Shown here piece by piece: positions 1 through 64,000 of a stretch of 64,000 nucleotides of DNA. The translations under genes and the position numbers were made by a program. This stretch comes from an uncultured Candidatus Saccharibacteria bacterium (GTDB lineage Bacteria; Patescibacteriota; Saccharimonadia; Saccharimonadales; JAGQNJ01): the NCBI GenBank assembly GCA_964510945.1, contig CAZEED010000004.1, positions 1,250 through 65,249 on the forward strand, in the 5' to 3' direction. Each line of letters begins with the position of its first letter. The first letter of the stretch is position 1. The notes beneath the pieces were generated by a model. It did not search any database. It saw nothing but the letters and a program-made list of their open reading frames with translations, and was not told the DNA's origin.

Positions 1-1226
1 ACAACTCTAACGATCAAGGCTTCAGTAGTCGTAGCCTCGACATCATCATGGTGAGCCTCGGCTGCATGCGCCACTGCTTCAGGTACACCGTATTTTCGCG
101 CCATTTCACCACTAATATGATGATGCTTGCCCTCTATCTTGTGAGTCAATGCCTTACCCATATCATGGATAAGTGCCGCGTATTTTGCGGTCTTTACATC
201 TGCACCTAGCTCTTCGGCGATCACACCAGCAATGTGGGCCATTTCAGTACTATGTTTTAGCACGTTTTGACCATAAGATGTTCGGTATTTTAGCTCACCA
301 ATTAACTGCAAAACTTCTTTTGGTATACCTACAATACCGACATCGCGCGCCGCATCTTCACCGGCTCGCATAACATCTTTTTGAACATTCTTTTGCGCTT
401 TTTCGACCGCTTCTTCAATTCGTCCAGGATGGAATCGTCCATCTTTTAGTAATGCCTCTAAAGTTTGCCTAGCAACTTCGCGACGCACAGGGTCAAAACT
501 AGATAGAACCACGTAACCAGGAGTATCGTCTACCATAATGTCTACACCTGTTGCTCGTTGCAAAGCCTGAATATTTCGGCCTTCTTTGCCGATAATTCGA
601 CCCTTCATCTCTTCATCTTCTAATTTGATAGATGTAATTGTGCGTTCAGCAGTAACCTCACTAGCCATTCGCTCCATGGCGCTGGTAATAATAAATGCTG
701 CTTTGTCTTCCGCCGTATCTTTGGCTTCATTTTGCATCTTGGCGATCAAACTCAAAAGATCATCCTTGATGTCTCGTTCGGTCATTTTCATCAACTTATC
801 GGCTGCGTCAGCTTTGGTTAATTTGGCGACTTTCTCTAGTTTGTCTTGTTGTTTCTTGCGAATATCCCTAATTTCGTCTTTGAGCGTTTCGATTTCTTCT
901 TCAGATTTACGAACTTTTTCCGTGCGTTTATCAATCTCATCTAATTTTTTATCTAGCGATTCTTCGCGGTCCAACAGTCGCTTTTCGACGTCTTTTGTTT
1001 CGCGACGCCTAGATTGTTCTTCTCTCCTAGCGGCGTCCGCAATCTCGTGAGCTTCTGTCTTTGCTTTAGATATTAGACTTTCAGCCTCTTTTTTTGCTTT
1101 ATCTAGCTCCTTTTTGGTTTTTTCCTCTACTGCTCCTGATTTTTGTTTTTGCACATATGTACTAACACCAAATCCGGTGCCAATACCAATTACACCCAAA
1201 ATTAAGCTTATGCCAATTGGTTCCAT
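1..1226 (-). CDS. rny: Ribonuclease Y (C-terminus runs off the window start)
   Basis: Own translation of the minus strand from ATG at 1226. It shows an N-terminal TM segment (MEPIGISLILGVIGIG), a long Lys/Glu coiled coil, a KH motif (GRIIGKEGRNIQAL) and an HD region (LIHDMGKA...HH..GEMARKYG). There is no stop before position 1. The + strand ORF 586..1050 is its low-complexity antisense shadow. Confidence 0.85.
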   Translation of the reverse strand, partial: MEPIGISLILGVIGIGTGFGVSTYVQKQKSGAVEEKTKKELDKAKKEAESLISKAKTEAHEIADAARREEQSRRRETKDVEKRLLDREESLDKKLDEIDKRTEKVRKSEEEIETLKDEIRDIRKKQQDKLEKVAKLTKADAADKLMKMTERDIKDDLLSLIAKMQNEAKDTAEDKAAFIITSAMERMASEVTAERTITSIKLEDEEMKGRIIGKEGRNIQALQRATGVDIMVDDTPGYVVLSSFDPVRREVARQTLEALLKDGRFHPGRIEEAVEKAQKNVQKDVMRAGEDAARDVGIVGIPKEVLQLIGELKYRTSYGQNVLKHSTEMAHIAGVIAEELGADVKTAKYAALIHDMGKALTHKIEGKHHHISGEMARKYGVPEAVAHAAEAHHDDVEATTTEALIVRV

Positions 1227-1408
1227 ATACCTATCCTTCCATGTTGTTCTGGCGTATTTACCCAACAATCACTATCACTTCTTTAGTTAGCTAAAATATC
1301 CAGATTTATCAATTGTTACTAAAAATCACTTACGGATTACACGTCCAAAACGTCGTCTGTATTCCTATTTATAATGATAATCCAAGCACGTCAAAACGAC
1401 AATGCTAA

Positions 1409-1798
1409 TTATTTTTTCTGCTTTGTAATGTGCGGGTCTCGGCCATATTCTGGCATAACTAATTCTTCATTTTTTCTTGCAATTAATTGCCTAACGCCCT
1501 TATCTTGCCAATCAGGTCCAGTCTCGCCAACTATCGGAATCTGTAGCTCGCTGGCCATAGTATTTGCCACTGTCAGCCCAATCCTTAGCCCAGTAAAACT
1601 CCCAGGACCTTTATAGCAAACTATTCCTTTCAGATCCCTTAGTTCAAGTTTATTTTTTCCTAATAATTCTCGTATCTTTGTATGAATTGTATTGCCAAGC
1701 TCGCGATGGGCAGACCATATATTCTCATCCAATTTTTTATCACCAGACAGTAGTGCAATCTCGGCCTCTGGTTTATCTGATCGAATAGTTAATATCAT
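1409..1798 (-). CDS. tsaB: tRNA t6A biosynthesis protein TsaB (short form)
   Basis: GPGSFTGLRIG motif. The likely start is M13 of the tracked ORF (MILTIRSD...), whose ATG overlaps the tsaE stop as ATGA at 1795..1798. Confidence 0.7.
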   Translation of the reverse strand: MILTIRSDKPEAEIALLSGDKKLDENIWSAHRELGNTIHTKIRELLGKNKLELRDLKGIVCYKGPGSFTGLRIGLTVANTMASELQIPIVGETGPDWQDKGVRQLIARKNEELVMPEYGRDPHITKQKK

Positions 1799-2259
1799 AG
1801 TTCCCTCATCAGATATTCTAACTTCTCTGGCCACCTTATTGTTAATTCTCTTGACTCATCAGGGCTCGGCATAAATTGAATTTTTAGCCTGTCTTCTGGC
1901 AATACCTTGCTAGCATCTTTTGCCCACTCGATCACGGTTACAATTTTGCTGTCTCCTAGAGCATCTTCTAGCTCGTAGCCAACCATGCCTGCCTGATTCA
2001 AACGATAAAAATCAAAATGCCAAATCTCATACCGCGGTGCGCTATAGACATTTTTTATAGTGAATGACGGACTAGACACGTTATCTTTAGACCCTGCACC
2101 ACGGGCTAGTCCACGCACAAACGTAGTTTTGCCACCTCCAAGATCGCTGGATAGCTCAATAACTTCACCTCCGCGCAATCTTTTGCCAATTTTCTCACCT
2201 AAACCTTCAGTCTGTTCAGCGCTTAAGCTAAGTATTTTTTTGCTTTGATTATCGATCAC
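1795..2259 (-). CDS. tsaE: tRNA t6A biosynthesis ATPase TsaE
   Basis: Walker A GGGKTTFVRGLARG. Size and fold pattern match the YjeE family. It is coupled to tsaB. Confidence 0.85.
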   Translation of the reverse strand: MIDNQSKKILSLSAEQTEGLGEKIGKRLRGGEVIELSSDLGGGKTTFVRGLARGAGSKDNVSSPSFTIKNVYSAPRYEIWHFDFYRLNQAGMVGYELEDALGDSKIVTVIEWAKDASKVLPEDRLKIQFMPSPDESRELTIRWPEKLEYLMREL

Positions 2260-2295
2260 CTATACATGATACAAGGCGCGACGTGTATAATAAAA

Positions 2296-2838
2296 ATGCT
2301 TATGATATTGGGTCAACAACTACTCGACAAACCTGTTCTCAGCCTACGCACCGGCGCGCCCGTGGCTACTGTTACCTCCATTATTGTTAATCCCAATAAC
2401 CTAAAGATCGAAGGCTGGCATGCCCGTGATATTAATCGCAAAACTGACGGAATTTTACTATCACAGGATATCCGTGATGTTGTCATGCAAGGATTCGCAG
2501 TAAACGACCACGATGCAATCTCTAGCCCCGAAGATCTCGTTAGGTTAAAACCAATCTTGGATCTCAATTTTGAATTAATAGGAAAGCCTGTATACACCGA
2601 GGACAAAAAACGCTTGGGCAAAGTTACAGATTACGCTTTCGACAAAAATAGTTTTTTTATACAAAAAATTTATGTTGGGCAATCGTTAGTAAAAAGTTTT
2701 AGTGGTGGAAGCCTAATTGTCGATCGTAGCCAAATTATTGAAATAACTCATAAACGCATTACCGTCAAAGAAGCCTCTGTCCCCGGTAAGGTTACAGTCT
2801 CTAACCCTGCTGTAGCCCAAGATGCTGCCCCCGCCTAG
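2296..2838 (+). CDS. PRC-barrel domain protein (two barrels)
   Basis: Pattern L..KPV.S..TG..V..V....V....L.I.G repeats twice. The start was moved to the ATG at 2296, just after a TATAAT box at 2285..2290. Confidence 0.6.
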   Translation: MLMILGQQLLDKPVLSLRTGAPVATVTSIIVNPNNLKIEGWHARDINRKTDGILLSQDIRDVVMQGFAVNDHDAISSPEDLVRLKPILDLNFELIGKPVYTEDKKRLGKVTDYAFDKNSFFIQKIYVGQSLVKSFSGGSLIVDRSQIIEITHKRITVKEASVPGKVTVSNPAVAQDAAPA

Positions 2839-2841
2839 CCA

Positions 2842-3453
2842 TCATTTAACAAACAAGTGCCTGTTCTCGATCATTAATTCATAAAGTCGCTCGTAGTACG
2901 GGCTAATAATTTTCGATGATGTTGCTTTATCTTTTTTTTGTTCATGAAGCTGTTCTAATGTTATTTTTTCAGTCTTCCATGTATATCCATCGTTTAGCAG
3001 ATTAAGCATTACTGGCAATATTTTGTCCAGCGAATAGACAAACTTAGCCTCGTCTGAATTCATTTTTTCGTATTCTTGAATATGATCATGCATATCAAAA
3101 AAATCTGGCCATTCTGCCTGAATCTTTTCAAGTGCTTCATGCTCACGTTTTTTCTTACTCTGTAGATGCTCTTTATCTGCAAAAATATAAGTATCGCCAG
3201 CGTAAACTTCTACTAAATCATGTACGAGCGCAAACCGTATAACCTTGTCTCTATCTATTTCTGGAAAATAATTCGCTAAAAACCATCCCATCATCGCCAA
3301 ACTATAGCTATGTTCTACGTCGTTTTCTTGTTTTTGTTTGTCATTCTTTTTTACATGAATAACTCTATCTATCGCTTGGAATTTCAACAAAAAACTCTGG
3401 AACTCAATTAGACGTTCTATGTTTGGCTTCGTTCTTTTGTCCTTCATCGTCAC
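2842..3453 (-). CDS. HD-domain phosphohydrolase (YfbR-like 5'-nucleotidase type)
   Basis: EHSYSLAMM...ALVHDLVEVYAGDT gives the H..HD..D signature. A paralogue lies at 52936..53586. Confidence 0.7.
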   Translation of the reverse strand: MTMKDKRTKPNIERLIEFQSFLLKFQAIDRVIHVKKNDKQKQENDVEHSYSLAMMGWFLANYFPEIDRDKVIRFALVHDLVEVYAGDTYIFADKEHLQSKKKREHEALEKIQAEWPDFFDMHDHIQEYEKMNSDEAKFVYSLDKILPVMLNLLNDGYTWKTEKITLEQLHEQKKDKATSSKIISPYYERLYELMIENRHLFVK

Positions 3454-3476
3454 TTAATAATAACAGATTGGGATAC

Positions 3477-4076
3477 CTAGCAATTCAAGGCATCTTTGAC
3501 ATCACCATAGCTAAAGCCTTGTCGTAACAAATACGCAATTAGTTTTTGGTCGTCCTGATAGCGACTTTGCGTGCGTTTTTTTACTATAAGTTCACGAATA
3601 ACGGTTAGCTCATCTGTATCATCTTCCTCCAATACCTCATCGATAACGGATTGCTCAACTCGTTTTTGTTTTAACTCCTGTGATAACTTTCGCTTACTAG
3701 TGGCTTTTAATAATCTTCGATTATCCACCCACACCTTTGCAAAATTATAATCATCAATATACTGTGATTTTTTTAACCTTGTTATTATTTGATCGATAAC
3801 CTCTGGCTCATAGTCTTTTCGCCTTAGATAGTCTCGTAGCTCCCACTCACTACGCGCTCGCCTCGACAACATATCTAGGCTTCGCATATAGGCTTTATCT
3901 AAAACTGCCGTCTGTTTTAACTGTTCTAATTTGGCCTCCGTGTACTCTTTATTTAGCCTTATGCCGGATTGCATTAGTTCGTTCTCTGACAAAGAAAAAG
4001 AATACTTATCATCGATAAAAACAGAATATCTATCCTGTCGCTTTACCTGCTGTTTAATATCTGTGACTTTTGGCAT
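3477..4076 (-). CDS. recX: RecA regulator RecX
   Basis: Repeated helical RecX pattern (RSEWELRDYLRRK..., YIDDYNFAKVWV) and matching size. Confidence 0.8.
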   Translation of the reverse strand: MPKVTDIKQQVKRQDRYSVFIDDKYSFSLSENELMQSGIRLNKEYTEAKLEQLKQTAVLDKAYMRSLDMLSRRARSEWELRDYLRRKDYEPEVIDQIITRLKKSQYIDDYNFAKVWVDNRRLLKATSKRKLSQELKQKRVEQSVIDEVLEEDDTDELTVIRELIVKKRTQSRYQDDQKLIAYLLRQGFSYGDVKDALNC

Positions 4077-4183
4077 AACTTAATGATATCAAGGTCTGTT
4101 TACAAATAGTTCCGTCTACTTGACATGAGGTTATCATTCGGTGTACATTCATAACATAAGCATAAAAATAAAAAAGGTAAAAA

Positions 4184-5371
4184 ATGACACAACAAAATAA
4201 CAAAGGTTTTTCGCACATAGAGACATTTTTAGTGCTCTTAGTGGTGGTGGTTATTAGTGCTATTGGATTTAGCGTATACAAACGTTCTTCCGGAAATGAA
4301 TTTAAACTTGCCAATGCAGCAGGTTGCCCAGTAGCTGCCCAAACAGTAGGGGCTAGAGCGAGACACTGGAGAATAAATAAAGAAACCTGGATTAGAGACC
4401 AAGGTTCAAATTATCTATGGGTTCTTAAGATTGGTGGTAGCTCAGAAAGGATTAGGGACATAAATAATTCTCAAAATCGAATGCTAAAAAATCATGACTT
4501 AAGGTTGTTGCAACGACAAGAGATGGCTAGCATGTTTGGTTTTGGAGGCACAGCAGGCGGTGCAACATGGGATGAAATATGCAAAAGCGAACAACGATGC
4601 GGAGATCCTTCAACGTCAAACTGGGGTGATGATGTAAAAGTTAGAAAATGTCGAACCGCTGAGTTAAATAAGTCACTACCGAAATACATGAAAGGTATGA
4701 AAACTATATACACCGACAATAAAGGTGTAAAGCTAAAAGCATGTAGAGATTCAAACAATCCGGCCAGACCTGTACGATTTGCGGTATATGACATCTACAC
4801 AAAGGCGAAACAAGTAGCTCGGAGTAGATCTAATGGCGCGGTAACCGGAAGTGACATTGCGCGCGCTCAAAACGAACTTTACAATTATGGGAGTCCAAGT
4901 CGAACCACAGCCAGTGAAACATACGAGTCATTCGTGGGTCACCTACAACTTAATTCCGGCAAAACAAGGAAGGTTTGGGACGGACGGAGTAAAGTAGCGT
5001 CTATCCAACGAATCAGATCCAATAGTGGAGTTAGCTGGTATACGGGTAGCAGAGATCCGAAAAATCTATCAGAAACTCTGTATTTTTACAACAAGATTGA
5101 AGGCTACGATAAAAAAGCTAATGGTGGCGAGACAAATCCTATCGTAAAATTCAGGCTTAAATATTCAAGCAATGGAACTGAAGTTAAAAAGATTGTTACT
5201 GCTAGATTCAAAAAATTATCAGTCTGCGGCAAAAAGATGTTCCCAGCAACATACTACGAAGAAGCTGTTCAGCAAGGATGGGAAAGCTCGTCCGGTACCA
5301 TAAAGACTGGTCCATACGGGGACACCTCAAACCCATACGCCGACAGAACATCTTCATCGCACGTTCTTTAA
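4184..5371 (+). CDS. Large secreted protein with a type IV prepilin-like leader; body unknown
   Basis: N-terminus MTQQNNKG|FSHIETFLVLLVVVVISAIGF has G at -1, F at +1 and E at +5, followed by a hydrophobic helix. The rest has no motif I recognise. Confidence 0.5.
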   Translation: MTQQNNKGFSHIETFLVLLVVVVISAIGFSVYKRSSGNEFKLANAAGCPVAAQTVGARARHWRINKETWIRDQGSNYLWVLKIGGSSERIRDINNSQNRMLKNHDLRLLQRQEMASMFGFGGTAGGATWDEICKSEQRCGDPSTSNWGDDVKVRKCRTAELNKSLPKYMKGMKTIYTDNKGVKLKACRDSNNPARPVRFAVYDIYTKAKQVARSRSNGAVTGSDIARAQNELYNYGSPSRTTASETYESFVGHLQLNSGKTRKVWDGRSKVASIQRIRSNSGVSWYTGSRDPKNLSETLYFYNKIEGYDKKANGGETNPIVKFRLKYSSNGTEVKKIVTARFKKLSVCGKKMFPATYYEEAVQQGWESSSGTIKTGPYGDTSNPYADRTSSSHVL

Positions 5372-5471
5372 GGACAAAGAAATATTAAAACTTGGGTTGG
5401 AAGTATTTTACTAACTCTATATAAAGTTGTCTGAGTAACTAATCGTGATGCACGGAACCTATATAGCTAGC

Positions 5472-6068
5472 TCACTTTTCGATAACTATAAATTCTCCCT
5501 CACCTAGAGCATGTATAGGCAAATCTTTGTCACCATATTGTTCTAGTTCAAACTTCGCTTTTCCCCAATCAATCGGGCCACGCGGGTCATCATTACCAAA
5601 TTCAGAACCAAAATGAGGAATAAACTTTATCGGAAGAACACCAAATCCATCTTGGCATTCTCGCCAATCACAAGTCCAATATGCACTCGCTAGCATGTCC
5701 GAACTCGCTGAGTTAGTAGCCACAACTTTGTTCTCAAAAATAGCTGGTATATCAAACTGCTTCATCCAATACTGCATCAGGTGATCGTCCCCTCCATGAA
5801 AATAAATTACATCAGAATTTTTGCATTGCCTTACAAACTTATCTGGAATTGCTAATTCAAACGTTGGCTTTGTGCCTAATGGCATATCTTCTGCGATTGC
5901 CGTCGAGTAGCTAGGAAACTTAGCCTCCCAATACTCGCGTCCTTGAGCAAAATTACACAATAGAAATTTTGGACTATTCCCCAGGTCTTTTACAATTTCT
6001 CGGTGAAACTTTCTCTTTAGATTAGGATAACGTTTAATACCCCCAGAATTCACTACATATTTCGTCAC
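5472..6068 (-). CDS. Peptidase S51 / type-1 glutamine-amidotransferase-like protein (tentative)
   Basis: IYFHGGD...VVATNSASSDM resembles the GGG/SAG arrangement of the dipeptidase E family. It overlaps the upstream gene by 4 nt. Confidence 0.4.
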   Translation of the reverse strand: MTKYVVNSGGIKRYPNLKRKFHREIVKDLGNSPKFLLCNFAQGREYWEAKFPSYSTAIAEDMPLGTKPTFELAIPDKFVRQCKNSDVIYFHGGDDHLMQYWMKQFDIPAIFENKVVATNSASSDMLASAYWTCDWRECQDGFGVLPIKFIPHFGSEFGNDDPRGPIDWGKAKFELEQYGDKDLPIHALGEGEFIVIEK

Positions 6069-6625
6069 AGCAACTGTCTCTCTGTCAATATTTCTAATAA
6101 CTTTGGAAATTGTTTATAATCTTCGCTTTGCTCGAGATTGAAGTGTCCCTGGTTCTTGATGACTAATAGCTCTGTACGACTCTTTCCGGCTATTTTTTCA
6201 GCCTTTTCTAGCGGCACATACGGGTCATTGTCAGAATTTATGATTAATCGCTTTGAACGATTTGCACGGAGTTTATCGTAATCAAAGTCAACATCAAAAA
6301 GTCGTTCATTAGGGTCCCAATTCAGTGAGTTATCAATAAAAATCGACACAGCGATTAGCGCCCCGACATTATAGCCAGATTGCAACAATAACAATCCTAG
6401 AATCGCACCACTAGAATGGCCAACAACAAGAGTATTTTTATCTATCTCAAAGGGACAATTCTCTTCGACAAACTTTAGCCACTCTTTCAAGCTTGGCTTA
6501 TCGGCATTAGGTAAAGATGGCAACCAAACCTCCATACGACGCTTAACAAGTTGTTTTTCTAGCCAACGGAACCAATTACCCTCAGAAGACCCCATGGTGC
6601 CATGCAATATTATCGCTTTCTTCAT
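6065..6625 (-). CDS. Alpha/beta serine hydrolase (YdeN/RBBP9-like)
   Basis: ILHG...NWF..L, nucleophile elbow GHSSG, and about 185 aa in length. Confidence 0.65.
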   Translation of the reverse strand: MKKAIILHGTMGSSEGNWFRWLEKQLVKRRMEVWLPSLPNADKPSLKEWLKFVEENCPFEIDKNTLVVGHSSGAILGLLLLQSGYNVGALIAVSIFIDNSLNWDPNERLFDVDFDYDKLRANRSKRLIINSDNDPYVPLEKAEKIAGKSRTELLVIKNQGHFNLEQSEDYKQFPKLLEILTERQLL

Positions 6626-6641
6626 AATCGATAATTATAGC

Positions 6642-7190
6642 TTATTTTTCAACTTGATTAGTTGTGGTTTGTTGTCTTAAAAACCATTTTTCACTCACCG
6701 GAATTAATACGCCATCACATGTAGAGAAAACTAAAATACCCGTATTTAAAGCTCTTTCAGAGCTTAAATCGTGTTTTTCTGCCACTGTTTCTCTAAAATA
6801 CTTTCTCCACCAAGCTGCTGCCTCGGCGCTAATATTGTTACGCCATTCCTCAGAGCATGACTGATTCTCAAGAGAATTTATTGCATCAACTGCGTGTATA
6901 CCTACATATCTAAACATTTCAATACGTGTCCTAACAGGCAGACCTATTCCTCGCCAGGCTTCACGAACGTCTGGTGGAGCAGGGCTAGATTGTTCGGTAG
7001 GTGGAATTGTAATAATAAAAGATGCTGCAATTGGTGCGACCATACCAAGTCTATTCAATATTGCCTCTTGATCATCCATATCAACTTCTGGGGAACGATG
7101 TAGGCCGGCTGAAAGTTCCTGATATGATGGCGCTGCACTAAAAACATAATCACCAACAATTTCACTCGATCCAGCGCTAAATCTTGCCAT
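6642..7190 (-). CDS. Hypothetical protein, second gene of the AbrB-like pair
   Basis: Long ORF lying 17 nt downstream of 7207..7389 on the same strand. No recognisable motif. Confidence 0.4.
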   Translation of the reverse strand: MARFSAGSSEIVGDYVFSAAPSYQELSAGLHRSPEVDMDDQEAILNRLGMVAPIAASFIITIPPTEQSSPAPPDVREAWRGIGLPVRTRIEMFRYVGIHAVDAINSLENQSCSEEWRNNISAEAAAWWRKYFRETVAEKHDLSSERALNTGILVFSTCDGVLIPVSEKWFLRQQTTTNQVEK

Positions 7191-7206
7191 TAATGCATAT
7201 TATAGC

Positions 7207-7389
7207 TTACTTTTTAATGTCAAGCTGTATGACTAGATTTTGGCCACGTCTGACTAAACGGACCTTTTGTTTTGGTGCCAGTGCAAATTTGCGAACGTAT
7301 CTAATTGGTATTGTCAGTCCAAGACTCCGACCATCACCCATGAGAGTTAGGGAACGGACATTTTCGTCTTCAACATTATTTCGAGCCAT
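7207..7389 (-). CDS. SpoVT/AbrB-type DNA-binding protein (antitoxin-like)
   Basis: GRSLGLTIPIRYVRKFALAPKQKVRLVRRGQNLVIQL fits the swapped-hairpin AbrB/MazE pattern. Confidence 0.5.
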   Translation of the reverse strand: MARNNVEDENVRSLTLMGDGRSLGLTIPIRYVRKFALAPKQKVRLVRRGQNLVIQLDIKK

Positions 7390-7462
7390 CTTCTATCCTA
7401 ATCTGCATTATTATTTCGCTCTTGCATCTATTGAATAATCCATAAATATTCTACACTAATCC

Positions 7463-7504
7463 AACATATATTGCTACTGAATTAATTCAGTAGCAATATA
7501 TGTT
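7463..7504. promoter_or_regulatory. Perfect 42-bp palindrome (operator or hairpin)
   Basis: AACATATATTGCTACTGAATT|AATTCAGTAGCAATATATGTT. It lies between the nudix stop (7581) and the AbrB-like start (7389). On the minus strand it is followed directly by a TGTAGAAT -10-like box and has no U-tract. Confidence 0.5.
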
Positions 7505-7580
7505 AGTCATTTAATGGTTAATTGGTAAAAAGAAGAGTATTAGTGTTGTATTTGATGCAACGGTAAGGCAGGGAAGTGGG

Positions 7581-8093
7581 CTAGTAGTAGCGCTCGACTA
7601 CATCAATAACCCCATTAGTGCACAACTCTGGGTTTTCTTGAACAAGTCTTTTTAACTCGCTTTTTGAAAACCACTTAACTTCTGATACTTCCTTCTCTTG
7701 GAGTTTGTTTGGCGTGTCTTTTGTAACGTATTTATAGACGGTATTAAATTGATTCAAGGTATAGTCGCCGGCTTTTGTAGAATTATAGTATTTGCCGACT
7801 TCGATCAAGTGATCAGTTTTAATACCGATTTCTTCAAATAGCTCTCTCTTTGCTGCCGTCAGATAGTCTTCCCCATCATCAACATGCCCTGCTGCAGAGT
7901 TATCCCATCTTCCTGGATACAATGGGTTATTAAAAGACCTTTTTTGCAAAAGGACATTATCTCCAGACTCATCCTCGACCATAATTCGCGCTATACGCAC
8001 AGTCCAACCATGCAATCTAGCCTGATGCTGATCACCCGTTCTAACTACATGGTCATTTTTGTCAACGATCTGTACAAGAATATCGTGTGCCAC
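7581..8093 (-). CDS. Nudix hydrolase
   Basis: Nudix box GHVDDGEDYLTAAKRELFEEIGI. Confidence 0.85.
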   Translation of the reverse strand: MAHDILVQIVDKNDHVVRTGDQHQARLHGWTVRIARIMVEDESGDNVLLQKRSFNNPLYPGRWDNSAAGHVDDGEDYLTAAKRELFEEIGIKTDHLIEVGKYYNSTKAGDYTLNQFNTVYKYVTKDTPNKLQEKEVSEVKWFSKSELKRLVQENPELCTNGVIDVVERYY

Positions 8094-8094
8094 T

Positions 8095-9123
8095 TTATTC
8101 TACTTTTGCCTCGCGAACTTTCTTGGCTATTTCTTCCATAATTTTTGGATTATCTTCTAGATATTTTTTTGCGGCTTCGCGACCTTGCGAGATCTTTTCG
8201 CCTTTATAGCTAAACCACGCACCCGATTTTTCTACAATCTCTTTATCTGTAGCCATGTCTAGAATATCACCAGATCGGCTAATGCCTTGGTTGTACATAA
8301 TATCGAATTCGGCAATCCGAAATGGCGGAGCAATCTTATTCTTTACAACTTTTACTTTTGTGCGGTTGCCGATAATCTCTTCGCCTTTTTTGATCTGTCC
8401 AATCCGCCTAATATCCATACGCACGCTGGCATAAAACTTAAGCGCGTTACCACCAGTAGTGGTCTCTGGATTGCCAAACATCACCCCAATCTTCATTCTA
8501 ATCTGGTTTATAAATATAACTGTGGCATTAGAACGATTGATTACCCCCGTTAGCTTTCTAAGTGCTTGACTCATTAAGCGCGCCTGAAGACCCATATGAC
8601 TATCACCCATATCACCTTCAATCTCGGCCCTAGGTACTAATGCCGCGACAGAGTCGACCACAATCACATCAACTGCATTTGATCGAACAAGTGTCTCGGC
8701 TATTTCTAGAGCTTGTTCGCCGTTGTCGGGTTGAGAAACAAGTAGGTTTTCGGTCTTCACCCCTAACCTTTTAGCATAAGCCGGATCAAGTGCATGCTCG
8801 GCATCAATAAATGCTGCTCGTCCACCAGTTTTTTGAGCCTCAGCAATAACATGTAGTGCTAGTGTTGTTTTACCAGAGCTTTCAGGACCATATATCTCAA
8901 TTATGCGACCTTTTGGTATACCGCCACCAAGCGCCAAGTCAAGCGAAATACTACCTGTCGGGATACATTCAACATCAGCATTAGTCCCCTCGCCTAGTTT
9001 CATAATAGAACCTTTACCGAATTGTTTTTCTATATGATCAAGTGCTAGACCCAATGCCTTATCTTTGCCAGATTTCTCGCTAGCTTCCTTTTCAGTTTTT
9101 TTCGCATCAGCCTTGCTCGCCAT
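8095..9123 (-). CDS. recA: Recombinase RecA
   Basis: GPESSGKTT Walker A; full-length RecA pattern ([18 protein letters not shown]). Confidence 0.97.
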
Positions 9124-9256
9124 ATTTATTTAACCCTCCAGAATTTTGTAATTTAATCGTAATCCTAGTATAACAAATATCTAGCTAAGTACAGTGTTAA
9201 AAAACATAGATTGACCGTAGTCGATAAAGCATAAGCGGTGGTACACTATACTTAGC

Positions 9257-9838
9257 ATGAAATTAAAACAACGGCTTGATCGAGGATTTACTTTAGTTGA
9301 GATAATGATGGTTGTAATGGTCTTGGGTATCCTTGCAACAATAGCCTATGCCACACTTGGACAAAGCTACAAGCAAAAAGCTTATTATACGCGGGCTATT
9401 GCTGAACTTAATGCCATGGGAAACGCTGCCAACCTATATGTTGCCAAATATAACGACTATCCAGCCGATGTCGTTAGAGACGTGCCCGCAGATCTTAAGG
9501 AATTCGTCCAAGGTCAAGAGAATATTGATGAGTGGCCAAAGGCGCCTTGGCCCGGCAGTGTCTACGATTATGATAACTGGCCTCCTGACAGTAACGGACC
9601 TAATCAGACGTATCAAATAAGTGTCAGATTTTGTAATGCTGGCGACAGCGCAACATGTAAAAAACTCGCCAATAAATATCTAAAGGATTACGTATCGGCC
9701 GACACACTGGCAAACTGGGATTCAAATAGCTCGGTCTATTATTGCATTAAAGGATCGTGTCGATCACATCAATCTAAACCAATTAGTCACCCAGGATACT
9801 GCATAAATTGCGGGGAATCAAAAAGTTATATTAACTAA
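9257..9838 (+). CDS. Type IV pilin-like protein (Cys-rich)
   Basis: Leader MKLKQRLDRG|FTLVEIMMVVMVLGILA is a prepilin cleavage/methylation motif. Confidence 0.8.
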   Translation: MKLKQRLDRGFTLVEIMMVVMVLGILATIAYATLGQSYKQKAYYTRAIAELNAMGNAANLYVAKYNDYPADVVRDVPADLKEFVQGQENIDEWPKAPWPGSVYDYDNWPPDSNGPNQTYQISVRFCNAGDSATCKKLANKYLKDYVSADTLANWDSNSSVYYCIKGSCRSHQSKPISHPGYCINCGESKSYIN

Positions 9839-9884
9839 AGATGGTTATGTTAAGCCAGATTTTATATAATACTAATAAATAATC

Positions 9885-11705
9885 ATGAAAATATCAGATG
9901 CACTAGTTGAGAAATTAATCCTCAATGCCAAAATAACAACAAAAGAAAAACTGAATAAATTGCGTGAAGAGGCCACCGCAGAAAAATCCAGTCTGCAAGC
10001 TATGGTCATAAAAAACGAGCTTATAGATGAGAAGGGTCTGGTAAAGCTATATTCCGAAGAAGCTGAAGTACCATTCATCGACCTCAACCCCAAAGAAATC
10101 AAACGAGAAGTGCTAAGACTAATCCCTGAGCGAATTGCCAAACAGTACAACGCCGTAGTTTTTGATGTCGATGAAAAGGGTAGCAAGTTACTTGCTATGG
10201 AAGATCCCGATGATATCCAAGCAGTTAACTTCTTACAAAAGCAATTAGGTACAAACTTAAAGGTTTATGTCGCTTCATCCGCCGCGATTCAGTCAGCCAT
10301 CGATCAGTACAAGGGCAATATTGGCAGCGAACTGACAAAAGTTATTTCTGACGGCGAGGAAGAAGACGCTAAAGATAGTGAAGATGAGGTCAGCAAAGAT
10401 GAGCTCGCCGAGGACTCACCTGTCGCTCAAACCGTTAATTTGCTAATTGAATACGCCATTAAAGCAGGCGCCAGCGATATCCATATCGAGCCACGCGAAA
10501 ATCACGTTCTGATTAGATATCGTGTTGATGGAGTGCTTCGCGAAGCCAACAAATTACCAAAAAAAGTTATTGCGGCATTGATCTCACGTATTAAAATCCT
10601 AGCAAATTTAAAAATTGATGAACACCGCGCGCCTCAAGATGGTCGGTTTAAGATATCTGTGTCTGGTCAAGTATATGCCCTGCGCGTGTCAACCCTACCA
10701 ATCATGGACGGCGAAAAAGTGGTAATGAGAATCCTTAACGAATCAAGCGAAGCACTAACCCTAGAAGACCTAGGCTATTGGGGGCATTCATTAGATTGCG
10801 TTAATCGCGCAATGACTCAGCCTTACGGAATGATCTTGGTTACAGGCCCAACTGGTTCGGGAAAGTCCACCAGCTTATTTAGCGTTCTTAACAAAATCAG
10901 CAAGCCATCAGTCAATATTTCTACCGTAGAAGACCCAGTCGAATACCGTATTGGCGGCGCCAATCAAACACAGGTTAATCCAATTGCCGGAATGACATTC
11001 GTTAATGGCTTGCGTGCCCTACTGCGACAAGACCCTAATATCATTATGGTTGGAGAGATTCGCGATACCGAAACAGCTAACCTTGCCATCCAAGCTGCTC
11101 TAACTGGACACCTAGTCTTCTCAACATTACATACCAACAATGCTGCCACATGCTTGCCTAGATTATTAGATATGGATGTCGAGCCATTTTTAATTGCCTC
11201 TACCGTCAGGGCTGTAATTGGACAACGTTTAGTGCGCCGACTTTGTGTCGACTGCAGGGAAGTCTACGAACCAGACGAGGCAGCCCAAAAACAATTAGCT
11301 AACATTTTCCATACCGATGACCCAGCCACCATGAAACATATCAATGAGCTCGAACAGCAAGCGCTAGCAGCAGGACTAGGTAAAACAAATACCAGCAAAA
11401 CTCGAAAGGAAGACACCTCTGAACTCGGCACAACTGCTACAAAAGTTATCAAGCTCTGGCGCGCTCACGATGGTGGGTGCGACAACTGCAACCATACTGG
11501 CTATAAAGGGAGGATGGGAATATATGAAGTCTTGGATATTACAAATGAGATTCAAAAACAAATAGTAGCAAGTGCCACAAGCGATGCCCTACAACAGCAA
11601 GCGATTAAGGACGGCATGGTCACTATGCAACTTGATGGATTCATAAAAGCTCTTCGAGCTCAAACCTCAATCGAAGAATTACTACGCGTAACAACCGAAA
11701 CATAA
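9885..11705 (+). CDS. pilB: Type IV pilus assembly ATPase PilB (GspE family)
   Basis: N-terminal T2SSE_N-like domain, Walker A GPTGSGKST, MVGEIRD, and a tetracysteine CxxC...CxxC. Confidence 0.92.
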   Translation: MKISDALVEKLILNAKITTKEKLNKLREEATAEKSSLQAMVIKNELIDEKGLVKLYSEEAEVPFIDLNPKEIKREVLRLIPERIAKQYNAVVFDVDEKGSKLLAMEDPDDIQAVNFLQKQLGTNLKVYVASSAAIQSAIDQYKGNIGSELTKVISDGEEEDAKDSEDEVSKDELAEDSPVAQTVNLLIEYAIKAGASDIHIEPRENHVLIRYRVDGVLREANKLPKKVIAALISRIKILANLKIDEHRAPQDGRFKISVSGQVYALRVSTLPIMDGEKVVMRILNESSEALTLEDLGYWGHSLDCVNRAMTQPYGMILVTGPTGSGKSTSLFSVLNKISKPSVNISTVEDPVEYRIGGANQTQVNPIAGMTFVNGLRALLRQDPNIIMVGEIRDTETANLAIQAALTGHLVFSTLHTNNAATCLPRLLDMDVEPFLIASTVRAVIGQRLVRRLCVDCREVYEPDEAAQKQLANIFHTDDPATMKHINELEQQALAAGLGKTNTSKTRKEDTSELGTTATKVIKLWRAHDGGCDNCNHTGYKGRMGIYEVLDITNEIQKQIVASATSDALQQQAIKDGMVTMQLDGFIKALRAQTSIEELLRVTTET

Positions 11706-11712
11706 AATTCTC

Positions 11713-12939
11713 ATGGCCATATTCAAATACACTGCAAACACTAAAGACGACAAGACCGTTAATGGCTCTAGCGAGTCGCCAAATAAAGAAGCCTTAATCT
11801 CTAGCTTACGAAAGCAAGGTTTAACGCCTTTGGTCGTCAGAGAAGAAGGCTCAAGTTCAAAATTCTTTGCCAACTTTGGTAAATCAAAAAAAGTTAAGAT
11901 AAAAGATCTGGCCGTCTTTAACCGACAGCTATCCACGATGGTGTCAGCCGGTGTTCCGTTAAATCGAGCGCTCGACACCTTAAAGGAACAAACCAAGAAC
12001 AAATATTTTAAAGAAGTCATTGCGGGAGTATCAAAAGAAGTACAGGGTGGAACACCACTGGCTGACGGTTTCGCAAAATACCCAAGGGTATTTAACGACG
12101 TTTATGTAAATATGGTTAGAGCTGGTGAAGCCGGCGGAATCTTAGACGAAATCTTAAAACGCTTAGCCATTCAGATCGAAAGCGATTCTAGTATGAAAAA
12201 ACGAATAAAATCGGCTATGGCTTATCCTGTCGTGATTTTAACAGTTACAATTTTCGCTTTTTTTGGAATTATGATATTTATTATCCCAAAAATCGGTGCG
12301 ATCATTAAAGATCTGGGTGGCGGCGAAGACTCACTGCCCGTCTATACCCGCGCGATGCTCTCGATCAGCGGTTTTATGCAACATAATGCCATATTTATAG
12401 TTGTCGGGGTTGCGCTATCAGTATTTATATTTAAAAGATGGGCCCGTTCGCCTAAAGGCAAGAAACAATTTCATGGGTTGCTTCTCAAGACACCAGTTGT
12501 GAGTAACGTAATAATAAAAATAGCGATCGCCAGATTCGCCAGAACCTTTGCATCGTTAATGTCATCAGGGGTTGGCGTTTTAGATGCCCTCGAGGTAACA
12601 GGTGGTGCTATAGGTAACCTTGTTATAGAAGACGAACTGAAAGCAGCGGCTAAAGAAGTCAAAAATGGTAAACAATTATCCGAACCTTTATCAAAAAGTA
12701 AGCATTTTCCACCTATTGTTGCTCAGATGTTAGCTGTTGGTGAAGAATCGGGAAAAATTGACACAATTTTGGTAAAAGTTGCTGATTTTTACGAAGAAGA
12801 TGTAGAAACCGCCATTGACGGTCTAGCCTCGATAATTGAACCAATTATGATTATCTTACTGGGAACAGTAGTCGGTATCATAGCTGCGAGCGTTATGGGG
12901 CCAATAGCAGGACTAAGTAAAAGTGTCGGTAATCAATAG
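11713..12939 (+). CDS. pilC: Type IV pilus platform protein PilC (GspF family)
   Basis: Two T2SSF repeats, three TM segments, and ML.VGEESG. Confidence 0.92.
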   Translation: MAIFKYTANTKDDKTVNGSSESPNKEALISSLRKQGLTPLVVREEGSSSKFFANFGKSKKVKIKDLAVFNRQLSTMVSAGVPLNRALDTLKEQTKNKYFKEVIAGVSKEVQGGTPLADGFAKYPRVFNDVYVNMVRAGEAGGILDEILKRLAIQIESDSSMKKRIKSAMAYPVVILTVTIFAFFGIMIFIIPKIGAIIKDLGGGEDSLPVYTRAMLSISGFMQHNAIFIVVGVALSVFIFKRWARSPKGKKQFHGLLLKTPVVSNVIIKIAIARFARTFASLMSSGVGVLDALEVTGGAIGNLVIEDELKAAAKEVKNGKQLSEPLSKSKHFPPIVAQMLAVGEESGKIDTILVKVADFYEEDVETAIDGLASIIEPIMIILLGTVVGIIAASVMGPIAGLSKSVGNQ

Positions 12940-12964
12940 CAGTGGATAAGTATATAAAAAATAC

Positions 12965-12992
12965 TTGACGACTAGTCGCTTATGTTTATAAT
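12965..12992 (+). promoter_or_regulatory. Sigma70-type promoter of the major pilin gene
   Basis: TTGACG (12965..12970), 16 nt spacer, TATAAT (12987..12992). An AGGAGG RBS precedes the ATG at 13083. Confidence 0.5.
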
Positions 12993-13082
12993 TAAGCCTA
13001 GTTAGGCCTGCTATTGGTATATAAGCCGATGTAACCTACGCTTACAACATAATAAAAATAATCATAAGGAGGGTGGGTCCAA

Positions 13083-13538
13083 ATGACTTCACTAAAACGT
13101 AAACAAGGCGGTTTCACAATCATCGAACTATTGATCGTGATTATAGTTATCGGCATCTTAGCTACGCTTGTAATAACAACATTCAGTGGTATACAAAGGA
13201 ATGCACGCAACAGAACTAGAGAGGCTGACGTCAATGCTCTACATAGTCAGCTAGAGTACTACTACGGACAAAACGGAGTATATCCAACTCTTGCTAACAT
13301 GAACGATTCTGCGTTTAGAACAGCTAGCATGAAAGGTCTAGATGCTGGTGCACTATCAGATCCTTCTAACCCTACTGTCGAAACGCTTGTAAATGCTCCT
13401 GCAGCTGGCGCATACGCATACGCAGTACTTGCTGACGATGACACAGCTTGTAACAACACCACAAAAGATTGTACAAAGTACACTCTTACAGCAACCTACG
13501 AAGGTGGCGGTACGTTCGTAAAGAATAGCCTTAACTAA
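13083..13538 (+). CDS. pilA: Major type IV pilin
   Basis: KRKQGG|FTIIELLIVIIVIGILA. It has its own strong promoter, RBS and terminator. Confidence 0.85.
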   Translation: MTSLKRKQGGFTIIELLIVIIVIGILATLVITTFSGIQRNARNRTREADVNALHSQLEYYYGQNGVYPTLANMNDSAFRTASMKGLDAGALSDPSNPTVETLVNAPAAGAYAYAVLADDDTACNNTTKDCTKYTLTATYEGGGTFVKNSLN

Positions 13539-13554
13539 ACATAAGGTTTTCTAC

Positions 13555-13590
13555 AAAAAACAGGTTCAGAATGCTGAACCTGTTTTTTTA
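13555..13590 (+). terminator. Rho-independent terminator after pilA
   Basis: CAGGTTCAG-AATG-CTGAACCTG stem-loop followed by TTTTTTT. Confidence 0.7.
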
Positions 13591-13623
13591 TCGTTGCTTA
13601 AAGATGGTAAAGTAGTACTAAGC

Positions 13624-14046
13624 ATGAGAATTATAAAAACAAGATCGAGCGGTTTTGCTACAGTCGAATTACTGGTGACAATTATTATAATTGGGCTGGT
13701 TTTAAGTGCCTTTATAACCACCTACAATACAATCCAAAACATCAACAAAAAAGCCCGGGATATTCAAAAATCTAATATAGTTGCATTCGAAAAACTCCAA
13801 AAGTACGAGAACACTGATTATTCCAGTTTACCGAATTCATCTGTTAATGGTGCGTGGGATGAAATTGAAGATTTTAGTTCCGAAATTCCTGATTCCGTTG
13901 ATTCACCGAGAGTCGGAAAGGCTTATGTTAGCACAAGTTCAAACACCCTAAAACAAATTGGTGTTCAAGTTGAGTTTGGTTCTGGATCGAGCAAGCAAAC
14001 TATTACTTATGTTACCTATATCCAAAAACATGGAGTTGGGCGATGA
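13624..14046 (+). CDS. Minor (pseudo)pilin
   Basis: MRIIKTRSSG|FATVELLVTIIIIGLVL. The start was moved to the ATG at 13624. Confidence 0.7.
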   Translation: MRIIKTRSSGFATVELLVTIIIIGLVLSAFITTYNTIQNINKKARDIQKSNIVAFEKLQKYENTDYSSLPNSSVNGAWDEIEDFSSEIPDSVDSPRVGKAYVSTSSNTLKQIGVQVEFGSGSSKQTITYVTYIQKHGVGR

Positions 14047-14768
14047 TACATAACTCAAGACAAAGAGGTTTCACACTAATCGAGGTCTTAGTCGTCGCTC
14101 CATTAATGATGGTAACTATCATAATAATGATGACCTATCTATTTAATCTTTTTGGTCAACTAACTCAAGAAGGGGCAAGTTTAAGACTCACTACCGATGC
14201 GCAACTCATAACCCTTGCACTTCAGGATGATGTCTATTTCGCCAATGCTTTCGTTAACTCCACAAACGCTGGTCTCAGCGACACTTATGCTCCAAACGGA
14301 GGCTGGACATACAACTCTACTCCAAAGACTCTTATTATTTCTACGCCCGCACTAACTAAGAATAACCGCGACCCTAATCGGCAGCCAGTATACATTAATA
14401 CCGAAGGCTGTGACCCAGCAAACTTACAAAATAATAGCGCTCTATTTAACAATATTATAGTTTTTGTGAGTGGCACAAAACTATACAAAAGAATTTTAAC
14501 CGCGCCTAACACCCTAGCAACCTGTGGAACTAGCTATGAGAAACAGACTTGTCCAGAAGACCATAGTTCAACTTCGTGTCCGAAAGATATACTATTATCG
14601 GATAAACTTAGTAGTTTTAAAGTTACCTATTTTGATTCAAATAATGTTGAAGTAACTAACCCCGAACAAGCCCAACTCATCAAAGTAGAAATTATTTTAA
14701 AAGATAGAGCCTATGCAGAAGATATTTACGGAGATTCTAGCATAACGCTCAAAAGGTTGAACCAATGA
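14043..14768 (+). CDS. Minor (pseudo)pilin
   Basis: SRQRG|FTLIEVLVVAPLMM. It has 4-nt overlaps with both neighbours. Confidence 0.75.
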   Translation: MIHNSRQRGFTLIEVLVVAPLMMVTIIIMMTYLFNLFGQLTQEGASLRLTTDAQLITLALQDDVYFANAFVNSTNAGLSDTYAPNGGWTYNSTPKTLIISTPALTKNNRDPNRQPVYINTEGCDPANLQNNSALFNNIIVFVSGTKLYKRILTAPNTLATCGTSYEKQTCPEDHSSTSCPKDILLSDKLSSFKVTYFDSNNVEVTNPEQAQLIKVEIILKDRAYAEDIYGDSSITLKRLNQ

Positions 14769-16657
14769 TAATAAAAATCTTTAATAACTTACTAAAAAAT
14801 AGCAACGAAAACGGCTTTGCATTACCAACAATAATTTTATTAACCCTAATTATGTCATTCGTAGCTTACGCTGCCTTAATCCAATCTAACAATAATTTGA
14901 ATCTTGCCTACAAGCAAACATATATTCAAATTGCTCGAACCGCATCAAAATCTGCAATTGATTATGCGCAAGAGCAATTCGACAGTTCAATATGCGGAGC
15001 ATACAGTGGTACGCCAGAGACAAATATAATTGTTAACGACAGGTATCGAGTCACAATCAAAGCTGAAGTTCTTGATACAAGTTCAGACGGTTTTGAAAAA
15101 ACAATAAAAGCTACTGGAAGTGTTTATCTGCCTAAAACTACCTCAAATGCAAAATACATCTTCGATATACGATCTGAAATAGTCCGAACATTTGCACTAT
15201 GTAAAACGCCAGATAACTTTAATCCGATAGTGTGGCTTGATGCGAGCGACACCAGCACACTTAAAAAATCAAACATCAGTACACAAACAGTCAACTACAC
15301 AACAACTTTCGGCAACGCTAATGACAGCACCAGAGATACAATTGAAGAACGTCAAGACAACGGTACTCAAACTACAGGTTCATGGCAGAGTAACGACCTA
15401 GAAATGCATGATTGTGACATAAGTGAATTCTCGAGTGCAATTTGTAATAGTAATTCAACAAAACGCTTATATACGGGTATTGTTTTTAAAAATACTACAA
15501 TCCCAAAAAACGCCAATATAACTTCAGCAACACTTTCGTTCGTTGGGGGCACTCCAGCCGGTTCTAGTGGGTCACTAACTCATAAGCTAATGGGTCTATA
15601 TCAATCATCCAGCAACCCGCATCTAAATCTATTCTCCAGCTCTGGTACAAACCAGGTCAGGACTCCAACAATCACCCTAAATAGCCATACGGCGAGCACA
15701 ATTAACTTTCAAACTAACAACTTCCCCCCCGGCAACACATTAGGGGTAGACGTAAAAAGCGTAGTACAAGAAATGGTAAATAACGCAAACTGGTCAGATG
15801 GCAATTTAGGCTTTGGATTATCTTATGTTAGTGGAAACGGAACACGCAGAGCAAAAAAGAATGGATTAATGTTATCCGTCACATATACATCTAACGCCGG
15901 AAATACTCAGGCGAATAACAATGAGGCAATATCGCAGTGGGACGACAAGTCAATCTATGGCAATAACGCTATCTTTACTCATGGAACCGCCCCTACTCGC
16001 GTCGATAATCAGATAAATAATAAGACGATAGTTAGATTTGCTGGCGGAGATTTACTAAGCACCTTAAGTCAACCACTTAACTCAAAACGAGAAATGACTG
16101 TCATTGGCGTGATAAAACCAAACTTGTCGGCTTCAGATACAGATTCTAGGATAGTATCAGGCATGAACAGTGCTTATAACAACGACACCGACGGTGTGCA
16201 TAGTATTATTCCACTAATGCGTGACGCAAGCACTTCAGGCTTCACTAACGTCTATGCTTCAAATGTCGCTCAGTATAAAAACTCGTTTACCTGTGGCTCT
16301 AATTGCGAAGATAAAACAGATATAGTATCTTCATATTTTACTTCAACTGATTCTACGAAAACTTCTTCGATGCTAAAACTAAATGGCACAATTGGGGCAG
16401 AAAAAAATAATATCGCCCCAACACCTCCCTACACCTACAGCATCAATCAACTATACTTTGGCGGTAACAGAACGGGGGCAATGCCAGGTAGCGGACAAAA
16501 ATACACCTATGGTGATTTTGCTGAAATAATCGTTTATGATCATGCTCTCAGCTGTAGGGATGTAGAATCTCTTGAAGAATACTTAAGGTCGAAATGGAAC
16601 GTATATAACAGCCCAGCTGAATCAATCTGTCCCGCCAACACAATCCCAACTCTGTAA
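14765..16657 (+). CDS. PilX-N-type pilus protein with C-terminal LamG/ConA-like domain (candidate tip adhesin)
   Basis: The N-terminus NGFALPTIILLTLIMSFVAYAAL is PilX_N-like and has no E5. The C-terminus ...LYFGGNR...YTYGDFAEIIVYDHALSCRDVESLEEYLRSKWN is the typical end of Laminin_G_3 domains. Confidence 0.6.
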   Translation: MIIKIFNNLLKNSNENGFALPTIILLTLIMSFVAYAALIQSNNNLNLAYKQTYIQIARTASKSAIDYAQEQFDSSICGAYSGTPETNIIVNDRYRVTIKAEVLDTSSDGFEKTIKATGSVYLPKTTSNAKYIFDIRSEIVRTFALCKTPDNFNPIVWLDASDTSTLKKSNISTQTVNYTTTFGNANDSTRDTIEERQDNGTQTTGSWQSNDLEMHDCDISEFSSAICNSNSTKRLYTGIVFKNTTIPKNANITSATLSFVGGTPAGSSGSLTHKLMGLYQSSSNPHLNLFSSSGTNQVRTPTITLNSHTASTINFQTNNFPPGNTLGVDVKSVVQEMVNNANWSDGNLGFGLSYVSGNGTRRAKKNGLMLSVTYTSNAGNTQANNNEAISQWDDKSIYGNNAIFTHGTAPTRVDNQINNKTIVRFAGGDLLSTLSQPLNSKREMTVIGVIKPNLSASDTDSRIVSGMNSAYNNDTDGVHSIIPLMRDASTSGFTNVYASNVAQYKNSFTCGSNCEDKTDIVSSYFTSTDSTKTSSMLKLNGTIGAEKNNIAPTPPYTYSINQLYFGGNRTGAMPGSGQKYTYGDFAEIIVYDHALSCRDVESLEEYLRSKWNVYNSPAESICPANTIPTL

Positions 16658-16711
16658 AAACACTTTTTTTTGCTATACTAATGTTAAGTGCTAATGCTTA
16701 TATAAACTATC

Positions 16712-17773
16712 ATGGAAAAATCATTTTTTTACAAAGACAAACCATTATTCGGTTTAGATATCGGGTTCAATAGTGTTAAGGTTATGCAGCTTGAAAAGCA
16801 TAACGAGGTCCACCATGTAGTCGGATATGGCGTTGCGACATTTAAGGAAGCAGCAATCAACAAAGGCATGATTATTGATCATGAATCCGTAGCCAAAGCC
16901 GTACAAGAATTATTCGAAAAAAACTTAGTAGGCGAGATTACTACAAAAAGAGTGGCTTTTTCTGTTCCTGCTGCCCGAACTTTTAGCAGAATATTACACC
17001 TCCCAAAACTAGATAAAAAAGATCTATTAGAAGCAGTAAGGCTCGAGGCCGAACAATACATCCCAGTACCTATCGGTGATCTATATTTAGACTTTACTAC
17101 AATAAGACAAACCGATAAGAATATTGATGTTTTGGCGGTTGCAGTCCCAAAAAAAATTATAGACTCGTATCTTCAGCTCTCAAGAATGCTTGGTCTAGAA
17201 GCTGTGGTTATGGAGACAACTACCGGATCAACAGATAGATTATTCCGATATACCGATCAGCACAATGTCCCATCAGTCTTAATTGATTTTGGATCTGTAT
17301 CAGCTGATATTACGGTTTACGATAAGTATATGGCCGTTACCGGGACAGTCCCTGGTGGTGGTGACGACTTTACAAACCTCATTGCCAGTAAATTAAATGT
17401 CACGAAAGACGAAGCGCATCTAATTAAAGTAAAATACGGACTAGGCGCCAGTAAGAAACAATCTGAGATCGTTGAAGCAGTTACCCCAACACTAAACCAA
17501 ACGCTCAAAGAAATAAAACGAATGGTTAGATATTACGAAGAAAGAAGCGAGTCTAACAAAAAGATTGAACAAGTAGTTACCTTCGGTGGCGGAGCTAATG
17601 TTCCCGGCTTAAGCGAATATTTAATAAACGCCCTTAGAATCCCTGTTCGTGCTTGTGATCCCTGGAATCACATAATTTTTAAACACATAAAAGAACCAAA
17701 CGGGGCTGAAAGATCTATGTATATTACTGCGGCAAGTTTAGGGCTAATAAACCCGAAAGGGATATTTGCATGA
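16712..17773 (+). CDS. pilM: Type IV pilus assembly protein PilM (actin-like ATPase fold)
   Basis: LFGLDIGFNSVKVMQL start, ..VVTFGGGANVPGL.. and matching size. Confidence 0.85.
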   Translation: MEKSFFYKDKPLFGLDIGFNSVKVMQLEKHNEVHHVVGYGVATFKEAAINKGMIIDHESVAKAVQELFEKNLVGEITTKRVAFSVPAARTFSRILHLPKLDKKDLLEAVRLEAEQYIPVPIGDLYLDFTTIRQTDKNIDVLAVAVPKKIIDSYLQLSRMLGLEAVVMETTTGSTDRLFRYTDQHNVPSVLIDFGSVSADITVYDKYMAVTGTVPGGGDDFTNLIASKLNVTKDEAHLIKVKYGLGASKKQSEIVEAVTPTLNQTLKEIKRMVRYYEERSESNKKIEQVVTFGGGANVPGLSEYLINALRIPVRACDPWNHIIFKHIKEPNGAERSMYITAASLGLINPKGIFA

Positions 17774-18378
17774 TCAACTTGCTGCCTAATGACAAAAAAA
17801 GCAATATCATCTACGCTCGTAAAAACACCCTGCTTCTAAGATGGAGTCTATTACTTGTAGTTGCGACAATTATTGTGGTTGTGTTGATTGGAGCCGGAAA
17901 TCTATACATCAAGGCCGCTGAGAAAAGCTACAATAAACAAATTGCCGATACCACGCAAACCCTTCAGTCTGAAAATCTAACTGAGACCCAAAAGAAGATA
18001 ACTGATTTATCTAATAACGTAACTTTAATCCAAAAAGTACTAGAAAATACAATATTATTCTCTAAGTTATTAAAGCAAGCTGGCGCTGTAATGCCTCCGG
18101 GCACAGTCTTGTCAAACCTAGAAATTTCAAAAGTTGAAGGTGGGATAGATTTAACAGCTCAAGCAAAAGATTATAAATCAGCCACACAAATTCAAGTTAA
18201 CTTAGCAGACCCTGATAATAAAGTATTCGAAAAAGTTGATATCATATCAATAAATTGCAACAAAGCTGAAGCTTCAGATACCGGCTACGCTTGCGTAGCT
18301 AACCTTCGCGCACTCTTCGGAGACAATAGTCCCTATTTATTCATTACAAAAACTACCAAGTCGGAGTCCAAGCCATGA
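17770..18378 (+). CDS. pilN: PilN-like bitopic protein
   Basis: MINLLP start, a single TM, and coupling to pilM. Confidence 0.65.
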   Translation: MINLLPNDKKSNIIYARKNTLLLRWSLLLVVATIIVVVLIGAGNLYIKAAEKSYNKQIADTTQTLQSENLTETQKKITDLSNNVTLIQKVLENTILFSKLLKQAGAVMPPGTVLSNLEISKVEGGIDLTAQAKDYKSATQIQVNLADPDNKVFEKVDIISINCNKAEASDTGYACVANLRALFGDNSPYLFITKTTKSESKP

Positions 18379-19028
18379 CTAGCAAAAAAGTCTATTGGGG
18401 AATGTGCTCATTATTTTGTCTGCTGATAATTGGATTTTTTGGTTCAATCTTATTCGGAAATTCAATATTAAAACAAAGTGCATCTTCACTGTTAGACCTC
18501 AAGCTAAAAAGCCGGATACTCAACGAACAACAAACTGCGCTAACAAAGGCCAAAAATGACATAGAAAAGTACCAAGATTTTGATAAAATTGCAAAAACAG
18601 TAGTACCGCAGGATAAAGATCAAGCTAAAGCAGTCAGAGAAATTATCAAGATGGCTGATCAAAGCAACATAAATATCGGGAGCATCGCCTTCCCGGCATC
18701 TGACCTAGGTGATAATAGCGGGACCAAATCAACTGTTAATCAAAATCCAGACGCACCTAAATCGGCAGCCGAACAAACCCCGGCATCTTCAAAATCTGCT
18801 GTTTCACAGGCAGTCCCAGTACCAGGAGTCTCGGGAGTATACTCATTAGAAATGAACATAATGCAAGATTCACCACCGGTTACTTTCACGCAACTTCTAA
18901 CTTTCTTGAAACTTCTCGAAAATAACCGCAGAACTGCGCAAGTAACACAGATTAGAATCGACCCAATTCCGAATAGCCCAAACCTTACATTCACACTAAC
19001 CATTAATATTTTTATAAAACCATCATGA
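18375..19028 (+). CDS. PilO-like bitopic protein
   Basis: Single N-terminal TM plus coiled coil. Assignment rests on its position after pilN. Confidence 0.5.
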   Translation: MTSKKVYWGMCSLFCLLIIGFFGSILFGNSILKQSASSLLDLKLKSRILNEQQTALTKAKNDIEKYQDFDKIAKTVVPQDKDQAKAVREIIKMADQSNINIGSIAFPASDLGDNSGTKSTVNQNPDAPKSAAEQTPASSKSAVSQAVPVPGVSGVYSLEMNIMQDSPPVTFTQLLTFLKLLENNRRTAQVTQIRIDPIPNSPNLTFTLTINIFIKPS

Positions 19029-19324
19029 AATTAGATATAAATAAAATACCCGTATTACTCTCGCGACTCAAAGATCTTATCAAGCCATATATCGGTTTTG
19101 TGATTGTTATCGTTATCCTAGGGATGTACGGTGTTGTAATCTGGCAAGTCAGGGCTTACGTCACTCAAGAACCCTCTGAGATAAAAGTTGCACAGGAGCT
19201 AACTACAATAAATATCCCGAAAGTTGACGAGGAAGCTATAAACCGAATCACTCAATTAGAAGACAGAAATATCCAGGTAAAAGCCTTATTTGAAGATGCT
19301 CGCCAAAACCCATTCAACGAATAA
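19025..19324 (+). CDS. Small single-TM protein, last gene of the pilus operon
   Basis: Overlaps the upstream gene by 4 nt and has one TM (IGFVIVIVILGMYGVVIW). Confidence 0.4.
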   Translation: MKLDINKIPVLLSRLKDLIKPYIGFVIVIVILGMYGVVIWQVRAYVTQEPSEIKVAQELTTINIPKVDEEAINRITQLEDRNIQVKALFEDARQNPFNE

Positions 19325-19327
19325 CAA

Positions 19328-19924
19328 TTAATTACCGTAGTGTTTTAAATTAACCTCGTGAGAGTTGATTATAACTTTTGAAGCTTTATATGGATTAGGC
19401 ACGTAATTAAACACATAGTTATTTTGTTCGCCGGCAGTTTCTATAGTTAGTGTTCCATAGTTATAGGCTCTGGCCAAAAATGACTTTTGTTCAACTGTAA
19501 CATCTTGCGCGTCACCAATTCCTAGTTGAGATACTTTTCTTGAGAATATTGTTATATATATCACTTGGGCAATTTTTTCATTGGTAACAAATATTACATT
19601 ATGAGTGTATAAAAAACCATTAATGTATGTAACAACTCCAATACCTACTGAAAGCAAAAACCCGATAAAAACTACTACCGATTCATAACCACCTAGACCA
19701 AAACTTTCTATTAAACCGCTCGATACTAGACCAGTAACGACTGCAATCAGTGAGAAAGCAATAAATATTCCGGTTATATAAATAAAGAATAATCCAATTG
19801 GATGTTTTCGTATTTCTAACAATAACTCCTCATCCGGATCAAATTCAATTAAGTCAAAGCACTTTCGCCCAAGGCTAGACAGACGGTGCATACCTTGTTT
19901 TTTCGCTGAATCACCTTTGTCCAT
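19328..19924 (-). CDS. Membrane protein with bacterial PH (YdbS/YdbT-like) domain
   Basis: LLEIRKHPIGLF, followed by two TM segments and a C-terminal beta-rich domain. Confidence 0.6.
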   Translation of the reverse strand: MDKGDSAKKQGMHRLSSLGRKCFDLIEFDPDEELLLEIRKHPIGLFFIYITGIFIAFSLIAVVTGLVSSGLIESFGLGGYESVVVFIGFLLSVGIGVVTYINGFLYTHNVIFVTNEKIAQVIYITIFSRKVSQLGIGDAQDVTVEQKSFLARAYNYGTLTIETAGEQNNYVFNYVPNPYKASKVIINSHEVNLKHYGN

Positions 19925-19936
19925 AATTAACGCTAA

Positions 19937-20968
19937 TTATACCAGTTTTTGTTGATCATCTGATTTATTGATCGTTTTGCCTAGATGTTTATGTGCTTTT
20001 GGTGTGGTTTTTCGTCCTCTTGGAGTCCTTTCCAGTAATCCTATCTGTAGTAGATATGGCTCATGAAAATCCTCAATAGTTGTTCTTTCCTCTGATGTTA
20101 AGGCAGCGAGCGTCTCTAGCCCCACGGGGCCGCCATTGTAGTTATCGATAACTGCCAGCAATAACCTTCGGTCAGATGGATCAAGACCTAACTCGTCAAT
20201 TTCTAGCAACTTCAAAGCTTTTAAGCTGATTGGATTATCGATTATTCCATCACCGTTCACGTCAGCATAATCACGAACACGTTTCAGTAGCCTGTTAGCA
20301 ATTCTTGGTGTTAAACGAGCTCGCTTCGCCAGTTCAACGGCGGCTGGTTCGTCTATTTTTACCCCGAGTATCCCCGCAGAACGCTTTATAATCTTGGCAA
20401 TTTCCTCTGGTGTGTAGAATTCTAAGCGATGTATCATGCCAAATCTATCACGAAGCGGTGCCGCTAATGCGCCAGTCCTGGTTGTTGCGCCAATAATTGT
20501 AAACTTCGGCAAATCCAACCTTAGACTCTTCGCGCTTGGTCCTTTACCCAACATGATGTCTAATTTGAAATCTTCCATCGCACTATATAAAACTTCTTCT
20601 ACAGATCTATGTAGCCTATGGATTTCGTCAATAAACAATATATCGCCGTCTTGCAGGTTTGTTAGCAAGCTAGCCAGATCCCCGGCCCGCTCAATCGCAG
20701 GGCCACTCGTGATTCTAATCTGGGCACCCATTTCATTTGCAATAACGCTGGCTAGTGTTGTCTTGCCCAGCCCGGGTGGCCCATACAACAATACGTGGTC
20801 AACCGGCTCGCCGCGTTTTTTAGCTGCATCAATTGATAATTGCAGGTTTTTCTTTATTCGCTCCTGACCAATGTAGTTGGCGAAATCTTTCGGCCGCAAC
20901 GTTACCTCGAGTTCTTGCTCGTCTTTGTTATCTGGTTCGTCTGGTTGTGTTATCCGCTCAATCGCCAT
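19937..20968 (-). CDS. ruvB: Holliday junction helicase RuvB
   Basis: [20 protein letters not shown], full-length match. Confidence 0.95.
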
Positions 20969-20974
20969 ATTATT

Positions 20975-21658
20975 TCACCTGTAATTTATATGAAGTTCGT
21001 TGACCCAAAGTTTTGCGGGACCACAGATTGCACTCACGATTTGATTCGCCAAGTCTGATGCCTCGGTAAATTTTTCAATCGGGAAATCATCGCCAGCTTT
21101 CTTAAACATCTGAGTATTAGTACCTGCTTGATACACTGCCATAACATGCACACTAGTATCCTTCAAATCTTCCCTTAGCACATCGGTGAATCCCCGGACA
21201 CCGTATTTTGTTGCCGAGTATACCGACTGGCCCGCCTGTGCAGCAACACCTGACTTAGAAACGATATTAACCACTAGTCCTTCAGGTTGTTTTTTGAGTA
21301 GTGGCATTGTGTATTTGGTTAAGTACAGAACCCCTTTCAGATTAGTGTCAATCAACTTGTCTATTTCGTCGTCCGCAACTTGCTCTAGTTCCGACAATTT
21401 CTGCCAGATTCCTGCATTATTAACAACCACATCAAGCTGGCCATATTTTTCTTCGATCTGCTCTACTAGGTTTTTAATGTCTGAGACTTTGCTAACGTCA
21501 CAATTTACTTTCTCAAAACTAAAGTCAAAGTTTCCGGATTCAACATTTCTGCTAGCACCAATGACTTTTGCGCCACTTTCAACTAATTTTTTTACAATCT
21601 CAAGCCCGATGCCTTCACTAGCGCCCGTAACCAGAATTACTTTATCTTTGATGTTCAT
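20975..21658 (-). CDS. Short-chain dehydrogenase/reductase
   Basis: TGASEGIG, NNAG, and S...YSATK catalytic motif. Confidence 0.85.
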   Translation of the reverse strand: MNIKDKVILVTGASEGIGLEIVKKLVESGAKVIGASRNVESGNFDFSFEKVNCDVSKVSDIKNLVEQIEEKYGQLDVVVNNAGIWQKLSELEQVADDEIDKLIDTNLKGVLYLTKYTMPLLKKQPEGLVVNIVSKSGVAAQAGQSVYSATKYGVRGFTDVLREDLKDTSVHVMAVYQAGTNTQMFKKAGDDFPIEKFTEASDLANQIVSAICGPAKLWVNELHINYR

Positions 21659-22240
21659 TCACTTGTTTCCTTTCAGGGCTTGTTTGATTCTTTCTTCAGT
21701 CGAGAGGGTTTTGTCAATGTTTTGCAAGGCTAGCTGGGCGTCTATTTCTTGGTAGCCTAATGCTACGAGCGCCTGTACAGCCTCATCACTTTGGTTAACG
21801 CTGCCACGATTTATAATGTCGTCTGCGCCAGTACCAGCGGCAATTCCGACTTTATCACGTAGCTCTACAACTATTTGCTCGGCGGCTCGCTTGCCTACGC
21901 CTTTGGCGGTCTGAAGAGTTTTGACTTCGCCAGCGGCAATCGCCGATCGCACATAATCGCCTGACCCAATATCGAGTACTGCCAACGCAACCTTTGGGCC
22001 TACGTTCTTAACACTCAGCAGTTGTTCAAAAAGTTGTTTTGTCTCGATCCTGCTAAATCCAAATAGGTCGTGTGATGCTTCCCGGATATGCTCGTAAACA
22101 TATAGTTTTGCTTTTTCGTTCAAACGCAATTTTGCATAATCATCTACGGTTACTAGCAGGCCGTAACCAATTCCATTCACGTCAACAACGATAGAATCAA
22201 CAAATTTTTCCGAAACAATTCCCGCGAGCGTCGCTATCAT
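21659..22240 (-). CDS. ruvA: Holliday junction DNA-binding protein RuvA
   Basis: MIATLAG...GIGY; HhH motifs (L.SV.GVGPK.A, L..KGVGKR.AE). Confidence 0.9.
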   Translation of the reverse strand: MIATLAGIVSEKFVDSIVVDVNGIGYGLLVTVDDYAKLRLNEKAKLYVYEHIREASHDLFGFSRIETKQLFEQLLSVKNVGPKVALAVLDIGSGDYVRSAIAAGEVKTLQTAKGVGKRAAEQIVVELRDKVGIAAGTGADDIINRGSVNQSDEAVQALVALGYQEIDAQLALQNIDKTLSTEERIKQALKGNK

Positions 22241-22247
22241 ATCTATA

Positions 22248-22718
22248 TTATCGCATATTCATGCTGCAACAGATAGCGGCAGCTAGGGCGTCGGCTGCAT
22301 CATCAGGTTTTGGTATACTTTTTAATTTCAAAATAGTTCGGACCATTTCTTGAATCTGGGCTTTTTCGGCCTTGCCATAACCTGTCAGCGCCTGTTTTAT
22401 TTGTTGTGGTGTATATTCGTGCAATTCCATTTTGTGTTGTTTACCCAGTAACAAAACCACTCCACGAGCTTGACTAACACTCATCGCAGTCGTTACGTTC
22501 TGTGCAAAAAACAACTTCTCGACGGCCATAACTGTTGGTTTGCATTCATTAATTATCTCGCTCAACTCGTTAAAAATAGTTTCTAAGCGGTCTGAATCTG
22601 CTTGGTGCACAGGTGTTTTTATCACGCCAGCGTCAACTAAAGTCATAGAGTTTTTCTCGACATCAATAACCCCAAAGCCTAAAATTCCTGTGCCTGGATC
22701 AATGCCTAGTATTCTCAT
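22248..22718 (-). CDS. ruvC: Holliday junction resolvase RuvC
   Basis: MRILGIDPGT...; ...AADALAAAICC. Confidence 0.9.
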   Translation of the reverse strand: MRILGIDPGTGILGFGVIDVEKNSMTLVDAGVIKTPVHQADSDRLETIFNELSEIINECKPTVMAVEKLFFAQNVTTAMSVSQARGVVLLLGKQHKMELHEYTPQQIKQALTGYGKAEKAQIQEMVRTILKLKSIPKPDDAADALAAAICCSMNMR

Positions 22719-22775
22719 CTATCTAGATAATAACAAACAAAAGCCCCAAGGACCCGATAATCGCCATTATGTAAT

Positions 22776-24401
22776 CTAGAATTTCTTTCTTAGTCGATTA
22801 AAATATTTCTTTAGCTCTGACCTATACTCGTATACTCCATAGCCAAATAATCCCGCTCCAACAACTGCCAAAGCACCGTTACTCACTGGATTGGCAGTTG
22901 CCGTAGCCACATTCTCTAAGCCTCCGGCAGTGTTTACGCCAGCGACCTTTCTACATCGATTAGTCTCCTTATTTCTGACCGATCCTTTTTCACAAGCCTT
23001 TAATAAACTTCCGGAATCTATTTTCTTGCACCGATTTGTTTCGGGGTTTCGAAATTGATCCGAAGCACATGGTTTCAACGAGGAGGCCAATACTGCAATT
23101 TTCTTACATCTGTTTGTCTCCGGATTCCGGTACTGATCACTATTACAGGCTTTTAGGACACTCAATGTGGTACTTTTTAAGCGACAGCGGTTAGTTTCGG
23201 GACTACGGTACTGATTTGAATTACAAGGCACCAAACTAGACGAGGTAACGATATTTTTACAGCGATTTGTTTCAGGGTTTCGAAACTTACCTGGTGGACA
23301 TGGCGTTATGCCCCCTTTTCCTCCGGTGTCTATAAACAATTGAGTGGGGCCAAGATTGGGTTCGTTCGGGGTAACCTGATCAGTTACAACCCACTCCCCA
23401 TCAACGAACGCCCAACTCTCACCTTCTCCAACTTTATCGTAGATTTCACTTGTATGGGTTATTGTGCCTCCTGGGTCTAACACCCTCGCGACACTCAAAG
23501 TATTGCTTAGCGTTAAATTAGTTTGCGCGGAATCCAGTGCGAGATATGATTTTGAGGCAATTTGAATAGATGGCAAAATGTAATTGTAATTAAAATCCAA
23601 GCCTGTTTGAATTTTATATCCTTCTAGATTAACAGCCTCGTTATTAGGATTATAAAGCTCAACAAATTCATCCTCGTCATCGGTTTGTGGGCTTGAAGGA
23701 TTAGGGAGTAACTCACTAATCGTAACTGGTAAGTAAGTCTCTATAGTAGGTTCAGGTTCGGGATTAGGTGTCGGATCAGGGTCGGGGGTAACAACTGGAG
23801 GGTCAACTTCGGGTGACGGAAGTTGCCCAGTTAGACTAAAGTTTGTCGAGTTATTATTCGTATCCATAGGATGGCCGTCATTATCAAATATGCGTTTTAT
23901 ACTACTCCCATTATCAGGAATAATAGCTTGAGCCGTCTCATAGCATTTAGCAGGTGACCCACTACTGCCCCAACCAACTAAATCAAAGATGCTAACAGAG
24001 GATTGGTCTACTGCAGTCTGCTTCAACCGTAAAGAGCCTCCAACATTATCATTTAGGCTAGTTTCAAAGATAATTCTCCCTCTAGGCTGGACAACCCCAG
24101 ATAAATTATCTTTTCTGACATTAGAACTAGCATCAATTGCTTTCCAGTCTGGAGAGCTACAATCCGAAGATGAAATTGTCGACGAGACTTTGGCATATTC
24201 TAGTGACCAACCAGCCAAATCTATCGGATTAGCACTGTCATTAAACAGTTCGACGAATTGCGTCGGTTGTCCGGCAACGGCACCACCTAACTTTATCTCG
24301 CTAATTAACACTCTCTCATTTAATGCTCTTGCTGGTAAAAAAGAGACACAAAATAATGCCAAAATAGTTAGCATTAGTGCTCGGCTGAAAAATATTTTCA
24401 T
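22776..24401 (-). CDS. Surface protein: signal peptide, two lamin-tail (LTD) domains, five Cys-pair repeats, C-terminal TM anchor
   Basis: LISEIKLGG...QFVELFN...L.GWSL and ISELLPNP...EFVELYNP...LEGY are LTD signatures. They are joined by a Pro-rich linker. The C-terminal hydrophobic segment is followed by RLRKKF. Confidence 0.7.
   Translation of the reverse strand: MKIFFSRALMLTILALFCVSFLPARALNERVLISEIKLGGAVAGQPTQFVELFNDSANPIDLAGWSLEYAKVSSTISSSDCSSPDWKAIDASSNVRKDNLSGVVQPRGRIIFETSLNDNVGGSLRLKQTAVDQSSVSIFDLVGWGSSGSPAKCYETAQAIIPDNGSSIKRIFDNDGHPMDTNNNSTNFSLTGQLPSPEVDPPVVTPDPDPTPNPEPEPTIETYLPVTISELLPNPSSPQTDDEDEFVELYNPNNEAVNLEGYKIQTGLDFNYNYILPSIQIASKSYLALDSAQTNLTLSNTLSVARVLDPGGTITHTSEIYDKVGEGESWAFVDGEWVVTDQVTPNEPNLGPTQLFIDTGGKGGITPCPPGKFRNPETNRCKNIVTSSSLVPCNSNQYRSPETNRCRLKSTTLSVLKACNSDQYRNPETNRCKKIAVLASSLKPCASDQFRNPETNRCKKIDSGSLLKACEKGSVRNKETNRCRKVAGVNTAGGLENVATATANPVSNGALAVVGAGLFGYGVYEYRSELKKYFNRLRKKF
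22950..23300 (-). repeat. Coding tandem repeat, 5 x C-x3/4-Q-[FY]-R-N-P-E-T-N-R-C-[KR]
   Basis: CPPGKFRNPETNRCK / CNSNQYRSPETNRCR / CNSDQYRNPETNRCK / CASDQFRNPETNRCK / CEKGSVRNKETNRCR, spaced about 24 aa apart. Confidence 0.75.
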
Positions 24402-24462
24402 TTTTTATGTTAATTAGGTTCTCTAAAAAATATTGTCAGCCTTTTAGTAAGACATGTCAAGC

Positions 24463-25176
24463 TTATGCTAAATTAAAATTGGTGTGTGTTTCGGTAACCT
24501 CATCAATGTCTTCAAGGGCTTCCATCAATCTAATTACCTTACCTTGAGTAGATTCATCGCTAATCTCTACTGAGTTATTAGCTATATACGATAATCCTGC
24601 TTCTAAAATTTCGATATTCTGGTTTTGTAAATTCTCGCGTACTTTGGCGAGATCCTTAAGGGCCGTATAGACGACCGTATCGCCATCCTCTTCTTCGGCA
24701 TCCTCTGCCCCCGCGTCGAGTACTTGCAACAGTAGGTCCTCGCTTGAACCCTTAACCCTAATAACACCTTTATGATCAAACTGAAAAGCCACGGCACCTT
24801 TCTCGGCAATGTTCCCACCGTGCTTAGAAAAAGCTAACCGAACTTCCGGATAAGTTCGGTTTACGTTATCGGTGGCACACTCTACCAATATTGCTACCCC
24901 GCCTGGACCATAGCCTTCGTACAGCACTTCTTGAATTTGGGCACCACCAAGTTTGCCACTACCTCGATCGATCGAACGTTGGATATTAGCGTTTGGCATA
25001 TTTGCCGCTTTAGCCTTATCGATTGCCAACCTTAGGGTAAAGTTCATGTCCGGATCAGCTCCACCACGGGCTGCAATCGCAATCATATTACCAAGCTTGG
25101 TAAAGACAGCACCCCGTGCGGCATCTTTGGCGCCTTTTTGTCTTTTGATTGTTGACCATTTGCTATGTCCAGACAT
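24463..25176 (-). CDS. yebC: YebC/PmpR family transcriptional regulator
   Basis: MSGHSKWSTIKRQKG start; full-length family pattern. Confidence 0.9.
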   Translation of the reverse strand: MSGHSKWSTIKRQKGAKDAARGAVFTKLGNMIAIAARGGADPDMNFTLRLAIDKAKAANMPNANIQRSIDRGSGKLGGAQIQEVLYEGYGPGGVAILVECATDNVNRTYPEVRLAFSKHGGNIAEKGAVAFQFDHKGVIRVKGSSEDLLLQVLDAGAEDAEEEDGDTVVYTALKDLAKVRENLQNQNIEILEAGLSYIANNSVEISDESTQGKVIRLMEALEDIDEVTETHTNFNLA

Positions 25177-25209
25177 TTCAATACTCCAAAATTTCTCTTA
25201 AAAACACTT

Positions 25210-26643
25210 CTATTTATCTGAGATTATTATATCATGTTCAGTTTTTGATCTAATCTGTAGAATCATCACTAATCCGATTATTAATGCGTAAAATATTAAC
25301 ATTTGGGCAAGATTAATACTTATTTTTACATATGCGCCAGGGACTTTACTTAAAACCGCAGAAATTGACAACATATATCGTAAAATTATTTCCGCCGGCA
25401 AGGCTACGATACCACCAAAAATAAATCCCGTCATACCACTAATACCAGCAAAAAGGCTTAACAGCATTGCAACGGGTACTAATGGCACAACTAACGCATT
25501 AGCAACAATACTAACAACCGATAATCGGCCAAATATGTACAAGATTAAAGGCAAAGTTAGTAGTTGCGCAGAAAATGTTTCCGACAACACGGTCTGAACT
25601 AGCTTGTTTTGATTTTCTTTCTTTACAAATCTTTTATTAAGTAGCGGGGCTAAAACTAATATCCCAAAAAACGCAAGGAATGATAGATGCCAACCAATAT
25701 TAGTCCATAGGTACAGAGGATTTACGTAAGCCGTTAATCCGGCGACGAGACATATTAGTAGTACCGGTTTAAATCGACGCCCAAAATACCAAGCTAACAA
25801 ACTTAGCGTACTAACAATACCGGCCCGAACAATCGATGGGCTATTTCCTGTTAATAATAAGAACAGCACAATAAGGCCTAGCGAGAATATCAATGATTGA
25901 TATCTTGAGCGTTTTGAAAAAGATCTTTCTGATGCGTTAATTATAACCGTCAAGTTATAGCCAGACACCGCAATAATATGAACCAGACCAACAGCTATTA
26001 ATAAATCGGTTAGTTCTTGACTAAGAGTATTCCTCTGCCCGATTAGAAGGCCCAGTCCAAACGAAGCTAACGGCTCTGGTAAGGCATTTTGCATACCAGC
26101 CGCAAATTCACGACGCACCTTATCTACTACAGAATTGCTCTTCTCTGTAACCGTCAGGTTTGCAAAACTAATACCACCTTGTTGGGCACCTCGCTTTTTA
26201 TACAACCTACCAACAATGGTTAACTTATCACCTTTATAAACAATTGGCGTGCCACGTCCAGCAATATCAAGCTCACCGACCAGCTCGGTTCGCTCTGGGC
26301 TATTCACAAACATGCTACCAACCGGAAAGCTCAACAGTCCTTTATCATCGTAGACTGCATCTTGCAAAGCTGTCGCCTCTACGACAACTTGCCTACCTGA
26401 TAGATCATCATATATCGATAATCTCTGAAAGTATTCTGCACCACGAAGCCAACCTAGTAAAAAACAACAGATCGCTAAACCAACCAATATAGAAATTTTG
26501 TTTTTAGTAATTATAAAAATTAGGCCAGAAATCAATCCAGCCAACAAGATCCAAGAATAATGCAAACCAACACCAGTTCTAGAAAAACCTAGTCCTAGTA
26601 GTAACAAAATGAATAAAATGGTGGCGAAAGTTGTTCTTTTCAT
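25210..26643 (-). CDS. comEC: DNA internalisation channel ComEC/Rec2 (DUF4131 + competence domain, no beta-lactamase domain)
   Basis: Polytopic membrane protein with a ...GLVHIIAVSGYNLT... competence motif. The start was moved to MKRTTF (26643). Confidence 0.85.
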   Translation of the reverse strand: MKRTTFATILFILLLLGLGFSRTGVGLHYSWILLAGLISGLIFIITKNKISILVGLAICCFLLGWLRGAEYFQRLSIYDDLSGRQVVVEATALQDAVYDDKGLLSFPVGSMFVNSPERTELVGELDIAGRGTPIVYKGDKLTIVGRLYKKRGAQQGGISFANLTVTEKSNSVVDKVRREFAAGMQNALPEPLASFGLGLLIGQRNTLSQELTDLLIAVGLVHIIAVSGYNLTVIINASERSFSKRSRYQSLIFSLGLIVLFLLLTGNSPSIVRAGIVSTLSLLAWYFGRRFKPVLLICLVAGLTAYVNPLYLWTNIGWHLSFLAFFGILVLAPLLNKRFVKKENQNKLVQTVLSETFSAQLLTLPLILYIFGRLSVVSIVANALVVPLVPVAMLLSLFAGISGMTGFIFGGIVALPAEIILRYMLSISAVLSKVPGAYVKISINLAQMLIFYALIIGLVMILQIRSKTEHDIIISDK

Positions 26644-26914
26644 GCCAATAATGATTATCAGCAGAATACCACGAATAGCGTTATAGCATTGACTTTTCTC
26701 TCTAAAACAGAGATAATTCACTCTGTTTTACACCATTTTGGTGCAAGCCAAATCCGGGTCCGTAGCCCCGCCTGTCTGACCGACAGGACGGACAGGTCAG
26801 CTGCATAGGCAAGCATAGCTTGCCGTAAATAATTTATAAGCACCTGTGCTCTAACACAAAACTGTTCTTTTACAAATAAGATATAGTCACAACCGTAGAC
26901 TAGCCTTTACATCC

Positions 26915-26991
26915 GGGTCCGTAGCTCAGCTGGTTAGAGCACCTGCCTTTTAAGCAGGGTGTCGTGGGTTCAAGTCCCACCGGACCCTCCA
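26915..26991 (+). tRNA. tRNA-Lys (anticodon TTT), CCA encoded
   Basis: Hand-folded cloverleaf: acceptor GGGTCCG/CGGACCC, D arm GCTC/GAGC, anticodon arm CCTGC-CTTTTAA-GCAGG, T arm GTGGG-TTCAAGT-CCCAC. Confidence 0.9.
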
Positions 26992-27046
26992 TCCTCCGTC
27001 GCAAATCTCTTTAGAGATTAGCTATGGAGGATTTTGTGTTTTTTGG
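26991..27046 (+). terminator. Two-tier hairpin plus T-run after tRNA-Lys
   Basis: ATCCTCC...GGAGGAT encloses AATCTC-TTTA-GAGATT and is followed by TTTGTGTTTTTT. Confidence 0.6.
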
Positions 27047-27265
27047 GCTTAAATCTACGACAAGCCTTGTGGTATCGTGGGGGAGAAATGCCAGTTGGCA
27101 TTTCGTACAGTCGGAAACCCGGAGTATATTAATGCCCAAGCTGAGACGGGGTCGCGGAATTTTTCATAGAAAAATATCTGTGACCAAGTCCGTAAACCTA
27201 GACCACCAATTCAGCTTTGCCTAAAACAGGGGAAATTAACCTCTGTTCTTGATATACTAAATAGC

Positions 27266-28174
27266 ATGAAAATTGCAGTGCTTGACTATCGTATCCCTCT
27301 GGAAATCCAAAAAGAAATACAATCATTTGCGACCAATAAAATATTGTACCCTACGGATCGCTGCCCAGCAGACCAGCTTGTTAAGAAAACCGGAGATGCT
27401 GAAATTGCTCTTGTAACTCCCTGGGATAAAATCGATAAAGCATATCTTGACGAATGCCCAAATCTTAAATACATCGGCCTTTGTGGTACATCGACAGCAA
27501 ATGTTGACCTAAAAGAGCTTGATCGACGAGGAATTGCTTTTACAAATATGCATTCAGGTAAAGAGGACAAGAATGCTAAAGCCGCCGGCGGCAAAGAGGC
27601 GGTTGCCGAGTTCTTCTTTATGCAACTCGTTCGGCTAGCTAGGGGTATTGGTGAATATCAGTGGAAGCACGGAAAAATTCATCAACTAAAGGGTCGATCA
27701 CTTGGCATTATCGGATTGGGTGATGTTGGAAAAGGAATAGCTCATATGGCTCTCGCATACAAGATGAACGTAGCGTATTTCAGCCCACACCGTAAACCAG
27801 AATGGGAAGAGAAAGGTGTAGTGTATAAGAAAAAGGATGATCTTCTAAAAAAATCAGAAGTCATAGTATTGTGTAGCACAACAAATGTCCAGGTGTTAGG
27901 AAAAGAAGATTTTAAGTTTATAAAAGACGGTTCCATACTAGTTCAGGCTTGTGGCGGTAATCCGTTTGACAAGCCGTCATTCTATGACTGGATCTCTGGT
28001 GATGGTAACTTTGCCATATTTGATATGTCCACTAATGAACAAAACTACCAACTCTATAAAGATATACCAAGAGTTATTTTTTCAAGAGAGGTTGCTGGTG
28101 ATACATACGAATCAAACCTTGCAAGAGGGAGACGTGCCTTGCAACACCTTAAGGACTACCTTCAAAGTAGTTAA
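27266..28174 (+). CDS. D-isomer-specific 2-hydroxyacid dehydrogenase
   Basis: NAD-binding motif GIIGLGDVGKGIA; family-typical length and layout. Confidence 0.85.
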   Translation: MKIAVLDYRIPLEIQKEIQSFATNKILYPTDRCPADQLVKKTGDAEIALVTPWDKIDKAYLDECPNLKYIGLCGTSTANVDLKELDRRGIAFTNMHSGKEDKNAKAAGGKEAVAEFFFMQLVRLARGIGEYQWKHGKIHQLKGRSLGIIGLGDVGKGIAHMALAYKMNVAYFSPHRKPEWEEKGVVYKKKDDLLKKSEVIVLCSTTNVQVLGKEDFKFIKDGSILVQACGGNPFDKPSFYDWISGDGNFAIFDMSTNEQNYQLYKDIPRVIFSREVAGDTYESNLARGRRALQHLKDYLQSS

Positions 28175-28269
28175 GAATGGGTTGCAAAAGCAACACATAA
28201 GTCCCACCGAACGAATCTCAAAACAGATTATTTAAACACTAAAAATGTACTATTTGTTATGATAAGTTC

Positions 28270-28810
28270 ATGATTGCACCGCAATTAGAAACCCCTCGCT
28301 CAAATGTGCGGCTTATACAACCTAAGGTTGATAGAGATGCCCAACTAAGTCTCTCGTGGTTAGAAGGTGAAATCGGAAAAAACACCTTATCGCTAATGGG
28401 AGCAACTAAACAATAATACCTCACAAACTACTTTAGAAAATGAACAAGAGCGTATTAAAGATTTTATTGAGAAATATGATCAGCTTAACTGGATGATACA
28501 GCTTGGCGATAAGGTCGTTGGCTCAATATGGGTAGATCTAAAACCCACGATAGAATTGCCAGCCCCAGCGGTTCACATCATGATTGGTGATCCGTCTGCT
28601 AGAGGACAAGGAGTTGGCTCGGCATCAACAAACGCCGTTATCAGTTATTTAGAAGGACAGGGAGAGAAAGCGGTTTATACAAGATGCCTCACCAACAATT
28701 CTACAGCGATAAAATTACTTGAAGAACAAGGTTTTCAAACACTTGGAGACAAATATATTGACGAGAATGGTCTTGAGTGGCAAAACTCAAAGTGTGATTT
28801 AAATAGGTAG
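28270..28810 (+). pseudogene. GNAT N-acetyltransferase split by a +1/-1 frame change near 28397..28416
   Basis: Frame 1 runs from ATG 28270 (MIAPQLETPRSNVRLIQP...LSWLEGEIGKNTLSLMGATKQ*) and stops at 28414..28416. The frame of ORF 28493..28810 is open from 28397 (WEQLNNNTSQTTLENEQERIKDFIEKYDQLNWMIQLGDKVVGSIWVDL...RGQGVGS). Together they make one RimJ/RimL-like GNAT. Confidence 0.6.
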
Positions 28811-28905
28811 ACTTTTGTATCGTCCAATAAACAAATCATTCTACTTATTTACTAAAATATTAATACCCAAGTACACCGCAAACTCTTTAATGTTAGAATA
28901 GTAAT

Positions 28906-29196
28906 ATGATCAGAGACATCTTGGGTTTCGGAAAAAAATATGGTGGGCCAGTACGCGATCTAACGCCAGATCTTTGCGATGTGCCAGACAGCATTTGGCC
29001 TGAACCAACTCACGCTAATATTCAAGGCACGCTCGCCGTTATGGTTGCTCAAGTGCCTGAAAGCAGATCTATACCAGAGGATGTTACCCTACGCGAACTG
29101 GCCGGGCTAGCAATTCCTCCAACCTTCGAGAATCTTCCCGAAGAAACAAAAGCCCTAGTCGAAGATATTTCGTCTGGTTTTTTTGAAGAACGCTAG
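28906..29196 (+). CDS. Hypothetical acidic protein
   Basis: ORF only; no motif. Confidence 0.35.
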   Translation: MIRDILGFGKKYGGPVRDLTPDLCDVPDSIWPEPTHANIQGTLAVMVAQVPESRSIPEDVTLRELAGLAIPPTFENLPEETKALVEDISSGFFEER

Positions 29197-29202
29197 ATTA
29201 TA

Positions 29203-29688
29203 TTATTTTTTGCCGCGTTTTTTAGATTTTTCGCCACGGTTTAAAACCCACAACGCAACTAGCTGAATCACAACCACCGCACCGATAATCGTACTACTAG
29301 TATTCAGAAGCTCTTGCCCCAGAGGATTTGAGGCAATTGTAGCTTGAACATTTGCTGGCAATAACGGTAAAGCAAAAGATGCATAAACAACACCTGTAAT
29401 AAGTAGCGGAATTAGGTTTAAGATATTTTTACTTATCGAGATCGTACCCTTAAGTATTAGCGCCGTTAGCACGATAGGCAATGTCAAAATAATCAATTCG
29501 GTGTATTGAGTAGTGTATGGATTGCGAAAGGCCTTTTCAGCCTCTACGATCGCATCCTGCCCAAAATATCTAGCAAGTAGCTCACCGGCCATTACGCTAA
29601 AGAAAATGTGTGGTGCGCTGACACGCATAAAGAATCCTAATAGTACCGGTACTGCAAGTAATCCGCCAACTATGATGTATGGAAGCAT
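29203..29688 (-). CDS. Polytopic membrane protein
   Basis: Four to five hydrophobic segments with a basic C-terminal tail. It is the last gene of the RimK-containing minus-strand string. Confidence 0.5.
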   Translation of the reverse strand: MLPYIIVGGLLAVPVLLGFFMRVSAPHIFFSVMAGELLARYFGQDAIVEAEKAFRNPYTTQYTELIILTLPIVLTALILKGTISISKNILNLIPLLITGVVYASFALPLLPANVQATIASNPLGQELLNTSSTIIGAVVVIQLVALWVLNRGEKSKKRGKK

Positions 29689-29712
29689 GGCAATATCATA
29701 TCATGCTTATGG

Positions 29713-30144
29713 CTAGTTAAGATTGACTCTTTGACCTACTTCAATCTTGGCCGATTCAGCGTCTCCGGCGTTAAGTTCAATAACGTATTTTGCTGGACCG
29801 TGACAATACTGATTAGGATAGGTTTCTGGACTGACATTCTGTTCTATAGCAATAATATTTTTCTCCGGATTTAACCAAATTATATCTAGTGCAAATTTCA
29901 TATCTTTCATCCAAATACACTGGTCTCTTTCATCTGGAAAAACAAAAATCATCCCAGAATTATCTTCTAGACCATCTCGTCCAGATAAGCCAAGTTGTAA
30001 TTTTTCAGCGGTGCTTACCCACTCAAGCTCATAATATTCTAAACCGATTTTAATCCCAGATTTTGGGCTATTAAATAACAAGGCGCCAATCACTACCAGT
30101 CCCAAACCTAAGAGTACTAATAGTGACCTTTTACGCGCCGACAC
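29713..30144 (-). CDS. DUF192 (COG1430) protein with signal anchor
   Basis: GLSGR..L...SGM.FVF......IWMKDM.F.LDIIW. pattern. Confidence 0.7.
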   Translation of the reverse strand: MSARKRSLLVLLGLGLVVIGALLFNSPKSGIKIGLEYYELEWVSTAEKLQLGLSGRDGLEDNSGMIFVFPDERDQCIWMKDMKFALDIIWLNPEKNIIAIEQNVSPETYPNQYCHGPAKYVIELNAGDAESAKIEVGQRVNLN

Positions 30145-31036
30145 GATCTTTTCGTTTTCGCCTTGATGCAGAATGTTCTATAGATTCAATAATTTTACCG
30201 GCAACATTTTTTCCAGACACAGTCTCTACACTAAACAACCCGGGGCTAGAGTTTACTTCTAGGACTAGAGGCCCACGATCTGAGCGCACCATATCTACAC
30301 CGCACGTAGGCAGGCCCATGGCGCTCGCTGCTTTTACCGCAGTTTTTCGTTCGTCATCTGTTAATTTTACCGAAACTGCTTCTCCTCCCTGATGCAAATT
30401 AGACCGAAAATCGTCATCAAGACTCTGACGCTTTACACCAGCAATAACTTTACCGCCGACTATCAATACTCGGATATCACTACCGTCTGCCTCGTCAATA
30501 TATTCTTGAACCAAAAAGTTAATTCCACCAACATAAAAGGCCTGCATTACCGCCTCGGCAGCTTTCTTTGTTTCGGCTAGCACTACTCCACGCCCGTGTG
30601 TACCTCTAGCCATTTTAATAATTAATGGTGCTCCACCGGCTAGTGATATTACATCCTCAAGATCAGCTGTCTCTCTAGCAAATACAGTTTTTGGGATGCC
30701 AACACCAGCGCGAGCTAAAATCTGAGTTGCCCGTAGTTTATCTCGCGTACGGTTAATCGCAAGCGAACTTGCACTAGAATGAATCCCCTGCATTTCAAAT
30801 TGACGGACCATTGCCGTGCCATATTTAGTCAGACTAGCAGCGATTCTTGGGATAATCACATCCACATGGCTCAAATCTTCACCCTCAAATTTAACAACCG
30901 GCATACTTCGCTCGATCGTCACATAACATTTGCCGTAATCAATTACACGAACATTATGCCCACGTTTTTTAGCTTCTTCTTTTAATCGTTTGGTCGAGTA
31001 ATTACCTGGGCCTTTTGATAAAATTGCTATATTCAT
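30131..31036 (-). CDS. rimK: RimK-family alpha-L-glutamate ligase (ATP-grasp)
   Basis: MNIAILS...; PLIIKMARGTHGRGV; DIRVLIVGGKV; GLPTCGVDMVRS..GPLVLEVNSSPG. Confidence 0.9.
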   Translation of the reverse strand: MNIAILSKGPGNYSTKRLKEEAKKRGHNVRVIDYGKCYVTIERSMPVVKFEGEDLSHVDVIIPRIAASLTKYGTAMVRQFEMQGIHSSASSLAINRTRDKLRATQILARAGVGIPKTVFARETADLEDVISLAGGAPLIIKMARGTHGRGVVLAETKKAAEAVMQAFYVGGINFLVQEYIDEADGSDIRVLIVGGKVIAGVKRQSLDDDFRSNLHQGGEAVSVKLTDDERKTAVKAASAMGLPTCGVDMVRSDRGPLVLEVNSSPGLFSVETVSGKNVAGKIIESIEHSASRRKRKDRVGA

Positions 31037-31536
31037 AATTCTTCTGGCCTCCCTTCTTCTTCGTCTTTCGGGAATTCGATATTATATGTCTTTTTTAATT
31101 CTACTCTATTTATATCGCTAATTGACGTATCTACCAAGAACCTACCACTTAACATTTTTCGTCCAAGCAAAATTGGATATATTTTTTTAGACCTATCGGC
31201 AAGTGTAAAAGTCGCAATAAATACTTTAGGCCCTAATTTTACGCGAAGCTTAACTTCATAGCGCTTTTCTCTATGACCAAAAGAATTTGATATCCAGACT
31301 TCATTAAAATTATCCGTCTCAATAGTTGTAGCCAAGGTCCCACACACAGGGTGTCCGCCTAATAGTTTAAAACTCAACGTTTTATTGTCATTCATCAATT
31401 TAATATTGCTCGCATGAACCGCTGATCGGTATGCTCCTGTATCAATCTTTGCGGGGATATCAGCAATATCATACCCCGTAAAGTGGAGTAGTTCTGCTCG
31501 ACCAATAACGATTTTTCGAAAGCTTGATTTTGCCAT
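31033..31536 (-). CDS. Retropepsin-like 'ATP-dependent zinc protease' family protein (PF05618/COG4067, RimB-like)
   Basis: AKIDTGAYRSAVHA contains the DTG signature. It overlaps rimK by 4 nt. Confidence 0.75.
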   Translation of the reverse strand: MAKSSFRKIVIGRAELLHFTGYDIADIPAKIDTGAYRSAVHASNIKLMNDNKTLSFKLLGGHPVCGTLATTIETDNFNEVWISNSFGHREKRYEVKLRVKLGPKVFIATFTLADRSKKIYPILLGRKMLSGRFLVDTSISDINRVELKKTYNIEFPKDEEEGRPEEL

Positions 31537-31616
31537 ATTAATGATCCCTTAATTAGTATAATACTAATGAATAATAATCTTGTAATATTCTACCACTTCT
31601 TATATAATAAGTCAAT

Positions 31617-32837
31617 ATGAAAAACACTTTCCTTATTGTTGGCCGTTCATTCTCGTCGCTGGTTAAATCGATAGAAGATCGAGGAGACGATTGGATACTT
31701 CTTAAGGACTCAAACTCTGCCAAACCTTTGAGAACAAATCAAATAAACGTAGATTTTGCTGACACAAAGAAGCTAAAGGCTGAAGTAACTAAACTAAAAG
31801 CTAAAGTTGATGGTGTCATCGCGATTTATGAAAATTACATTGTTGTCGCCAGCGAAATTGCCGAAATGCTTGGGTTACCTGCACAACCGCTTGAATCAGC
31901 TCGCGCCTGTACTGACAAAGAATTAATGCGTACGAAATTCTTAACAAGCAAAACCCCTATTAGCCCCGATTTCAAAAGAATAGCTAACATAGATGAAGCA
32001 TTACTTTTTGCAGAAGAATGCGGCTACCCCTTAATATTAAAGCCGGCAAACTTAGCAAAAAGCCTTCTGGTCTTAAAGTGCTCAAACCAGCATGAACTAA
32101 AAACAAACTACCTATCTATGGCTAACCAAATCAGCAAAGTCTACAAACAATATGCGCCACTTAAAAAACCAAAAATTATAATCGAAGAGTTCATGGAAGG
32201 CACAATTCACTCAGTTGATGGTTTTATCGACAATCAAGGTAAGCCAACAATATTACCAGAAATTGTTGATTACAAGACTGGTTACGACATCGGTTTTGAT
32301 GACAACTTTCACTATAGCCGTGTTTTACCCACAACTCTCACCCAAGAACAACAGGCTTCAGTGATAAAGACTGCAGAGCTTGGCTGTAAAGTATTAGGCA
32401 TGAAAAATTCTGCAGCGCATATCGAGATAATCATGACAAAAAAAGGACCACACATAGTCGAAATCGGCGCAAGAAACGGTGGCTACCGCGACAGAATGCA
32501 CAGATTGGCAAACGATATCGACTTACTAGATATCCAATTAGATATAAAATTAGGTAAGTCACCGAATATCAATATACTTACTCACCACCCAGTAGCGGTT
32601 TTAGAATTGTTCCCAAAAAAAGCTGGAATCTTTTCTGGAATCGATCACGAAAAAGAAGTTCATAATTTATCGTCACTAATCTACTTTAAGACCAAACAAA
32701 AAATCGGCGACTATGTCGGCAAAGCCGGCGATGGGTACAAAATGTGCGCCATTATAATCTTGCATAATCCAGATCCAAAACAATTTGAAAAAGACCTAGA
32801 TTTCGTCAACGATAGCGTCCGAGTTATTACAAACTAG
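31617..32837 (+). CDS. Second ATP-grasp carboxylate-amine ligase
   Basis: GYPLILKPANLAKS; IIEEFMEG; AAHIEIIMTKKGPHIVEIGARNGG. Confidence 0.8.
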   Translation: MKNTFLIVGRSFSSLVKSIEDRGDDWILLKDSNSAKPLRTNQINVDFADTKKLKAEVTKLKAKVDGVIAIYENYIVVASEIAEMLGLPAQPLESARACTDKELMRTKFLTSKTPISPDFKRIANIDEALLFAEECGYPLILKPANLAKSLLVLKCSNQHELKTNYLSMANQISKVYKQYAPLKKPKIIIEEFMEGTIHSVDGFIDNQGKPTILPEIVDYKTGYDIGFDDNFHYSRVLPTTLTQEQQASVIKTAELGCKVLGMKNSAAHIEIIMTKKGPHIVEIGARNGGYRDRMHRLANDIDLLDIQLDIKLGKSPNINILTHHPVAVLELFPKKAGIFSGIDHEKEVHNLSSLIYFKTKQKIGDYVGKAGDGYKMCAIIILHNPDPKQFEKDLDFVNDSVRVITN

Positions 32838-34152
32838 GGGCTAATCCTTTTTCTTTTATATACTTTTTATGAGTAGGGTTTGTGGGATCAGATTTTGCCT
32901 GCATAATATACTCAATTAATTTATCAGCTTTTACACCACTAGCTAAAGCTTTGTTTATAAAATTAACTGCTTTTACGTATCCTGCATAGTAATAGCTGTA
33001 CATGGTATATACCGCTTTTGAATCTTCGCCTCCGTCACCACCTCTAAAAATTCTATCAATGTGTGTCCATGTATCTTTTTCTATTGCTTTATGATCGACA
33101 GGTTTTCCCTTGATCTGATTCGCTAATATTTGACGATTATAGGCAAATTCGAACAATTCTTTCCTGCTTAACAAATAATTATTTGTCCCGAGCGCCAGCG
33201 CTATATCAATATATCGGTTAATAGCTTTTTCAGATCTTTCCCCAGATATAACGACCTCGGCAACAATACCAAGACCCTCTTCGAAAACACCATATTCAGG
33301 TAAAGTTTCCCGAAGAAGCCCATCGGATTGCCGTAAAGCATTAGTCGCTCTTAGGGCATGAATTAATAGTTCGTGGCCTAAAAGTTTTTTTACTTCTGAA
33401 GGGTATGCGCTACTTCTTCGTTCTCCAATTCGAATAATTTTCTTCTCTGGATCGATAGATAAGCCTGATTGATCTACTAGTTCAACCTCCCAAACTTCCC
33501 AATTAGGATCATCAGATTTGAGAATGTTAATAGCTCCTCTAAATATGCCAACTAGTTCTTTAGGTGTGTATGGTCTGTCCTCTAAACTATCGGCTATTTC
33601 CAATACTTTAGAATTAGTTTCACCCGAAAAGAAGGCTTCAACAGCTTCAAAAGCTTCATGACTAAGTTCTGGTATGGCTCCTTCTTCGCTGTGTCCAGCG
33701 ACATAATCATATACATCAATTACTTTACGTAGAATGTCCTAATCAACATCTGGATTGTCGACAAACTCTAATAACAAATTACGCTCATTAGCCGCAAGAC
33801 CTCGTACAACCTTTTCGTCTGGCTGACCATATAGCTCTATGCTTGCCTGAGTAAATCGTTCTTGCCATAGTCGTTCTTTTTCGGGGTCATCCCATGATTG
33901 TAGCCCTCGAATTGCAGTTTGTAATAAATATGTTTCGGCTAAACGTCGGGCCTGTAAAGACTCTTCTATATCACCTTCCGGTAGATTGAAAAAGGATTCC
34001 CAACGACCATCGAGATGCTTAGCTTGTCTATCAATTTCGCCACGTAACTTTCCGTACGTAATAGCACTGGAGCCGTCCTGATCGGGTGTTAAGCCAACAT
34101 TAACTTTGACTTCTGGTAAAGGTTCAATTTCTAGTAAAGATTGTGACATCAT
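32827..34152 (-). pseudogene. DUF1704 / MATCAP-like (HExxxH, QEGLA-like) putative metallocarboxypeptidase; one reading frame interrupted by a single TAG at 33739..33741
   Basis: ORFs 33739..34152 and 32827..33603 are in the same frame. The 45 codons between them (33604..33738) contain no stop. The downstream part has no ATG, and the tracked start is TTG. Motifs present: GHELLIHAL and FEEGLGIV. Confidence 0.6.
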
Positions 34153-34394
34153 TAAATATTATTATATCATAGTTGTATATTTTTGCAATGGCTTTTGGGC
34201 CTTTCAAGTCGACTTAATGACTCTTAGAAAAACAAAAATTATTGCAAATAAAAGCACCGAAATCATGAAGATCATTAGCGGTATAAAGCCATCTTGGTAA
34301 TCCTTCAAATTTTGCATATTTATGTACATTATAACCACAAGCACACACATGTTCATATATTGACTATTGTTAAGATTAGTGTTAATATATACAT

Positions 34395-35048
34395 ATGTCA
34401 TTTATTCCTACTATGGAACAACAGGAAGAATTTTTTCGCGGACCATTGAAGCGTTCAGAATTTGATGATCCTCTAGAAAAAGCCATCGCGGATGCAAAAT
34501 ATGAACATGCCCTTGCTTCATTTTCCAATTTTCTGCTACGAGGGGAGATAGACGAGCTTCAAGAGAAGCTTTATCGCGACAGGCTAACTAACGCACTAAA
34601 TCGTCAGGGCCTAGAAGACCAATATAACAACAGACAAACACCCAACGGAAGTATGCTCTTTTTAGATATCGATAGGTTTAAGGCTGTAAATGATACTCAC
34701 GGCCATCCTGTTGGCGATAAATTGCTAAGAGGTATCGTGGCTATCCTGAGTTCTGTACGTGACGAGGATCCTATAGCAAGATTTGGCGGTGATGAATTAG
34801 TTATTATGCTTGATGGTGCCCCAGAAGAAGTCGCATTAGAACGCGGAAGAATCATATGCGAGCTTATTGACGGAATTCAAGAAGTTGACTCTAGAGGTAT
34901 TGATATCTCTACGAGTGTGGGTATTGCATTATTCAATGATAATACTCCATTTGAAGAATTATATAGGTGTGGCGATCAAGCCCTTTACGCTGCTAAACAA
35001 GCTGGCGGTAACCAAGTTGTTACATACAGTGATTTGATTGCCAATTAA
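34395..35048 (+). CDS. Diguanylate cyclase (GGDEF domain, GGDEL variant, RxxD I-site)
   Basis: LTNALNRQGL...FLDIDRFKAVNDTHGHPVGDKLL...RDEDPIARFGGDELVIML. Confidence 0.85.
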   Translation: MSFIPTMEQQEEFFRGPLKRSEFDDPLEKAIADAKYEHALASFSNFLLRGEIDELQEKLYRDRLTNALNRQGLEDQYNNRQTPNGSMLFLDIDRFKAVNDTHGHPVGDKLLRGIVAILSSVRDEDPIARFGGDELVIMLDGAPEEVALERGRIICELIDGIQEVDSRGIDISTSVGIALFNDNTPFEELYRCGDQALYAAKQAGGNQVVTYSDLIAN

Positions 35049-35695
35049 AGAAGCGGCGAACCACCCTCTTCCGAAGAACCCGATGTTTCAAATAATGGTT
35101 TTGCATCCACTACAACCCGACCGTCAGCCTCACCGGCTAACGAACAAGTATATAGTGTCATTTTTGCCTCTTCGGTTTGATTTTCTATCTCTACAGCCGT
35201 ACGATCAACTGCATAGTTTTTGGTTACTTCGTACTCATACCATTTATCTTTGTAATAAACCTTTATTTTATCGCCTGGCTGAACTTCGTTTAATCTGTAA
35301 AATGGCGATTTTTCACGTGTACCTTGTGGGGTATAGCCTAAGAAAAACCTATGAGCACTTAGGATAAAGTTACCCCCAGTGGTCGGGCTACCACGATCCG
35401 GAAAACGCCACCAAACGCCCTTCTCTAGCGTACTGGCGTCTGTCCCTGTAAAAAATGGTACTTCCAAATTTATTCTTTCAATCTGAATACGATCACGATG
35501 ATCGTTAGCGTCATCCTGTGTATTAAGATCGATCTTTGAGGGAATCGTTGACGCTTTTGGTGATAAAGTCAGAAATAATAAATATATACCAGAGGCAAAC
35601 AATATTAACGCCAATATCAAGGCTAGTCTGCGTCGCCATATATTTTTTTTGACAGGTTTTTCGCCATGAACATACTGGACTTTTTCTTTTCGCAT
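35045..35695 (-). CDS. Sortase
   Basis: N-terminal TM; ILSAHR (His); TLYTCS (Cys); ...GRVVV (Arg region). Confidence 0.8.
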   Translation of the reverse strand: MRKEKVQYVHGEKPVKKNIWRRRLALILALILFASGIYLLFLTLSPKASTIPSKIDLNTQDDANDHRDRIQIERINLEVPFFTGTDASTLEKGVWWRFPDRGSPTTGGNFILSAHRFFLGYTPQGTREKSPFYRLNEVQPGDKIKVYYKDKWYEYEVTKNYAVDRTAVEIENQTEEAKMTLYTCSLAGEADGRVVVDAKPLFETSGSSEEGGSPLL

Positions 35696-35746
35696 GAGCC
35701 TATATTCTAACGATTTTTACATTGCTTCGCCAGCACAATTTTGATT

Positions 35747-36835
35747 CTATAAACCAATATCTCGCAACTGTTCGAATAGATGTTTTTGATGTTTATTCAG
35801 CTTCTCTGGAGTATTAACAATAATCGTAACTATGTGTGGCCCACGCGATTTTGAGCGAATATGAGGGACGCCATGATCAGATAATTTAAAGTCTGTACCG
35901 CTTTGAGTGCCAGCAGGAATCTTCATAGTAATTGGGCCGTCGACTGTGTCAACGTCAATTTCTGTACCGAGAGTTGCGTCAACCATACCGATAGTCTCTT
36001 CGCTAAGAATAATGTCACCTTCTCTTGTAAATTTTTTGTGTGGCTTTACACGCACATTAACATAAAGATCACCTTTTTCACCCCTAGCAACGGCTTCGCC
36101 ATGTTCACGTAACCGTATTGTTGCACCATCATCAATCCCAGCTGGAACTTTCAGCTTGATATCTTGTCGCTTTTGTTTGATACCCTTACCGCGACAAACG
36201 CTGCACACTTTTTCTGGGATTTTACCTGAACCCTGACATTCACTACAGATAGTAGCCTGTTGTATATTGCCAAAAACGGTTCGAGTAACCCTTACAACCT
36301 GTCCAGTCCCTTTACATGTTGGGCAATTCTTTAATTCGTAACCTGGCTCGACAGTAGAACCTTTACAGTGTTCGCATTCATCATCGATGTTCATGTTTAG
36401 ATCAATTTCTGTACCAAAGACTGCTTGATCAAAAGTTAGATCAACACTAGTTTGAATATCGTTACCGCGTCGTTGACGTTGGCTACCAGAACGTTGTCCG
36501 CCACCACCAAAAAAACTTCCAAAAATATCACCCAAGCCCAAATCACCAAAATCAAAGTGCATTTCTTGGCCTTGCCCGTAGCCACCAAATCCGCCGCCGG
36601 CCGGACCACCACCAGAAGCGCCACCAACACCGGCATGGCCGAACTGATCATAACGCTGGCGTTTGCTAGGATCTTTTAAGACTTCGTAAGCTTCGTTTAT
36701 TTCTTTGAACTTGGCCTCGTCACCACCTTTATCAGGGTGATGCTCAACAGCAGCGCGACGAAAAGCCTTTTTTATCTCATCAGCGCTAGCTGATTTGCCA
36801 ATTCCTAAGACTTCATAATAATCACGCTTAGCCAT
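35747..36835 (-). CDS. dnaJ: Chaperone DnaJ
   Basis: J domain with HPD, G/F region, and four CxxCxGxG zinc motifs. Confidence 0.95.
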   Translation of the reverse strand: MAKRDYYEVLGIGKSASADEIKKAFRRAAVEHHPDKGGDEAKFKEINEAYEVLKDPSKRQRYDQFGHAGVGGASGGGPAGGGFGGYGQGQEMHFDFGDLGLGDIFGSFFGGGGQRSGSQRQRRGNDIQTSVDLTFDQAVFGTEIDLNMNIDDECEHCKGSTVEPGYELKNCPTCKGTGQVVRVTRTVFGNIQQATICSECQGSGKIPEKVCSVCRGKGIKQKRQDIKLKVPAGIDDGATIRLREHGEAVARGEKGDLYVNVRVKPHKKFTREGDIILSEETIGMVDATLGTEIDVDTVDGPITMKIPAGTQSGTDFKLSDHGVPHIRSKSRGPHIVTIIVNTPEKLNKHQKHLFEQLRDIGL

Positions 36836-36844
36836 TAAATATTC

Positions 36845-37438
36845 CTATCCAAAATAATATTCTTGAAACTTTAAAAAGTACATCAGAGCCATAATCACAT
36901 ATGAGACAACAATTATATTGATATGATTCTTCTGGAAAAATGCCCCAGCTTTTTGCAGAGTCTTATTTCTAGACCCACTAGCGAAGTTGGCGAAGGTATA
37001 GACAAAGATTGGAATGCTCACAATCCAGCCAACCAAACAAAATATGCAAATCTTTGAGATGATGTATAGGCTGACACCAAAAAACCAAATACTAAATCCT
37101 AGCAAAACAGTGCTTAGAATCATAACGATATTTCTATATGCTCTATTGGGTTTTGTGCCACTGAGTATAAATACTCCACTGAGTGCCAAGCCGGCAAAAA
37201 CAATCATACCTATAAATGCGTTAGGGAAGCCAAACAATGCAGCTAACTTATTATTGAGGACTGTCCCGCAATCAATTATCGGATTAAGATTACAGCTTAA
37301 TGGAACGCTGGGATTTTTTAACATACTGATACGTTCACTAGCCTGCCAAGTCATGGCAACCATACCAGCAATACCCCCTAGACTTAGTACCCAAGCCCAA
37401 ATTTTTTGAAATTTTGATGTGTTTTGTAATGTTTTCAT
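36845..37438 (-). CDS. Vitamin K epoxide reductase (VKOR) family membrane oxidoreductase
   Basis: Loop cysteines C..NPIIDC and active-site CIFC in TM4; about five TM segments. Confidence 0.75.
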   Translation of the reverse strand: MKTLQNTSKFQKIWAWVLSLGGIAGMVAMTWQASERISMLKNPSVPLSCNLNPIIDCGTVLNNKLAALFGFPNAFIGMIVFAGLALSGVFILSGTKPNRAYRNIVMILSTVLLGFSIWFFGVSLYIISKICIFCLVGWIVSIPIFVYTFANFASGSRNKTLQKAGAFFQKNHINIIVVSYVIMALMYFLKFQEYYFG

Positions 37439-37515
37439 CGTTTTATTGTACCCCTTTTGCGATGTTTGATACGAAGGTTTATTTTTCTAGGTTTAATACT
37501 CCGTGATCTCTTGTA

Positions 37516-37824
37516 TTATTTTTGCCTTTCTTCGTGTAATCTATCGCGGTATATCTCCAAAGCTGCAGCTAACTCGTCCGGCAACAACATGTACTCATTA
37601 CTAATTTGAGCCAACAATTCAGTACCTCTTCCAGGGCCTTCTTCCGTATCAGAACAAAGTAGCCCATAAGCGTGTCCGAGCCTATAATCATCTGCAGCCT
37701 GTTCAATAGGATCATGATCCTGGTAGTTAATCGTTAAATGTTGGACCGAGGAATCCCATAAATGTTGTTCGTAATCAGATAATGGGTACCGTTCACTTGG
37801 TGGGACGCCAGCACTGTTACTCAT
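37516..37824 (-). CDS. Hypothetical acidic 102-aa protein translationally coupled to dnaK
   Basis: Its ATG overlaps the dnaK stop as TAATG at 37822..37826. No motif. Confidence 0.45.
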   Translation of the reverse strand: MSNSAGVPPSERYPLSDYEQHLWDSSVQHLTINYQDHDPIEQAADDYRLGHAYGLLCSDTEEGPGRGTELLAQISNEYMLLPDELAAALEIYRDRLHEERQK

Positions 37825-39734
37825 TATTTTTCTTTCTTGTCTTCGTCTATAACTTCACCTTCTACAGGTTCGTCATCTTTTTTTGATTTTTTATCTGACT
37901 TCTCATCTGACTTTTCTTCACCGTTCGATGCTTGCTCGTACATCTTTGCACCTATTGGCATTATTCTGTCGTTAAGCTCTTTGGCGGCTGTTTCAAGTTT
38001 TTCTTTGTCAGCTTTCTCATCAGACAGAGCCTTTTTGGCTTCTTCGACTGCCTTGTCGATGTTCTTAACGTCTTCTTCGCTAAGCTTGTCTTTGCTTTCA
38101 GTTTTTAGCTTTTCAGCCTGATAGACAGCACTATCTAGTTGGTTCCGGACCTCGATTGCTTCGCGCTTTTTCTTGTCTTCGTCAGCGTGTGCTTCAGCCT
38201 CTTTAGCGGCTTTTTCAACTTCTTCTTTATCTAGGTTACCACTGTTTTGGATGGTAATGCTTTGTTCTTTGCCAGAGCCCTTGTCCTTCGCACTAACATT
38301 AAGGATTCCGTTAGCATCGATGTTAAACGTCACTTCAATTTGCGGAACACCGCGAGGCGCTGGAGGAATACCATCAAGCACGAATCTACCAAGCGATTTG
38401 TTATCGGCTACCATTTCGCGTTCGCCCTGTAACACGTGAATCTCTACTTGTGGTTGATTATCTGCAGCAGTCGAAAATGTCTCGCTCTTACTTGACGGGA
38501 TTGTAGTGTTTCGCTCAATTAGTTTCGTGGTTATACCACCAAGCGTTTCGATGCCTAACGAAAGTGGAGTTACGTCAAGTAACAAGACGTCTTTAACGTC
38601 ACCCTGAAGTACTCCACCTTGGATTGCCGCACCTACGGCTACAACCTCGTCTGGATTCACGCCTTTTTTAGGCTCTTTACCGAAGATTTCTTTAACTTTC
38701 TCTATAACTGCTGGCATTCGTGTCATTCCACCAACTAGGATCACCTCGTTAATGTCTTTGGCTTCAAGCTTGGCATCTTTAAGGGCTTTCTTGCACGGCT
38801 CGGCAGTTTTGTCGATGTAATCTTGCACTAGATCAACAAGTTTTGCACGAGTTAGCTTATACTCAAAGTGTTTTGGACCTTCAGCATCAGCAGTTAGAAA
38901 TGGTAGGTTGATATCAGCGACTTCCGTAGTTGATAGTTCTTTCTTGGCTTTCTCAGCTTCCTCTTTTAGGCGTTGCATTGCTGCTTTGTCGGTTTTTACA
39001 TCAACGCCAGTCTCTTTTTTAAACTCATCAACAAAGTGATTAACAATCTTCAGGTCAAAATCTTCACCGCCAAGGTGCGTATCACCGTTGGTTGATAGTA
39101 CTTCAAAGACACCATCACCTAACTGCAAGATAGATACGTCAAAAGTACCGCCACCAAGGTCAAATACCGCGATTTTTTCTTCTTTGCCCTTGTCTAACCC
39201 ATAGGCAAGAGCGGCCGCAGTTGGCTCGTTGATGATTCGCTTTACTTCTAGGCCGGCAATTTTTCCGGCATCTTTAGTTGCCTGTCTTTGACTATCGTCA
39301 AAATATGCGGGTACGGTAATTACAGCCTCTGTAACTGGTTCGCCCAAAAATTTTTCGGCATCAGCTTTTAGCTTACCTAAGATCATGGCGCTAACTTCTT
39401 CTGGACTATATTGTTTGTCTGACATCTTTACTTTGACGCCGTTTCCACTCTTTTCTATCTCGTAAGGCATGAGTTCAATATCACGCTGGACCTCTTTACT
39501 ATCAAACTTTCGTCCGATCAATCTTTTAATTCCAAAGATTGTATTATTTGGATTTGTAACTCGTTGACGATTAGCTACCTGACCAACAAGTCGTTCGCCA
39601 TTTTTATTAATCGCTACAACTGATGGTGTCGTTCGGTTGCCCTCGGTATTAGCAATAATCTCTGGCTTACCAGACTGCATTACGGCCATTGCACTGTTTG
39701 TTGTTCCTAGATCTATTCCTATTATCTTTCCCAT
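37824..39734 (-). CDS. dnaK: Chaperone DnaK (Hsp70)
   Basis: [17 protein letters not shown], full length. Confidence 0.98.
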
Positions 39735-39736
39735 AA

Positions 39737-40246
39737 TTATTTACCTCCTTTAAGGTTTACCTTTTTAACTTTTACCATTGCATGACGAATAATTACGTCA
39801 TTTAACTTATATCCAGATTGAAGCTCTTCACTCACCATCTCTGTACCTGCTGATAATTCATTCTCATCCTCTTCAACGCCAACCGCTTCATGCAGATTAG
39901 GGTCAAATTGTTCTCCGACAGTCATTATCTTCTCGACGCCCATTTGTTGGAGCGTATCTTCAAATTGTTTTACAACACCTGAAACTCCTTTTACATAATC
40001 GTTATTTTCTAAATCTTTCGGTACGTGCTTTAGTGCGCGTTCAAAATTATCAATAACTGGTAATAAATCCTCTATAACCCCGACCTTAACCAAGTCTTTC
40101 AGACTGGCAATCTGCTCATCATGACGACGCCTGATATTCAAAGAATCTGCGCGTTCACGCTGTAGAGCCTCAGTGAGCTCACCAACTTGTTGCTTTAAAT
40201 CCTCAACTAAATTCTTTTTATTCTTAGCTTTTGGCTTTTCAGACAT
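39737..40246 (-). CDS. grpE: Nucleotide exchange factor GrpE
   Basis: Coiled-coil N-terminus; ...FDPNLHEAV... C-terminal beta domain. Confidence 0.9.
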
Positions 40247-40958
40247 ACAATGCCTCCTCTAATGCTTGGCCAGTCTGTCTAACTAGCGATATTACTCCGC
40301 GATAACTTTGGCGTGTTGGGCCTAGTACACCAACGTAACTATGATCAGAATAAGGACTTCGGAATCTACTAATGATAAGACTACATCCCGCACTACCACC
40401 GATTGGATTTTCTCGTCCGATATATACATTCAGCGGTTCGTTAGGCGCTGTCTCTTTTAGCCAAGGCTGTAGATTGTCCAGAAGCCTCGCAACCTCCTGG
40501 ACTTGGCCCGGTTGAATAAATTCTGGCTGACCAAACAAATTACTAAGACCACTCATATACAGCTGATCACCAATTGTCCCGATGCCTAGATTGCTAGTTA
40601 ATTCAACTAGCGTATCAACTGCATTGCGGATGGTTTGTTTTGGCATGCCTGCATTTTCAACTCTTGCCGACAAAGCTCGTTCTGCCCTTTTACTAGTGGT
40701 TGGTTGATCTTGCTCTTGAAGCAAATTAACATAATGCCGATAACCTTTATCGGTTGGGATTCTCCCGGCACTAGTATACGGTTGTTTTATGAAGCCTAAT
40801 TTTTCTAGCTCGGCCATTTCGGCCCTTATTGTGGCGGAAGATACATTAAACGCTTTTGAAAGTAAACTACTGCCTACGGGGCTAGCTACCTCTGCATACT
40901 GCTCTACAATAGAGGCCAAAATCTTTTCTTGTCTTGGTGATAAATTAGCACTTAACAT
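40239..40958 (-). CDS. hrcA: Heat-inducible repressor HrcA (short, 239 aa)
   Basis: LS.RQ..IL..IV..Y......PVGS..L......VSSATIR.EM..LE..G....PYTSAGRIPT.KGYR.YV. Confidence 0.85.
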   Translation of the reverse strand: MLSANLSPRQEKILASIVEQYAEVASPVGSSLLSKAFNVSSATIRAEMAELEKLGFIKQPYTSAGRIPTDKGYRHYVNLLQEQDQPTTSKRAERALSARVENAGMPKQTIRNAVDTLVELTSNLGIGTIGDQLYMSGLSNLFGQPEFIQPGQVQEVARLLDNLQPWLKETAPNEPLNVYIGRENPIGGSAGCSLIISRFRSPYSDHSYVGVLGPTRQSYRGVISLVRQTGQALEEALYV

Positions 40959-40969
40959 TTGTAACTGCT

Positions 40970-41007
40970 AGTGTATCAAATCTGGCACTCTCATGTCAAG
41001 AGTGCCA
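40970..41007 (-). promoter_or_regulatory. CIRCE-like operator overlapping the hrcA promoter
   Basis: TGGCACTC-N9-GAGTGCCA at 40983..41007 (consensus TTAGCACTC-N9-GAGTGCTAA). On the minus strand TTGACA (40994..40999, inside the N9 loop), 18 nt spacer, TACACT (40970..40975). Confidence 0.75.
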
Positions 41008-41080
41008 ATATGTTTATTCGAAAGTGCTAGCGGATAAGCATACTTAGCATGCATATCATGGGTCAAAAGTGCCGTAGTTA

Positions 41081-41635
41081 TTACTCTGTTGAAACCCGAA
41101 GAAGATCAAGCGCAAGCTGGGGAATATATCCTGGGTCTACACCTCCATCTTCCGACCTTGGTCTTGAGACAGTTTCTGCTGTTGGCGCTGAATATAGTGC
41201 CGACAATACAGGGTACACACCTAGACGACGATCAGTTATATTCATTACCGGTTGATGCATATCTCCTTCCGAATAAAGCATCAACCGTCGCACTGGTTCT
41301 TCATAATCAAGTTCTGCATTAGGCGTATCACCAGGCATTAGGTATTCATGCAGATGTTTTCTTCGCTGAAATGCACGAACACATCTCAAAGTATCAGGAT
41401 CATGCATATATAGATCGACGGTTGTCGTAACAGAAACACGGCCCAACGTATCACGCTGCTTAACAACCCTAATTTTTCGATCTCCACTAGCTTCCTCCTC
41501 TATATGAGCATCCGTGATCCCATCCCAATGATTTGGCCTATCGCCAACAACAATACCCTGACTTAGCCTCTCAGCTGTAGTCCACAAAAACTTATGTCTA
41601 GCCCCAACTTCCGGTTGTCCAAATTTTTTACTCAT
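41081..41635 (-). CDS. Hypothetical protein
   Basis: ORF; start moved to MSKKFGQPEV (41635). No motif. Confidence 0.45.
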   Translation of the reverse strand: MSKKFGQPEVGARHKFLWTTAERLSQGIVVGDRPNHWDGITDAHIEEEASGDRKIRVVKQRDTLGRVSVTTTVDLYMHDPDTLRCVRAFQRRKHLHEYLMPGDTPNAELDYEEPVRRLMLYSEGDMHQPVMNITDRRLGVYPVLSALYSAPTAETVSRPRSEDGGVDPGYIPQLALDLLRVSTE

Positions 41636-41963
41636 ATCAAAAACTATGTTCCCTACAATAATTTTTTGCAAGCATAACAATTACATAATATTGGCAATGC
41701 AATGAATTATGTAGTATAATATATTTGATGGAACGTCAAACTAAAAATGAATCCGGAAGACCTTTAGCTAGTTTTTTACTTAGAATAATAGAATTAGGTG
41801 AATCCGCTATACACTGGTGGATCATCAATGCTGATTTTAGCGACACAGAAGCTAGCCTGCGCGCACAAGCACGGCCTAGTCAGACCCAAAACAATATTCC
41901 AGATCATTTCGATTGATAAGAGTACGTTTGCACACAGACAGAGAGAAAGCTTATAATTAATCT

Positions 41964-42590
41964 ATGGAACGACTAGACGAAGTATCGATCAGCAAATTAA
42001 AGATATGGCTAGGAACAGGTTCGATTAATATTTTTGGTAGGCCATTTTCTGGCAAAGACACACAAGGCAAAAAACTGGCTCAACTCTTCAATGCACCACT
42101 AATTGGAGGTGGCGATATTTTGCGTGCCAGCAAGATTCCAGATGACGTTAAACAAATTATGAGTCGTGGGGAGCTAATCCCAACCAATGACTATGTTAAT
42201 ATTGTTCTCCCGTATTTATCTCAAGAATCTTTAAGAGATAAAGCACTGATATTAAGCTCTGTGGGACGATGGCAAGGGGAAGAATCTGGAGTTATGAGTG
42301 CCTTAAAATCGGCGAATCATCCGCTCAAAGTTGTTATTTATCTTGAGATAACTGAATCAGATGTTAGTAAACGTTGGGAGGCCGCTCGAAGTCTTGGCGA
42401 TAGAGGCAGACGATCAGATGATGCGCACGAAACCCTCTCCACAAGGTTAAAAGAATTTAAAGAAAAGACTATCCCTGTCATAGAATATTACGAAAAAAGT
42501 AACTTATTAATAAAGGTTGACGGATCAAAATCAGAGGAAACAATATTGAAGAATATCCTCGAGTCACTTTTGACTTTTACGACAAATTAA
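41964..42590 (+). CDS. Adenylate kinase-like nucleoside monophosphate kinase
   Basis: P-loop IFGRPFSGKDTQ; GGGDILRA; ...GELIP; LID-like RRSDD. Confidence 0.7.
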   Translation: MERLDEVSISKLKIWLGTGSINIFGRPFSGKDTQGKKLAQLFNAPLIGGGDILRASKIPDDVKQIMSRGELIPTNDYVNIVLPYLSQESLRDKALILSSVGRWQGEESGVMSALKSANHPLKVVIYLEITESDVSKRWEAARSLGDRGRRSDDAHETLSTRLKEFKEKTIPVIEYYEKSNLLIKVDGSKSEETILKNILESLLTFTTN

Positions 42591-44365
42591 TCGCGTTTGA
42601 GCATCACCGTAAAAGCTTCGGGTGGTATTTCTACGTTGCCAAATTTTTTCATCCTAGCTTTACCCTTTTTTTGCTTGGCTAGTTGTTTTTTCTTTCGCGA
42701 GACATCACCACCATATAGCCCAACCGTCACGTCTTTACGATAGGCGCTGATATCCTCACGGGCAATAAAACTTCCGCCAATTGCCGCCTGCAAACTTACC
42801 TTAAACTGCTGACGTGGGATTACTTCTTTCAACTTACCGACAATCTCTCTACCAAAATTCACGGCTTCAGACCTATGTGTCATGACTGATAGTGATTCTA
42901 CAATCTCGCCGGCCACATAAAAATCTACCCTCACCAAATCTTCTACTCGATAATCATCTAGCTCATAGTTAAACGAGCCGTAACCACTAGTGACGCTCTT
43001 TAGTTGATCATAAAAATCTGTTAGTAAGTTTGCGAGCGGTGCTTCAAAGTTAACCACTGCTAATTCGTCTACGTAAGATATATTTTTTTGTAATCCCCTT
43101 TTTGAAGAAATCAACTGAATAACCCCTCCGACAAAACTATTTTGGACGACGATCTCGCCCTTAATCCATGGCTCTTTTATCTCGGCAACTTTTGACACAT
43201 CCGGAAGTTCTGATGCAGATTTAATATCCATCTCCTCGCCACTACTTAAAATGACCTTGTAGTCTGTAGACGGATTAGTCACGATTAGCTCTAGATCATA
43301 CTCGCGCTCGAGTCTTTCTTTGACGATATCCATATGAAGTAATCCCAAAAAACCAACCCTTAGACCAAAACCTAGTACTGGCGAATTCTCTGGCTCATAT
43401 CTTAGTGCGGAGTCAGACAAGGCTAGCTTTTCGATGGCGTCTTTTAGATCGCTATAATCTTCATTGCTTGTCGGGAAAAACCCGGCATAAACAAATGGCA
43501 AAACTTCTTTATAACCCGGTAAAGGATCGATAGAAGGATGGTCTTTCAAAGTTACGGTGTCACCAACTTTAGCTTGTTGAGTACTTTTTAAGTTAGTTAC
43601 GATAAAGCCTATCTCGCCGGTATTTATTGATTTATCTGAAGACATGTCTGGGCTAAGGTGTCCGACGTCAAGAGCAATCCCGTTAGCGCCTGCAGCCACC
43701 ATGCGAATCTCATTATTTTTTTCAATCTTTCCGTCCACTACTCGAACATACAAAATAACTCCGCGATATTCATCATAATAACTATCAAAAATTAGTGCCC
43801 TAGTATCGTTAGATTCAATACCTTTTGGAGGTGGAACATCTGAGACTATTCTTTCTAAAACTTCCTCTACACCTTGGCCGGTCTTGGCAGATATTTTGAT
43901 GATTTCATCCTCACTGCAACCCAGTAGTGAAATTACTTCAGCACTAACCCGTTCAACGTCACTAGCTGGCAAATCAATTTTATTTAACACTGGAATGATT
44001 TTAAGGTCTTGTTCTAGAGCTAAGTAAACGTTGGCAAGTGTCTGAGCCTGGATGCCTTGGCTAGCATCAACGACCAGTAACGCACCCTCGCATGCTTGCA
44101 AGCTTCGAGAAACTTCATAACTAAAATCAACATGTCCGGGAGTATCAATTAGGTTTAGCTCGCAATCCTGATATTTCATTCTAACGGGCTGCAACTTTAT
44201 AGTTATACCCTTCTCGCGTTCTAGATCCATACGATCTAGTAGCTGAGCTTTCATATTCCGTTTTTCGATTGTCCCAGTCAATTCAAGTAATCTATCGGCA
44301 AGCGTGCTCTTACCGTGATCAATATGCGCAATAATGCAAAAATTTCTAATGTGGCTCTGGTTCAT
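42587..44365 (-). CDS. lepA: Translation factor EF4 (LepA)
   Basis: IRNFCIIAHIDHGKSTLADR, DTPGHVDF, NKID, full length. A GGAGG RBS lies 8 nt upstream. Confidence 0.97.
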   Translation of the reverse strand: MNQSHIRNFCIIAHIDHGKSTLADRLLELTGTIEKRNMKAQLLDRMDLEREKGITIKLQPVRMKYQDCELNLIDTPGHVDFSYEVSRSLQACEGALLVVDASQGIQAQTLANVYLALEQDLKIIPVLNKIDLPASDVERVSAEVISLLGCSEDEIIKISAKTGQGVEEVLERIVSDVPPPKGIESNDTRALIFDSYYDEYRGVILYVRVVDGKIEKNNEIRMVAAGANGIALDVGHLSPDMSSDKSINTGEIGFIVTNLKSTQQAKVGDTVTLKDHPSIDPLPGYKEVLPFVYAGFFPTSNEDYSDLKDAIEKLALSDSALRYEPENSPVLGFGLRVGFLGLLHMDIVKERLEREYDLELIVTNPSTDYKVILSSGEEMDIKSASELPDVSKVAEIKEPWIKGEIVVQNSFVGGVIQLISSKRGLQKNISYVDELAVVNFEAPLANLLTDFYDQLKSVTSGYGSFNYELDDYRVEDLVRVDFYVAGEIVESLSVMTHRSEAVNFGREIVGKLKEVIPRQQFKVSLQAAIGGSFIAREDISAYRKDVTVGLYGGDVSRKKKQLAKQKKGKARMKKFGNVEIPPEAFTVMLKRD

Positions 44366-44508
44366 TCGTTTTCCTCCGGAAAGAGAAGCCCAACTAAAAT
44401 GTATTCCATTTTGCTGGCGCGATGAGAAAACCGCGAAGGGGTTGTCTTATAAGCGAAGCGCTCACTATGCGCAATAATGCAAAAATTTCTAATGTGGTCT
44501 TGTTTCAT
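44362..44508 (-). CDS. 48-codon upstream ORF derived from a duplicated lepA 5' end (expression unproven)
   Basis: Own translation: MKQDHIRNFCIIAHSERFAYKTTPSRFSHRASKMEYILVGLLFPEENE*. The stop TGA overlaps the lepA ATG (ATGA). 39 of 43 nt at 44466..44508 equal 44323..44365. Confidence 0.35.
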   Translation of the reverse strand: MKQDHIRNFCIIAHSERFAYKTTPSRFSHRASKMEYILVGLLFPEENE

Positions 44509-44517
44509 GTGGATGCC

Positions 44518-44526
44518 ATTATAACA
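44518..44526 (-). promoter_or_regulatory. Extended -10 promoter (TGTTATAAT) 9 nt upstream of the uORF ATG
   Basis: Minus strand reads ...CTCTGTTATAATGGCATCCACATG. It sits immediately after the murJ stop. Confidence 0.45.
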
Positions 44527-44544
44527 GAGAAGGGGCTACGTATG

Positions 44545-46143
44545 TTACCAATCAATTTTGACAGGTTTGAAAACAATCTTTTTTATTCTATTAGTTACAG
44601 CCTTTGACTCTTCGATATTAAATAAGGACGACATAAAAATATACACACCAAAAGTCACTAGAGATATTGCTACTAGTTTGGTGCCGAGCGTTATGAATCC
44701 AATGTCCGAGGCATTAAGAGGCAAGAACGAAATTGCGATATACGTTGCTACAACGGCGAAACCTGAAACTGACATAATGCGGGTTAAATCGCCCAAGAAG
44801 TTCAGAGTAAAGATCTTTTTGTCCCTGATTAGCATTAATATGACTAAAATGAATACCTCGGCCGCAGCCGCAATACTTTGGGCGATAGCAAGTCCGGCCA
44901 CACCATACGAATTTCGATTAGACAATTTCCAGGCCAAGAATATATTAAGTGCAATAATAAACACCGATACGAGCAAAGGAGTTACCGAATCTTTATTGGC
45001 ATAAAAATATCGAGAAATTATCTGATATATAGTCCTAAAGAATATCGCCCCACATAAAAAGCCTAAGATTAGTGCAATTTGATTGGCATCATCAGGTCTA
45101 GCATAAATAATACGCGCCAAATATCCCCGCGCAAAAAACGATACGATAACAACTGGCATCAAAATCCAAATCATCGCCCGAAGAACATCAATAAACTCTT
45201 TACGAAATAAGTCTGGCCGACCCATAGACAAACGTTCAGTAAGCTTTGGGTATGCTGCTGTGGAGATTGCTGTACCAATTAGCATTATTGGAGTCGTATG
45301 GATAACATAGGCATTTTCGTAATAGGTGATGTTACCGGACCCAAGCCTGTTAGCGAAGTTTGTCTCTGCGATTGAGTTAATGGCGTCGATTCCTTGATCG
45401 ATTGACCTTGCCGGTAACTGCCTTAGTACGCCCCGAAACGCGGCATTCTCCCACCTAATCATCGTTTCGTATCTAAACTTGGTACCCCACATACCAGCTA
45501 ATGCAATAACTAACTGCAGTACAGCACCAGCTACCGCACCCACGCCGAGCCCTACAATCCCGACATTATTTCTGAACAAAAATATACTAGCGATAATTGC
45601 GATGCTGTAAAAAAGTGGTGCCACAGCGTAGAAAAAGAAACGTCCAATGGTCTGCTGAACGCTCATCAAAATACCAGATATCGTAAACATCAGCGGGTTT
45701 AGTGCCACAAGACGCATTATTGTTACCGCATTACTCAATTGTTCTGGCGTCAAATTAGGACCGACGAGTGTACTGATTAACTGCTCTGCAAATACAAAAA
45801 TTAGCAGACCGACAACAAACATAAAGATCATAAGCAAGTTCAGCAGGCTTGATGATATTTGCCAAGCGCCTTTCCTATCACCTTTTTCTAATTTATCGGA
45901 CAAGTATGGAATGAAGGCAACACCAAGTGCACCAGCTGCAATCGTCATAAAAAAGAAATCGGGTATTTTAAAGGCAGCAAAGTATGCATCGGTGCTTTGC
46001 AAACCGGTTGCGGGAAAGTTAGCATTAATAAGCTTCACTTTTAAAAAGCCCAAGACTTGTCCGAGCAATGAAATAGAGATAAGCAGTGTGGCTGCGCCAC
46101 CTATAGACATACTCTTGCTGGCGCGTTTTAAAAAGCGGTTCAT
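44545..46143 (-). CDS. murJ: Lipid II flippase MurJ (MviN)
   Basis: 14-TM MOP-family pattern; ...VLGF.R......FG......DAF..AF..P. Confidence 0.9.
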   Translation of the reverse strand: MNRFLKRASKSMSIGGAATLLISISLLGQVLGFLKVKLINANFPATGLQSTDAYFAAFKIPDFFFMTIAAGALGVAFIPYLSDKLEKGDRKGAWQISSSLLNLLMIFMFVVGLLIFVFAEQLISTLVGPNLTPEQLSNAVTIMRLVALNPLMFTISGILMSVQQTIGRFFFYAVAPLFYSIAIIASIFLFRNNVGIVGLGVGAVAGAVLQLVIALAGMWGTKFRYETMIRWENAAFRGVLRQLPARSIDQGIDAINSIAETNFANRLGSGNITYYENAYVIHTTPIMLIGTAISTAAYPKLTERLSMGRPDLFRKEFIDVLRAMIWILMPVVIVSFFARGYLARIIYARPDDANQIALILGFLCGAIFFRTIYQIISRYFYANKDSVTPLLVSVFIIALNIFLAWKLSNRNSYGVAGLAIAQSIAAAAEVFILVILMLIRDKKIFTLNFLGDLTRIMSVSGFAVVATYIAISFLPLNASDIGFITLGTKLVAISLVTFGVYIFMSSLFNIEESKAVTNRIKKIVFKPVKIDW

Positions 46144-46190
46144 TTAACGCTTATTATAGGGCGTATAACTGTTTTTACAAACGTCTAAAA

Positions 46191-48059
46191 TCAATAAAGT
46201 AGGGCAGATTTTGGCATAACACTACCCTTTAATATCTCTAGAACTTCCTCGGCTTCAACTGTTTCTTTTTTGAGTAAAACTTCTTTTAGTTTTTCTAGTC
46301 CAGCTTTGTTGGCTTTAAGTACTTCGCGGGCACGATTAGCAGCCTCAGTGATTAGATTTTCTACTTCATCATCAATCATCTTGGCAGTCTCTTCAGAATA
46401 TTGGCGTTCGTGCATGAGTTTGTCCATCATAATACCCTCGTCAACATGAAAAACTTGATTACGAAGCCGACCGCTACCCATTCCCTGATTAATAATCATG
46501 TCTCTAGCCAATTCAGCAGCACTAGGTAAGTCAGAACCAGCGCCAGTCGTAACGTGCTCTTTTCCATATATCAGTTCTTCGGCAATTCGGCCACCCAACA
46601 TTCTAGCTAGGGCATCTTTGAATTCGACAATACTGTGATAACTCTTGTCCTCAGGTGGGATTGACCATGTTACGCCACCTGTATTTCCACGAGAGATGAT
46701 AGTTACTTTATGAATCGGATCACTATCAGGTAATACGTGTCCAACTACTGCGTGACCACCTTCGTGATAAGCAGATAATTCTTTTTCTTTGTCGCTCATG
46801 ACTTTGCTCTTGCGCTCAGGGCCAATCGCTACTTTTTCAAACGCCGCAGTTACATCAGCTTGTTTTATAATTTTTCGGTTTTCTCTGGCTGCGATAATCG
46901 CCGCTTCGTTTACGATGTTGCCAAGGTCTGCACCTGATGATCCGGCAGTTTTGGCAGCCAACGCATCAAGATTAACGTGAGAGTCTAATGGTTTTTTCTC
47001 AAAATGGACTTCTAGTATGGCTTTTCGTGCCTTACGATCAGGTAGATCAATCTTTACGCGACGATCAAAACGTCCCGGTCGAAGTAGTGCTGGATCAAGG
47101 ACATCAGCTCGGTTAGTCGCTGCCAAAACTATGACATTTTGACCTTGTTCAAAACCGTCCATTTCTACAAGAATTTGATTTAAGGTTTGTTCACGTTCGT
47201 CATGACCGCCACCCATTCCACTACCACGTTTTCGCCCTACAGCGTCGATCTCATCGATAAAGATAATACAAGGCGCATTCTTTTTGGCTTTCGCAAAAAG
47301 ATCACGCACCCTTGATGCACCCACACCAACAAACATCTCCACAAATTCAGATCCAGAAATACTAAAGAACGGCACTCCTGCTTCACCCGCCACCGCGCGA
47401 GCCAACATTGTTTTACCTGTTCCTGGCGGACCCACCAACAAAACACCTTGAGGAATTCTCGCTCCTAGACCAATAAACTTTTTTGGATGCTTCAAAAAGT
47501 CTACAACTTCTTCAAGATCCTGTTTGGCCTCTTCTGTACCAGCAATGTTTTTAAAGGTTACTTTGTCTTTTTCGTTACCGTATAACCGCGCCTTACTTTT
47601 ACCAAAACTCATTGCTTGGTTACCCTGACCTTGCGCACTTTTTAACATAAAGAATAAAACGCCAGTTATGATAATGACCGGTAGCAGCGAGACACCAATG
47701 TTAGTCCATGTCGCGTTGGAATCTGCAGGTTTTATCACTAACTCAACCTTTGAGGTATCCAGACCTTGCTCGCTTAGTGAAGATCCCGATTCTTTTCTTG
47801 ACTCTTCGGTTGGATCACTTTCGCCCTTTTTTGTAATTACTAATTCGTCGCCAGTGACTTCAATTTTTTGAATCTCGCCTTTATTGGCCCTTGTAACTAC
47901 GCCACTAAACGGTACAGAAGTTAAATTGCTAGGTTTATTGAGTGAGGCATAAATTATCAGTCCTACTAAAACTACAATAACTACAAAACCAATGTTCTTA
48001 AGCCCACGCTTGTTATTGTAGCTATTCCCACCTGGACGCTGTTTCAACTTTTTATCCAT
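46191..48059 (-). CDS. ftsH: ATP-dependent zinc metalloprotease FtsH
   Basis: [11 protein letters not shown] region, HEGGHA zinc motif. Confidence 0.97.
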
Positions 48060-48106
48060 ACAAACAATTATTATACCTATAATCCCAGATATTTATAGAT
48101 GCGAGT

Positions 48107-48982
48107 TTATCTTTTAATTATTTCTACGTACTCTTGATCTAATCTGACCTGATTCTTGCCATAGATTTCTATAGTTTTACCAGTAGGCAAAGTGCGAATA
48201 CCACGTACAATTCTATCGATAGTTCTCTTATCAAATTCCGCTAGTCCGTTCTCTCGTAACCATCCGGCAACTACTTCACAGCTAATAGAGTAAGGTAAGT
48301 TTAAAAGCTTTGATCTTTTGATCTTCTCTTTAGCTCCAATAATTGTCGAAATAGCCTCGTCCACTTCAATATTGATCGGCTGATGCGATCTATATAGCTG
48401 GATAATCTGCTCTTTTTTATCATCACCCATCTTTGGTAGTAGCACATGTCTGATCCAGTTGCGTGTATATTTTGTGTCGAGGTTAGTGGAATCTTCAACC
48501 CAGGCGAGTTTGTTTTGTTTTACGTAATCTATTATTTCTTTTTTTGTAACATTAAGTAGTGGACGGAGAACCTGTTTTTGATTCGATAGAGCCGTAACGC
48601 CTTTTCGTCCAGTTCCGCGAAGGATATTAAAAATAACTGTCTCCACTACATCGTCTTGGTGGTGCGCAGTAATAATAGCCTTGGCTTTCTCGCTCTTTAG
48701 GACTTCAAACAAAAAATCATATCTAGCATTTCTCGCTTCGTCCTCGCTGACATCACTGCCAAGCTTACCTACTCCCAGCATAATTTTCAGACCATATTTT
48801 TTTGCCAATTTAACTACAAAATCCGCGTCATTTGCCGATTCTTGCCGAATCCCATGATCGAAGTGAGCAACAACTAAATCTAGATTTTTGTTTTTTGATA
48901 ACAAATCGAGCAATACGACCGAATCTACACCACCGGACACGGCTACAATATACAAACCGCTATCCAAGTTAATCTTGTCCAT
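48107..48982 (-). CDS. tilS: tRNA(Ile)-lysidine synthase TilS
   Basis: PP-loop AVSGGVDS; start moved to MDKINLD (48982). Confidence 0.88.
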   Translation of the reverse strand: MDKINLDSGLYIVAVSGGVDSVVLLDLLSKNKNLDLVVAHFDHGIRQESANDADFVVKLAKKYGLKIMLGVGKLGSDVSEDEARNARYDFLFEVLKSEKAKAIITAHHQDDVVETVIFNILRGTGRKGVTALSNQKQVLRPLLNVTKKEIIDYVKQNKLAWVEDSTNLDTKYTRNWIRHVLLPKMGDDKKEQIIQLYRSHQPINIEVDEAISTIIGAKEKIKRSKLLNLPYSISCEVVAGWLRENGLAEFDKRTIDRIVRGIRTLPTGKTIEIYGKNQVRLDQEYVEIIKR

Positions 48983-48989
48983 TTCTAGT

Positions 48990-49631
48990 TCAGTATAGCG
49001 TAGTAGCCGGAAAACCAGCTCTATCGTGAGCAAATTGGAGCTTCTTCTCTAGTTTTTCTCTATGGGCCCCATAAACCCGCGAACCCAGCTTCACAACGCC
49101 ATTTTCATCAACAACCGGAATACAGCCAAAAATACTAAGTTTAGACATTTGGCGTTCCAAAACTAATCTTCTTCTGGCAAAATCTTTTATTGCCTTCTCA
49201 ACTAAACCGCTTTCGCATATTAGATATATCAATTGATCCTGGTGGGCCACTCTCTCTTCTTCGCTCAGTACTTCTGCGCTTCGAATAGTACCTTGAGCAT
49301 CATATATTGCTCTTACAAAATCGCTAGTAACAACAGATTGTCTATCGTTTGGCTCTATAGTGGTAAGAATCGTCTGCCAGCCCTGTCCTTTTAGACCATA
49401 TTTTATTGTCAATATACTATCGACGTCCTCTTGTGGAACTTTCTCGCCAAACTCAGGTAATTGGAGTACCGTACACGCTGATGCGCCATTAGGTAAGTAA
49501 TCGCTGTCTAATGCTTCAAACATTGCCAGCCGGTCAAGATGTTCGCCCGAGGTTGATGATAAAAAAACATCCCTCGGATGGGATGTTGCTGGCTCTGACT
49601 GTTGTCCAGTTGGCGGTTGTATAATTGCCAT
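48990..49631 (-). CDS. Hypothetical protein
   Basis: ORF only. Confidence 0.45.
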   Translation of the reverse strand: MAIIQPPTGQQSEPATSHPRDVFLSSTSGEHLDRLAMFEALDSDYLPNGASACTVLQLPEFGEKVPQEDVDSILTIKYGLKGQGWQTILTTIEPNDRQSVVTSDFVRAIYDAQGTIRSAEVLSEEERVAHQDQLIYLICESGLVEKAIKDFARRRLVLERQMSKLSIFGCIPVVDENGVVKLGSRVYGAHREKLEKKLQFAHDRAGFPATTLY

Positions 49632-49680
49632 ACTGAGACTTTATTGTAACAAATAACTAATGCTTTTGCAAAATTTATTT

Positions 49681-49700
49681 TGGTGTCGGTGGCTGGAATT
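49681..49700 (-). repeat. Copy of the 3' end of the adjacent CAT tRNA (19/20 nt)
   Basis: TGGTGTCGGTGGcTGGAATT versus TGGTGTCGGTGGtTGGAATT at 49755..49774. The copy lies 54 nt beyond the tRNA 3' end. Confidence 0.7.
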
Positions 49701-49754
49701 CCTCATCAATCAAAAATCCTTCATAGCACTGCCGAAAGGTAGAGCGACGAAGGA

Positions 49755-49831
49755 TGGTGTCGGTGGTTGGAATTGAACCAACGACCTCAGGCTTATGAGT
49801 CCTGCGCTCTAACCAACTGAGCTACACCGAC
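49755..49831 (-). tRNA. tRNA with CAT anticodon (elongator Met or lysidine-dependent Ile2; not distinguishable by eye), CCA encoded
   Basis: Hand-folded: acceptor GTCGGTG/CACCGAC, D arm GCTC/GAGC, anticodon arm CAGGA-CTCATAA-GCCTG (31:39 A.G), T arm GTTGG-TTCAATT-CCAAC. Confidence 0.88.
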
Positions 49832-49989
49832 ATGGTTACCGACAGGGGTAAATATATCATATCTTAGCTTTTGATACTAGATTGCATGTCATACTTTCTC
49901 CATCAGCAGAGAAATTATGCAAAGATGCCGTGCCGACTGCTTATTCTTGATATAGCTTCTGATCAATAACTACAACAGCCTGCGGAACG

Positions 49990-50355
49990 ACGAGCGCCCC
50001 GAATAGTTCTTTTAGTGTAATTATTCGGGGTAGTCCTCGGCTAACTAGTTGTAGTATTGACGAAGTTATTCAAGAAAAACAGAGGCAGTACTATTAGTTA
50101 TACTCATAAAATACTGGCCATAAGCCAGATTACAATAGTGAAACTAAGCTTTGGGATGGGCCTCTGATTGGTCCTGAGTAGATGTTGTGAAAAGTAGGCG
50201 CCCTTGGGCGCGAGGACTGTTTGAGATATGAATATGCCTGGTGGCATATTCATATTGAGTTCCACAGCGAGCCTACTTTTTATCAACAGATACATCAAGA
50301 GCTATCATCTGGCCCGCTGGTTTTATATTACTTTTGACTAAACAAAAGTAATGAT
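49990..50355 (+). ncRNA. Candidate structured RNA of unknown class
   Basis: Gene-free stretch with long perfect helices: 49997..50008/50019..50030; 50032..50039/50211..50218; 50190..50199/50271..50280; 50226..50238/50243..50255; 50327..50336/50343..50352. The helix extensions need G.U pairs that exist only on the + strand. Confidence 0.35.
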
Positions 50356-50387
50356 ATCACGGGATTAAATCCGTAAAGATAGGATTT

Positions 50388-50561
50388 TTAGTCCTCTATA
50401 TATTGGCCAACCTTATAACCAACCCAGATTCCGATAATTGTACCAACAAAGCCGCAAAGCAGACTCCAACCCGACAACATATTATTATTACCAAAAATAG
50501 CCGGTACATAAGCACCGGCTAGCCCACCGATTGAAGCAAAAATATATATAAATATTTTCAA
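50388..50561 (-). CDS. Small (57 aa) two-TM Gly-rich membrane protein, TTG start (tentative)
   Basis: Own translation: (M)KIFIYIFASIGGLAGAYVPAIFGNNNMLSGWSLLCGFVGTIIGIWVGYKVGQYIED*. It is preceded by a 25-codon ORF (50574..50651, MGDLTYEVVETDNVAIREVDSILFS*) that has a GGAG RBS. Confidence 0.4.
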   Translation of the reverse strand: MKIFIYIFASIGGLAGAYVPAIFGNNNMLSGWSLLCGFVGTIIGIWVGYKVGQYIED

Positions 50562-50723
50562 CTTATTTCTCGGTTAACTGAAAAGTATGCTGTCTACTTC
50601 TCTTATTGCTACATTGTCTGTTTCGACAACTTCATAAGTAAGATCGCCCATAGTTTTGGACTCCTTTTTGTTTTGTTAGTTTGTTAATTTTTTGTTTTGT
50701 TTTAATTTAAAACTGTACTTAAC

Positions 50724-50751
50724 ATTATACATAAGAACTTTAATTTGTCAA
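50724..50751 (-). promoter_or_regulatory. Consensus promoter for the small-ORF pair
   Basis: Minus strand: TTGACA (50746..50751), 16 nt spacer, TATAAT (50724..50729). Confidence 0.55.
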
Positions 50752-50779
50752 ATACTTTTTTTATTTCATAGCATGCTTA

Positions 50780-50808
50780 TTGACATCTGTTATCTGTAAT
50801 GTTAGTAT
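50780..50808 (+). promoter_or_regulatory. Promoter of the initiator-like tRNA
   Basis: TTGACA (50780..50785), 17 nt spacer, TAGTAT (50803..50808), about 40 nt upstream of the tRNA. Confidence 0.6.
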
Positions 50809-50850
50809 TTGAACTGCTCTGGATAGTTTTTGATCGTCATCCAGACGATA

Positions 50851-50925
50851 TGCGGGATGGAGCAGCGGCAGCTCGCGTGGCTCATAACCACGAGGTCGTA
50901 GGTTCGAGTCCTACTCCCGCAACCA
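50851..50925 (+). tRNA. tRNA-Met CAT, probably initiator (fMet), CCA encoded
   Basis: Hand-folded: acceptor TGCGGGA/TCCCGCA, D arm GAGC/GCTC with A11:U24, anticodon arm CGTGG-CTCATAA-CCACG, T arm GTAGG-TTCGAGT-CCTAC. It is close overall to E. coli tRNA-fMet (..GGAGCAGC..GCTCG..GGCTCATAACC..AGGTCG..CCCGCAACCA). Confidence 0.88.
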
Positions 50926-51118
50926 AGAAAAGAGACTTGTCATTTTGACAGGTCTTTTTTCTTGGTCGGAAGTTGGGCTCGAAGCTACGACCGAGTAGAG
51001 GTCCTAGGTGAAAACAGCCCGATGGCTGTTTGCAAGAGAATGTTCACCTGACAGCTGTGCTGTCTTGGCAGAACTTCTGGGCCCGCAGAATGTGGGCGAG
51101 TCCTGGTCCCGCAACCAA
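50919..51118 (+). repeat. 200-bp direct repeat, copy 1 (tRNA end core + trailer unit B1)
   Basis: Compared base by base with 52696..52895 and found identical. Confidence 0.9.
50933..50960 (+). terminator. Terminator after the initiator-like tRNA (second identical copy at 52710..52737)
   Basis: AGACTTGTC-ATTTT-GACAGGTCT followed by TTTTT. Confidence 0.7.
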
Positions 51119-51307
51119 AATATGAACCTCATCGTAAGCTGGGGTTTTTATTTTGGTTATGGGGCTTAGGGCCGAACTGGACATCCTGAGGTCCCAGGGG
51201 AGAACTGCCATGGTGGCAGTTCGGAAGAGAACAAACTCTTGAAAACTGGTTTTCAAAGATGTTTTTCTGGGGTCGCGGAACGTGACCGAGTCCTGGTCCC
51301 GCAACCA
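51118..51307 (+). other. Non-coding unit B2 ending in the same tRNA-end mimic
   Basis: Ends ...TTCTGGGGTCGCGGAACGTGACCGAGTCCTGGTCCCGCAACCA, homologous to the end of B1. It contains the hairpin GAACTGCCA-TGG-TGGCAGTTC. Confidence 0.6.
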
Positions 51308-51956
51308 ATCATAAGCAAATTTGTTACCTCTGCAAAAAGAGGTTTTTTACTTTACTTCTATATGTTTAACAATTGTGTCCACAACAGTTTCTACAGGCTG
51401 AGAGCTATCTATAAGGATTGCTCCAGTCGTGCGTTCATATTCTTTAGAGCGTTCATTCCAGTCAATTAGACCCTGTAATTCAGCAGAGCCGTCAACCCAT
51501 CGCTCTGGCTCACGAGCTTGCAAACGCACTATCAAAGTAGGTGTATCTACGAAGAGGCCGAAACGTTTATCAAATAAGTGGTGAAAATCTTTCTGGTTAT
51601 GTGCTCCTCCGACGATAAATACAGGTTCCTCACCTGCTTCACGTGCCAACTCCTCAAACCTAAGGACATCCCATAGCCATGCATGAGTATCTACCCACTC
51701 TTTCGGAAATGGTTGTGATGGTGCTTCTACCTTCTTGCCAGTCTCCTTGTTCACCCACGCACTTAAACCAGGCTCAAAGTCAGTCTCTACAACCTTGAGA
51801 CCTCGTTTTTGTAATTCCCTACCGGCATGGCTCTTGCCGGAACCAGAGGGACCAGAAATGTGATATAAAGGCACGCTTTATATTATACCTATAATTGTTT
51901 CCATCTGGTCAATCCAGCAAGCAATCCGTTCCAATTCGAGTGAACCTTGGCAACCA
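51308..51956. mobile_element. Cassette-like unit A (R2 arm ... P-loop gene ... L2 arm)
   Basis: Starts ATCATAAGCAAATTTGTTACCTCTGCAAAAAGAGGTTTTTT and ends ...CCAATTCGAGTGAACCTTGGCAACCA. Confidence 0.4.
51347..51874 (-). CDS. P-loop NTPase, nucleoside/nucleotide kinase-like
   Basis: ISGPSGSGKSHAGREL Walker A; about 175 aa. Confidence 0.7.
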   Translation of the reverse strand: MPLYHISGPSGSGKSHAGRELQKRGLKVVETDFEPGLSAWVNKETGKKVEAPSQPFPKEWVDTHAWLWDVLRFEELAREAGEEPVFIVGGAHNQKDFHHLFDKRFGLFVDTPTLIVRLQAREPERWVDGSAELQGLIDWNERSKEYERTTGAILIDSSQPVETVVDTIVKHIEVK

Positions 51957-52702
51957 ATCATAAGCAAAGATTTGTCCTCTGTAAAAGAAGGTTGATTTAG
52001 TTAATTTTGCTATGATTAGAAAATGCAGATAAAAACTGTGCTGTTCGACATAGGGGGCGTACTTACACCGGATCCTTATGAATCAATCCTTCTACACGAA
52101 GAACATGGACTGGGACACGATTTAAATCTAACGAAAGAAGAGCTATCCAAGAAACTCAGCGTCGTATGGGAAAAATATGCCACAACTGACAACACAAGCG
52201 AAACTGAGTTCTGGGATGAGGTAAATCAAACCATTGGGACCAAGTTAAGAGAAGAAGATATTGTGGCAGTACGACGCAAGGTCATTATCCCTAATTCAGA
52301 AACTAATACAGTATTCAGCTTTCTCACAGATAAAGGTATTCGACTGGGTATTATCTCAAATAACACTTCTTTCTTTTATGAGCTACAAGCAAGCATGCTG
52401 CCTATTAAAAAGTATATTGATGCTAATCTTATCTTTCTCTCTCAAGAAGAACATTGCAGGAAATCAGATGGGTTGTTTGAAGTTGCCGCAGAAGCCCTTG
52501 ACCCAAAAAGTACTTTTGTAATCGACGACCGAGTCAGTAACGTTGAATACGCAAAAAAGCTTGGTTTTGACGGCGAGGTCTATTCAATGGAAGACGGCGA
52601 TTCCCTGCTCTCACTAGTCCAACGCATACTTGTTAGATAACTCCTCCCACCTAGCCAACTCCTCCAACAACTCGTTCCAATTCGAATGTACTAGGGCAAC
52701 CA
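51957..52702. mobile_element. Cassette-like unit B (R2 arm ... HAD gene ... L2 arm)
   Basis: Starts ATCATAAGCAAAGATTTGTCCTCTGTAAAAGAAGG and ends ...CCAATTCGAATGTACTAGGGCAACCA. Confidence 0.4.
52023..52640 (+). CDS. HAD-superfamily hydrolase
   Basis: Motif I VLFDIGGVL; ISNN (motif II region); ...VIDDR (motif IV). Confidence 0.8.
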   Translation: MQIKTVLFDIGGVLTPDPYESILLHEEHGLGHDLNLTKEELSKKLSVVWEKYATTDNTSETEFWDEVNQTIGTKLREEDIVAVRRKVIIPNSETNTVFSFLTDKGIRLGIISNNTSFFYELQASMLPIKKYIDANLIFLSQEEHCRKSDGLFEVAAEALDPKSTFVIDDRVSNVEYAKKLGFDGEVYSMEDGDSLLSLVQRILVR

Positions 52703-52895
52703 AGAAAAGAGACTTGTCATTTTGACAGGTCTTTTTTCTTGGTCGGAAGTTGGGCTCGAAGCTACGACCGAGTAGAGGTCCTAGGTGAAAACAGCCCGAT
52801 GGCTGTTTGCAAGAGAATGTTCACCTGACAGCTGTGCTGTCTTGGCAGAACTTCTGGGCCCGCAGAATGTGGGCGAGTCCTGGTCCCGCAACCAA
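52696..52895 (+). repeat. 200-bp direct repeat, copy 2 (unit B1')
   Basis: Identical to 50919..51118. Confidence 0.9.
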
Positions 52896-53692
52896 TCATA
52901 AGCAAATATTTTGCCTCTGTAAAAGGAGGTCTTTTTTAGTAACCTCCTACACCCTCTTCTGGTTGGTCGTAATATTGTGCCTTAAAATGCTCAATCATCG
53001 TCTCAAATATCTCTCTGATGTGAGGGGAGCTCCTCTCGATTACATCTTTGTACTTGTCGCAAAAAGACTGATAATTTATATTTAAAATGCGGTATGGTCG
53101 CCATTCATCCATTTCGCCCATAATTAATGCCTGCACTTTATCAACGGTCCATACAAACACAGCCTCGTCATCTTCCTTATCTTCATAACTCTGCATTGCT
53201 ACCACGAGACCACCGAAGTCTGCAAACTCGCCAGATAGCACTTCGAGTGCTACCGCTTCATCTTCAACTTTTTGTTGGCGTTCTGCATCGCTGGCAAATG
53301 CATTCACATCACCTGCTCGAGCTTCAATAAGGTCATGAGCAAGTGCATACTTCAGTACTTTAGCTTCATCAAGTTCTAAATTATACTTTTCAAGAATAAA
53401 CCAGCTCATCAGCGTAACCGCCAAGGTATGCTCACAGTCGTTTTCTCGGCGTTCAGTACCTGCTAGAAAATGGTTTCGGCCTACAAGCGAGAAGTCAATA
53501 ACAAGTTGCTGGACAAAATATAGCGTGGGGTCAGGTGCCTCACCCATTGCGGGCTGAGTCTTCCTTTCATGCTCAGGGTCTATCATAGTATCTAAATACT
53601 AGACTATGGTGTAGAAACCGCAAGCTTGAGCATCTTCCACCTAACCAGCTCCTCTAGCACAATGCTCCAATTCGAATACACTAGGGCAACCA
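52895..53692. mobile_element. Cassette-like unit C (R2 arm ... HD gene ... L2 arm)
   Basis: Starts ATCATAAGCAAATATTTTGCCTCTGTAAAAGGAGGTCTTTTTT and ends ...CCAATTCGAATACACTAGGGCAACCA. Confidence 0.4.
52936..53586 (-). CDS. HD-domain phosphohydrolase (paralogue of 2842..3453)
   Basis: ENDCEHTLAVTLMSWF...LKYALAHDLIEARAGD. Confidence 0.75.
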   Translation of the reverse strand: MIDPEHERKTQPAMGEAPDPTLYFVQQLVIDFSLVGRNHFLAGTERRENDCEHTLAVTLMSWFILEKYNLELDEAKVLKYALAHDLIEARAGDVNAFASDAERQQKVEDEAVALEVLSGEFADFGGLVVAMQSYEDKEDDEAVFVWTVDKVQALIMGEMDEWRPYRILNINYQSFCDKYKDVIERSSPHIREIFETMIEHFKAQYYDQPEEGVGGY

Positions 53693-53735
53693 AATAAGAG
53701 CTGGCAGTGATAGATTGTTCCTAAGGTTTATATTA

Positions 53736-54065
53736 TTAAGGATTAAAAAATTCTTGGCCAGCTATACCCAAGACTACGTTGCCAGCTACTCTAATCTCAT
53801 TAGTTATCGTGGTAGACATAGTTGCTAACCGATCAGGATACCCCTCCGGATCTTTTTGAAATCGTTCCGCAATATCAGGATCGACCACTAAAACAGCATG
53901 GCCATAATGACCTTCATCACCCCTAACACCTCTTGACATTGGACCAAAGAATTTTCCAGTAGCTCGCTCGCCAAGATGCGTTTTTACGATTTGATCTAGT
54001 AACAACCTATCTTCGGAAGTTGGTTTTGGCTGGCGCTTTAGCTTCTCTGGTCCAACATCTGACAT
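53736..54065 (-). CDS. Hypothetical protein
   Basis: ORF only. Confidence 0.4.
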   Translation of the reverse strand: MSDVGPEKLKRQPKPTSEDRLLLDQIVKTHLGERATGKFFGPMSRGVRGDEGHYGHAVLVVDPDIAERFQKDPEGYPDRLATMSTTITNEIRVAGNVVLGIAGQEFFNP

Positions 54066-54165
54066 AACTTCATTCTAACAGACGTGGATATGATAAAAAA
54101 TTACCGCAAATAAACTCACTTGGTAACTATATAAGTTTAACGAGCATAGCTATATACTTTTACTA

Positions 54166-55341
54166 ATGCCTTATCACGGAAAATCCCTGCCACATCTAAA
54201 ACCAACTCACGAAATAGTGGTAACGAGAATGCTATTCACGCTTGGGTTAGCTGCAACAACTGTTGGCGTACCGCTTTATCTAATACAGCTAGGCATGAAA
54301 GACTCCTCGATCGGAATATTTATAGGTATCATATCGCTACTAATCGCGATAATTTCTCTGCTACTGCCACCCGTCTTTGAAAAGTTTAATCAGCTCAGAT
54401 TAAATATCCTCAGCTCCATATTTACTGGTTTGTCATTTATTTTATTCAGTTATTCAAATAGTCCTGTTACGGCTTTATTATTTATCTTTGCTTCTAACCT
54501 GAGCATCACCATTAACTTATATTCATTGAGTATTTTATTTAAAGATTCTACTAGGACCAAGCAAGAATTCACACGCGACACCGGTATGATGGGCTCACTA
54601 ATTAATCTGAGTTGGTTTATCGGCCCTCTGCTGGGTGGACTAATGCTGAATTATGCTGGCATTAATGGGCTTTTTATTCTTGCGGGAGCATTATGTATTC
54701 TCAGCGGAATATTTGTTGTAATTTTGCCTTTTAAAACTATAGTTAAACAGCGCGCTGTAATTGATGGCAATCTAGTTGAAAACCTAAAGTTTTATTTGAG
54801 TAAACCAATGCTTAGAATCGCTTACTTTCAACGAATGGGAATTACTCTGTGGTGGGGATTTATTTGGACTTTTATCCCGATTTTTATGGTCAGGAATAAT
54901 TATAGTGCGGCGAGTATCGGCTTGTTTATCGGCATATCGCAACTTCCGCTATTCTTATTTGAATTTAAAACTGTGGATATTTTGTCGAGAGTAAGCTACA
55001 GAACTGTTTTTTTATTAAGTTATCTCTTTCTTAGCCTTGTTTGTCTTATCGCATTCTTCAGCCCGATATTTAGTATTTCACTATTTGTATTATTTTTGGG
55101 TTCGTTTGCACTCAGTTTTCTTGAGCCTATCATAGACCTTTTCTTTTTTGATCAAGTATCAAAATTAGAAGAAGAAAAGACCTATCCAATATATGGTACA
55201 TCTAGCCTAATCGGTAGTACGGCTGCAAAAATTGGCGTTGGAGCAGGATTAGTAATATTCGCCGATCAAGCAGCTTTTATAATTATCGCGATTTTGATGT
55301 TATTAATCGCCGTCAATGCCACAAAAATCAGGTTTAACTAA
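54166..55341 (+). CDS. MFS transporter
   Basis: About 12 TM segments in a 6+6 layout with a central loop. Confidence 0.8.
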   Translation: MPYHGKSLPHLKPTHEIVVTRMLFTLGLAATTVGVPLYLIQLGMKDSSIGIFIGIISLLIAIISLLLPPVFEKFNQLRLNILSSIFTGLSFILFSYSNSPVTALLFIFASNLSITINLYSLSILFKDSTRTKQEFTRDTGMMGSLINLSWFIGPLLGGLMLNYAGINGLFILAGALCILSGIFVVILPFKTIVKQRAVIDGNLVENLKFYLSKPMLRIAYFQRMGITLWWGFIWTFIPIFMVRNNYSAASIGLFIGISQLPLFLFEFKTVDILSRVSYRTVFLLSYLFLSLVCLIAFFSPIFSISLFVLFLGSFALSFLEPIIDLFFFDQVSKLEEEKTYPIYGTSSLIGSTAAKIGVGAGLVIFADQAAFIIIAILMLLIAVNATKIRFN

Positions 55342-55413
55342 CGAGATTACCATTAAAAATTATTGACGAAAAGGCGTATAATAGAGGTATAAATTAATCG
55401 AGGAGGTTCTATC

Positions 55414-55815
55414 ATGGCCAAAAATAACAGTGATGTAAGCGGTTGGATGGGTTGGATTGGCTTTGCCAGTCTAATGATGATGCTGGCGGGAGTATTCCAT
55501 ATTATTGCAGGGTTTGTAGCGTTATTTCAGGAAGACGTGTACATTGCAGCGCCGAGCAGTCTTTGGGTGTTCGATTACAGTCAATGGGGCTGGATTCACA
55601 TTCTAGGAGGCTTTTTAGCACTAATGGCTGCTGGTTCGCTAATGCAAGGCAAGTTATTTGGCCGAACACTAGTAATTCTAGTCGCAATGGCTAGCGCGAT
55701 TGCTAACATGGCTTTCGTACCAGTCTATCCTGTATGGTCGCTACTAATCATAACAATTGACGTACTTGTCATATGGGCCGTCGCAGTTCACGGTGGCGAG
55801 CTAAAAGAGCTTTAA
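55414..55815 (+). CDS. Four-TM membrane protein (Trp/Gly-rich; actinobacterial DUF-type)
   Basis: WMGWIGFASLMMMLAGVFHIIAGFVALF...WGWIHILGG; AGGAGG RBS. Confidence 0.6.
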   Translation: MAKNNSDVSGWMGWIGFASLMMMLAGVFHIIAGFVALFQEDVYIAAPSSLWVFDYSQWGWIHILGGFLALMAAGSLMQGKLFGRTLVILVAMASAIANMAFVPVYPVWSLLIITIDVLVIWAVAVHGGELKEL

Positions 55816-55838
55816 AAAATAGTCCAACCACTATCTCT

Positions 55839-55870
55839 AAAATACCCCTCTTATAAAAGAGGGGTATTTT
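55839..55870 (+). terminator. Strong hairpin terminator
   Basis: AAAATACCCCTCTT-ATAA-AAGAGGGGTATTTT, a 14-bp stem with A/T runs on both sides, so it could act in both directions. Confidence 0.7.
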
Positions 55871-55988
55871 AATTAGTACTAAGGACGTTGCAGACTTATA
55901 AAAAGCTAAAATTAATCATGGTGGCAATTACATGAGCCAGAGTTAGGGGTCGCACTTTATACAACACACCAACAAAACATTCACATAA

Positions 55989-56018
55989 AATGAGTCCTGG
56001 TTTTATCCAAGACTCATT
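55989..56018 (-). terminator. Hairpin downstream of 56041..57210
   Basis: AATGAGTC / GACTCATT 8-bp stem, followed on the minus strand by TTTATGTG. Confidence 0.45.
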
Positions 56019-56040
56019 CTTTATAAGCAATCTATTGTAC

Positions 56041-57210
56041 TCAGGGAGTATTGTTAGGGACTTTTTCTATGAACCTGCTGTTGGCAATGTTCCAGTGAGT
56101 TTTTAGATAGTTGTCGTTGCCAATATTATCACCTAATGCGTTAAAGTAATCATCATTAGCACAATCTAACATTACTGCACGTAGATTTGTCTCAGAAGTT
56201 TCACAAACATCTTGTTCGTCGTGATCGACTGGACCATAGTAACCTAGTAGATCATCGTACTGCGTGACGTTATATACAAATTTTAGCCGTTCAGCACCCT
56301 GACCCAAGAATGAACCATCAATCTTTAATGCATGAGGCGCACTCTTTTGTGGTCCGCCAAGTGCGTGCACCAATTGGAAGGCAGCATTCTGTACGTACAT
56401 ATCACCCTTCTTTGCTGCTTCTTCGGCATCACCAGCCCAACACTGACGATTAATAATCTGCATGCTACTTAGACGGTTGTTTTTGTTCTCTTGCCCCGGG
56501 CGATCGTCCTGGAATGGCATAAAGTCATAGCCGCACATGTCCATATTGTTATTCTTAACTTTAGAGAAAACCATGTATTTTCTACTGTTTTGATCTAGCC
56601 CCGCTCGCCTAAGAATTTTGTAAGCTTTCTCGGGATTCTTATTTCGCGGACCGCCCTTTATGGCAGTATTAAATTTATCAAAATCTTTTTGTTTGAGCAG
56701 TAATCGGCGTACTTTAATTTGGCATTTGTCATTTCGTGGCCATCGTACCATATATCTTAAGTTTTGAGTTTTGGCAGACTCGATAAACACAGAATCAACT
56801 CCAGCTGCAATTTGCGCGATACGACTTTTCGCCCCCTGATTTATTGCATCAATTTCTGGGTCATTTTTATTATCTACCCAAAGTAGCTCAACTCTAGCAC
56901 CCCTGGAACCAAGATCGCCTGAACAAGCAGTATTAACTGCTGTATTTTGTGCTTCTTGTCTAACGCGCGCTGAGATTTGTGCCTTGAAGGCTCTACGTAA
57001 TGGTCCAGAAGCTAAACGATTAGGTAACGGTGAGGCGACTGCAACTACAGGCTCTGATGCCGCACTACTGCTTTTGCTACCATCCGAAGAATTTTTATAT
57101 ACATAATAGCCAATCCCCGACACAGCTAGCACCACTAAGGCGATGAGGAAAAATTCAACATGGCTAAAACCTTCGCTATTTATTTTAGTGAGTTTCTTGA
57201 ATAACTTCAT
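56041..57210 (-). CDS. Large secreted protein with prepilin-like leader and a degenerate zincin-like motif
   Basis: N-terminus ...KINSEG|FSHVEFFLIALVVLAVSGIGYYVY; FQLVHALGGPQKSAPHA; ...LDCANDDYFNALG...YLKTHWNIANSRF. Confidence 0.5.
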   Translation of the reverse strand: MKLFKKLTKINSEGFSHVEFFLIALVVLAVSGIGYYVYKNSSDGSKSSSAASEPVVAVASPLPNRLASGPLRRAFKAQISARVRQEAQNTAVNTACSGDLGSRGARVELLWVDNKNDPEIDAINQGAKSRIAQIAAGVDSVFIESAKTQNLRYMVRWPRNDKCQIKVRRLLLKQKDFDKFNTAIKGGPRNKNPEKAYKILRRAGLDQNSRKYMVFSKVKNNNMDMCGYDFMPFQDDRPGQENKNNRLSSMQIINRQCWAGDAEEAAKKGDMYVQNAAFQLVHALGGPQKSAPHALKIDGSFLGQGAERLKFVYNVTQYDDLLGYYGPVDHDEQDVCETSETNLRAVMLDCANDDYFNALGDNIGNDNYLKTHWNIANSRFIEKVPNNTP

Positions 57211-57331
57211 CTGATGATTCCTTTTTATTTTATTGTTTTTACAATGAAACTAATATTCATATCTATTCATACTCTAAAATAAGCATATGCGCAACCACTA
57301 GCTGTGGATAAATGCTAATGAATACTAGAGT

Positions 57332-60133
57332 TTACTGATCATGGTCTAGTTTTACCTCGATTGTTGGACTCGGTTCTGGAGGGTGGGCTACAGCAATGGG
57401 TTTAATGTCGTTAATTGGCTGCTGGACATATGCGGCTGGTTGAGGTTGAGGCAAAACAGGATTTGCTTTAGGCTGAACAAAAACAGGATTGGGCACCGGT
57501 GTAGCACTCGCTGGCGGAGCGTAAACTTGCTGGTTAGTAATTGTTGGCGCAACAGGAGGAAGTGGCGGTGGAGGCGCCGGTTCATTCAGAGGAGCGTTAG
57601 TATCATTGACGACATTAGGGTTAATATTTTCCACGTTTAGTTGGGGGGGCTGAAAACCTACCGACTGGTCTACGTCAGGAGCTGCCATACCACCCGACTG
57701 AGCTAACCCAGAATAATCTGCTACCGTTTGGCTATTACTTTGTACAGAGTTGGATTGCACTGGACTACTCGGCCCTGCACCGACTGGTGTAGCCTGCTTT
57801 AATCTCCTGCCTTTTCTATGATGAAGTATCATGATAATAATTGTCACGATAATTAAAACCAGTATTATCAATATAAAAATACTAATCGCTAAAGTTACTG
57901 GGCTAGATGCGCTGAAAAGTTCCTCGCTAATTATGACTTTTATCGGATTAGAATCACTCTTGTCCTCGCCGCTGGCAATTTTAGCATCAGCAACAGAGAT
58001 AAAACTTTTTGCTAAATAGTTGGCTGGGTATTTTTCTAAAGTCGCGTTGAACAGCTCTTTAGATTTAGAGTAGTGCCCACTACTAAACTCTGTAATAGCC
58101 TTATCCCAAATACCATCAACGTCACTCTCTGAATCGAGAGTTACTTTATTTTTGGATACCAATGCAGTAAAATCTGCCACATCACGTATGACGCCTGTTC
58201 CGGCAAATTTCGATACACCGGCTTCTGGATCTCCCTTACCCGATGCATAAGTAGTAATACCGATGACCTTAGCATTTACATCAAAAACAGGACCACCACT
58301 ATTACCTTGAGCAGTCGGTATAGTGGTTACTGCAAGCAAACGTGTAGATTTGGGTGATTCTTTAACAATTTCCTGCACAACACCTTGAGTTGCTGAAGGT
58401 ATAGTCCTTGTTTCCTTCGTCTCTAAACCACCGTCAACAAATCCAGGAAAGCCAATAGATGTGGCGACATCACCAACTTTTGCAGAAGTTATTGTGCCGA
58501 TAGAAGCTACCGGAAATGAAGTTCCCTCCATTTTTAAAAGCGCTACATCTGATGTTTTTGACTTCGAGATATCCGTTTCGCCATTTTCGGGTGTATATTG
58601 ATCAAAATCAAAATCCGTTAATTTGGCGCTTACCACTTTATCGCTATACACAAAGTCTGAGGCTGTCTTTAAATCTTTCAGCTTAATTGGTTCGTCAGAT
58701 AATTGAATAGCTAATTTAGTATTCTCTTTAGTCACCTTTAAGTTGGTTTTTGGGATCTGATATGCTAAATCCAAAATCGTATAGATTGCTTCTTGATCGC
58801 CTGCTTGCACACCTTTAATTAACGTATTTAGACCGGTAGCAGATATGACTTTAGAATCAACTAAATACTGCAAGTATTGCTGAAATGGCTTAACATTCTT
58901 TGCTTGGACATTAATAGCCAAGTATTGTTGCAAGGCTGGCACAAAACCGTGTTTTACCACATGTCCATTGGTACTAATATATCCATCTTCGGACACAATC
59001 GTACCGGACCCCACCGCGGCAGAACAAGCATTCTTAACGCTAAGTCCAACTTTGCCGCCGACAAGCAAATTAAAGTCCTTACAATCTATAGCTCCAACAC
59101 GAACTACCGCCGGCTGATTTTTGGCCACAACTTCTAGAGCGGTTGTACCCGATAATTTGTCTGGCACATTCACGCTGTCATCAACCGGATCTTCGCCTCT
59201 CGGAACATTTATTGCGCCAAAATCCGAGAATAATTGACGACTAAATAGACTGTCAAAGATCGAAGTTTTTGCCCCAAGAACCCCAGACTCAGCGTCGGGT
59301 TTGCTATATTTAGTCTGGGCAATCACTTGTTCGAATAATGCCAAAGTCTGGGATGAAGTGAACTCGTAATACGTTAACTTTATAACATAAGGACGTCCAT
59401 TTTGGACCGTCACATAATTTACTTGCCCTCCATCAGGCGATCCAACTGGTTCACTCTTGTCATAACTATACTTTTTTGAAGCTTTGTAAACAATTTTTGT
59501 ATATTCTGTATCGCCAATTTTTACTTGCTTTGATGACGACTGAGTATAGCTAATTTTGTCGCTCGATTTTGGGGCAAAAAACTTCGTTGCGAGTTCAATA
59601 TCGGATAGTTTCTGGCCAAATTCTTTCTTTCGTCGGGCAAAAAAGTCCTTAACAGTACTAGAGCTAACATACATATTCGTACTTCGTACATCAAAATCAT
59701 CTGCGAAAACGTTCGAAGTCTGAGTTTCTGCTTCTTTAAAATTTAAAAATAATGGGCTATATTTATCTTTTTTATTCCAAAGATCCTCACCAGTAACAAA
59801 ATCTAATTTTTTGTTTTCAGCGATTATCCAGCCCTGACCTTCAAATATCTCCTTGTTATATGTAGTAGAAAATCCAAGTGTCGAGTTAACCGTAACATCT
59901 TTAGAGCTTTGTGGCTGTACGTTAAGAACTTCCTGCAAAGCCTGGTTGGTTTCTTGGTTAGATTGCTTTTCGCCAGATTGGGATAGGTACAAACCAATAG
60001 TTAGCATTACAACTAGCGCTAAAAGACTAACAAATATTATCCTAAGAGTTCTTGTTTTTTTAGCATGACTGGCATGATCAATAGAAATATTGTCATGACT
60101 AGCAGATGTAGATTTACTCCGTTTAAAACCCAT
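57332..60133 (-). CDS. Membrane-anchored trypsin-like (S1) serine protease with Pro-rich C-terminal tail
   Basis: N-terminal TM; His in STNGHVV; Asp in SDVALLK; Ser in AQGNSGGPVF; second TM (ISIFILIILVLIIVTIIIMIL), then a P/Q/V-rich tail. Confidence 0.8.
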   Translation of the reverse strand: MGFKRSKSTSASHDNISIDHASHAKKTRTLRIIFVSLLALVVMLTIGLYLSQSGEKQSNQETNQALQEVLNVQPQSSKDVTVNSTLGFSTTYNKEIFEGQGWIIAENKKLDFVTGEDLWNKKDKYSPLFLNFKEAETQTSNVFADDFDVRSTNMYVSSSTVKDFFARRKKEFGQKLSDIELATKFFAPKSSDKISYTQSSSKQVKIGDTEYTKIVYKASKKYSYDKSEPVGSPDGGQVNYVTVQNGRPYVIKLTYYEFTSSQTLALFEQVIAQTKYSKPDAESGVLGAKTSIFDSLFSRQLFSDFGAINVPRGEDPVDDSVNVPDKLSGTTALEVVAKNQPAVVRVGAIDCKDFNLLVGGKVGLSVKNACSAAVGSGTIVSEDGYISTNGHVVKHGFVPALQQYLAINVQAKNVKPFQQYLQYLVDSKVISATGLNTLIKGVQAGDQEAIYTILDLAYQIPKTNLKVTKENTKLAIQLSDEPIKLKDLKTASDFVYSDKVVSAKLTDFDFDQYTPENGETDISKSKTSDVALLKMEGTSFPVASIGTITSAKVGDVATSIGFPGFVDGGLETKETRTIPSATQGVVQEIVKESPKSTRLLAVTTIPTAQGNSGGPVFDVNAKVIGITTYASGKGDPEAGVSKFAGTGVIRDVADFTALVSKNKVTLDSESDVDGIWDKAITEFSSGHYSKSKELFNATLEKYPANYLAKSFISVADAKIASGEDKSDSNPIKVIISEELFSASSPVTLAISIFILIILVLIIVTIIIMILHHRKGRRLKQATPVGAGPSSPVQSNSVQSNSQTVADYSGLAQSGGMAAPDVDQSVGFQPPQLNVENINPNVVNDTNAPLNEPAPPPPLPPVAPTITNQQVYAPPASATPVPNPVFVQPKANPVLPQPQPAAYVQQPINDIKPIAVAHPPEPSPTIEVKLDHDQ

Positions 60134-60201
60134 AGCTTAGTCTAAATTGTAGCATAAGCATGTTATGATTAGTTAATATATTATAGAGAAAGGACCCCTT
60201 C

Positions 60202-61200
60202 ATGCAGCCTAACGATCCTAATCAAGTAAATGACCCAAACCAACCGCAAGCACAGATGCCTCAAATGCCTGCGGAGCCTATTCCTCCGGCACCAAATCCT
60301 GTTGCACAACCCACTCCAGATTTAAATGTCCAGAATAACCTAGCGCCTCAGCCAACTATGCAACAAGAAACTCAATTGCCTCCACCTCCTCCGCCTCCAG
60401 CCCCACAGTCAGAGTTGCAACCATTGCCTCCAACGCAAACAAATCCGCTACCAACTCAGCCATTAGCTACGCCAATGGCACAACCAAATGACCCACTACC
60501 TCCTCCGCCTCCAGCCCCACAGTCAGTTACCCCAGATATACCCAAGCGCAATTTTCCTTTAAAAAAATTTCTACTAATTTTTGGTATTTTTACTATTGTC
60601 GCTGTAGTAGCAATTTTATCCATAGTTATAATTGGCAAACTTGGATCAAAAACGCCCAAATATTCCAAGACAAAAACTGTAGAATTGGTTGGTTTCTCTA
60701 CGGACGAAAATTCTGGGATGTCTTTTGAAGTTCCCGAAGAAATGGAAGAAACTCTAAAAACCGATTTGTCCGCAGACTATGTACATAAAGCACAGATCGA
60801 CAAAAACACTAAAGGCGAACTCGGGAATGTTAACGCCGCCATAGAGACTGTGTCCTATACCGCGGATGTTACGGACGCACAAAAAAAAGAGATCGCTGAT
60901 AAGTTTAACAGTGATTCATTCGACACTAACATAGAGGGAAGCATTGGCTCAGGGCCAAAGAATGTAAAGGTAGTGAACAAGACTGTATCTGACGATAACT
61001 CTACCCTGCGGGCTGAAGTCACCTTAGATATCCCGGGTGTCGATGATAACAAAGAGTATGTACCAGCCAGAGGCGTCATTACATATAAGATAATTGGCAA
61101 ACGAATGTATTTGTTTGTGTATGCGTTCACTGATGAAGTATTTAAAGCTAACGAAGGTTTTATAAAAAAGATGGAGGAAGGCGTAAAGTACGGGGTTTAG
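60202..61200 (+). CDS. Bitopic protein: Pro/Gln-rich N-terminus, TM, C-terminal globular domain
   Basis: Composition and one TM (LLIFGIFTIVAVVAILSIVII). An internal 28-nt repeat lies at 60385..60412 and 60499..60526. Confidence 0.5.
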   Translation: MQPNDPNQVNDPNQPQAQMPQMPAEPIPPAPNPVAQPTPDLNVQNNLAPQPTMQQETQLPPPPPPPAPQSELQPLPPTQTNPLPTQPLATPMAQPNDPLPPPPPAPQSVTPDIPKRNFPLKKFLLIFGIFTIVAVVAILSIVIIGKLGSKTPKYSKTKTVELVGFSTDENSGMSFEVPEEMEETLKTDLSADYVHKAQIDKNTKGELGNVNAAIETVSYTADVTDAQKKEIADKFNSDSFDTNIEGSIGSGPKNVKVVNKTVSDDNSTLRAEVTLDIPGVDDNKEYVPARGVITYKIIGKRMYLFVYAFTDEVFKANEGFIKKMEEGVKYGV

Positions 61201-61224
61201 GTCTAAACTAGCCAAAGTCTTTGG

Positions 61225-63003
61225 CTACCAGCCACCACCACCGCCTCCGCCACCGCCTCCGCCAGAGAATCCACCACCACCAGAAAATCCGCTAGAGCCC
61301 GAGCTACTTGGTGGAGCAAACTGAGTAGTGCTAGCCGTGTTGAAACTACCTAACGAGTCTGCTAAATAAATTGCATTGAAAGTTCTCCAGTTACCTTGAT
61401 ACCAATCGGGTGGCTTATCATATATGTCTTTGAACTCATTTGCCCAGCTTTTTTCTATCCCAAATAGCATGGCGTATGGTAGTAGTTTTTCAAACAATTT
61501 AATCTTGGCATTTTTACCACTACCAATGCGTTCAGCACCTTTTATGCTTTGAAGATACTTTATTCTGTCTGCTTCAGCCATTTTCATATAATCCTTCAAA
61601 CCATATAGATAATCTCGCATTTCTACACCAGACACTGTTCTGGCAGGCATTTTACTACCACCTATAAAAACAATCATCGATGATATCAACAGACCAATTC
61701 CTAGAGGTGTACCAATACCTGTAAACAACAGGATAAAGCCAACTACAAGCAATATTATCCCAATAGTGGTAAATGATTTCTTGGCAAGAGCCGGATCCGT
61801 GGCAAAGTATCCTTTATCTGCTGCTGTTTTAGTTTGCATTTTTGCTAACACCTGTACATCAGTAAAGATATTCTTTGCGAGGTCGCTCAACTTAGTTTTT
61901 GAGCCAACTGGGTATCCAGCTCCAAAAAACATTTCAACTACTTTTTTCTGCTCAGCCGTTAAATCATCTGGCGCTTTAATCAATTCTAACTCGTACTCGA
62001 TCTTGTCTTTAAGAACCTTTTTCTTAACAGTTTCTCTAATAACTATATAGCCATGCACTGCCAGCTCTACTACTGTGGCACTGACGGCGGTTGTATTCAT
62101 ATGCTCATTGATAATTACATCCGCTAGAGACACGTGCATTTCTTTAGGCACAGAATATTGTGGGATAATAACTCCCCTACCTTTTGGATCTCTACCCCGT
62201 TTTCGCCATTTAATGATCACCACCACTAAGGTTATTAAAATTGGTAAAAATGCCGAGAGAACAATCGTCAAGAAAATTATTGTTTTTAGTAATGCTACCA
62301 TTTTATCTGGCTCGAACGTCCCGTTAGCGAAGCCCATAACAAATGTCAGTGTTTCATACGGATTGAGATTTTTTGCAATTACAGTCACAACTTGACCGTT
62401 CTTATCATTGACTGTTTTGATATCGCAACTGCTCTCTTTTACACCATATCGGCCAGAAAAACATTTTTTTAGATCTGGCTTAATCTCTCCTACTTCATTA
62501 GGTACATGGATTCTTGCGATAACCTTACCCACCGGCTGAGCCCACTGATCACCATTTACGTCCCAGTAAAACTCATCATGTGTATCATATAATTTAATAA
62601 AATTCTTAACTTCATAGCTAATAACATAGGTAGTCCGGCCATGAACAAATTGATTGGCGTTACCAATTTTTAAAACAGCGTTACTGTTGTTGCTACTGGT
62701 TGAATAGTTATAGGCATCCCCTTTTTCATCCGTCACCGACAATATTTTTAGTCCAAGGTCATTATCATACTTTTCAGGAATGGCCCGAAGTATCCCGTGA
62801 TTCTGGTTATATTCAGGAAATGTGGCAACTATTTTTTCTACAACTTTCATCGATGCGACTTTTTTATCAGATTTTTGCAGATAATAATCGGTTGTGAAAG
62901 AATTTATCTCAAAGTTATTAACGTTTTGAGCAACAGCCGGCTTTACATGAAAAATGGTTAATAAAAATGTAAAGCCAATTAGTGCTGTATAGATTTTTTT
63001 CAT
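61225..63003 (-). CDS. DUF2207 membrane protein with poly-Gly C-terminus
   Basis: Signal peptide, N-terminal beta domain, TM cluster, and the typical tail ...SSGSSGFSGGGGFSGGGGGGGGGGGW. Confidence 0.75.
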   Translation of the reverse strand: MKKIYTALIGFTFLLTIFHVKPAVAQNVNNFEINSFTTDYYLQKSDKKVASMKVVEKIVATFPEYNQNHGILRAIPEKYDNDLGLKILSVTDEKGDAYNYSTSSNNSNAVLKIGNANQFVHGRTTYVISYEVKNFIKLYDTHDEFYWDVNGDQWAQPVGKVIARIHVPNEVGEIKPDLKKCFSGRYGVKESSCDIKTVNDKNGQVVTVIAKNLNPYETLTFVMGFANGTFEPDKMVALLKTIIFLTIVLSAFLPILITLVVVIIKWRKRGRDPKGRGVIIPQYSVPKEMHVSLADVIINEHMNTTAVSATVVELAVHGYIVIRETVKKKVLKDKIEYELELIKAPDDLTAEQKKVVEMFFGAGYPVGSKTKLSDLAKNIFTDVQVLAKMQTKTAADKGYFATDPALAKKSFTTIGIILLVVGFILLFTGIGTPLGIGLLISSMIVFIGGSKMPARTVSGVEMRDYLYGLKDYMKMAEADRIKYLQSIKGAERIGSGKNAKIKLFEKLLPYAMLFGIEKSWANEFKDIYDKPPDWYQGNWRTFNAIYLADSLGSFNTASTTQFAPPSSSGSSGFSGGGGFSGGGGGGGGGGGW

Positions 63004-63160
63004 TGTTTACTACATTATCTCATAAATGGAAAAAGCCGAGTATTTATATAGTTTGATAAGAATCTTGAGATAATCTTTAGGCTAAGACTTGTGGATAACC
63101 CAGCGACCACGTCCTATAATAATTTCAACATTTGATACCAAAAAGCTTATCATTAAATAA

Positions 63161-64000
63161 ATGCAAAAAATTAGAAATAAAAGAATCGTAGCTAGCCTCA
63201 GTGGATTGATTGGAGTGCTACTATTCTCAGTCTTTATAACTCTCATTGTTAATCTTGGTGTTGCAAAAGCCCAAATTAAAGAATACTGCGGAGAGGATAT
63301 GTCCGCATACTATGATGCTAGGTTAGCTGTTAGTGCTGATAAATATGATGTATATGTAAAGCTCGGGAAACGTGGGCAATCGACAAAAGTACAACTACAA
63401 ATAGAAGAAGAATCTAAGTGCAAGACCATAGGTGAAGTTCAGGCTAACGGAGAATCCTATAAAAAACTTGGCTCATGGAATCTTAGCACAAGCCAAGAAC
63501 CTAGGTTCGTTCTAGGCTCGGACCTGTTTATTACTTTCCCAGATGCAAATCGACCTGAAGTATTGCTAGTCTCAAAGACTGATCCCGTCTGCATCCCAGA
63601 CAAAAAATGTAGTACAACAATTGGCGATGATAAAGGTTACATTGTACCGACTCATACTTCGCTCGCTATTAATGACCTTGTAGTCAAAAAAGTTACTGAT
63701 CCAAAAAAGGATCAGATTACAAAGGTGGATTACTACGCAAGTAATCGTTATTTGTATACCACTACCAACATTGAACCTTTCAATATGGGTCTCGTGCCGG
63801 GTGGTAACCAAACATTATCTAAGGTAGTGAGTTATAAATCTGGTCAAAAAGTAGTTCTAGAAGAACAGGTCTATGTCAGTTTTACAAAAGATTTCGGTAA
63901 TTTTATATACCGAACATTTAATAGCAACAAAACTTGGCTAAAAGTCGTTGGCATCATGCTACTAGTTGCCCTTTTTGCAACCCTAGCCCTCTCAATATTT
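63161..64000 (+). CDS. Secreted/membrane protein, 3' end outside the window
   Basis: Own translation from ATG 63161 (MQKIRNKRIVASLSGLIGVLLFSVFITLIV...) stays open for 280 codons to the window end. Confidence 0.5.
   Translation, partial: MQKIRNKRIVASLSGLIGVLLFSVFITLIVNLGVAKAQIKEYCGEDMSAYYDARLAVSADKYDVYVKLGKRGQSTKVQLQIEEESKCKTIGEVQANGESYKKLGSWNLSTSQEPRFVLGSDLFITFPDANRPEVLLVSKTDPVCIPDKKCSTTIGDDKGYIVPTHTSLAINDLVVKKVTDPKKDQITKVDYYASNRYLYTTTNIEPFNMGLVPGGNQTLSKVVSYKSGQKVVLEEQVYVSFTKDFGNFIYRTFNSNKTWLKVVGIMLLVALFATLALSIF

What the first reader, a model, noticed from the sequence alone, without database searches (positions are those of the whole stretch)
22776..26643. LTD-domain surface protein with five CxxxQ[FY]RNPETNRC[KR] repeats sits in a string with yebC and comEC
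The 541-aa protein has a cleavable signal peptide, two lamin-tail domains separated by a PDPDPTPNPEPEP linker, and five tandem ~24-aa repeats each built around a Cys pair (C-x3/4-Q-F/Y-R-N-P-E-T-N-R-C-K/R). It ends in a C-terminal TM anchor with a basic tail. I do not recognise the repeat as a named family; its conserved Arg/Asn/Lys content is basic.

Bacterial LTD domains are typically fused to extracellular nucleases or phosphatases. ComEC, the DNA-uptake channel, lies 0.8 kb downstream on the same strand, and a full type IV pilus locus lies 3.5 kb upstream.

Hypothesis: this is a cell-surface DNA (or host-surface) receptor feeding the pilus/ComEC uptake route, in an organism expected to depend on scavenged nucleotides.
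Basis: partly seen in the sequence, partly recalled or inferred. Interest (0 to 1): 0.6.

Follow-up and report, generated by a model that had tools for sequence, protein, structure and literature searches.

The report
ComEC-linked surface protein of Saccharibacteria
A membrane-anchored surface protein found across Saccharibacteria almost always sits just after the DNA-uptake channel gene comEC, which makes it a good but unproven candidate for the DNA-holding partner these bacteria seem to lack.

Summary
Window 22776-24401 (-) encodes a 541-aa protein with a signal peptide, two lamin-tail domains (Pfam E 6e-21), an acidic Pro-rich linker, five 25-26-aa Cys-pair hairpins and a C-terminal TM helix with a basic tail.

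It belongs to a large family in Saccharibacteria (over 2,890 protein hits; relatives in 513 genome stretches) with the same architecture.

- In 62 of 73 informative loci comEC lies within 3 kb upstream on the same strand. It is directly adjacent in 15 loci that lack yebC/ruv there.
- The repeat matches no glycan- or wall-binding module. It only faintly resembles TNFR/EGF-like disulfide hairpins.

New points:
- The lamin-tail domains are always acidic and the hairpin stalk is basic in 99% of members.
- About 19 loci place a membrane-anchored His-Me nuclease before comEC.
- The tables for cultivated S. epibionticum list no ComEA.

Against a pure competence role, published Tn-seq calls the orthologue (SEML1_0775) essential after T0, while comEC is dispensable. 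Polarity on downstream genes is plausible.

Best reading is a ComEA-like DNA-handling partner of ComEC, with confidence about 0.4.

The parts
22776..24401 (-). Gene for the 541-aa LTD / Cys-hairpin / TM-anchored protein
   Evidence: ORF. Two LTD stretches in Pfam. Over 2,890 homologues with the same architecture.
24324..24401 (-). Signal peptide (residues 1-26, cleavage after ARA)
   Evidence: Read from the sequence. AF2 models an N-terminal helix at residues 2-17. The region carries net positive charge in 86% of homologues. No dedicated predictor was run.
23817..24323 (-). Lamin-tail domain 1 (residues about 27-195), acidic beta-sandwich
   Evidence: Pfam LTD. AF2 pLDDT above 90. Foldseek matches lamin Ig folds at probability 1.0. 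Median charge is -10, and none of 105 homologues is positive.
23736..23816 (-). Acidic Pro-rich linker (PDPDPTPNPEPEP)
   Evidence: Sequence. pLDDT 62-68. Median charge -6. TRF detects a 12-nt periodicity at 23752-23785.
23346..23735 (-). Lamin-tail domain 2 (residues about 223-352), acidic
   Evidence: Best Pfam LTD stretch at residues 225-299. pLDDT above 94. Charge is -16 in the window protein and -11 at the family median.
22944..23303 (-). Five Cys-pair beta-hairpin repeats, consensus L-K-P-C-x2-G-Q-x-R-N-P-E-T-N-R-C-[RK]-K; a basic stalk
   Evidence: Exact motif positions. Each unit is modelled as a beta-hairpin. R, T, R and both Cys are 100% invariant over 451 units. Charge is +16 in the window protein, and the region is positive in 99% of homologues.
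22827..22886 (-). C-terminal TM helix ending in the conserved G-Y-G-x-Y-E-[YW]-R motif
   Evidence: AF2 helix at residues 508-525 with pLDDT about 90. E525 is invariant; Y521 and R527 are conserved in at least 90% of 105 sequences.
22779..22826 (-). Basic cytoplasmic tail (RSELKKYFNRLRKKF)
   Evidence: AF2 helix at residues 527-540. Net positive in 98% of homologues.
24432..24460 (-). Promoter-like TTGACA-17-GACAAT in the 61-nt yebC-LTD gap
   Evidence: One of three 10/12 matches in 19200-27300, and the best on the minus strand. The total number of such sites in the region is not above chance, so this is suggestive only.
25210..26721 (-). comEC (OB-fold/DUF4131 plus Competence domain, no metallo-beta-lactamase domain); probable true start at 26643
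   Evidence: Pfam Competence at 1.4e-42 and DUF4131. TIGR00360. It is the most retained neighbour of the LTD gene: 64 of 78 loci that have a complete LTD ORF.
24463..25176 (-). yebC/TACO1-family gene between comEC and the LTD gene
   Evidence: Pfam at 2.6e-52. Found in this position in about 45 of 80 loci.
19937..22718 (-). ruvC (22248-22718), ruvA (21659-22240), an SDR (20975-21658) and ruvB (19937-20968), downstream on the same strand
   Evidence: Pfam. Synteny.
8095..19324 (.). Context: recA (8095-9123, -) and the type IV pilus assembly locus (9257-19324, +)
   Evidence: Pfam finds RecA, N_methyl pilins, T2SSE, T2SSF and PilM_2.

Best explanation
The protein is a Saccharibacteria-wide type I membrane protein: signal peptide, ectodomain outside, one C-terminal TM helix and a short basic tail inside. 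I propose it works at the outer face of the membrane together with ComEC.

Proposed mechanism:
1. Retracting type IV pili bring double-stranded DNA to the cell surface.
2. The membrane-proximal stalk of 3-6 basic, disulfide-stapled hairpins holds the DNA next to the ComEC channel. Each hairpin carries invariant Arg/Asn/Thr/Arg plus Lys/Arg.
3. This does the job that the helix-hairpin-helix protein ComEA does in other competent bacteria.
4. The two acidic lamin-tail domains project outward, as a spacer or as a docking surface for a partner such as a pilus, a nuclease or the host surface.
5. In some lineages a membrane-anchored His-Me nuclease encoded just before comEC would supply the strand-degrading activity that this ComEC lacks, because it has no metallo-beta-lactamase domain.

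Shown: the architecture, the topology-compatible features, the charge partition, the family breadth and the conserved comEC linkage.

Inferred: DNA binding, contact with ComEC, disulfide formation and a role in transformation.
For: - Linkage. ComEC is on the same strand within 3 kb upstream in 62 of 73 informative loci. It is directly adjacent (gaps of -57 to +128 nt) in 15 loci where yebC and ruv genes are not in the string. ComEC is the most retained neighbour, at 64 loci against 48 for RuvC and 47 for YebC.
- Independence from other genes. Adjacent and one-gene-between arrangements interleave on the LTD tree at about 30-40% identity. Where comEC is directly adjacent, the upstream neighbours I checked are a LexA-like protein, an HNH nuclease, a two-component pair and a Y-family polymerase, not pilus genes.
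- Nuclease neighbour. An N-terminally anchored GmrSD_C/DUF1524 His-Me nuclease (Pfam 1.7e-17) lies immediately upstream of comEC in about 19 loci.
- Charge. The hairpin region is net positive in 99% of 105 homologues (median +9, window +16), with R/T/R 100% invariant in 451 units.
- Missing ComEA. The S. epibionticum annotation tables contain no ComEA, K02237 or PF12836 entry, yet its transformation needs comEC. Meheust et al. found the ComEA annotation in only 31% of CPR genomes and suggested an alternative DNA-binding mechanism. They also found CPR ComEC to lack the MBL domain.
- Anchor. The invariant juxtamembrane motif Y-E-[YW]-R suggests a specific membrane partner rather than a passive anchor.
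- Context. The window region 8-27 kb groups recA, type IV pilus genes, ruvABC and comEC.
Against: - No domain with demonstrated DNA binding is present. Both lamin-tail domains are strongly acidic in every homologue.
- TNFR/EGF-like hairpins are classically protein-binding modules. The invariant Arg/Asn/Thr could be purely structural.
- In S. epibionticum Tn-seq the orthologue SEML1_0775 is called NE/ES/ES: 451 normalised reads at T0 falling to 13 at T2. comEC, comFC, dprA and the DUF1524 nuclease are all non-essential. A pure ComEC helper should behave like comEC.
- This may be polarity. The cassette carries a terminator, and the downstream ruvC, PBP and ruvA genes are themselves depleted. That was not resolved here.
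- 11 of 73 informative loci have no comEC within 3 kb.
- Gene-order conservation within one phylum partly reflects shared ancestry.
Confidence: 0.4

Rival explanations
1. It is an envelope or host-interface protein needed for epibiotic growth, for example an adhesin or spacer that works with type IV pili at the contact with the Actinobacterial host. It would have no role in DNA uptake, and the comEC linkage would reflect co-regulation or operon history.
For: - Tn-seq calls the S. epibionticum orthologue class II essential, while comEC is dispensable.
- Wang et al. find many essential genes to be envelope-associated and type IV pili to be essential independently of competence.
- The distal lamin-tail domains are Ig-like folds typical of surface proteins.
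- The family is flagged as core and Patescibacteria-enriched in their Table S1.
Against: - It does not explain why comEC rather than pilus genes is the neighbour retained through rearrangements.
- The Tn-seq depletion closely mirrors that of the downstream PBP and ruvA genes, and the cassette has a terminator, so polarity is plausible.
- The ectodomain is highly conserved in architecture across very different habitats and presumably different hosts. That is unusual for a host-specific adhesin.
Confidence: 0.3
2. It is a wall-spanning scaffold. The basic hairpin stalk binds an anionic polymer of the cell's own envelope (teichoic-acid-like polymer, peptidoglycan or lipid head groups), and the lamin-tail domains present or tether other secreted enzymes such as nucleases.
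For: - There is a periodic array of invariant Arg/Asn/Thr/Arg units next to the membrane.
- Bacterial lamin-tail domains are usually found in membrane-associated hydrolases and have been proposed to direct proteins to membrane-associated structures (Mans et al. 2004, as cited in PMC6085458).
- Deleting the LTD of ExeM only reduces nuclease activity; it does not abolish it.
Against: - There is no match to any known wall-binding module such as LysM, SH3b, PG_binding, SLH or choline-binding repeats.
- Nothing in this model explains the comEC linkage, unless the tethered enzyme is the competence nuclease. In that case it merges with the best explanation.
Confidence: 0.15
3. It is a generic surface protein whose position between yebC and ruvC, near comEC, is an accident of ancestry with no functional meaning.
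For: All loci come from one phylum, so conserved order can be inherited. 11 of 73 informative loci lack comEC nearby.
Against: The adjacency persists in at least four different arrangements. Gaps are as tight as -57 to +41 nt, consistent with co-transcription. It holds across LTD proteins only about 30% identical, while yebC, ruvC and the other neighbours come and go.
Confidence: 0.1

Closest known systems
ComEA (membrane-anchored or periplasmic DNA receptor of competent bacteria; comEA-comEB-comEC operon in Bacillus)
   Same: It is extracytoplasmic and tethered to the membrane by a single helix. It is encoded next to comEC. It is proposed to hold incoming double-stranded DNA at the channel.
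   Different: There is no helix-hairpin-helix (HHH_3) domain and no sequence similarity. The anchor is C-terminal, not N-terminal. The protein is about 2-3 times larger and has two acidic Ig-like domains. DNA binding has not been shown.
ComH of Helicobacter pylori (lineage-specific periplasmic DNA receptor that replaces ComEA and contacts ComEC). This comparison is from my own knowledge of the literature and was not checked here.
   Same: It is a precedent for a non-homologous, lineage-restricted protein taking over the ComEA role in an organism without ComEA.
   Different: The sequence and fold are unrelated. ComH is soluble and periplasmic in a diderm, and it is not encoded next to comEC as far as I know.
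LTD-bearing extracellular nucleases ExeM (Shewanella) and Xds (Vibrio)
   Same: [quoted passage not shown] There is a weak NCBIfam hit to the ExeM N-terminus (E 0.0016).
   Different: The window protein has no OB-fold or EEP nuclease domain and no GlyGly-CTERM signal. It has two lamin-tail domains plus the Cys-hairpin array, which those nucleases lack.
TNF-receptor-like, EGF and furin-like cysteine-rich repeats
   Same: The C-P-x-G-x-[FY]...C beta-hairpin is stapled by a Cys pair. Homologues give weak Pfam TNFR_nem hits of 22-27 bits. ECOD 'TNF receptor-like' is assigned to the S. epibionticum orthologue in Wang et al. Table S2. Foldseek gives weak hits to LRP2, DR5, TNFR2 and RSPO2.
   Different: There is only one Cys pair per 25-aa unit, where TNFR repeats have about three disulfides per roughly 40 aa (my recollection, not checked). 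Units are separated by 11-aa linkers. The protein is bacterial. The invariant R-N-P-x-T-N-R signature does not reach Pfam's cutoff for any family. No hit is significant.
SEML1_0775 of Southlakia epibionticum ML1 ('lamin tail domain-containing protein')
   Same: It is inferred to be the orthologue from its annotation, domain parse and position between yebC (0776) and ruvC (0774), with comEC at 0777. Its sequence was not aligned here. It has published Tn-seq data.
   Different: It is 630 aa with an N-terminal extension, and a PBP gene lies between ruvC and ruvA. It is not discussed in the paper's text.

Membership tests
Lamin tail domain (Pfam PF00932, LTD) | Match to the family HMM above the gathering score | tested here: met
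   75.2 bits against a cutoff of 34.3, E 6.2e-21, in two stretches.
Lamin tail domain (Pfam PF00932, LTD) | Ig-like beta-sandwich fold like the lamin A/C tail | tested here: met
   AF2 pLDDT above 90 for both domains. Foldseek matches lamin A/C and B1 Ig domains at probability 1.0 with TM (target) 0.46-0.60.
ComEA (DNA receptor of competence systems) | Helix-hairpin-helix DNA-binding domain (HHH_3 / ComEA family models) | tested here: not met
   No HhH, ComEA or any other nucleic-acid-binding family in Pfam or NCBIfam at E up to 0.01.
ComEA (DNA receptor of competence systems) | Extracytoplasmic, membrane-tethered location | tested here: met
   Signal peptide plus a single C-terminal TM helix and a basic tail. 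The anchor is at the opposite end from Bacillus ComEA.
ComEA (DNA receptor of competence systems) | Genetic linkage to comEC | tested here: met
   62 of 73 informative loci; 15 directly adjacent.
ComEA (DNA receptor of competence systems) | Binds double-stranded DNA and is required for transformation | not testable with these tools
   Only indirect evidence: a basic hairpin stalk, and no ComEA listed in the S. epibionticum tables.
TNF-receptor-like cysteine-rich domain (Pfam PF25314 TNFR_nem; ECOD TNF receptor-like) | HMM match above the gathering score | tested here: not met
   The window repeat region scores 15.0 bits against a cutoff of 27. Most homologues score 11-26 bits and only P0060 reaches 27.4; matches cover only half the profile, positions 18-34.
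TNF-receptor-like cysteine-rich domain (Pfam PF25314 TNFR_nem; ECOD TNF receptor-like) | Structural similarity to solved TNFR-type repeats | tested here: inconclusive
   The repeat-only model (pLDDT 71) gives no Foldseek hit at E <= 0.001. DR5 scores E 0.19 and TNFR2 E 1.3-2.4. DPAM on the S. epibionticum orthologue assigned TNF receptor-like at 0.941.
TNF-receptor-like cysteine-rich domain (Pfam PF25314 TNFR_nem; ECOD TNF receptor-like) | Intra-repeat disulfide between the two Cys | not testable with these tools
Indirect support: both Cys are 100% invariant, each unit is a hairpin, and odd repeat numbers (3 or 5) occur in 22 of 78 proteins, which argues against Cys sharing between units.
ExeM/Xds-type LTD extracellular nucleases | EEP (or other) nuclease domain plus OB-fold | tested here: not met
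   Only LTD is detected. The ExeM model scores 16.6 bits against a cutoff of 1300 and covers only the N-terminal 60 residues.
C-terminal protein-sorting signals (LPXTG, GlyGly-CTERM, PEP-CTERM and relatives) | Match to an NCBIfam sorting-domain model, or a signature motif preceding the TM helix | tested here: not met
   No such NCBIfam hit. The conserved motif G-Y-G-x-Y-E-[YW]-R lies at the cytoplasmic end of the helix, not before it.
   Pfam at E up to 10 gives only sub-threshold noise; CBM_14 scores 13 bits against a cutoff of 22. No PDB sequence hit. No significant fold hit.

The most novel reading that the evidence does not exclude
Saccharibacteria, and perhaps other ComEA-poor Patescibacteria, use a non-homologous DNA receptor. 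An array of basic, disulfide-stapled TNFR-like hairpins on a C-terminally anchored LTD protein would bind incoming DNA and hand it to an MBL-less ComEC, with an anchored His-Me nuclease as the third part of the module. This would be a new DNA-binding use of a cysteine-rich hairpin fold and a new class of competence receptor.
Probability: 0.3. Interest if true: 0.75.

Novelty: new variant of a known kind. Interest (0 to 1): 0.6.

Why it matters
Patescibacteria/CPR make up a large share of bacterial diversity, and many cannot make nucleotides. Natural competence is currently the only route to their genetics (Wang et al. 2023).

Their DNA-uptake machinery looks incomplete. ComEC has no nuclease domain and ComEA is annotated in only about a third of genomes. 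[quoted passage not shown]

A conserved, comEC-linked, membrane-anchored protein with a basic repeat stalk is a concrete and testable candidate for the missing part. A cultivable orthologue (SEML1_0775) and working genetic tools already exist.

If it is instead an essential host-interface protein, that also matters. It would be a core, phylum-wide envelope factor for the epibiotic lifestyle that has so far gone undiscussed.

Tried and rejected
- Foldseek of the full model against the PDB returned only generic tandem Ig-like hits (transglutaminase barrels, lamin Ig). It says nothing about function.
- phmmer and profile searches of the repeat against PDB sequences found nothing meaningful.
- The repeat-only AF2 model with Foldseek gave no significant hit, only weak LRP2, TNFR and furin-like resemblance.
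- An exhaustive search of 1.84 billion representatives with the repeat region looked for other architectures, such as fusions to nucleases, ComEC or ComEA. There were 1,194 hits. Of the 150 listed, most are 480-700 aa with the repeats near the C-terminus, and the outliers I checked are fragments, a three-LTD variant and one unrelated eukaryote-like Cys-rich protein, P0179. No informative fusion turned up.
- A phage search with tblastn found no match, so there is no sign of a phage receptor-binding origin.
- TRF on the gene found no DNA-level repeat in the hairpin region.
- A regex scan of the window for ComEA-like HhH motifs found only RuvA. This is a weak test over 64 kb.
- Literature searches for LTD with Saccharibacteria, and for LTD with ComEC, found nothing on this protein.
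- I considered a C-terminal sorting signal (GlyGly-CTERM, as in ExeM) and rejected it.
- I considered Zn-binding by Cys pairs shared between repeats. It is unlikely because odd repeat numbers are common.
- I could not read model coordinates, so Cys-Cys distances were not measured.

Full report
**What is there**

The minus-strand ORF at 22776-24401 encodes 541 aa. Pfam finds two lamin-tail domains (PF00932, E 6.2e-21, 75 bits against a cutoff of 34). The sequence starts with a typical Sec signal peptide (MKIFFSR-ALMLTILALFCVSFL-PARA|LNE).

The two LTDs are joined by PDPDPTPNPEPEP. After LTD2 come five units with an exact Cys pair:
- CPPGKFRNPETNRC
- CNSNQYRSPETNRC
- CNSDQYRNPETNRC
- CASDQFRNPETNRC
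- CEKGSVRNKETNRC

These lie at 23300-22953 with a 25-26 aa period. The protein ends in a hydrophobic helix and a basic tail.

An AlphaFold2 model built on 105 homologues has mean pLDDT 85.6. It gives two confident beta-sandwiches (above 90), five beta-hairpins (60-87), a TM helix at 508-525 and a short helix at 527-540. TRF finds no DNA-level repeat in the hairpin region, so the units are ancient.

**Context in the window**

On the minus strand the order is comEC (26721/26643-25210), yebC (25176-24463), the LTD gene, ruvC, ruvA, an SDR, ruvB and a bPH_2 protein.
- comEC is transcriptionally upstream of the LTD gene.
- This ComEC has the OB-fold (DUF4131) and Competence domains but no metallo-beta-lactamase domain.
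- On the other strand, 3.4 kb away, lies a type IV pilus assembly cluster with PilB, PilC, PilM and several pilins. recA sits beside it.
- The 8-27 kb stretch therefore groups DNA uptake, recombination and resolution genes.

**The family**

A search of 5.8 billion proteins gave over 2,890 hits. The best 120 are nearly all 480-700 aa with LTD as the only Pfam domain, and the few that carry names are from Saccharibacteria. A genome scan found relatives in 513 stretches. Of the 80 loci kept, most are titled Saccharibacteria or Saccharimonadales, and the rest are unclassified bacteria or carry other labels.

The architecture is constant: signal peptide, LTD, linker, LTD, then 3-6 hairpins (mode 4), then a TM helix. 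One variant has three LTDs.

Across 451 hairpin units the consensus is L-K-P-C-x-x-G-Q-x-R-N-P-E-T-N-R-C-[RK]-K. Both Cys, R6, T10 and R12 are 100% invariant and N11 is 98%. The TM helix ends in a conserved G-Y-G-x-Y-E-[YW]-R motif with E525 invariant. That is unusual for a passive anchor.

**What the repeat is**

- No Pfam family reaches its cutoff. The nearest is half of the TNFR_nem profile, at 15 bits in the window protein and 22-27 bits in most of the homologues checked.
- No PDB sequence matches, either by phmmer or by profile.
- A repeat-only model (pLDDT 71) again gives five hairpins. It finds no Foldseek hit at E <= 0.001, only faint resemblance to strings of small disulfide modules in LRP2, DR5/TNFR2 and furin-like repeats.
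- Wang et al.'s DPAM parse of the S. epibionticum orthologue also says 'TNF receptor-like'.
- An exhaustive search of 1.84 billion representatives with the repeat region found 1,194 proteins. Among the 150 listed, the bacterial hits have this one architecture. The one clear exception, P0179, is an unrelated eukaryote-like protein with CPPGQERDGETNEC units, which shows the hairpin type is generic.

So the repeat is a minimal, one-disulfide version of a TNFR/EGF-type hairpin. It is not a known wall- or glycan-binding module.

**Synteny, the key test**

I called ORFs in all 80 loci, clustered them and mapped neighbours. ComEC is the most retained neighbour, at 64 loci against 48 for RuvC and 47 for YebC. 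Of 73 loci with enough flank, 62 have comEC on the same strand within 3 kb upstream.

| Arrangement | Loci |
|---|---|
| One gene between comEC and the LTD gene (almost always yebC, the window's arrangement) | 38 |
| comEC directly adjacent, gaps -57 to +128 nt, yebC and ruvCAB not in the string | 15 |
| Two or three genes between (e.g. FBPase and aldolase, or a CN-hydrolase-like protein plus yebC) | 9 |
| No comEC within 3 kb | 11 |

The arrangements interleave on a tree of LTD proteins that are only about 30-40% identical. Where comEC is adjacent, the neighbours I checked are a LexA-like protein, a two-component pair and a Y-family polymerase, not pilus genes.

In about 19 loci the gene immediately before comEC encodes an N-terminally anchored GmrSD_C/DUF1524 His-Me-finger nuclease (Pfam 1.7e-17). 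From my own knowledge, this resembles pneumococcal EndA in fold class and topology. It would supply a nuclease to a ComEC that lacks its own. The window has no such gene.

**Charge**

Over 105 homologues, LTD1, the linker and LTD2 are acidic without exception (medians -10, -6 and -11). The hairpin region is positive in 99% of them (median +9; +16 in the window protein).

**Literature**

- Nothing was found on this protein in searches for LTD with Saccharibacteria or with ComEC.
- Meheust et al. 2019 report ComEC in 86% of CPR genomes, almost never with the MBL domain. [quoted passage not shown]
- Wang et al. 2023 show that S. epibionticum is naturally transformable and that this needs comEC. 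They list ComEC, DprA and ComFC as the com components.
- Their genome-wide Pfam, KEGG and structure tables contain no ComEA, K02237 or PF12836 entry.
[quoted passage not shown] It is flagged as a core family and Patescibacteria-enriched. It is not discussed in the text.

**The complication**

Tn-seq calls SEML1_0775 non-essential at T0 and essential at T1 and T2, which is class II. It goes from 30 insertions and 451 normalised reads to 1 insertion and 13 reads. comEC, yebC, comFC, dprA and the DUF1524 nuclease are non-essential throughout. A protein that only serves ComEC should behave like comEC.

Polarity is a plausible way out:
- The hph cassettes were designed with a promoter and a terminator. 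I assume, but did not check, that the transposon carried the same cassette.
- The genes downstream of 0775 (ruvC, a PBP, ruvA) are themselves depleted with very similar kinetics.
- Tolerance of insertions in yebC implies a promoter between yebC and the LTD gene.
- In the window, the best minus-strand sigma-70-like match of the 19.2-27.3 kb region (TTGACA-17-GACAAT, 10/12) lies exactly in that 61-nt gap. The overall count of such matches is not above chance.

This question is open, and it is the main reason my confidence is moderate.

**Interpretation**

The best-supported reading is that this is the extracytoplasmic partner of ComEC in Saccharibacteria. It would be a ComEA-like DNA-handling protein whose basic hairpin stalk holds DNA at the channel (confidence 0.4).

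The rivals are:
- an essential envelope or host-interface protein unrelated to DNA uptake (0.3);
- a wall-binding scaffold that tethers other enzymes (0.15);
- accidental linkage (0.1).

It is a member of the LTD family. It is not a member of ComEA, of the ExeM-type nucleases, of TNFR proper, or of any known sorting-signal class.

**Verdict**

The feature is real. The comEC linkage, the acidic/basic partition, the nuclease-comEC-LTD module and the connection to the ComEA gap in CPR appear not to have been described in the papers I could search. An orthologue in a genetically tractable strain makes the hypothesis directly testable. Interest 0.6.

Noticed in passing
L040:2013-2741 (+), and the equivalent gene in about 19 loci (e.g. 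L030, L038, L039, L047, L055, L063, L070, L073): An N-terminally membrane-anchored GmrSD_C/DUF1524 His-Me-finger nuclease (about 240 aa) sits immediately upstream of comEC, forming a nuclease-comEC-LTD string. The window has no homologue. The S. epibionticum homologue (SEML1_0519) is elsewhere in the genome and non-essential.
   Followed up: partly
window 24432-24460 (-): A TTGACA-17-GACAAT promoter-like element lies in the 61-nt yebC-LTD gap, and a weak hairpin-plus-T-run at 22741-22755 (-) follows the LTD stop. Together they hint that the LTD gene may have its own promoter and a weak terminator, which bears on the polarity reading of the published Tn-seq.
   Followed up: partly
window 22827-22850 (-), residues about 518-527: The juxtamembrane motif G-Y-G-x-Y-E-[YW]-R at the cytoplasmic end of the TM helix is conserved across the family (E525 invariant). 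No known sorting signal matches it. It may be a contact site for a membrane partner.
   Followed up: partly
window 8095-9123 (-): recA lies directly beside the type IV pilus cluster, so 8-27 kb groups recA, pilus genes, ruvABC and comEC. The S. epibionticum genome shows the same large-scale order (SEML1_0758-0777).
   Followed up: partly
window 20975-21658 (-): A short-chain dehydrogenase gene is inserted between ruvA and ruvB. Among the 80 loci only L003 shares it clearly, with a weaker hit in L048.
   Followed up: no
window 19328-19924 (-): A membrane protein with a bacterial PH domain (bPH_2) follows ruvB. It is conserved in this position in about 39 loci and in S. epibionticum (SEML1_0769, non-essential).
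   Followed up: no
window 27266-29196 (+): A block of about 2 kb of plus-strand genes (a 2-hydroxyacid dehydrogenase and two small ORFs) separates comEC from a DUF192 protein (29713-30144) and a four-TM protein (29203-29688). In other loci homologues of those two lie next to or near comEC.
   Followed up: no
L047:3186-3602 (+); L038:12748-14016 (-): In some loci where comEC is directly adjacent to the LTD gene, a small LexA-DNA-binding-domain protein precedes the nuclease-comEC-LTD string and a Y-family polymerase gene lies nearby. This hints at SOS-type regulation of the module.
   Followed up: partly
L008, L012, L033, L042 (LTD gene at about 8001 or as listed): In one clade the LTD gene has left comEC and sits between a RecX / PRC-barrel pair and TsaB / RNase Y-like genes. 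Whether these genomes keep comEC elsewhere could not be checked.
   Followed up: no
P0179 (833 aa, metagenomic protein): This is a eukaryote-like secreted protein made of 11 repeats with CPPGQERDGETNEC hairpins (Pfam CPW_WPC / TNFR_nem). The hairpins are strikingly similar to the Saccharibacteria unit, but the protein is otherwise unrelated.
   Followed up: no
window 26644-26721 (-): The mechanical comEC ORF starts at a GTG 26 codons upstream of the likely ATG start (MKRTTFATILF...).
   Followed up: no

What the first reader, a model, noticed from the sequence alone, without database searches (positions are those of the whole stretch)
44323..44526. Upstream ORF that copies the first 14 codons of lepA and terminates in ATGA overlap with the lepA start
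44466..44508 repeats 44323..44365 (the lepA start region) with 39/43 identities, including a 32-nt perfect run (TATGCGCAATAATGCAAAAATTTCTAATGTGG).

Read on the minus strand, the copy starts an ORF, MKQDHIRNFCIIAH..., compared with LepA MNQSHIRNFCIIAH.... It continues for 48 codons and stops with a TGA that overlaps the lepA ATG (ATGA at 44362..44365). The lepA GGAGG RBS lies inside the uORF.

An exact extended -10 (TGTTATAAT, 44518..44526) sits 9 nt upstream of the uORF ATG, so the transcript may be leaderless or nearly so.

This is either a scar of a partial tandem duplication or a leader peptide that couples lepA translation to translation of an EF4-like N-terminus. The second option is attractive because EF4 acts on ribosomes, but it is pure inference.
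Basis: partly seen in the sequence, partly recalled or inferred. Interest (0 to 1): 0.6.

Follow-up and report, generated by a model that had tools for sequence, protein, structure and literature searches.

The report
Repeat element splits the lepA start
The "upstream ORF" is the original start of lepA, cut off when a ~95-base folded repeat element, from a family common in Saccharibacteria that I could not find described, was inserted 47 bases into the gene together with a replacement start; translating the leftover stub probably carries ribosomes across the insert.

Summary
Window 44462-44508 repeats 44319-44365 (42/47, with a 32-nt perfect run). The copy opens a 48-codon ORF that ends in ATGA on the lepA start, and TGTTATAAT sits 9 nt upstream.

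It is not a plain tandem duplication, and it is not specific to lepA. In 24 of 80 Saccharibacteria relatives, lepA begins 8-10 nt after the same TGTTATAAT box. The uORF ATG is therefore the ancestral, near-leaderless lepA start.

The 96 nt between the copies is one member of a dispersed structured element:
- more than 120 metagenome contigs carry it;
- covariance model score is 66 bits;
- 16 of 20 base pairs covary;
- it has no Rfam family.

Two other species (L007, L009) carry the same insertion at the same codon. The nearest relative (L002) has an exact 143-nt gap there.

The same architecture (orphan gene end, element, SD linker, restored gene end) recurs at a second lepA site and at msrA, a cysteine-desulfurase-like gene and ruvB. 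In mirror form it recurs at gene 3' ends.

In all 10 5' cases the orphan ORF reads through the element. In 7 of 10 it stops as (A/G)TGA on the new start, which suggests selected translational coupling.

How the duplication arose is unresolved. Imported gene-end "patches" fit best.

The parts
44545..46143 (-). murJ (upstream gene, same strand), ends 18 nt before the promoter box
   Evidence: ORF list. Pfam PF03023 MurJ on the identical contig.
44518..44526 (-). Extended -10 box TGTTATAAT. This is the native lepA promoter, now driving the orphan ORF.
   Evidence: Sequence. T[GA]TTATA[ACT]T lies 8-10 nt before the lepA ATG in 24 of 80 relatives. Function is inferred; no TSS data.
44462..44508 (-). 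Orphan copy of the lepA 5' end (ATG + 15 2/3 codons). This is the ancestral lepA start.
   Evidence: 42/47 identity to 44319-44365. Contiguous with the conserved promoter. Its first codons, ATGAAACAAGACCAC, equal the native start of relative L004.
44362..44508 (-). 48-codon uORF: orphan N-terminus plus read-through of the inserted element, ending with TGA inside ATGA
   Evidence: The equivalent ORFs are open in L007 (GTGA overlap) and L009 (stop 11 nt after the ATG).
44451..44461 (-). P1 region of the element (GCGCTTCGCTT, a small hairpin shared by the 'P1-type' subfamily)
   Evidence: Conserved in L007 and L009. GGCGGCTTCGCC-type hairpins precede TTATGAGAC in about 30 other copies.
44376..44450 (-). 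Core of the structured repeat element: P2 hairpin (44450-44422), CGCG joint, P3 hairpin (about 44417-44389) and a pyrimidine tail ending in CTCTTTCC
   Evidence: Covariance model R1: 66.1 bits, E 7.6e-18, the only copy in the window. Family covariation: 96.5% paired, 16/20 pairs with double changes.
44366..44377 (-). Linker carrying the Shine-Dalgarno GGAGG (44377-44373) for the restored lepA start
   Evidence: SD-bearing linkers of 15-32 nt follow the element in the other 5' insertions.
44319..44365 (-). Functional copy of the lepA 5' end (new start, ATGAACCAG...)
   Evidence: The (A/G)TGAACCAG start is shared with the restored copies in L007 and L142, but with none of the native starts listed.
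42587..44365 (-). lepA (EF4), 592 aa
   Evidence: Pfam GTP_EFTU, EFG_C, LepA_C. 95% identical to L002 LepA.

Best explanation
**What it is.** A ~95-nt member of a dispersed, strand-specifically folded repeat element lies 47 nt inside the ancestral lepA gene of this Saccharibacteria genome. The element has hairpins P1-P2-P3 and a pyrimidine tail. It is followed by a short SD-bearing linker and a second copy of the first 47 nt of lepA, which restores a complete gene.

**What was left behind.** The native, nearly leaderless promoter/start (TGTTATAAT-N9-ATG) now drives a 48-codon stub. The stub comprises 14 native LepA residues plus whatever the element encodes in that frame.

**Inferred mechanism.**
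1. Ribosomes start at the old ATG.
2. They translate through the hairpins and melt them.
3. They terminate at AUGA and re-initiate on lepA, helped by the GGAGG.

On this view the stub's translation, not its peptide, neutralises the polar effect of the insert.

**Origin of the duplication (least certain).** The duplicated gene end is best read as an imported 'patch' that travelled with the element and recombined in the highly conserved lepA 5' region. It does not look like a simple in-place duplication.

**Shown versus inferred.** Shown: anatomy, family membership, recurrence, covariation and patchy distribution. Inferred: transcription start, coupling, and the mode of insertion.
For: **1. Ancestral start.**
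- In L002-L006, L024 and others, lepA's ATG lies 8-10 nt after CTCTGTTATAAT. 24 of 80 loci have the box.
- Alignment to the nearest relative, L002, shows an exact 143-nt gap.

**2. The spacer is a family member.**
- The pattern TCTCATCGCGCC-N15-40-GGGCTNCTCTT hits at least 120 metagenome contigs.
- CM hit in the window: 66 bits, E 8e-18.
- Across 122 copies: 96.5% of cells paired, 16/20 pairs with compensatory changes, covariation 0.484 vs 0.119 in shuffles (0/500), and at most 0.093 when partners are slid.
- 102 G-U pairs on this strand against 9 on the complement.

**3. Same site in other species.** L007 and L009 have orphan-element-restored lepA with spacings of 146 and 145 nt and the same junction, CATATTGA|RCGCTTYGCT.

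**4. Recurrence elsewhere.**
- 5' ends: lepA at a second site (L142), msrA (L099, L118, L132, L168), a class-V aminotransferase (L180), ruvB (L196).
- 3' ends: lepA (L009, L018, L119, L128), PGI, a class-I aaRS, a tlyA-like gene, uvrD.

**5. Coupling.** All 10 orphan ORFs at 5' insertions are open through the element, although only 33-57% of copies are open in any given frame. In 7 of 10 the stop overlaps the new start as (A/G)TGA.

**6. The peptide is not conserved where the stems covary** (TTPSR / TPISW / TTTSW).

**7. Evidence for an imported patch.**
- Mismatches between copies cluster in the gene-terminal half: 35 vs 11, excluding one pair with an indel.
- These mismatches preserve coding sense (MKQD/MNQS; ELA*/ELT*; TAA/TAG).
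- Restored lepA starts share (A/G)TGAACCAG in the window, L007 and L142, while their orphans differ.
Against: - There are no transcript or ribosome data. Leaderless initiation at 44508 and re-initiation at 44365 are inferences.
- The GGAGG alone might suffice for lepA translation, which would make the uORF irrelevant.
- Only about 5 independent 5' insertion events underlie the 7/10 figure. At 4 of 5 with overlap, binomial p is about 0.045 against a 1/3 expectation (my calculation).
- L009, L118 and L196 lack the exact overlap.
- The element sample was retrieved with an exact pattern, so the invariance of the two conserved blocks is by construction.
- No enzyme for mobility was identified, and no longer autonomous version exists in the 1.41 Mb held.
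- Perfect repeats (L128 42/42, L132 38/38) are as expected for an in-place duplication and do not by themselves need an imported patch.
Confidence: 0.75

Rival explanations
1. Neutral scar of a partial tandem duplication of the lepA start region, with no element involved and no function.
For: Two direct copies 143 nt apart. lepA retains its own SD, so the upstream copy could be inert.
Against: - A tandem duplication would duplicate the whole 143-nt unit, but only 47 nt are repeated.
- The 96-nt spacer is a high-scoring member of a family with more than 120 copies elsewhere.
- The same arrangement is kept, with the ORF open, in two species at about 79% LepA identity.
Confidence: 0.03
2. A lepA-specific regulatory leader: the EF4-like nascent N-terminus of the uORF senses ribosome or EF4 status and tunes lepA translation or attenuation.
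For: The uORF begins with 14 LepA residues and overlaps the lepA start. The architecture is conserved in L007 and L009.
Against: - The same orphan-element-restored design occurs at msrA, an aminotransferase gene, ruvB and at 3' ends.
- It is absent from 77 of 80 lepA loci, including the sister L002.
- The rest of the peptide is not conserved.
- The N-terminal identity is explained by descent from the old start.
Confidence: 0.04
3. The duplication is an in-place target-site duplication. The element inserts by widely staggered cuts (about 20-56 nt), copying the local gene end. No foreign gene-end patch is involved, and later divergence and gene conversion shape the copies.
For: - Repeats are near-perfect in several loci: L128 42/42, L132 38/38, L180 42/43, L172 40/41, L111 42/43.
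- The empty site in L002 equals one copy.
- Edge erosion under gene conversion could concentrate mismatches at the repeat ends.
Against: - About 85% of copies, in intergenic settings, show no flanking repeat above the background score.
- Repeats begin exactly at the ATG in four independent genes, which a random stagger does not predict.
- Outer mismatches keep the reading sense in both copies, as between orthologues.
- Three restored lepA copies share a start sequence not seen in native starts.
- The complete gene lies on the element's tail side in 19 of 20 cases.
Confidence: 0.25
4. The element is primarily a cis-acting RNA recruited upstream of lepA, not mobile DNA. It could be a terminator/attenuator or a switch whose pyrimidine tail docks on P2 as a triple helix. 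The uORF would then be the anti-terminating leader.
For: - Strand-specific folding with a conserved G-U.
- A GC-rich P3 followed by a U/C-rich tail.
- Parallel-register covariation between the tail and the P2 purine strand: r = 0.94, and the L006 variant obeys the C+.G-C / U.A-U code.
- Ribosomes must cross it in all 5' cases.
Against: - Orientation relative to neighbours is mixed: 15 co-oriented against 31 anti-oriented within co-directional pairs.
- Neighbouring genes share no function.
- Many copies sit antisense next to tRNA 5' ends.
- The terminator scan did not call it.
- Presence/absence at orthologous sites and the gene-end duplications need DNA-level events.
Confidence: 0.15

Closest known systems
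Integrating elements that replace a gene end (SXT/ICE in the 5' end of prfC; islands and phages duplicating tRNA 3' ends). Recalled from established literature (Hochhut & Waldor 1999), not re-read here.
   Same: - The insertion falls inside the end of a conserved gene, and for SXT that gene is also a translational GTPase.
- The element supplies new expression signals and a substitute gene end.
- Direct repeats of the target flank the insert.
   Different: - Here the insert is about 100 nt with no integrase.
- Many different genes are targets.
- The displaced native start is kept translating into the insert.
- No att core shared between targets was found.
Small non-autonomous bacterial repeats: REP/BIME/REPIN, IS200/IS605-derived PATEs, Correia, RUP, ERIC (from general knowledge)
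   Same: - Short, non-coding and multi-copy.
- Hairpin-forming, usually intergenic, and found in both orientations.
- Strand-specific hairpins with G-T/G-U pairs, as for ssDNA-mobilised REP/IS200 ends.
   Different: - No terminal inverted repeats or short fixed TSD were seen.
- No conserved target tetranucleotide was evident.
- No RAYT/TnpA was identified.
- It has two unlike hairpins plus a tail that covaries with P2 in parallel register.
- It is associated with 20-56-nt gene-end duplications.
Rickettsia palindromic elements (RPE) inserted in protein-coding genes (from general knowledge)
   Same: A palindromic repeat tolerated inside coding sequence and translated in an open frame.
   Different: RPEs stay in frame within one protein. 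Here the gene is split into a stub and a restored full-length ORF with its own SD and start.
Translational coupling by overlapping stop/start (AUGA, UGAUG) between adjacent cistrons (established knowledge)
   Same: The upstream stop overlaps the downstream start, and the SD lies inside the upstream ORF.
   Different: The upstream cistron is a remnant of the same gene plus element read-through, created by an insertion, rather than a separate gene.
RNA major-groove triple helices (ENE/MALAT1 3' ends; SAM-II, preQ1-II pseudoknots) (from general knowledge)
   Same: A U/C-rich 3' segment matches the purine strand of a nearby helix in parallel register, as expected for U.A-U and C+.G-C triples.
   Different: This rests only on covariation with no physical evidence. 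The inner C-run does not fit the canonical code in most variants. The function is unknown.

Membership tests
Translationally coupled uORF / overlapping cistrons | Stop codon of the upstream ORF overlaps or abuts the downstream start codon | tested here: met
   ATGA at 44365-44362. (A/G)TGA in 7 of 10 analogous insertions; the other three stop 5-11 nt after the start.
Translationally coupled uORF / overlapping cistrons | The upstream ORF is actually translated and downstream expression depends on it | not testable with these tools
   Needs ribosome profiling or fusions. Indirect support only: 10 of 10 orphan ORFs are open through the element, against 33-57% of copies open per frame.
Leader-peptide attenuation (trpL / ermCL type) | Conserved regulatory codons or a stalling peptide in the leader | tested here: not met
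   Beyond the 14 inherited LepA residues the peptide varies with compensatory stem changes. Reading frames through the element differ between loci.
Leader-peptide attenuation (trpL / ermCL type) | Mutually exclusive terminator and antiterminator structures | tested here: inconclusive
   P3 plus the pyrimidine tail is terminator-like, but the scan did not call it. No alternative pairing is supported. The MFE z-score of the window region is only -0.95.
MITE / REP-like non-autonomous repeat | Short, non-coding, many dispersed copies in varied contexts and both orientations | tested here: met
   At least 120 contigs. 122 CM hits in 724 kb. Mixed neighbour orientation. Up to 4 copies in one 5-kb contig (L089).
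MITE / REP-like non-autonomous repeat | Terminal inverted repeats and a short fixed target-site duplication | tested here: not met
   Neither was apparent on inspecting the ends. Most copies have no flanking repeat above background. Where repeats occur they are 16-56 nt and tied to gene ends.
MITE / REP-like non-autonomous repeat | Presence/absence polymorphism at orthologous sites | tested here: met
   Exact 143-nt gap in L002. Sisters of L007 and L009 lack the insertion.
IS200/IS605-type (ssDNA) derivatives / REPIN-RAYT | Strand-specific subterminal hairpins | tested here: met
   102 vs 9 G-U pairs by strand. Conserved G-U at one P3 pair.
IS200/IS605-type (ssDNA) derivatives / REPIN-RAYT | Cognate HUH transposase (TnpA/RAYT) in the genome and a fixed 4-5-nt target at the left end | not tested
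   No transposase search was run. Left flanks (often GGTA, otherwise varied) show no single target motif.
Integrative element with gene-end replacement (SXT-prfC type) | Element supplies a substitute gene end plus expression signals, and direct repeats of the target flank it | tested here: met
   SD linker plus a new start and 47-nt repeat. Foreign-looking outer codons.
Integrative element with gene-end replacement (SXT-prfC type) | Encodes or depends on a site-specific recombinase acting on a common att core | tested here: not met
   The insert is 96 nt with no ORF of its own. Repeats differ completely between targets. No longer version exists in the 1.41 Mb held.
Known RNA families (Rfam 15) | Match to a curated covariance model | tested here: not met
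   Nothing relevant at E <= 10 in window 44200-44700, nor at E <= 1 in L107, L128 and L132 apart from tRNAs.

The most novel reading that the evidence does not exclude
The element may be a new kind of non-autonomous mobile module in ultra-small (CPR) bacteria. On this reading it spreads between lineages welded to a short 'patch' of a highly conserved gene end (lepA, msrA, tRNA and others). It would enter by one precise joint at its left end plus homologous pairing of the patch. It would survive inside genes because the displaced native start is retained as a coupled mini-cistron whose ribosomes unwind the element. The element's pyrimidine tail and P2 helix would form a triple helix that is part of its mechanism, either as a recombination intermediate or as an RNA 3'-end/SD switch.
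Probability: 0.3. Interest if true: 0.8.

Novelty: new variant of a known kind. Interest (0 to 1): 0.62.

Why it matters
**For annotation.** Short ORFs that mimic the N-terminus (or pseudo-3'-ends) of conserved genes in Saccharibacteria are footprints of this element, not regulators or genes. The true ancestral start and promoter can be read from them.

**For biology.**
- The loci document a repeat family with strong structural covariation for which I found no Rfam family or paper.
- They show a recurrent way in which a compact genome tolerates insertions inside essential-type genes: a restored gene end plus a coupled stub ORF.
- They show a striking bias for the ends of the most conserved genes and for tRNA 5' flanks. 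This hints at homology-assisted spread in naturally competent, recombining CPR bacteria.

**For experiment.** The candidate tail-helix triplex is a directly testable structural prediction.

Tried and rejected
- **Known RNA families.** Rfam scans of the window region and of three other loci found no family.
- **Phage origin.** The pattern scan of viral contigs gave 0 hits.
- **Attenuator fold.** A single-sequence fold of 44340-44520 is unremarkable (z = -0.95), so structure had to be argued from covariation instead.
- **SD-sequestering P4 hairpin.** I looked for a tail CUGCUCU pairing with a downstream AGAGCAG. Only 25 of 120 copies have it within 80 nt, against 8 of 120 in a control segment. 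It is not a constant part, and I dropped it.
- **tRNA-derived (SINE-like) element.** The complement of tail plus flank resembles a tRNA D-arm in some copies. I rejected the idea because the folding strand is the opposite one and the resemblance is confined to a subset.
- **Other element types.**
  - Hammerhead and HDV-like ribozymes were set aside by inspecting the motifs and topology; only the absence of any Rfam match was computed.
  - DGR was rejected because the copy differences are not A-specific.
  - T4 gene-60-type bypassing was rejected because there is no stop after a take-off codon and the restored gene has its own start.
- **Autonomous version.** A search for split or long versions of the element in 1.41 Mb of held sequence found none.
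- **Imported tract in lepA.** Sliding identity against L002 is uniform at about 75-85%. L002 is too distant to be informative.
- **Literature.** Three searches (Saccharibacteria or Patescibacteria with repeat, MITE or structured-RNA terms) found nothing relevant.
Full report
**1.

On the minus strand the order is as follows:
- murJ (46143..44545);
- TGTTATAAT (44526-44518);
- 9 nt of spacer;
- ATG at 44508, opening a 48-codon ORF that ends with TGA at 44364-44362;
- lepA, whose ATG at 44365 overlaps that stop as ATGA.

GGAGG lies at 44377-44373. The repeat is 47 nt (44462-44508 vs 44319-44365), 42/47 identical, with a 32-nt perfect run. Shuffles of the 900-nt neighbourhood never gave an exact repeat longer than 13 nt.

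The contig is a Saccharibacteria (TM7) MAG. Its flanking genes are ftsH, murJ, lepA, an adk-like gene and hrcA-grpE-dnaK.

**2. The uORF start is the ancestral lepA start.**

I fetched 80 lepA loci from species-representative genomes.
- In many of them the lepA ATG lies directly after a conserved CTCTGTTATAAT box, for example L002-L006, L024, L035, L036 and L062.
- 24 of 80 have T[GA]TTATA[ACT]T 8-10 nt before the ATG.

lepA in this group is therefore typically expressed from a nearly leaderless promoter, and in the window that promoter now sits in front of the stub.

The closest relative is L002, with 95% LepA identity but only about 78% DNA identity. It aligns across the region with a single exact gap of 143 nt.

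**3. The 96 nt between the copies is not duplicated lepA sequence.**

A six-frame search for the IRNFCIIAH motif found a second copy only in the window contig, L007 and L009. All three show the same architecture:
- orphan start, then junction CATA(G/T)TGA|RCGCTTYGCT;
- two hairpins whose stems differ by compensatory changes;
- conserved blocks TTTCTCATCGCGCC and GGGCTKCTCTTYCC;
- an SD-like linker;
- a new start plus the same 47 nt.

Spacings are 143, 146 and 145 nt.

**4. The spacer belongs to a large family.**

- A pattern built only from the two conserved blocks found a second copy in L009. It lies just after the lepA stop and in the opposite orientation.
- The pattern found no viral contigs.
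- A covariance model built from 71 copies finds exactly one copy in the 64-kb window: 44376-44450 minus strand, 66 bits.
- Among the 80 lepA loci the model finds copies only in L007, L009 (two), L018 and L006.

On 122 aligned copies:

| measure | value |
|---|---|
| cells forming standard pairs | 96.5% |
| pairs with changes on both sides | 16 of 20 |
| covariation score | 0.484 |
| score in shuffles | 0.119 (0 of 500 reach the observed value) |
| score with partners slid | at most 0.093 |

Folding is strand-specific. There are 102 G-U pairs on the lepA-sense strand against 9 on the complement, and one P3 pair is a conserved G-U.

No Rfam family matches, and three literature searches found nothing.

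One caveat applies. The copies were retrieved with an exact pattern, so the invariance of those two blocks is by construction. Variants such as L006 and L018 show that the blocks do drift.

**5. It behaves as dispersed, probably mobile DNA and not as a dedicated regulator.**

- Neighbour orientation is mixed: cds+/cds+ 15, cds-/cds- 14, tRNA-/cds- 17.
- About a quarter to a third of copies lie with their left end 6-11 nt from the 5' end of a tRNA gene on the other strand (33 of 125 to 38 of 129).
- In about 19 copies a co-directional ORF ends at the element's left edge, which often reads TAATGAGAC.
- The genes involved are unrelated housekeeping genes.
- On a LepA tree the three lepA-5' carriers are separated by non-carriers. 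The window is sister to L002, L007 is sister to L006, and L009 lies in another clade.
- No long or split version was seen in the 1.41 Mb held.

**6. Gene-end duplications are a recurrent companion of the element.**

About 20 of about 125 copies are flanked by direct repeats of 16-56 nt of a gene end. The rest score at background.

| end | gene | loci |
|---|---|---|
| 5' | lepA, site 1 | window, L007, L009 |
| 5' | lepA, site 2 (no P1) | L142 |
| 5' | msrA, after GCFWG | L099, L118, L132, L168 |
| 5' | class-V aminotransferase | L180 |
| 5' | ruvB | L196 |
| 3' (element inverted relative to the gene) | lepA | L009, L018, L119, L128 |
| 3' | PGI, a class-I aaRS, a tlyA-like gene, uvrD/pcrA | one each |
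| 3' | a tRNA-Ser gene | one |

- Several repeats are near-perfect: 42/42, 38/38, 42/43, 40/41, 42/43.
- In 19 of 20 cases the intact gene lies on the element's tail side and the orphan on its left side.
- In four genes the repeat starts exactly at the ATG. At 3' ends it stops within 0-1 nt of the stop codon, or 12-18 nt short of it.

**7. The stub ORF looks selected for translation, not for its product.**

- In all 10 5' insertions the orphan frame is open through the element. Only 33-57% of copies are open in a given frame.
- In 7 of 10 the stop overlaps the restored start as (A/G)TGA, despite linkers of 15-32 nt. These are the window, L007, L142, L099, L132, L168 and L180.
- In L009, L118 and L196 it ends 5-11 nt past the start.
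- Counting likely independent events gives 4 of 5, a binomial p of about 0.045 against a 1/3 expectation.
- The frames used through the conserved core differ between loci (FSHRA vs FFSSRR). Stem covariation rewrites the peptide. The peptide itself is therefore unlikely to matter.

My inference is that a strongly folded insert between a start signal and its gene is tolerated when ribosomes from the old start traverse it and hand over at the new start.

**8. Origin of the duplication is unresolved.**

Mismatches between the copies cluster in the gene-terminal half: 35 vs 11 over ten pairs, excluding one pair with an indel. They also preserve meaning in both copies:
- MKQD vs MNQS, both of which are natural LepA starts;
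- GAGCTCGCCTAG vs GAATTGACATGA, which read ELA* vs ELT*;
- TAA vs TAG.

The restored lepA copies of the window, L007 and L142 share (A/G)TGAACCAG, which none of the native starts has.

This is what one expects if the element travels with a short piece of a foreign orthologue's gene end and recombines within the conserved segment. That would also explain three other features:
- the repeat boundaries at ORF ends, where homology stops;
- the enrichment at very conserved genes;
- the fixed polarity.

An in-place long target duplication followed by gene conversion with edge erosion remains possible. The perfect repeats favour it. I give it 0.25.

**9. A structural oddity.**

The pyrimidine tail after P3 covaries with the purine-rich 5' strand of P2 in parallel register, not antiparallel.
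- The number of A's after GAGAC equals the number of U's after CUCU in 99 of 108 copies (r = 0.94).
- The rule A to U, G/C to C is obeyed at 86% of positions, against 63% in shuffles.
- A divergent copy (L006) has P2 GAGAGGGG/CCCCTCTC and tail CUCUCUCCCC. This is the canonical U.A-U / C+.G-C code.

That pattern suggests a major-groove triplex in RNA or ssDNA. The evidence is covariation only, drawn from about four sequence classes.

**10. Verdict.**

The stub is an orphaned native gene start next to a member of a repeat family I could not find described. Its read-through and ATGA hand-over to lepA are probably functional as coupling. The element family, its gene-end duplications and its possible triplex are the real novelty.

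Noticed in passing
L009:4741-4923 (lepA 3' end); also L018:3790-3925, L119, L128, L158: A second copy of the element sits immediately after the lepA stop codon, inverted relative to lepA. It is flanked by a 25-56-nt duplication of the lepA 3' end (...AEAFTVMLKRD*). Both ends of lepA are therefore hot spots: about 5 of the 125 copies in the pattern-retrieved contigs adjoin lepA.
   Followed up: partly
L082-L201, e.g. L107:6986-7139 and L107:2058-2208: 33-38 of about 125 element copies have a tRNA gene on the opposite strand whose 5' end lies only 6-11 nt from the element's left end (GGTA|ATGAGAC). Many different tRNA species are involved. No explanation was found. If the tRNA promoter is upstream, the tRNA must be transcribed through the element's complement.
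   Followed up: partly
Alignment A2/A3; L006:2885-2965: The tail (CUCU-Un-Cm) mirrors the P2 5' strand (GAGA-C-An-Cm) in parallel register (r = 0.94). The L006 variant GAGAGGGG...CCCCTCTC with tail CTCTCTCCCC fits a pyrimidine-motif triple helix. In most variants the inner C-run faces a C-G pair rather than a G-C pair, which the canonical triplex code does not explain.
   Followed up: partly
L006:2880-3000: In the sister of L007 a divergent copy of the element lies between the murJ stop and the intact lepA promoter/start, with no duplication. The murJ-lepA junction has therefore been hit in at least two different ways in closely related lineages.
   Followed up: partly
L168 (minus-strand orientation), msrA locus: The orphan msrA fragment has no start of its own. 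It is fused in frame to the upstream ORF, which is open for more than 330 nt. That upstream gene now reads through the element and stops at ATGA on msrA.
   Followed up: no
window 42587-42590: lepA (minus strand) and the convergent adk-like ORF (41964..42590, plus strand) overlap by 4 nt at their 3' ends, so there is no room for a terminator between them.
   Followed up: no
L009 copies at 2914-2988 and 4798-4874; L111, L089: The two copies in L009 share a P3 variant (GGGCAAAAAATGC..TTTTTGCGC, with GCGC where most copies have GCTC). This suggests within-genome spread or conversion. Copies sharing a contig in L111 and L089 have quite different P3 stems.
   Followed up: no
L017 and L067 (record titles): Two contigs labelled as Acidobacteria MAGs (Candidatus Sulfotelmatobacter, Candidatus Acidoferrum) carry lepA that is 75% and 70% identical to this Saccharibacteria LepA. 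L017 groups among Saccharibacteria in the LepA tree; L067 was too short to be included. Mis-binning is likely.
   Followed up: no

What the first reader, a model, noticed from the sequence alone, without database searches (positions are those of the whole stretch)
49990..50355. Gene-free ~360-nt stretch with long perfect helices: unassigned structured RNA between two Met-type tRNAs
The 556-nt gap between the CAT tRNA (5' end 49831) and the small ORF ending at 50388 has no credible ORF but contains unusually long complementary segments:
- H1: 49997..50008 with 50019..50030, 12 bp including one G.U.
- H2: AGTCCTCG 50032..50039 with CGAGGACT 50211..50218.
- H3: AAAAGTAGGC 50190..50199 with GCCTACTTTT 50271..50280, extendable by G.U, U-A and G.U.
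- H4: ATATGAATATGCC 50226..50238 with GGCATATTCATAT 50243..50255, 13 bp with a tetraloop.
- H5: ATTACTTTTG 50327..50336 with CAAAAGTAAT 50343..50352.

The helix extensions rely on G.U pairs that would be C.A on the other strand, which favours the + strand. H2 and H3 cross each other, so they form either a pseudoknot or alternative folds.

A hairpin directly followed by GGGGUAGUCCUCGGCU is faintly reminiscent of the RNase P P3/P4 region. I could not find the universally conserved AGGAAAGUCC or ACAGAA elements, nor any tmRNA or SRP signature.
Basis: seen in the sequence. Interest (0 to 1): 0.6.

Follow-up and report, generated by a model that had tools for sequence, protein, structure and literature searches.

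The report
Inverted pair of palindromic intergenic repeats
The supposed single 360-nt structured RNA is really two diverged, head-to-head copies of a previously undescribed ~230-nt hairpin-forming repeat found in a subgroup of Saccharibacteria, whose function (mobile DNA, cis-acting transcript element or RNA gene) is still open.

Summary
No Rfam family matches it. The reading as one + strand RNA does not hold.

The locus holds two homologous units in convergent orientation: W1 (49890-50087, +) and W2 (50352-50158, -). Each unit is a small conserved palindromic hairpin, an A-rich linker and a ~160-175-nt rod with a conserved apical junction. H1 and H4 are the two apical hairpins. H3 is a W2 rod helix. 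H5 is W2's 5' hairpin. H2 is only cross-copy complementarity of an invariant block.

The same family occurs in other Saccharibacteria contigs, usually as one type-1 plus one type-2 copy. It sits at different genomic sites, sometimes with a gene between or replacing the copies.

Arm mismatches show no G.U over A.C bias. Solo copies all follow a co-oriented gene's stop codon, and some carry an outward TGnTAYAAT promoter.

Best reading: a new low-copy palindromic intergenic repeat, similar to MITE, REPIN or Correia elements. A pair of paralogous ncRNA genes is not excluded.

The parts
49890..49919 (+). hp1 of copy W1: the small 5' palindromic hairpin CATACTTTCTC-N8-GAGAAATTATG.
   Evidence: It is aligned with hp1 of all other copies. 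Helix 1 is 90% paired, and 4 of its 9 pairs show double changes. It forms in the MFE fold.
49931..50087 (+). Rod of copy W1 (type 1), a long imperfect hairpin. Its base pairs TGCC-GA-CTG with CAG-A-GGCA. Invariant blocks are CTGCGGAA (49980-49987), AGTCCTCG (50032-50039) and CAGAGGC (50080-50086).
   Evidence: It is 87-89% identical to the syntenic copy L001a, whereas 4-fold sites of the flanking genes are only 52-62% identical.
49996..50031 (+). Its sequence is conserved in all type-1 copies.
   Evidence: I2. The hairpin is conserved in L001a, L141a, L139a and L120b.
50114..50128 (.). Small hairpin CTGGCCATAAGCCAG between the two convergent copies. On the - strand it is followed by TATTTTAT, which looks like a terminator for W2.
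   Evidence: The equivalent hairpin is present in L001a, L120 and L141.
50158..50315 (-). Rod of copy W2 (type 2b), read on the - strand.
   Evidence: It is homologous to L141b, L121 and L149, with compensatory changes such as GTAGGC/GCCTAC in the window against ACAGGC/GCCTGT in L121 and TCAGGC/GCCTGA in L141b.
50198..50211 (-). Extra side hairpin GCGCC-CTTG-GGCGC, specific to the type-2b variant.
   Evidence: The same hairpin is present in L121, L141b and L149.
50226..50255 (-). Its sequence differs in every type-2 copy, but the pairing is kept.
   Evidence: I7. Searches show different sequences forming the same hairpin at the same position.
   Evidence: I13. It is the only match to TACTTT..AAAGTA in the window, and the same motif occurs at the 5' end of copies in 11 other loci.
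50359..50374 (-). hp0, a further small hairpin ACGGATTTAATCCCGT between the stop codon of the 57-aa ORF and hp1 of W2.
   Evidence: Analogous hairpins lie upstream of hp1 in L120a, L120b, L141c, L121 and L149.
50388..50561 (-). Context: a 57-aa Gly-zipper-like membrane peptide ORF, co-oriented with W2. Its stop codon lies 13 nt before hp0. It is driven by a consensus TTGACA-16-TATAAT promoter at 50751-50724.
49755..49831 (-). Context: tRNA-Met (CAT), downstream of the pair on the - strand and divergent from W1.

Best explanation
The locus holds a convergent pair of copies of a previously undescribed family of intergenic palindromic repeats. The family is low in copy number and restricted to a subclade of Saccharibacteria.

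Shown:
- Each unit is about 230 nt. It consists of one to three small 5' hairpins, the last being the sequence-conserved palindrome hp1, then an A-rich linker, then a ~160-175-nt imperfect hairpin (the rod). The apical junction of the rod, CUGYGGAAC-[hairpin]-AGUCCUCG, and its base, GCC-GA-CUG / CAG-A-GGC, are conserved.
- Two types exist. Type 1 has a fixed apical hairpin. Type 2 has a variable apical hairpin and a 3' bulge UCAAAC. The window has one of each.

Inferred:
- The units behave as mobile or exchangeable DNA. They occupy different intergenic sites in related genomes, are replaced by or flank accessory genes, and their similarities do not follow host relatedness.
- Arm complementarity is kept at the level of a DNA palindrome or a folded single strand rather than by RNA wobble-tolerant selection.
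- The mobilising enzyme is unknown.
- When they lie behind a co-oriented gene they are co-transcribed as a very stable 3' hairpin. This may block, terminate or process the transcript, as proposed for Correia and ERIC elements.
- Some type-2 copies supply an outward extended -10 promoter for the next gene.
- The convergent pair in the window would then act as a double hairpin barrier between the small-ORF operon and tRNA-Met, and as a recombination hot spot.
For: - Two homologous units in inverted orientation are present in the window and in L001.
- Further copies occur in L120, L141, L139/L140, L149 and L121/L073, with distant pairs in L128 and L095.
- The rod and hp1 structure is kept. 89% of cells are paired against about 42% when the partners are slid, 19 of 40 pairs show double changes, and 0 of 500 shuffles reach the observed value.
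- The mismatch spectrum between arms is random: 664 Watson-Crick, 25 G.U-type, 23 A.C-type and 81 transversion-type. Single-side (wobble) changes are rare. Both strands fold equally well.
- The genomic site varies. The DUF5661-to-sigma site is filled in L120 and L141. In L143 only a remnant remains. In L139 a Ser-hydrolase gene has replaced the copies, leaving a remnant of hp1 and the rod base. The topA site is filled in L139 and L149 but not in L141 or L143.
- A class I SAM methyltransferase gene lies between the copies in L001.
- L141a is closer to W1 (83-85%) than to L120b at the same site (70-79%).
- L141 has three copies within 20 kb.
- All solo copies (L121, L139a, L139b/L140, L141c, L149) begin within about 35 nt after the stop codon of a co-oriented gene. 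L139a, L139b/L140, L141c and L149 are also co-oriented with the next gene; in L121 the next ORF is convergent.
- The shared 3' tail CAAAACTGCTAYAAT / GAAATGCTACAAT sits in front of three different genes, and L143 has a different sequence upstream of HIT.
- Assemblies of relatives break inside the pair.
- No Rfam family matches.
Against: - Copy number is very low: only the one pair in 64 kb, and none in L002-L009.
- Copies within a genome are old and diverged (about 65%), so there is no sign of a recent burst.
- No terminal inverted repeat plus target-site duplication signature was found. No transposase, integrase, HUH enzyme or reverse transcriptase was found in the window or in any fetched locus.
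- The syntenic copies W1 and L001a are 87-89% identical although neutral sites are near saturation. That indicates purifying selection for a host function, or else recent exchange.
- One type-1 plus one type-2 copy is retained in five lineages. This looks more like two genes than like selfish repeats.
- A U.G at one rod position is conserved in 9 of 11 copies.
- Mobility is inferred from presence/absence only. No clean empty site with exact junctions was obtained.
Confidence: 0.5

Rival explanations
1. W1 and W2 are two paralogous genes for structured non-coding RNAs (type 1 and type 2) of a new Saccharibacteria-specific class. Each would be a 5' hairpin plus a rod whose conserved apical junction binds a protein or another RNA. 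The pair would work together or redundantly, like 6S-1/6S-2 or GlmY/GlmZ.
For: - Type 1 and type 2 are distinct and old, and they co-occur in the window, L001, L120, L141 and L139.
- Sequence conservation is strong relative to synonymous sites.
- The type-1 apical hairpin and the junction blocks are conserved in sequence across distant copies.
- Covariation is present in all helices.
- Terminator-like hairpins follow the sense strand of W2 and L120a.
- Solo copies show an orientation bias.
Against: - There is no excess of G.U over A.C and no strand preference in folding.
- No consistent promoter lies upstream of copies that lack a co-oriented gene (sequence inspection).
- The orientation of the pair relative to the surrounding gene array flips between the window and L141.
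- Copies are lost, truncated or replaced in close relatives.
- A third, divergent copy exists in L141.
- The family is rare. The three-block pattern scan of the metagenome collection returned only five contigs that carry a family member (L120, L121/L073, and more distantly L128 and L095).
Confidence: 0.27
2. The units are folded single-strand recombination or transposition substrates: ends or attachment sites of a cassette system analogous to integron attC sites, IS200/IS605 ends or REPINs. A recombinase or HUH enzyme encoded elsewhere would recognise them. Type 1 and type 2 would be the left and right ends bracketing cargo genes.
For: - Structure is conserved with variable sequence, and there is no wobble bias.
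- Units start directly 3' of co-oriented ORFs, as attC sites do.
- Cargo genes lie between or in place of the inverted copies: a methyltransferase in L001 and a Ser hydrolase in L139, whose left junction is at exactly the position where hp1 starts in L141.
- hp1 has the arm-spacer-arm layout of a recombinase core site.
- A 35-nt insertion in the hp1 loop of L140 keeps the hairpin.
Against: - There is no RYYYAAC/GTTRRRY attC core at the rod base (sequence inspection).
- No integrase, Y1/HUH or Xer-like gene lies next to any copy.
- Most pairs carry no cargo.
- The units are longer (about 230 nt) than any known attC or REPIN.
Confidence: 0.18
3. One reading: a single ~360-nt structured RNA on the + strand with a pseudoknot (H2 x H3), possibly a divergent RNase P-like or other housekeeping RNA.
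For: The helices exist and the region folds well. AGUCCUCGGCU faintly resembles the RNase P CR-I region.
Against: - The region is two homologous units.
- H2 is cross-copy complementarity and is not used in the MFE fold of the full pair.
- The units are separated or solitary in relatives.
- There is no RNase P, tmRNA, SRP or 6S hit even at E<=10 in three different loci.
Confidence: 0.03

Closest known systems
REPINs (inverted REP doublets mobilised by RAYT transposases) and BIMEs
   Same: They are intergenic. They consist of inverted, diverged repeats that fold into a long imperfect hairpin. Structure is kept by compensatory changes. They are vertically persistent and can be low in copy number.
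   Different: The W units are 2-3 times longer. They are asymmetric, with a 5' hp1 module and a 3' tail. They come in two conserved types. No RAYT (Y1 transposase) gene was seen in any sequence held here.
Correia elements (Neisseria) and ERIC/IRU elements (Enterobacteria): MITE-like palindromic repeats
   Same: They are whole-length imperfect palindromes in transcribed intergenic regions, often just after a stop codon. They occur in subtypes, some carry outward promoters, and they are co-transcribed into hairpins that alter mRNA processing.
   Different: Those families have tens to hundreds of near-identical copies, defined terminal inverted repeats and (for Correia) a TA target duplication. 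W has 2-3 diverged copies per region, no recognisable duplication, and much stronger between-species conservation than neutral sites.
Integron attC sites
   Same: The element lies immediately 3' of a co-oriented ORF. It is an imperfect palindrome with conserved structure, conserved bulges and a variable apical part. It shows no wobble bias, as expected for a folded DNA strand.
   Different: There are no R''/R' core motifs and no integrase. W is 230 nt against 57-141 nt for attC. Copies are mostly inverted pairs without a cassette array.
6S RNA (including the paralogue pair 6S-1/6S-2 of Bacillus)
   Same: It is a rod-like RNA of about 180-200 nt closed by its 5' and 3' ends, and two paralogues per genome are possible.
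   Different: W has no large two-sided central bubble; the largest loop is about 9 x 2 nt. There is no Rfam 6S hit at E<=10 in three loci. No strand preference was found. Copies are lost or replaced in close relatives.
Bacterial RNase P RNA
   Same: A hairpin is followed by an ..AGUCC.. motif.
   Different: W has no CR-I, CR-IV or CR-V elements. The candidate P4 partner CAGAGGC instead pairs locally at the rod base. There are two copies per locus. No cmscan hit was found.

Membership tests
Bacterial RNase P RNA (Rfam RF00010/RF00011) | Match to the covariance model, which encodes the conserved regions (AGGAAAGUCC, ACAGAA) and the P4 pseudoknot. | tested here: not met
   cmscan gave no RNase P hit at the gathering score or at E<=10 in the window, L120 or L141. 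CAGAGGC pairs with GCC..CUG at the rod base.
6S RNA (RF00013 and related) | Match to the covariance model, and a large central bubble flanked by a closing stem and a terminal stem. | tested here: not met
   No hit at E<=10. MFE and consensus structures show only small asymmetric loops.
tmRNA / SRP RNA | A tRNA-like domain with a tag reading frame (tmRNA), or the helix 8 motif (SRP RNA). | tested here: not met
   ARAGORN finds no tmRNA. There are no Rfam hits.
MITE (non-autonomous DNA transposon) | Terminal inverted repeats. | tested here: inconclusive
   Each rod is an inverted repeat over its whole length, and the pair as a whole has ~230-bp inverted arms. However, the unit is asymmetric (hp1 on one side only) and the exact termini are not defined.
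MITE (non-autonomous DNA transposon) | Target-site duplication, and clean filled versus empty sites. | tested here: inconclusive
   No flanking direct repeat is visible. The sites that lack the element (L143, L139) carry remnants or other genes rather than clean empty sites.
MITE (non-autonomous DNA transposon) | Many similar copies per genome and a related autonomous element with a transposase. | tested here: not met
   There are two copies in 64 kb and three in 20 kb of L141, all diverged. No transposase was found in any held locus. Whole genomes could not be scanned.
REPIN/RAYT system | A hairpin-forming inverted repeat doublet together with a single-copy RAYT (Y1 transposase) gene in the same genome. 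| not testable with these tools
   The hairpin doublet-like architecture is met. Presence of a RAYT gene elsewhere in the genome cannot be checked, because only 64 kb plus loci of at most about 20 kb are held.
Integron attC site | R'' (RYYYAAC) and R' (GTTRRRY) core sites at the base of the hairpin, and an integron integrase or attC array. | tested here: not met
   The rod base is TGCC-GA-CTG / CAG-A-GGCA in the window, and is similar in all copies. No integrase and no array were found.
Independent structured ncRNA gene | Covariation supporting a structure on one defined strand, with wobble pairs tolerated on that strand. | tested here: inconclusive
   Covariation is strong. However, G.U-type and A.C-type mismatches are equal in number (25 vs 23) and both strands fold alike.
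Independent structured ncRNA gene | Own promoter and terminator, and a discrete transcript. | not testable with these tools
   Only pattern scans were possible. They found no consistent promoter, and terminator-like hairpins after W2 and L120a only. No RNA-seq data were available.

The most novel reading that the evidence does not exclude
Type 1 and type 2 are a conserved two-component system specific to a Saccharibacteria subclade. One possibility is a pair of paralogous structured RNAs with a host function. The other is folded single-strand recombination sites of an as yet unknown cassette-exchange system that moves small accessory genes (methyltransferase, Ser hydrolase) between naturally competent CPR (Candidate Phyla Radiation) bacteria.
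Probability: 0.25. Interest if true: 0.7.

Novelty: new variant of a known kind. Interest (0 to 1): 0.45.

Why it matters
Saccharibacteria have tiny, highly syntenic genomes with very little non-coding DNA, and almost nothing is known about their repeats, mobile DNA or regulatory RNAs.

A ~230-nt structured element is kept much better than synonymous sites. It is retained as one type-1 plus one type-2 copy. It changes site between close relatives and sometimes brackets accessory genes or supplies promoters. Such an element is a concrete handle on how these reduced, naturally competent genomes exchange genes or insulate transcription units.

In practice, it also explains why assemblies of these organisms break at this locus. 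It also warns that inverted duplicates can look like a large pseudoknotted RNA.

Tried and rejected
- Rfam at the gathering score and at E<=10 on the window region and on two homologous loci gave only tRNAs and noise.
- RNase P-like P4 pairing (AG(U)CCUC with GAGGC preceded by ACA) was considered from the sequence. I rejected it because covariation places CAGAGGC in the rod base and there are two copies.
- 6S RNA was rejected because there is no central bubble and no model hit.
- Small-peptide coding inside W1 (ATGCCGTGCCGA...) was rejected because frames and lengths differ between W1, L001a and L120a.
- A type I toxin-antitoxin reading (small hydrophobic ORF with convergent RNAs) was rejected because the upstream genes in other genomes are unrelated: DUF5661, topA, a PEGA-domain protein and a tRNA synthetase.
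- Phage or plasmid origin is not supported. The strict pattern found no match in IMG/VR, and there was no blastn match in the phage or plasmid collections.
- Synteny-based retrieval with TilS gave only one informative relative, L001. L002-L009 lack the element.
- The strict three-block pattern in metagenomes returned 59 loci, of which only five contigs are family members.
- Promoter inspection upstream of the copies that have no co-oriented gene gave nothing consistent.
- Literature searches for Saccharibacteria or CPR non-coding RNAs found nothing relevant.
- The taxon of L128 could not be named.

Full report
**Observation.** The stretch between tRNA-Met(CAT) on the - strand (49755-49831) and the 57-aa ORF (50388-50561, -) has no credible ORF. 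The region folds far better than dinucleotide shuffles, but equally on both strands. For 49980-50360 the z-score is -7.5 on + and -7.7 on -. cmscan against Rfam 15 finds only the tRNAs at the gathering score and nothing meaningful at E<=10. ARAGORN finds no tmRNA.

**What the structure really is.** The window comes from a Saccharibacteria (TM7, Candidate Phyla Radiation or CPR) genome. All close TilS relatives are Saccharibacteria. In the closest one, L001 (TilS about 80% identical), the sequence next to the syntenic tRNA-Met matches the window only up to about 50130. A second, weaker match lies in inverted orientation about 900 bp away, with a class I SAM methyltransferase gene in between. 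Aligning the four pieces shows that the window holds two homologous units in convergent orientation: W1 on the + strand and W2 on the - strand.

Each unit has three parts:
- a small 5' hairpin, hp1, whose stem sequence (C)AT(T)ACTTT / AAAGTA(A)T(G) is conserved;
- an A-rich linker;
- a ~160-175-nt imperfect hairpin (the rod), whose base (GCC-GA-CUG / CAG-A-GGC) and apical junction (CUGYGGAAC-[hairpin]-AGUCCUCG) are conserved.

In window coordinates:
- hp1(W1) is 49890-49919, and the W1 rod is 49931-50087.
- The W2 rod is 50158-50315, and hp1(W2) is 50327-50352.

- H1 is the apical hairpin of W1.
- H4 is the apical hairpin of W2.
- H3 is an inner helix of the W2 rod.
- H5 is hp1 of W2.
- H2 pairs the invariant block AGTCCTCG of W1 with its reverse complement in W2. 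It is a by-product of the inverted duplication.

When the complete pair (49885-50380) is folded, both strands give two separate rods plus the hp1 hairpins, and H2 is not formed (z = -10.1 and -9.2).

**The family.** A strict three-block pattern scan of metagenome contigs, and contigs fetched through neighbouring proteins, gave further copies:
- L120 and L141 each carry a convergent pair between a DUF5661 gene and a sigma-like gene.
- L139, L140 and L149 carry solo copies after topA, after a tRNA synthetase gene, and before def or HIT.
- L121/L073 carries a solo copy 20 nt after a PEGA-domain gene.
- L141 has a third, divergent copy.
- L128 and L095 carry distant convergent pairs.

Two types are recognisable. 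Type 1 has an apical hairpin CCCCGAAUAGUU..AAUUAUUCGGGG that is conserved in sequence, with a 5' bulge. Type 2 has an apical hairpin that differs in every copy but always pairs, with a 3' bulge (U)CAAAC. A sub-variant, 2b, carries an extra GCGCC-loop-GGCGC hairpin; W2 is of this kind. The window, L001, L120, L141 and L139 each have one type-1 and one type-2 copy. None of these loci matches any Rfam family. The element has no match in viral contigs, phage records or plasmid records. In the 64-kb window the pair is the only occurrence.

**Structure conservation and strand.** I counted pairs on the 11-copy alignment using the RNAalifold consensus:
- 89% of cells are paired, against about 42% when the 3' partners are slid by 1-3 columns.
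- 19 of 40 pairs show changes on both sides.
- None of 500 shuffles reaches the observed values.

Single-strand pairing, or at least arm complementarity, is therefore maintained. The signal is not RNA-specific, however. I aligned each 5' arm to the reverse complement of its 3' arm. This gave 664 Watson-Crick positions, 25 G.U-type, 23 A.C-type and 81 transversion-type mismatches. That is the random 1:1:4 spectrum. One-sided (wobble) changes are rare, and sense and antisense energies are similar. The pattern is what a DNA palindrome or folded DNA strand would show, or an element that must pair on both strands.

**Constraint and turnover.** W1 and its syntenic counterpart L001a are 87-89% identical, while four-fold degenerate sites of the flanking TilS, FtsH and MurJ genes are only 52-62% identical. 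The unit is therefore either under strong purifying selection or has been exchanged recently.

The element is also unstable in location:
- The DUF5661-to-sigma site holds a pair in L120 and L141.
- In L143 only a short remnant (TTCCACAG...) is left at that site.
- In L139 a Ser-hydrolase gene starts exactly where hp1 starts in L141. It is followed by an inverted remnant of hp1 plus the rod base. L139 is a close relative of L141, with 97% identity in the sigma-like protein.
- The site after topA is filled in L139 and L149 but not in L141 or L143.
- At two orthologous sites the type-2 partner differs in variant between relatives: 2b in the window against 2a in L001, and 2b in L141 against 2a in L120.
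- L141a is closer to W1 than to the type-1 copy at the same site in L120.
- Assemblies of relatives often end inside the pair.

No transposase, integrase, HUH enzyme or reverse transcriptase is encoded in the window or next to any copy.

**Relation to genes.** Every solo copy (L121, L139a, L139b/L140, L141c, L149) begins within about 35 nt after the stop codon of a co-oriented gene, by 2 to about 35 nt. L139a, L139b/L140, L141c and L149 are also co-oriented with the next gene; in L121 the next ORF is convergent. In pairs, the copy next to the upstream gene is likewise co-oriented. W2 follows the 57-aa ORF, which has a consensus TTGACA-16-TATAAT promoter. L141a and L120b follow DUF5661. The orientation of the pair as a whole relative to the gene array is not fixed: type 2 comes first in the window and type 1 comes first in L141.

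Three type-2-like copies end in the same extended -10 motif: CAAAACTGCTAYAAT in L139b/L140 and L141c, and GAAATGCTACAAT in L149. This motif sits in front of three unrelated genes (def, DUF4260, HIT). L143, which lacks the element, has a different sequence upstream of HIT. These copies therefore seem to bring a promoter with them.

**Interpretation.** The best-supported reading (confidence about 0.5) is that the finding is an inverted pair of a new, low-copy family of intergenic palindromic repeats, of the general kind of REPINs, Correia/ERIC elements and other MITE-like sequences. The architecture, the homology, the covariation, the lack of strand bias, the site variability and the association with stop codons and promoters are shown. 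Two things are inferred: that the units move or are exchanged as DNA (by an unknown enzyme, or by transformation plus recombination in these naturally competent bacteria), and that when co-transcribed their very stable hairpins act in cis on the transcript.

Several features do not fit a selfish repeat: the low copy number, the old divergence between copies in one genome, the retention of one type-1 plus one type-2 copy, and conservation far above neutral. These features keep two rivals alive. One is a pair of paralogous structured ncRNA genes (about 0.27). The other is folded single-strand recombination sites or transposon ends bracketing cargo genes (about 0.18).

**Comparison with known families.** RNase P, 6S, tmRNA and SRP membership was tested with covariance models and by their defining structural features, and was not met. 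MITE, REPIN and attC are resemblances in how the element may work. Their defining features (target duplication, a partner transposase or RAYT, attC core sites, an integrase) were either not met or not testable with the sequence available, so I do not file the element as a member of any of them.

**Verdict.** The feature is real, strongly structured and conserved, and absent from Rfam. Its anatomy differs from what was proposed, and it is most likely a new variant of the palindromic intergenic repeat theme rather than a new housekeeping RNA. Interest is moderate (0.45). It would rise considerably if the type-1/type-2 pair proves to be a functional RNA pair or a cassette-exchange system.

Noticed in passing
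window 50926-51346 and 52703-52933: Directly after tRNA-Met(+) (50851-50925) lie two tandem ~190-nt structured units, U1 (50926-51122) and U2 (51123-51346).
- Each ends in a copy of the tRNA's 3' part from mid T-loop: GAGTCCTggTCCCGCAACCAA.
- U1 recurs 100% identical at 52703-52895, followed by a U2-like piece.
- The direct repeats bracket a P-loop kinase-like gene and a HAD hydrolase gene.
- Strain L135 has a different arrangement: one hydrolase, fewer U units and no kinase.
- A U-like sequence also sits next to tRNA-Met in L004.
- The fold z-score is -8.7, and there is no Rfam hit.
This looks like tRNA-targeted integration modules or an unknown tRNA-like repeat.
   Followed up: partly
L131:1-138, L133:1-105, L134, L137, L142 (contig ends): Many independent assemblies of close relatives end inside or right next to the W pair. 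This suggests that the inverted repeat breaks de Bruijn-graph assemblies, and it may hide structural variants such as inversion or cargo.
   Followed up: no
L140:326-388: One type-2 copy carries a ~35-nt insertion inside the loop of hp1 (CGGGGTCCCCAAAAACCCTGTTTTTAGGGGTGTAG). The insertion is itself hairpin-forming, and the hp1 stem is kept.
   Followed up: no
window 50724-50751 (-) and 50574-50651 / 50388-50561 (-): A perfect consensus promoter (TTGACA-16-TATAAT) drives two very small ORFs of 25 aa and 57 aa. The 57-aa product is a Gly-zipper-like membrane peptide. W2 lies in the 3' untranslated region of this small operon, and on the same strand the transcript would run on into W1 (antisense) and tRNA-Met.
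   Followed up: partly
window 7463-7504: A perfect 42-bp palindrome (AACATATATTGCTACTGAATT / AATTCAGTAGCAATATATGTT, no spacer) lies in the intergenic region between the 182-aa ORF and the NUDIX gene.
   Followed up: no
L128:6270-6668 and L095:1490-1984: Distant convergent pairs of the same architecture occur on contigs of unknown taxon; the L128 contig is 640-785 kb long. One copy has hp1 (CATACTTTT..AAAAGTATG), a CAAAACTTCC linker and a GC-closed rod. The other is a type-2-like copy. The first copy has a different apical junction (UCUGCGUAACUCGC...), which may be a third type.
   Followed up: partly
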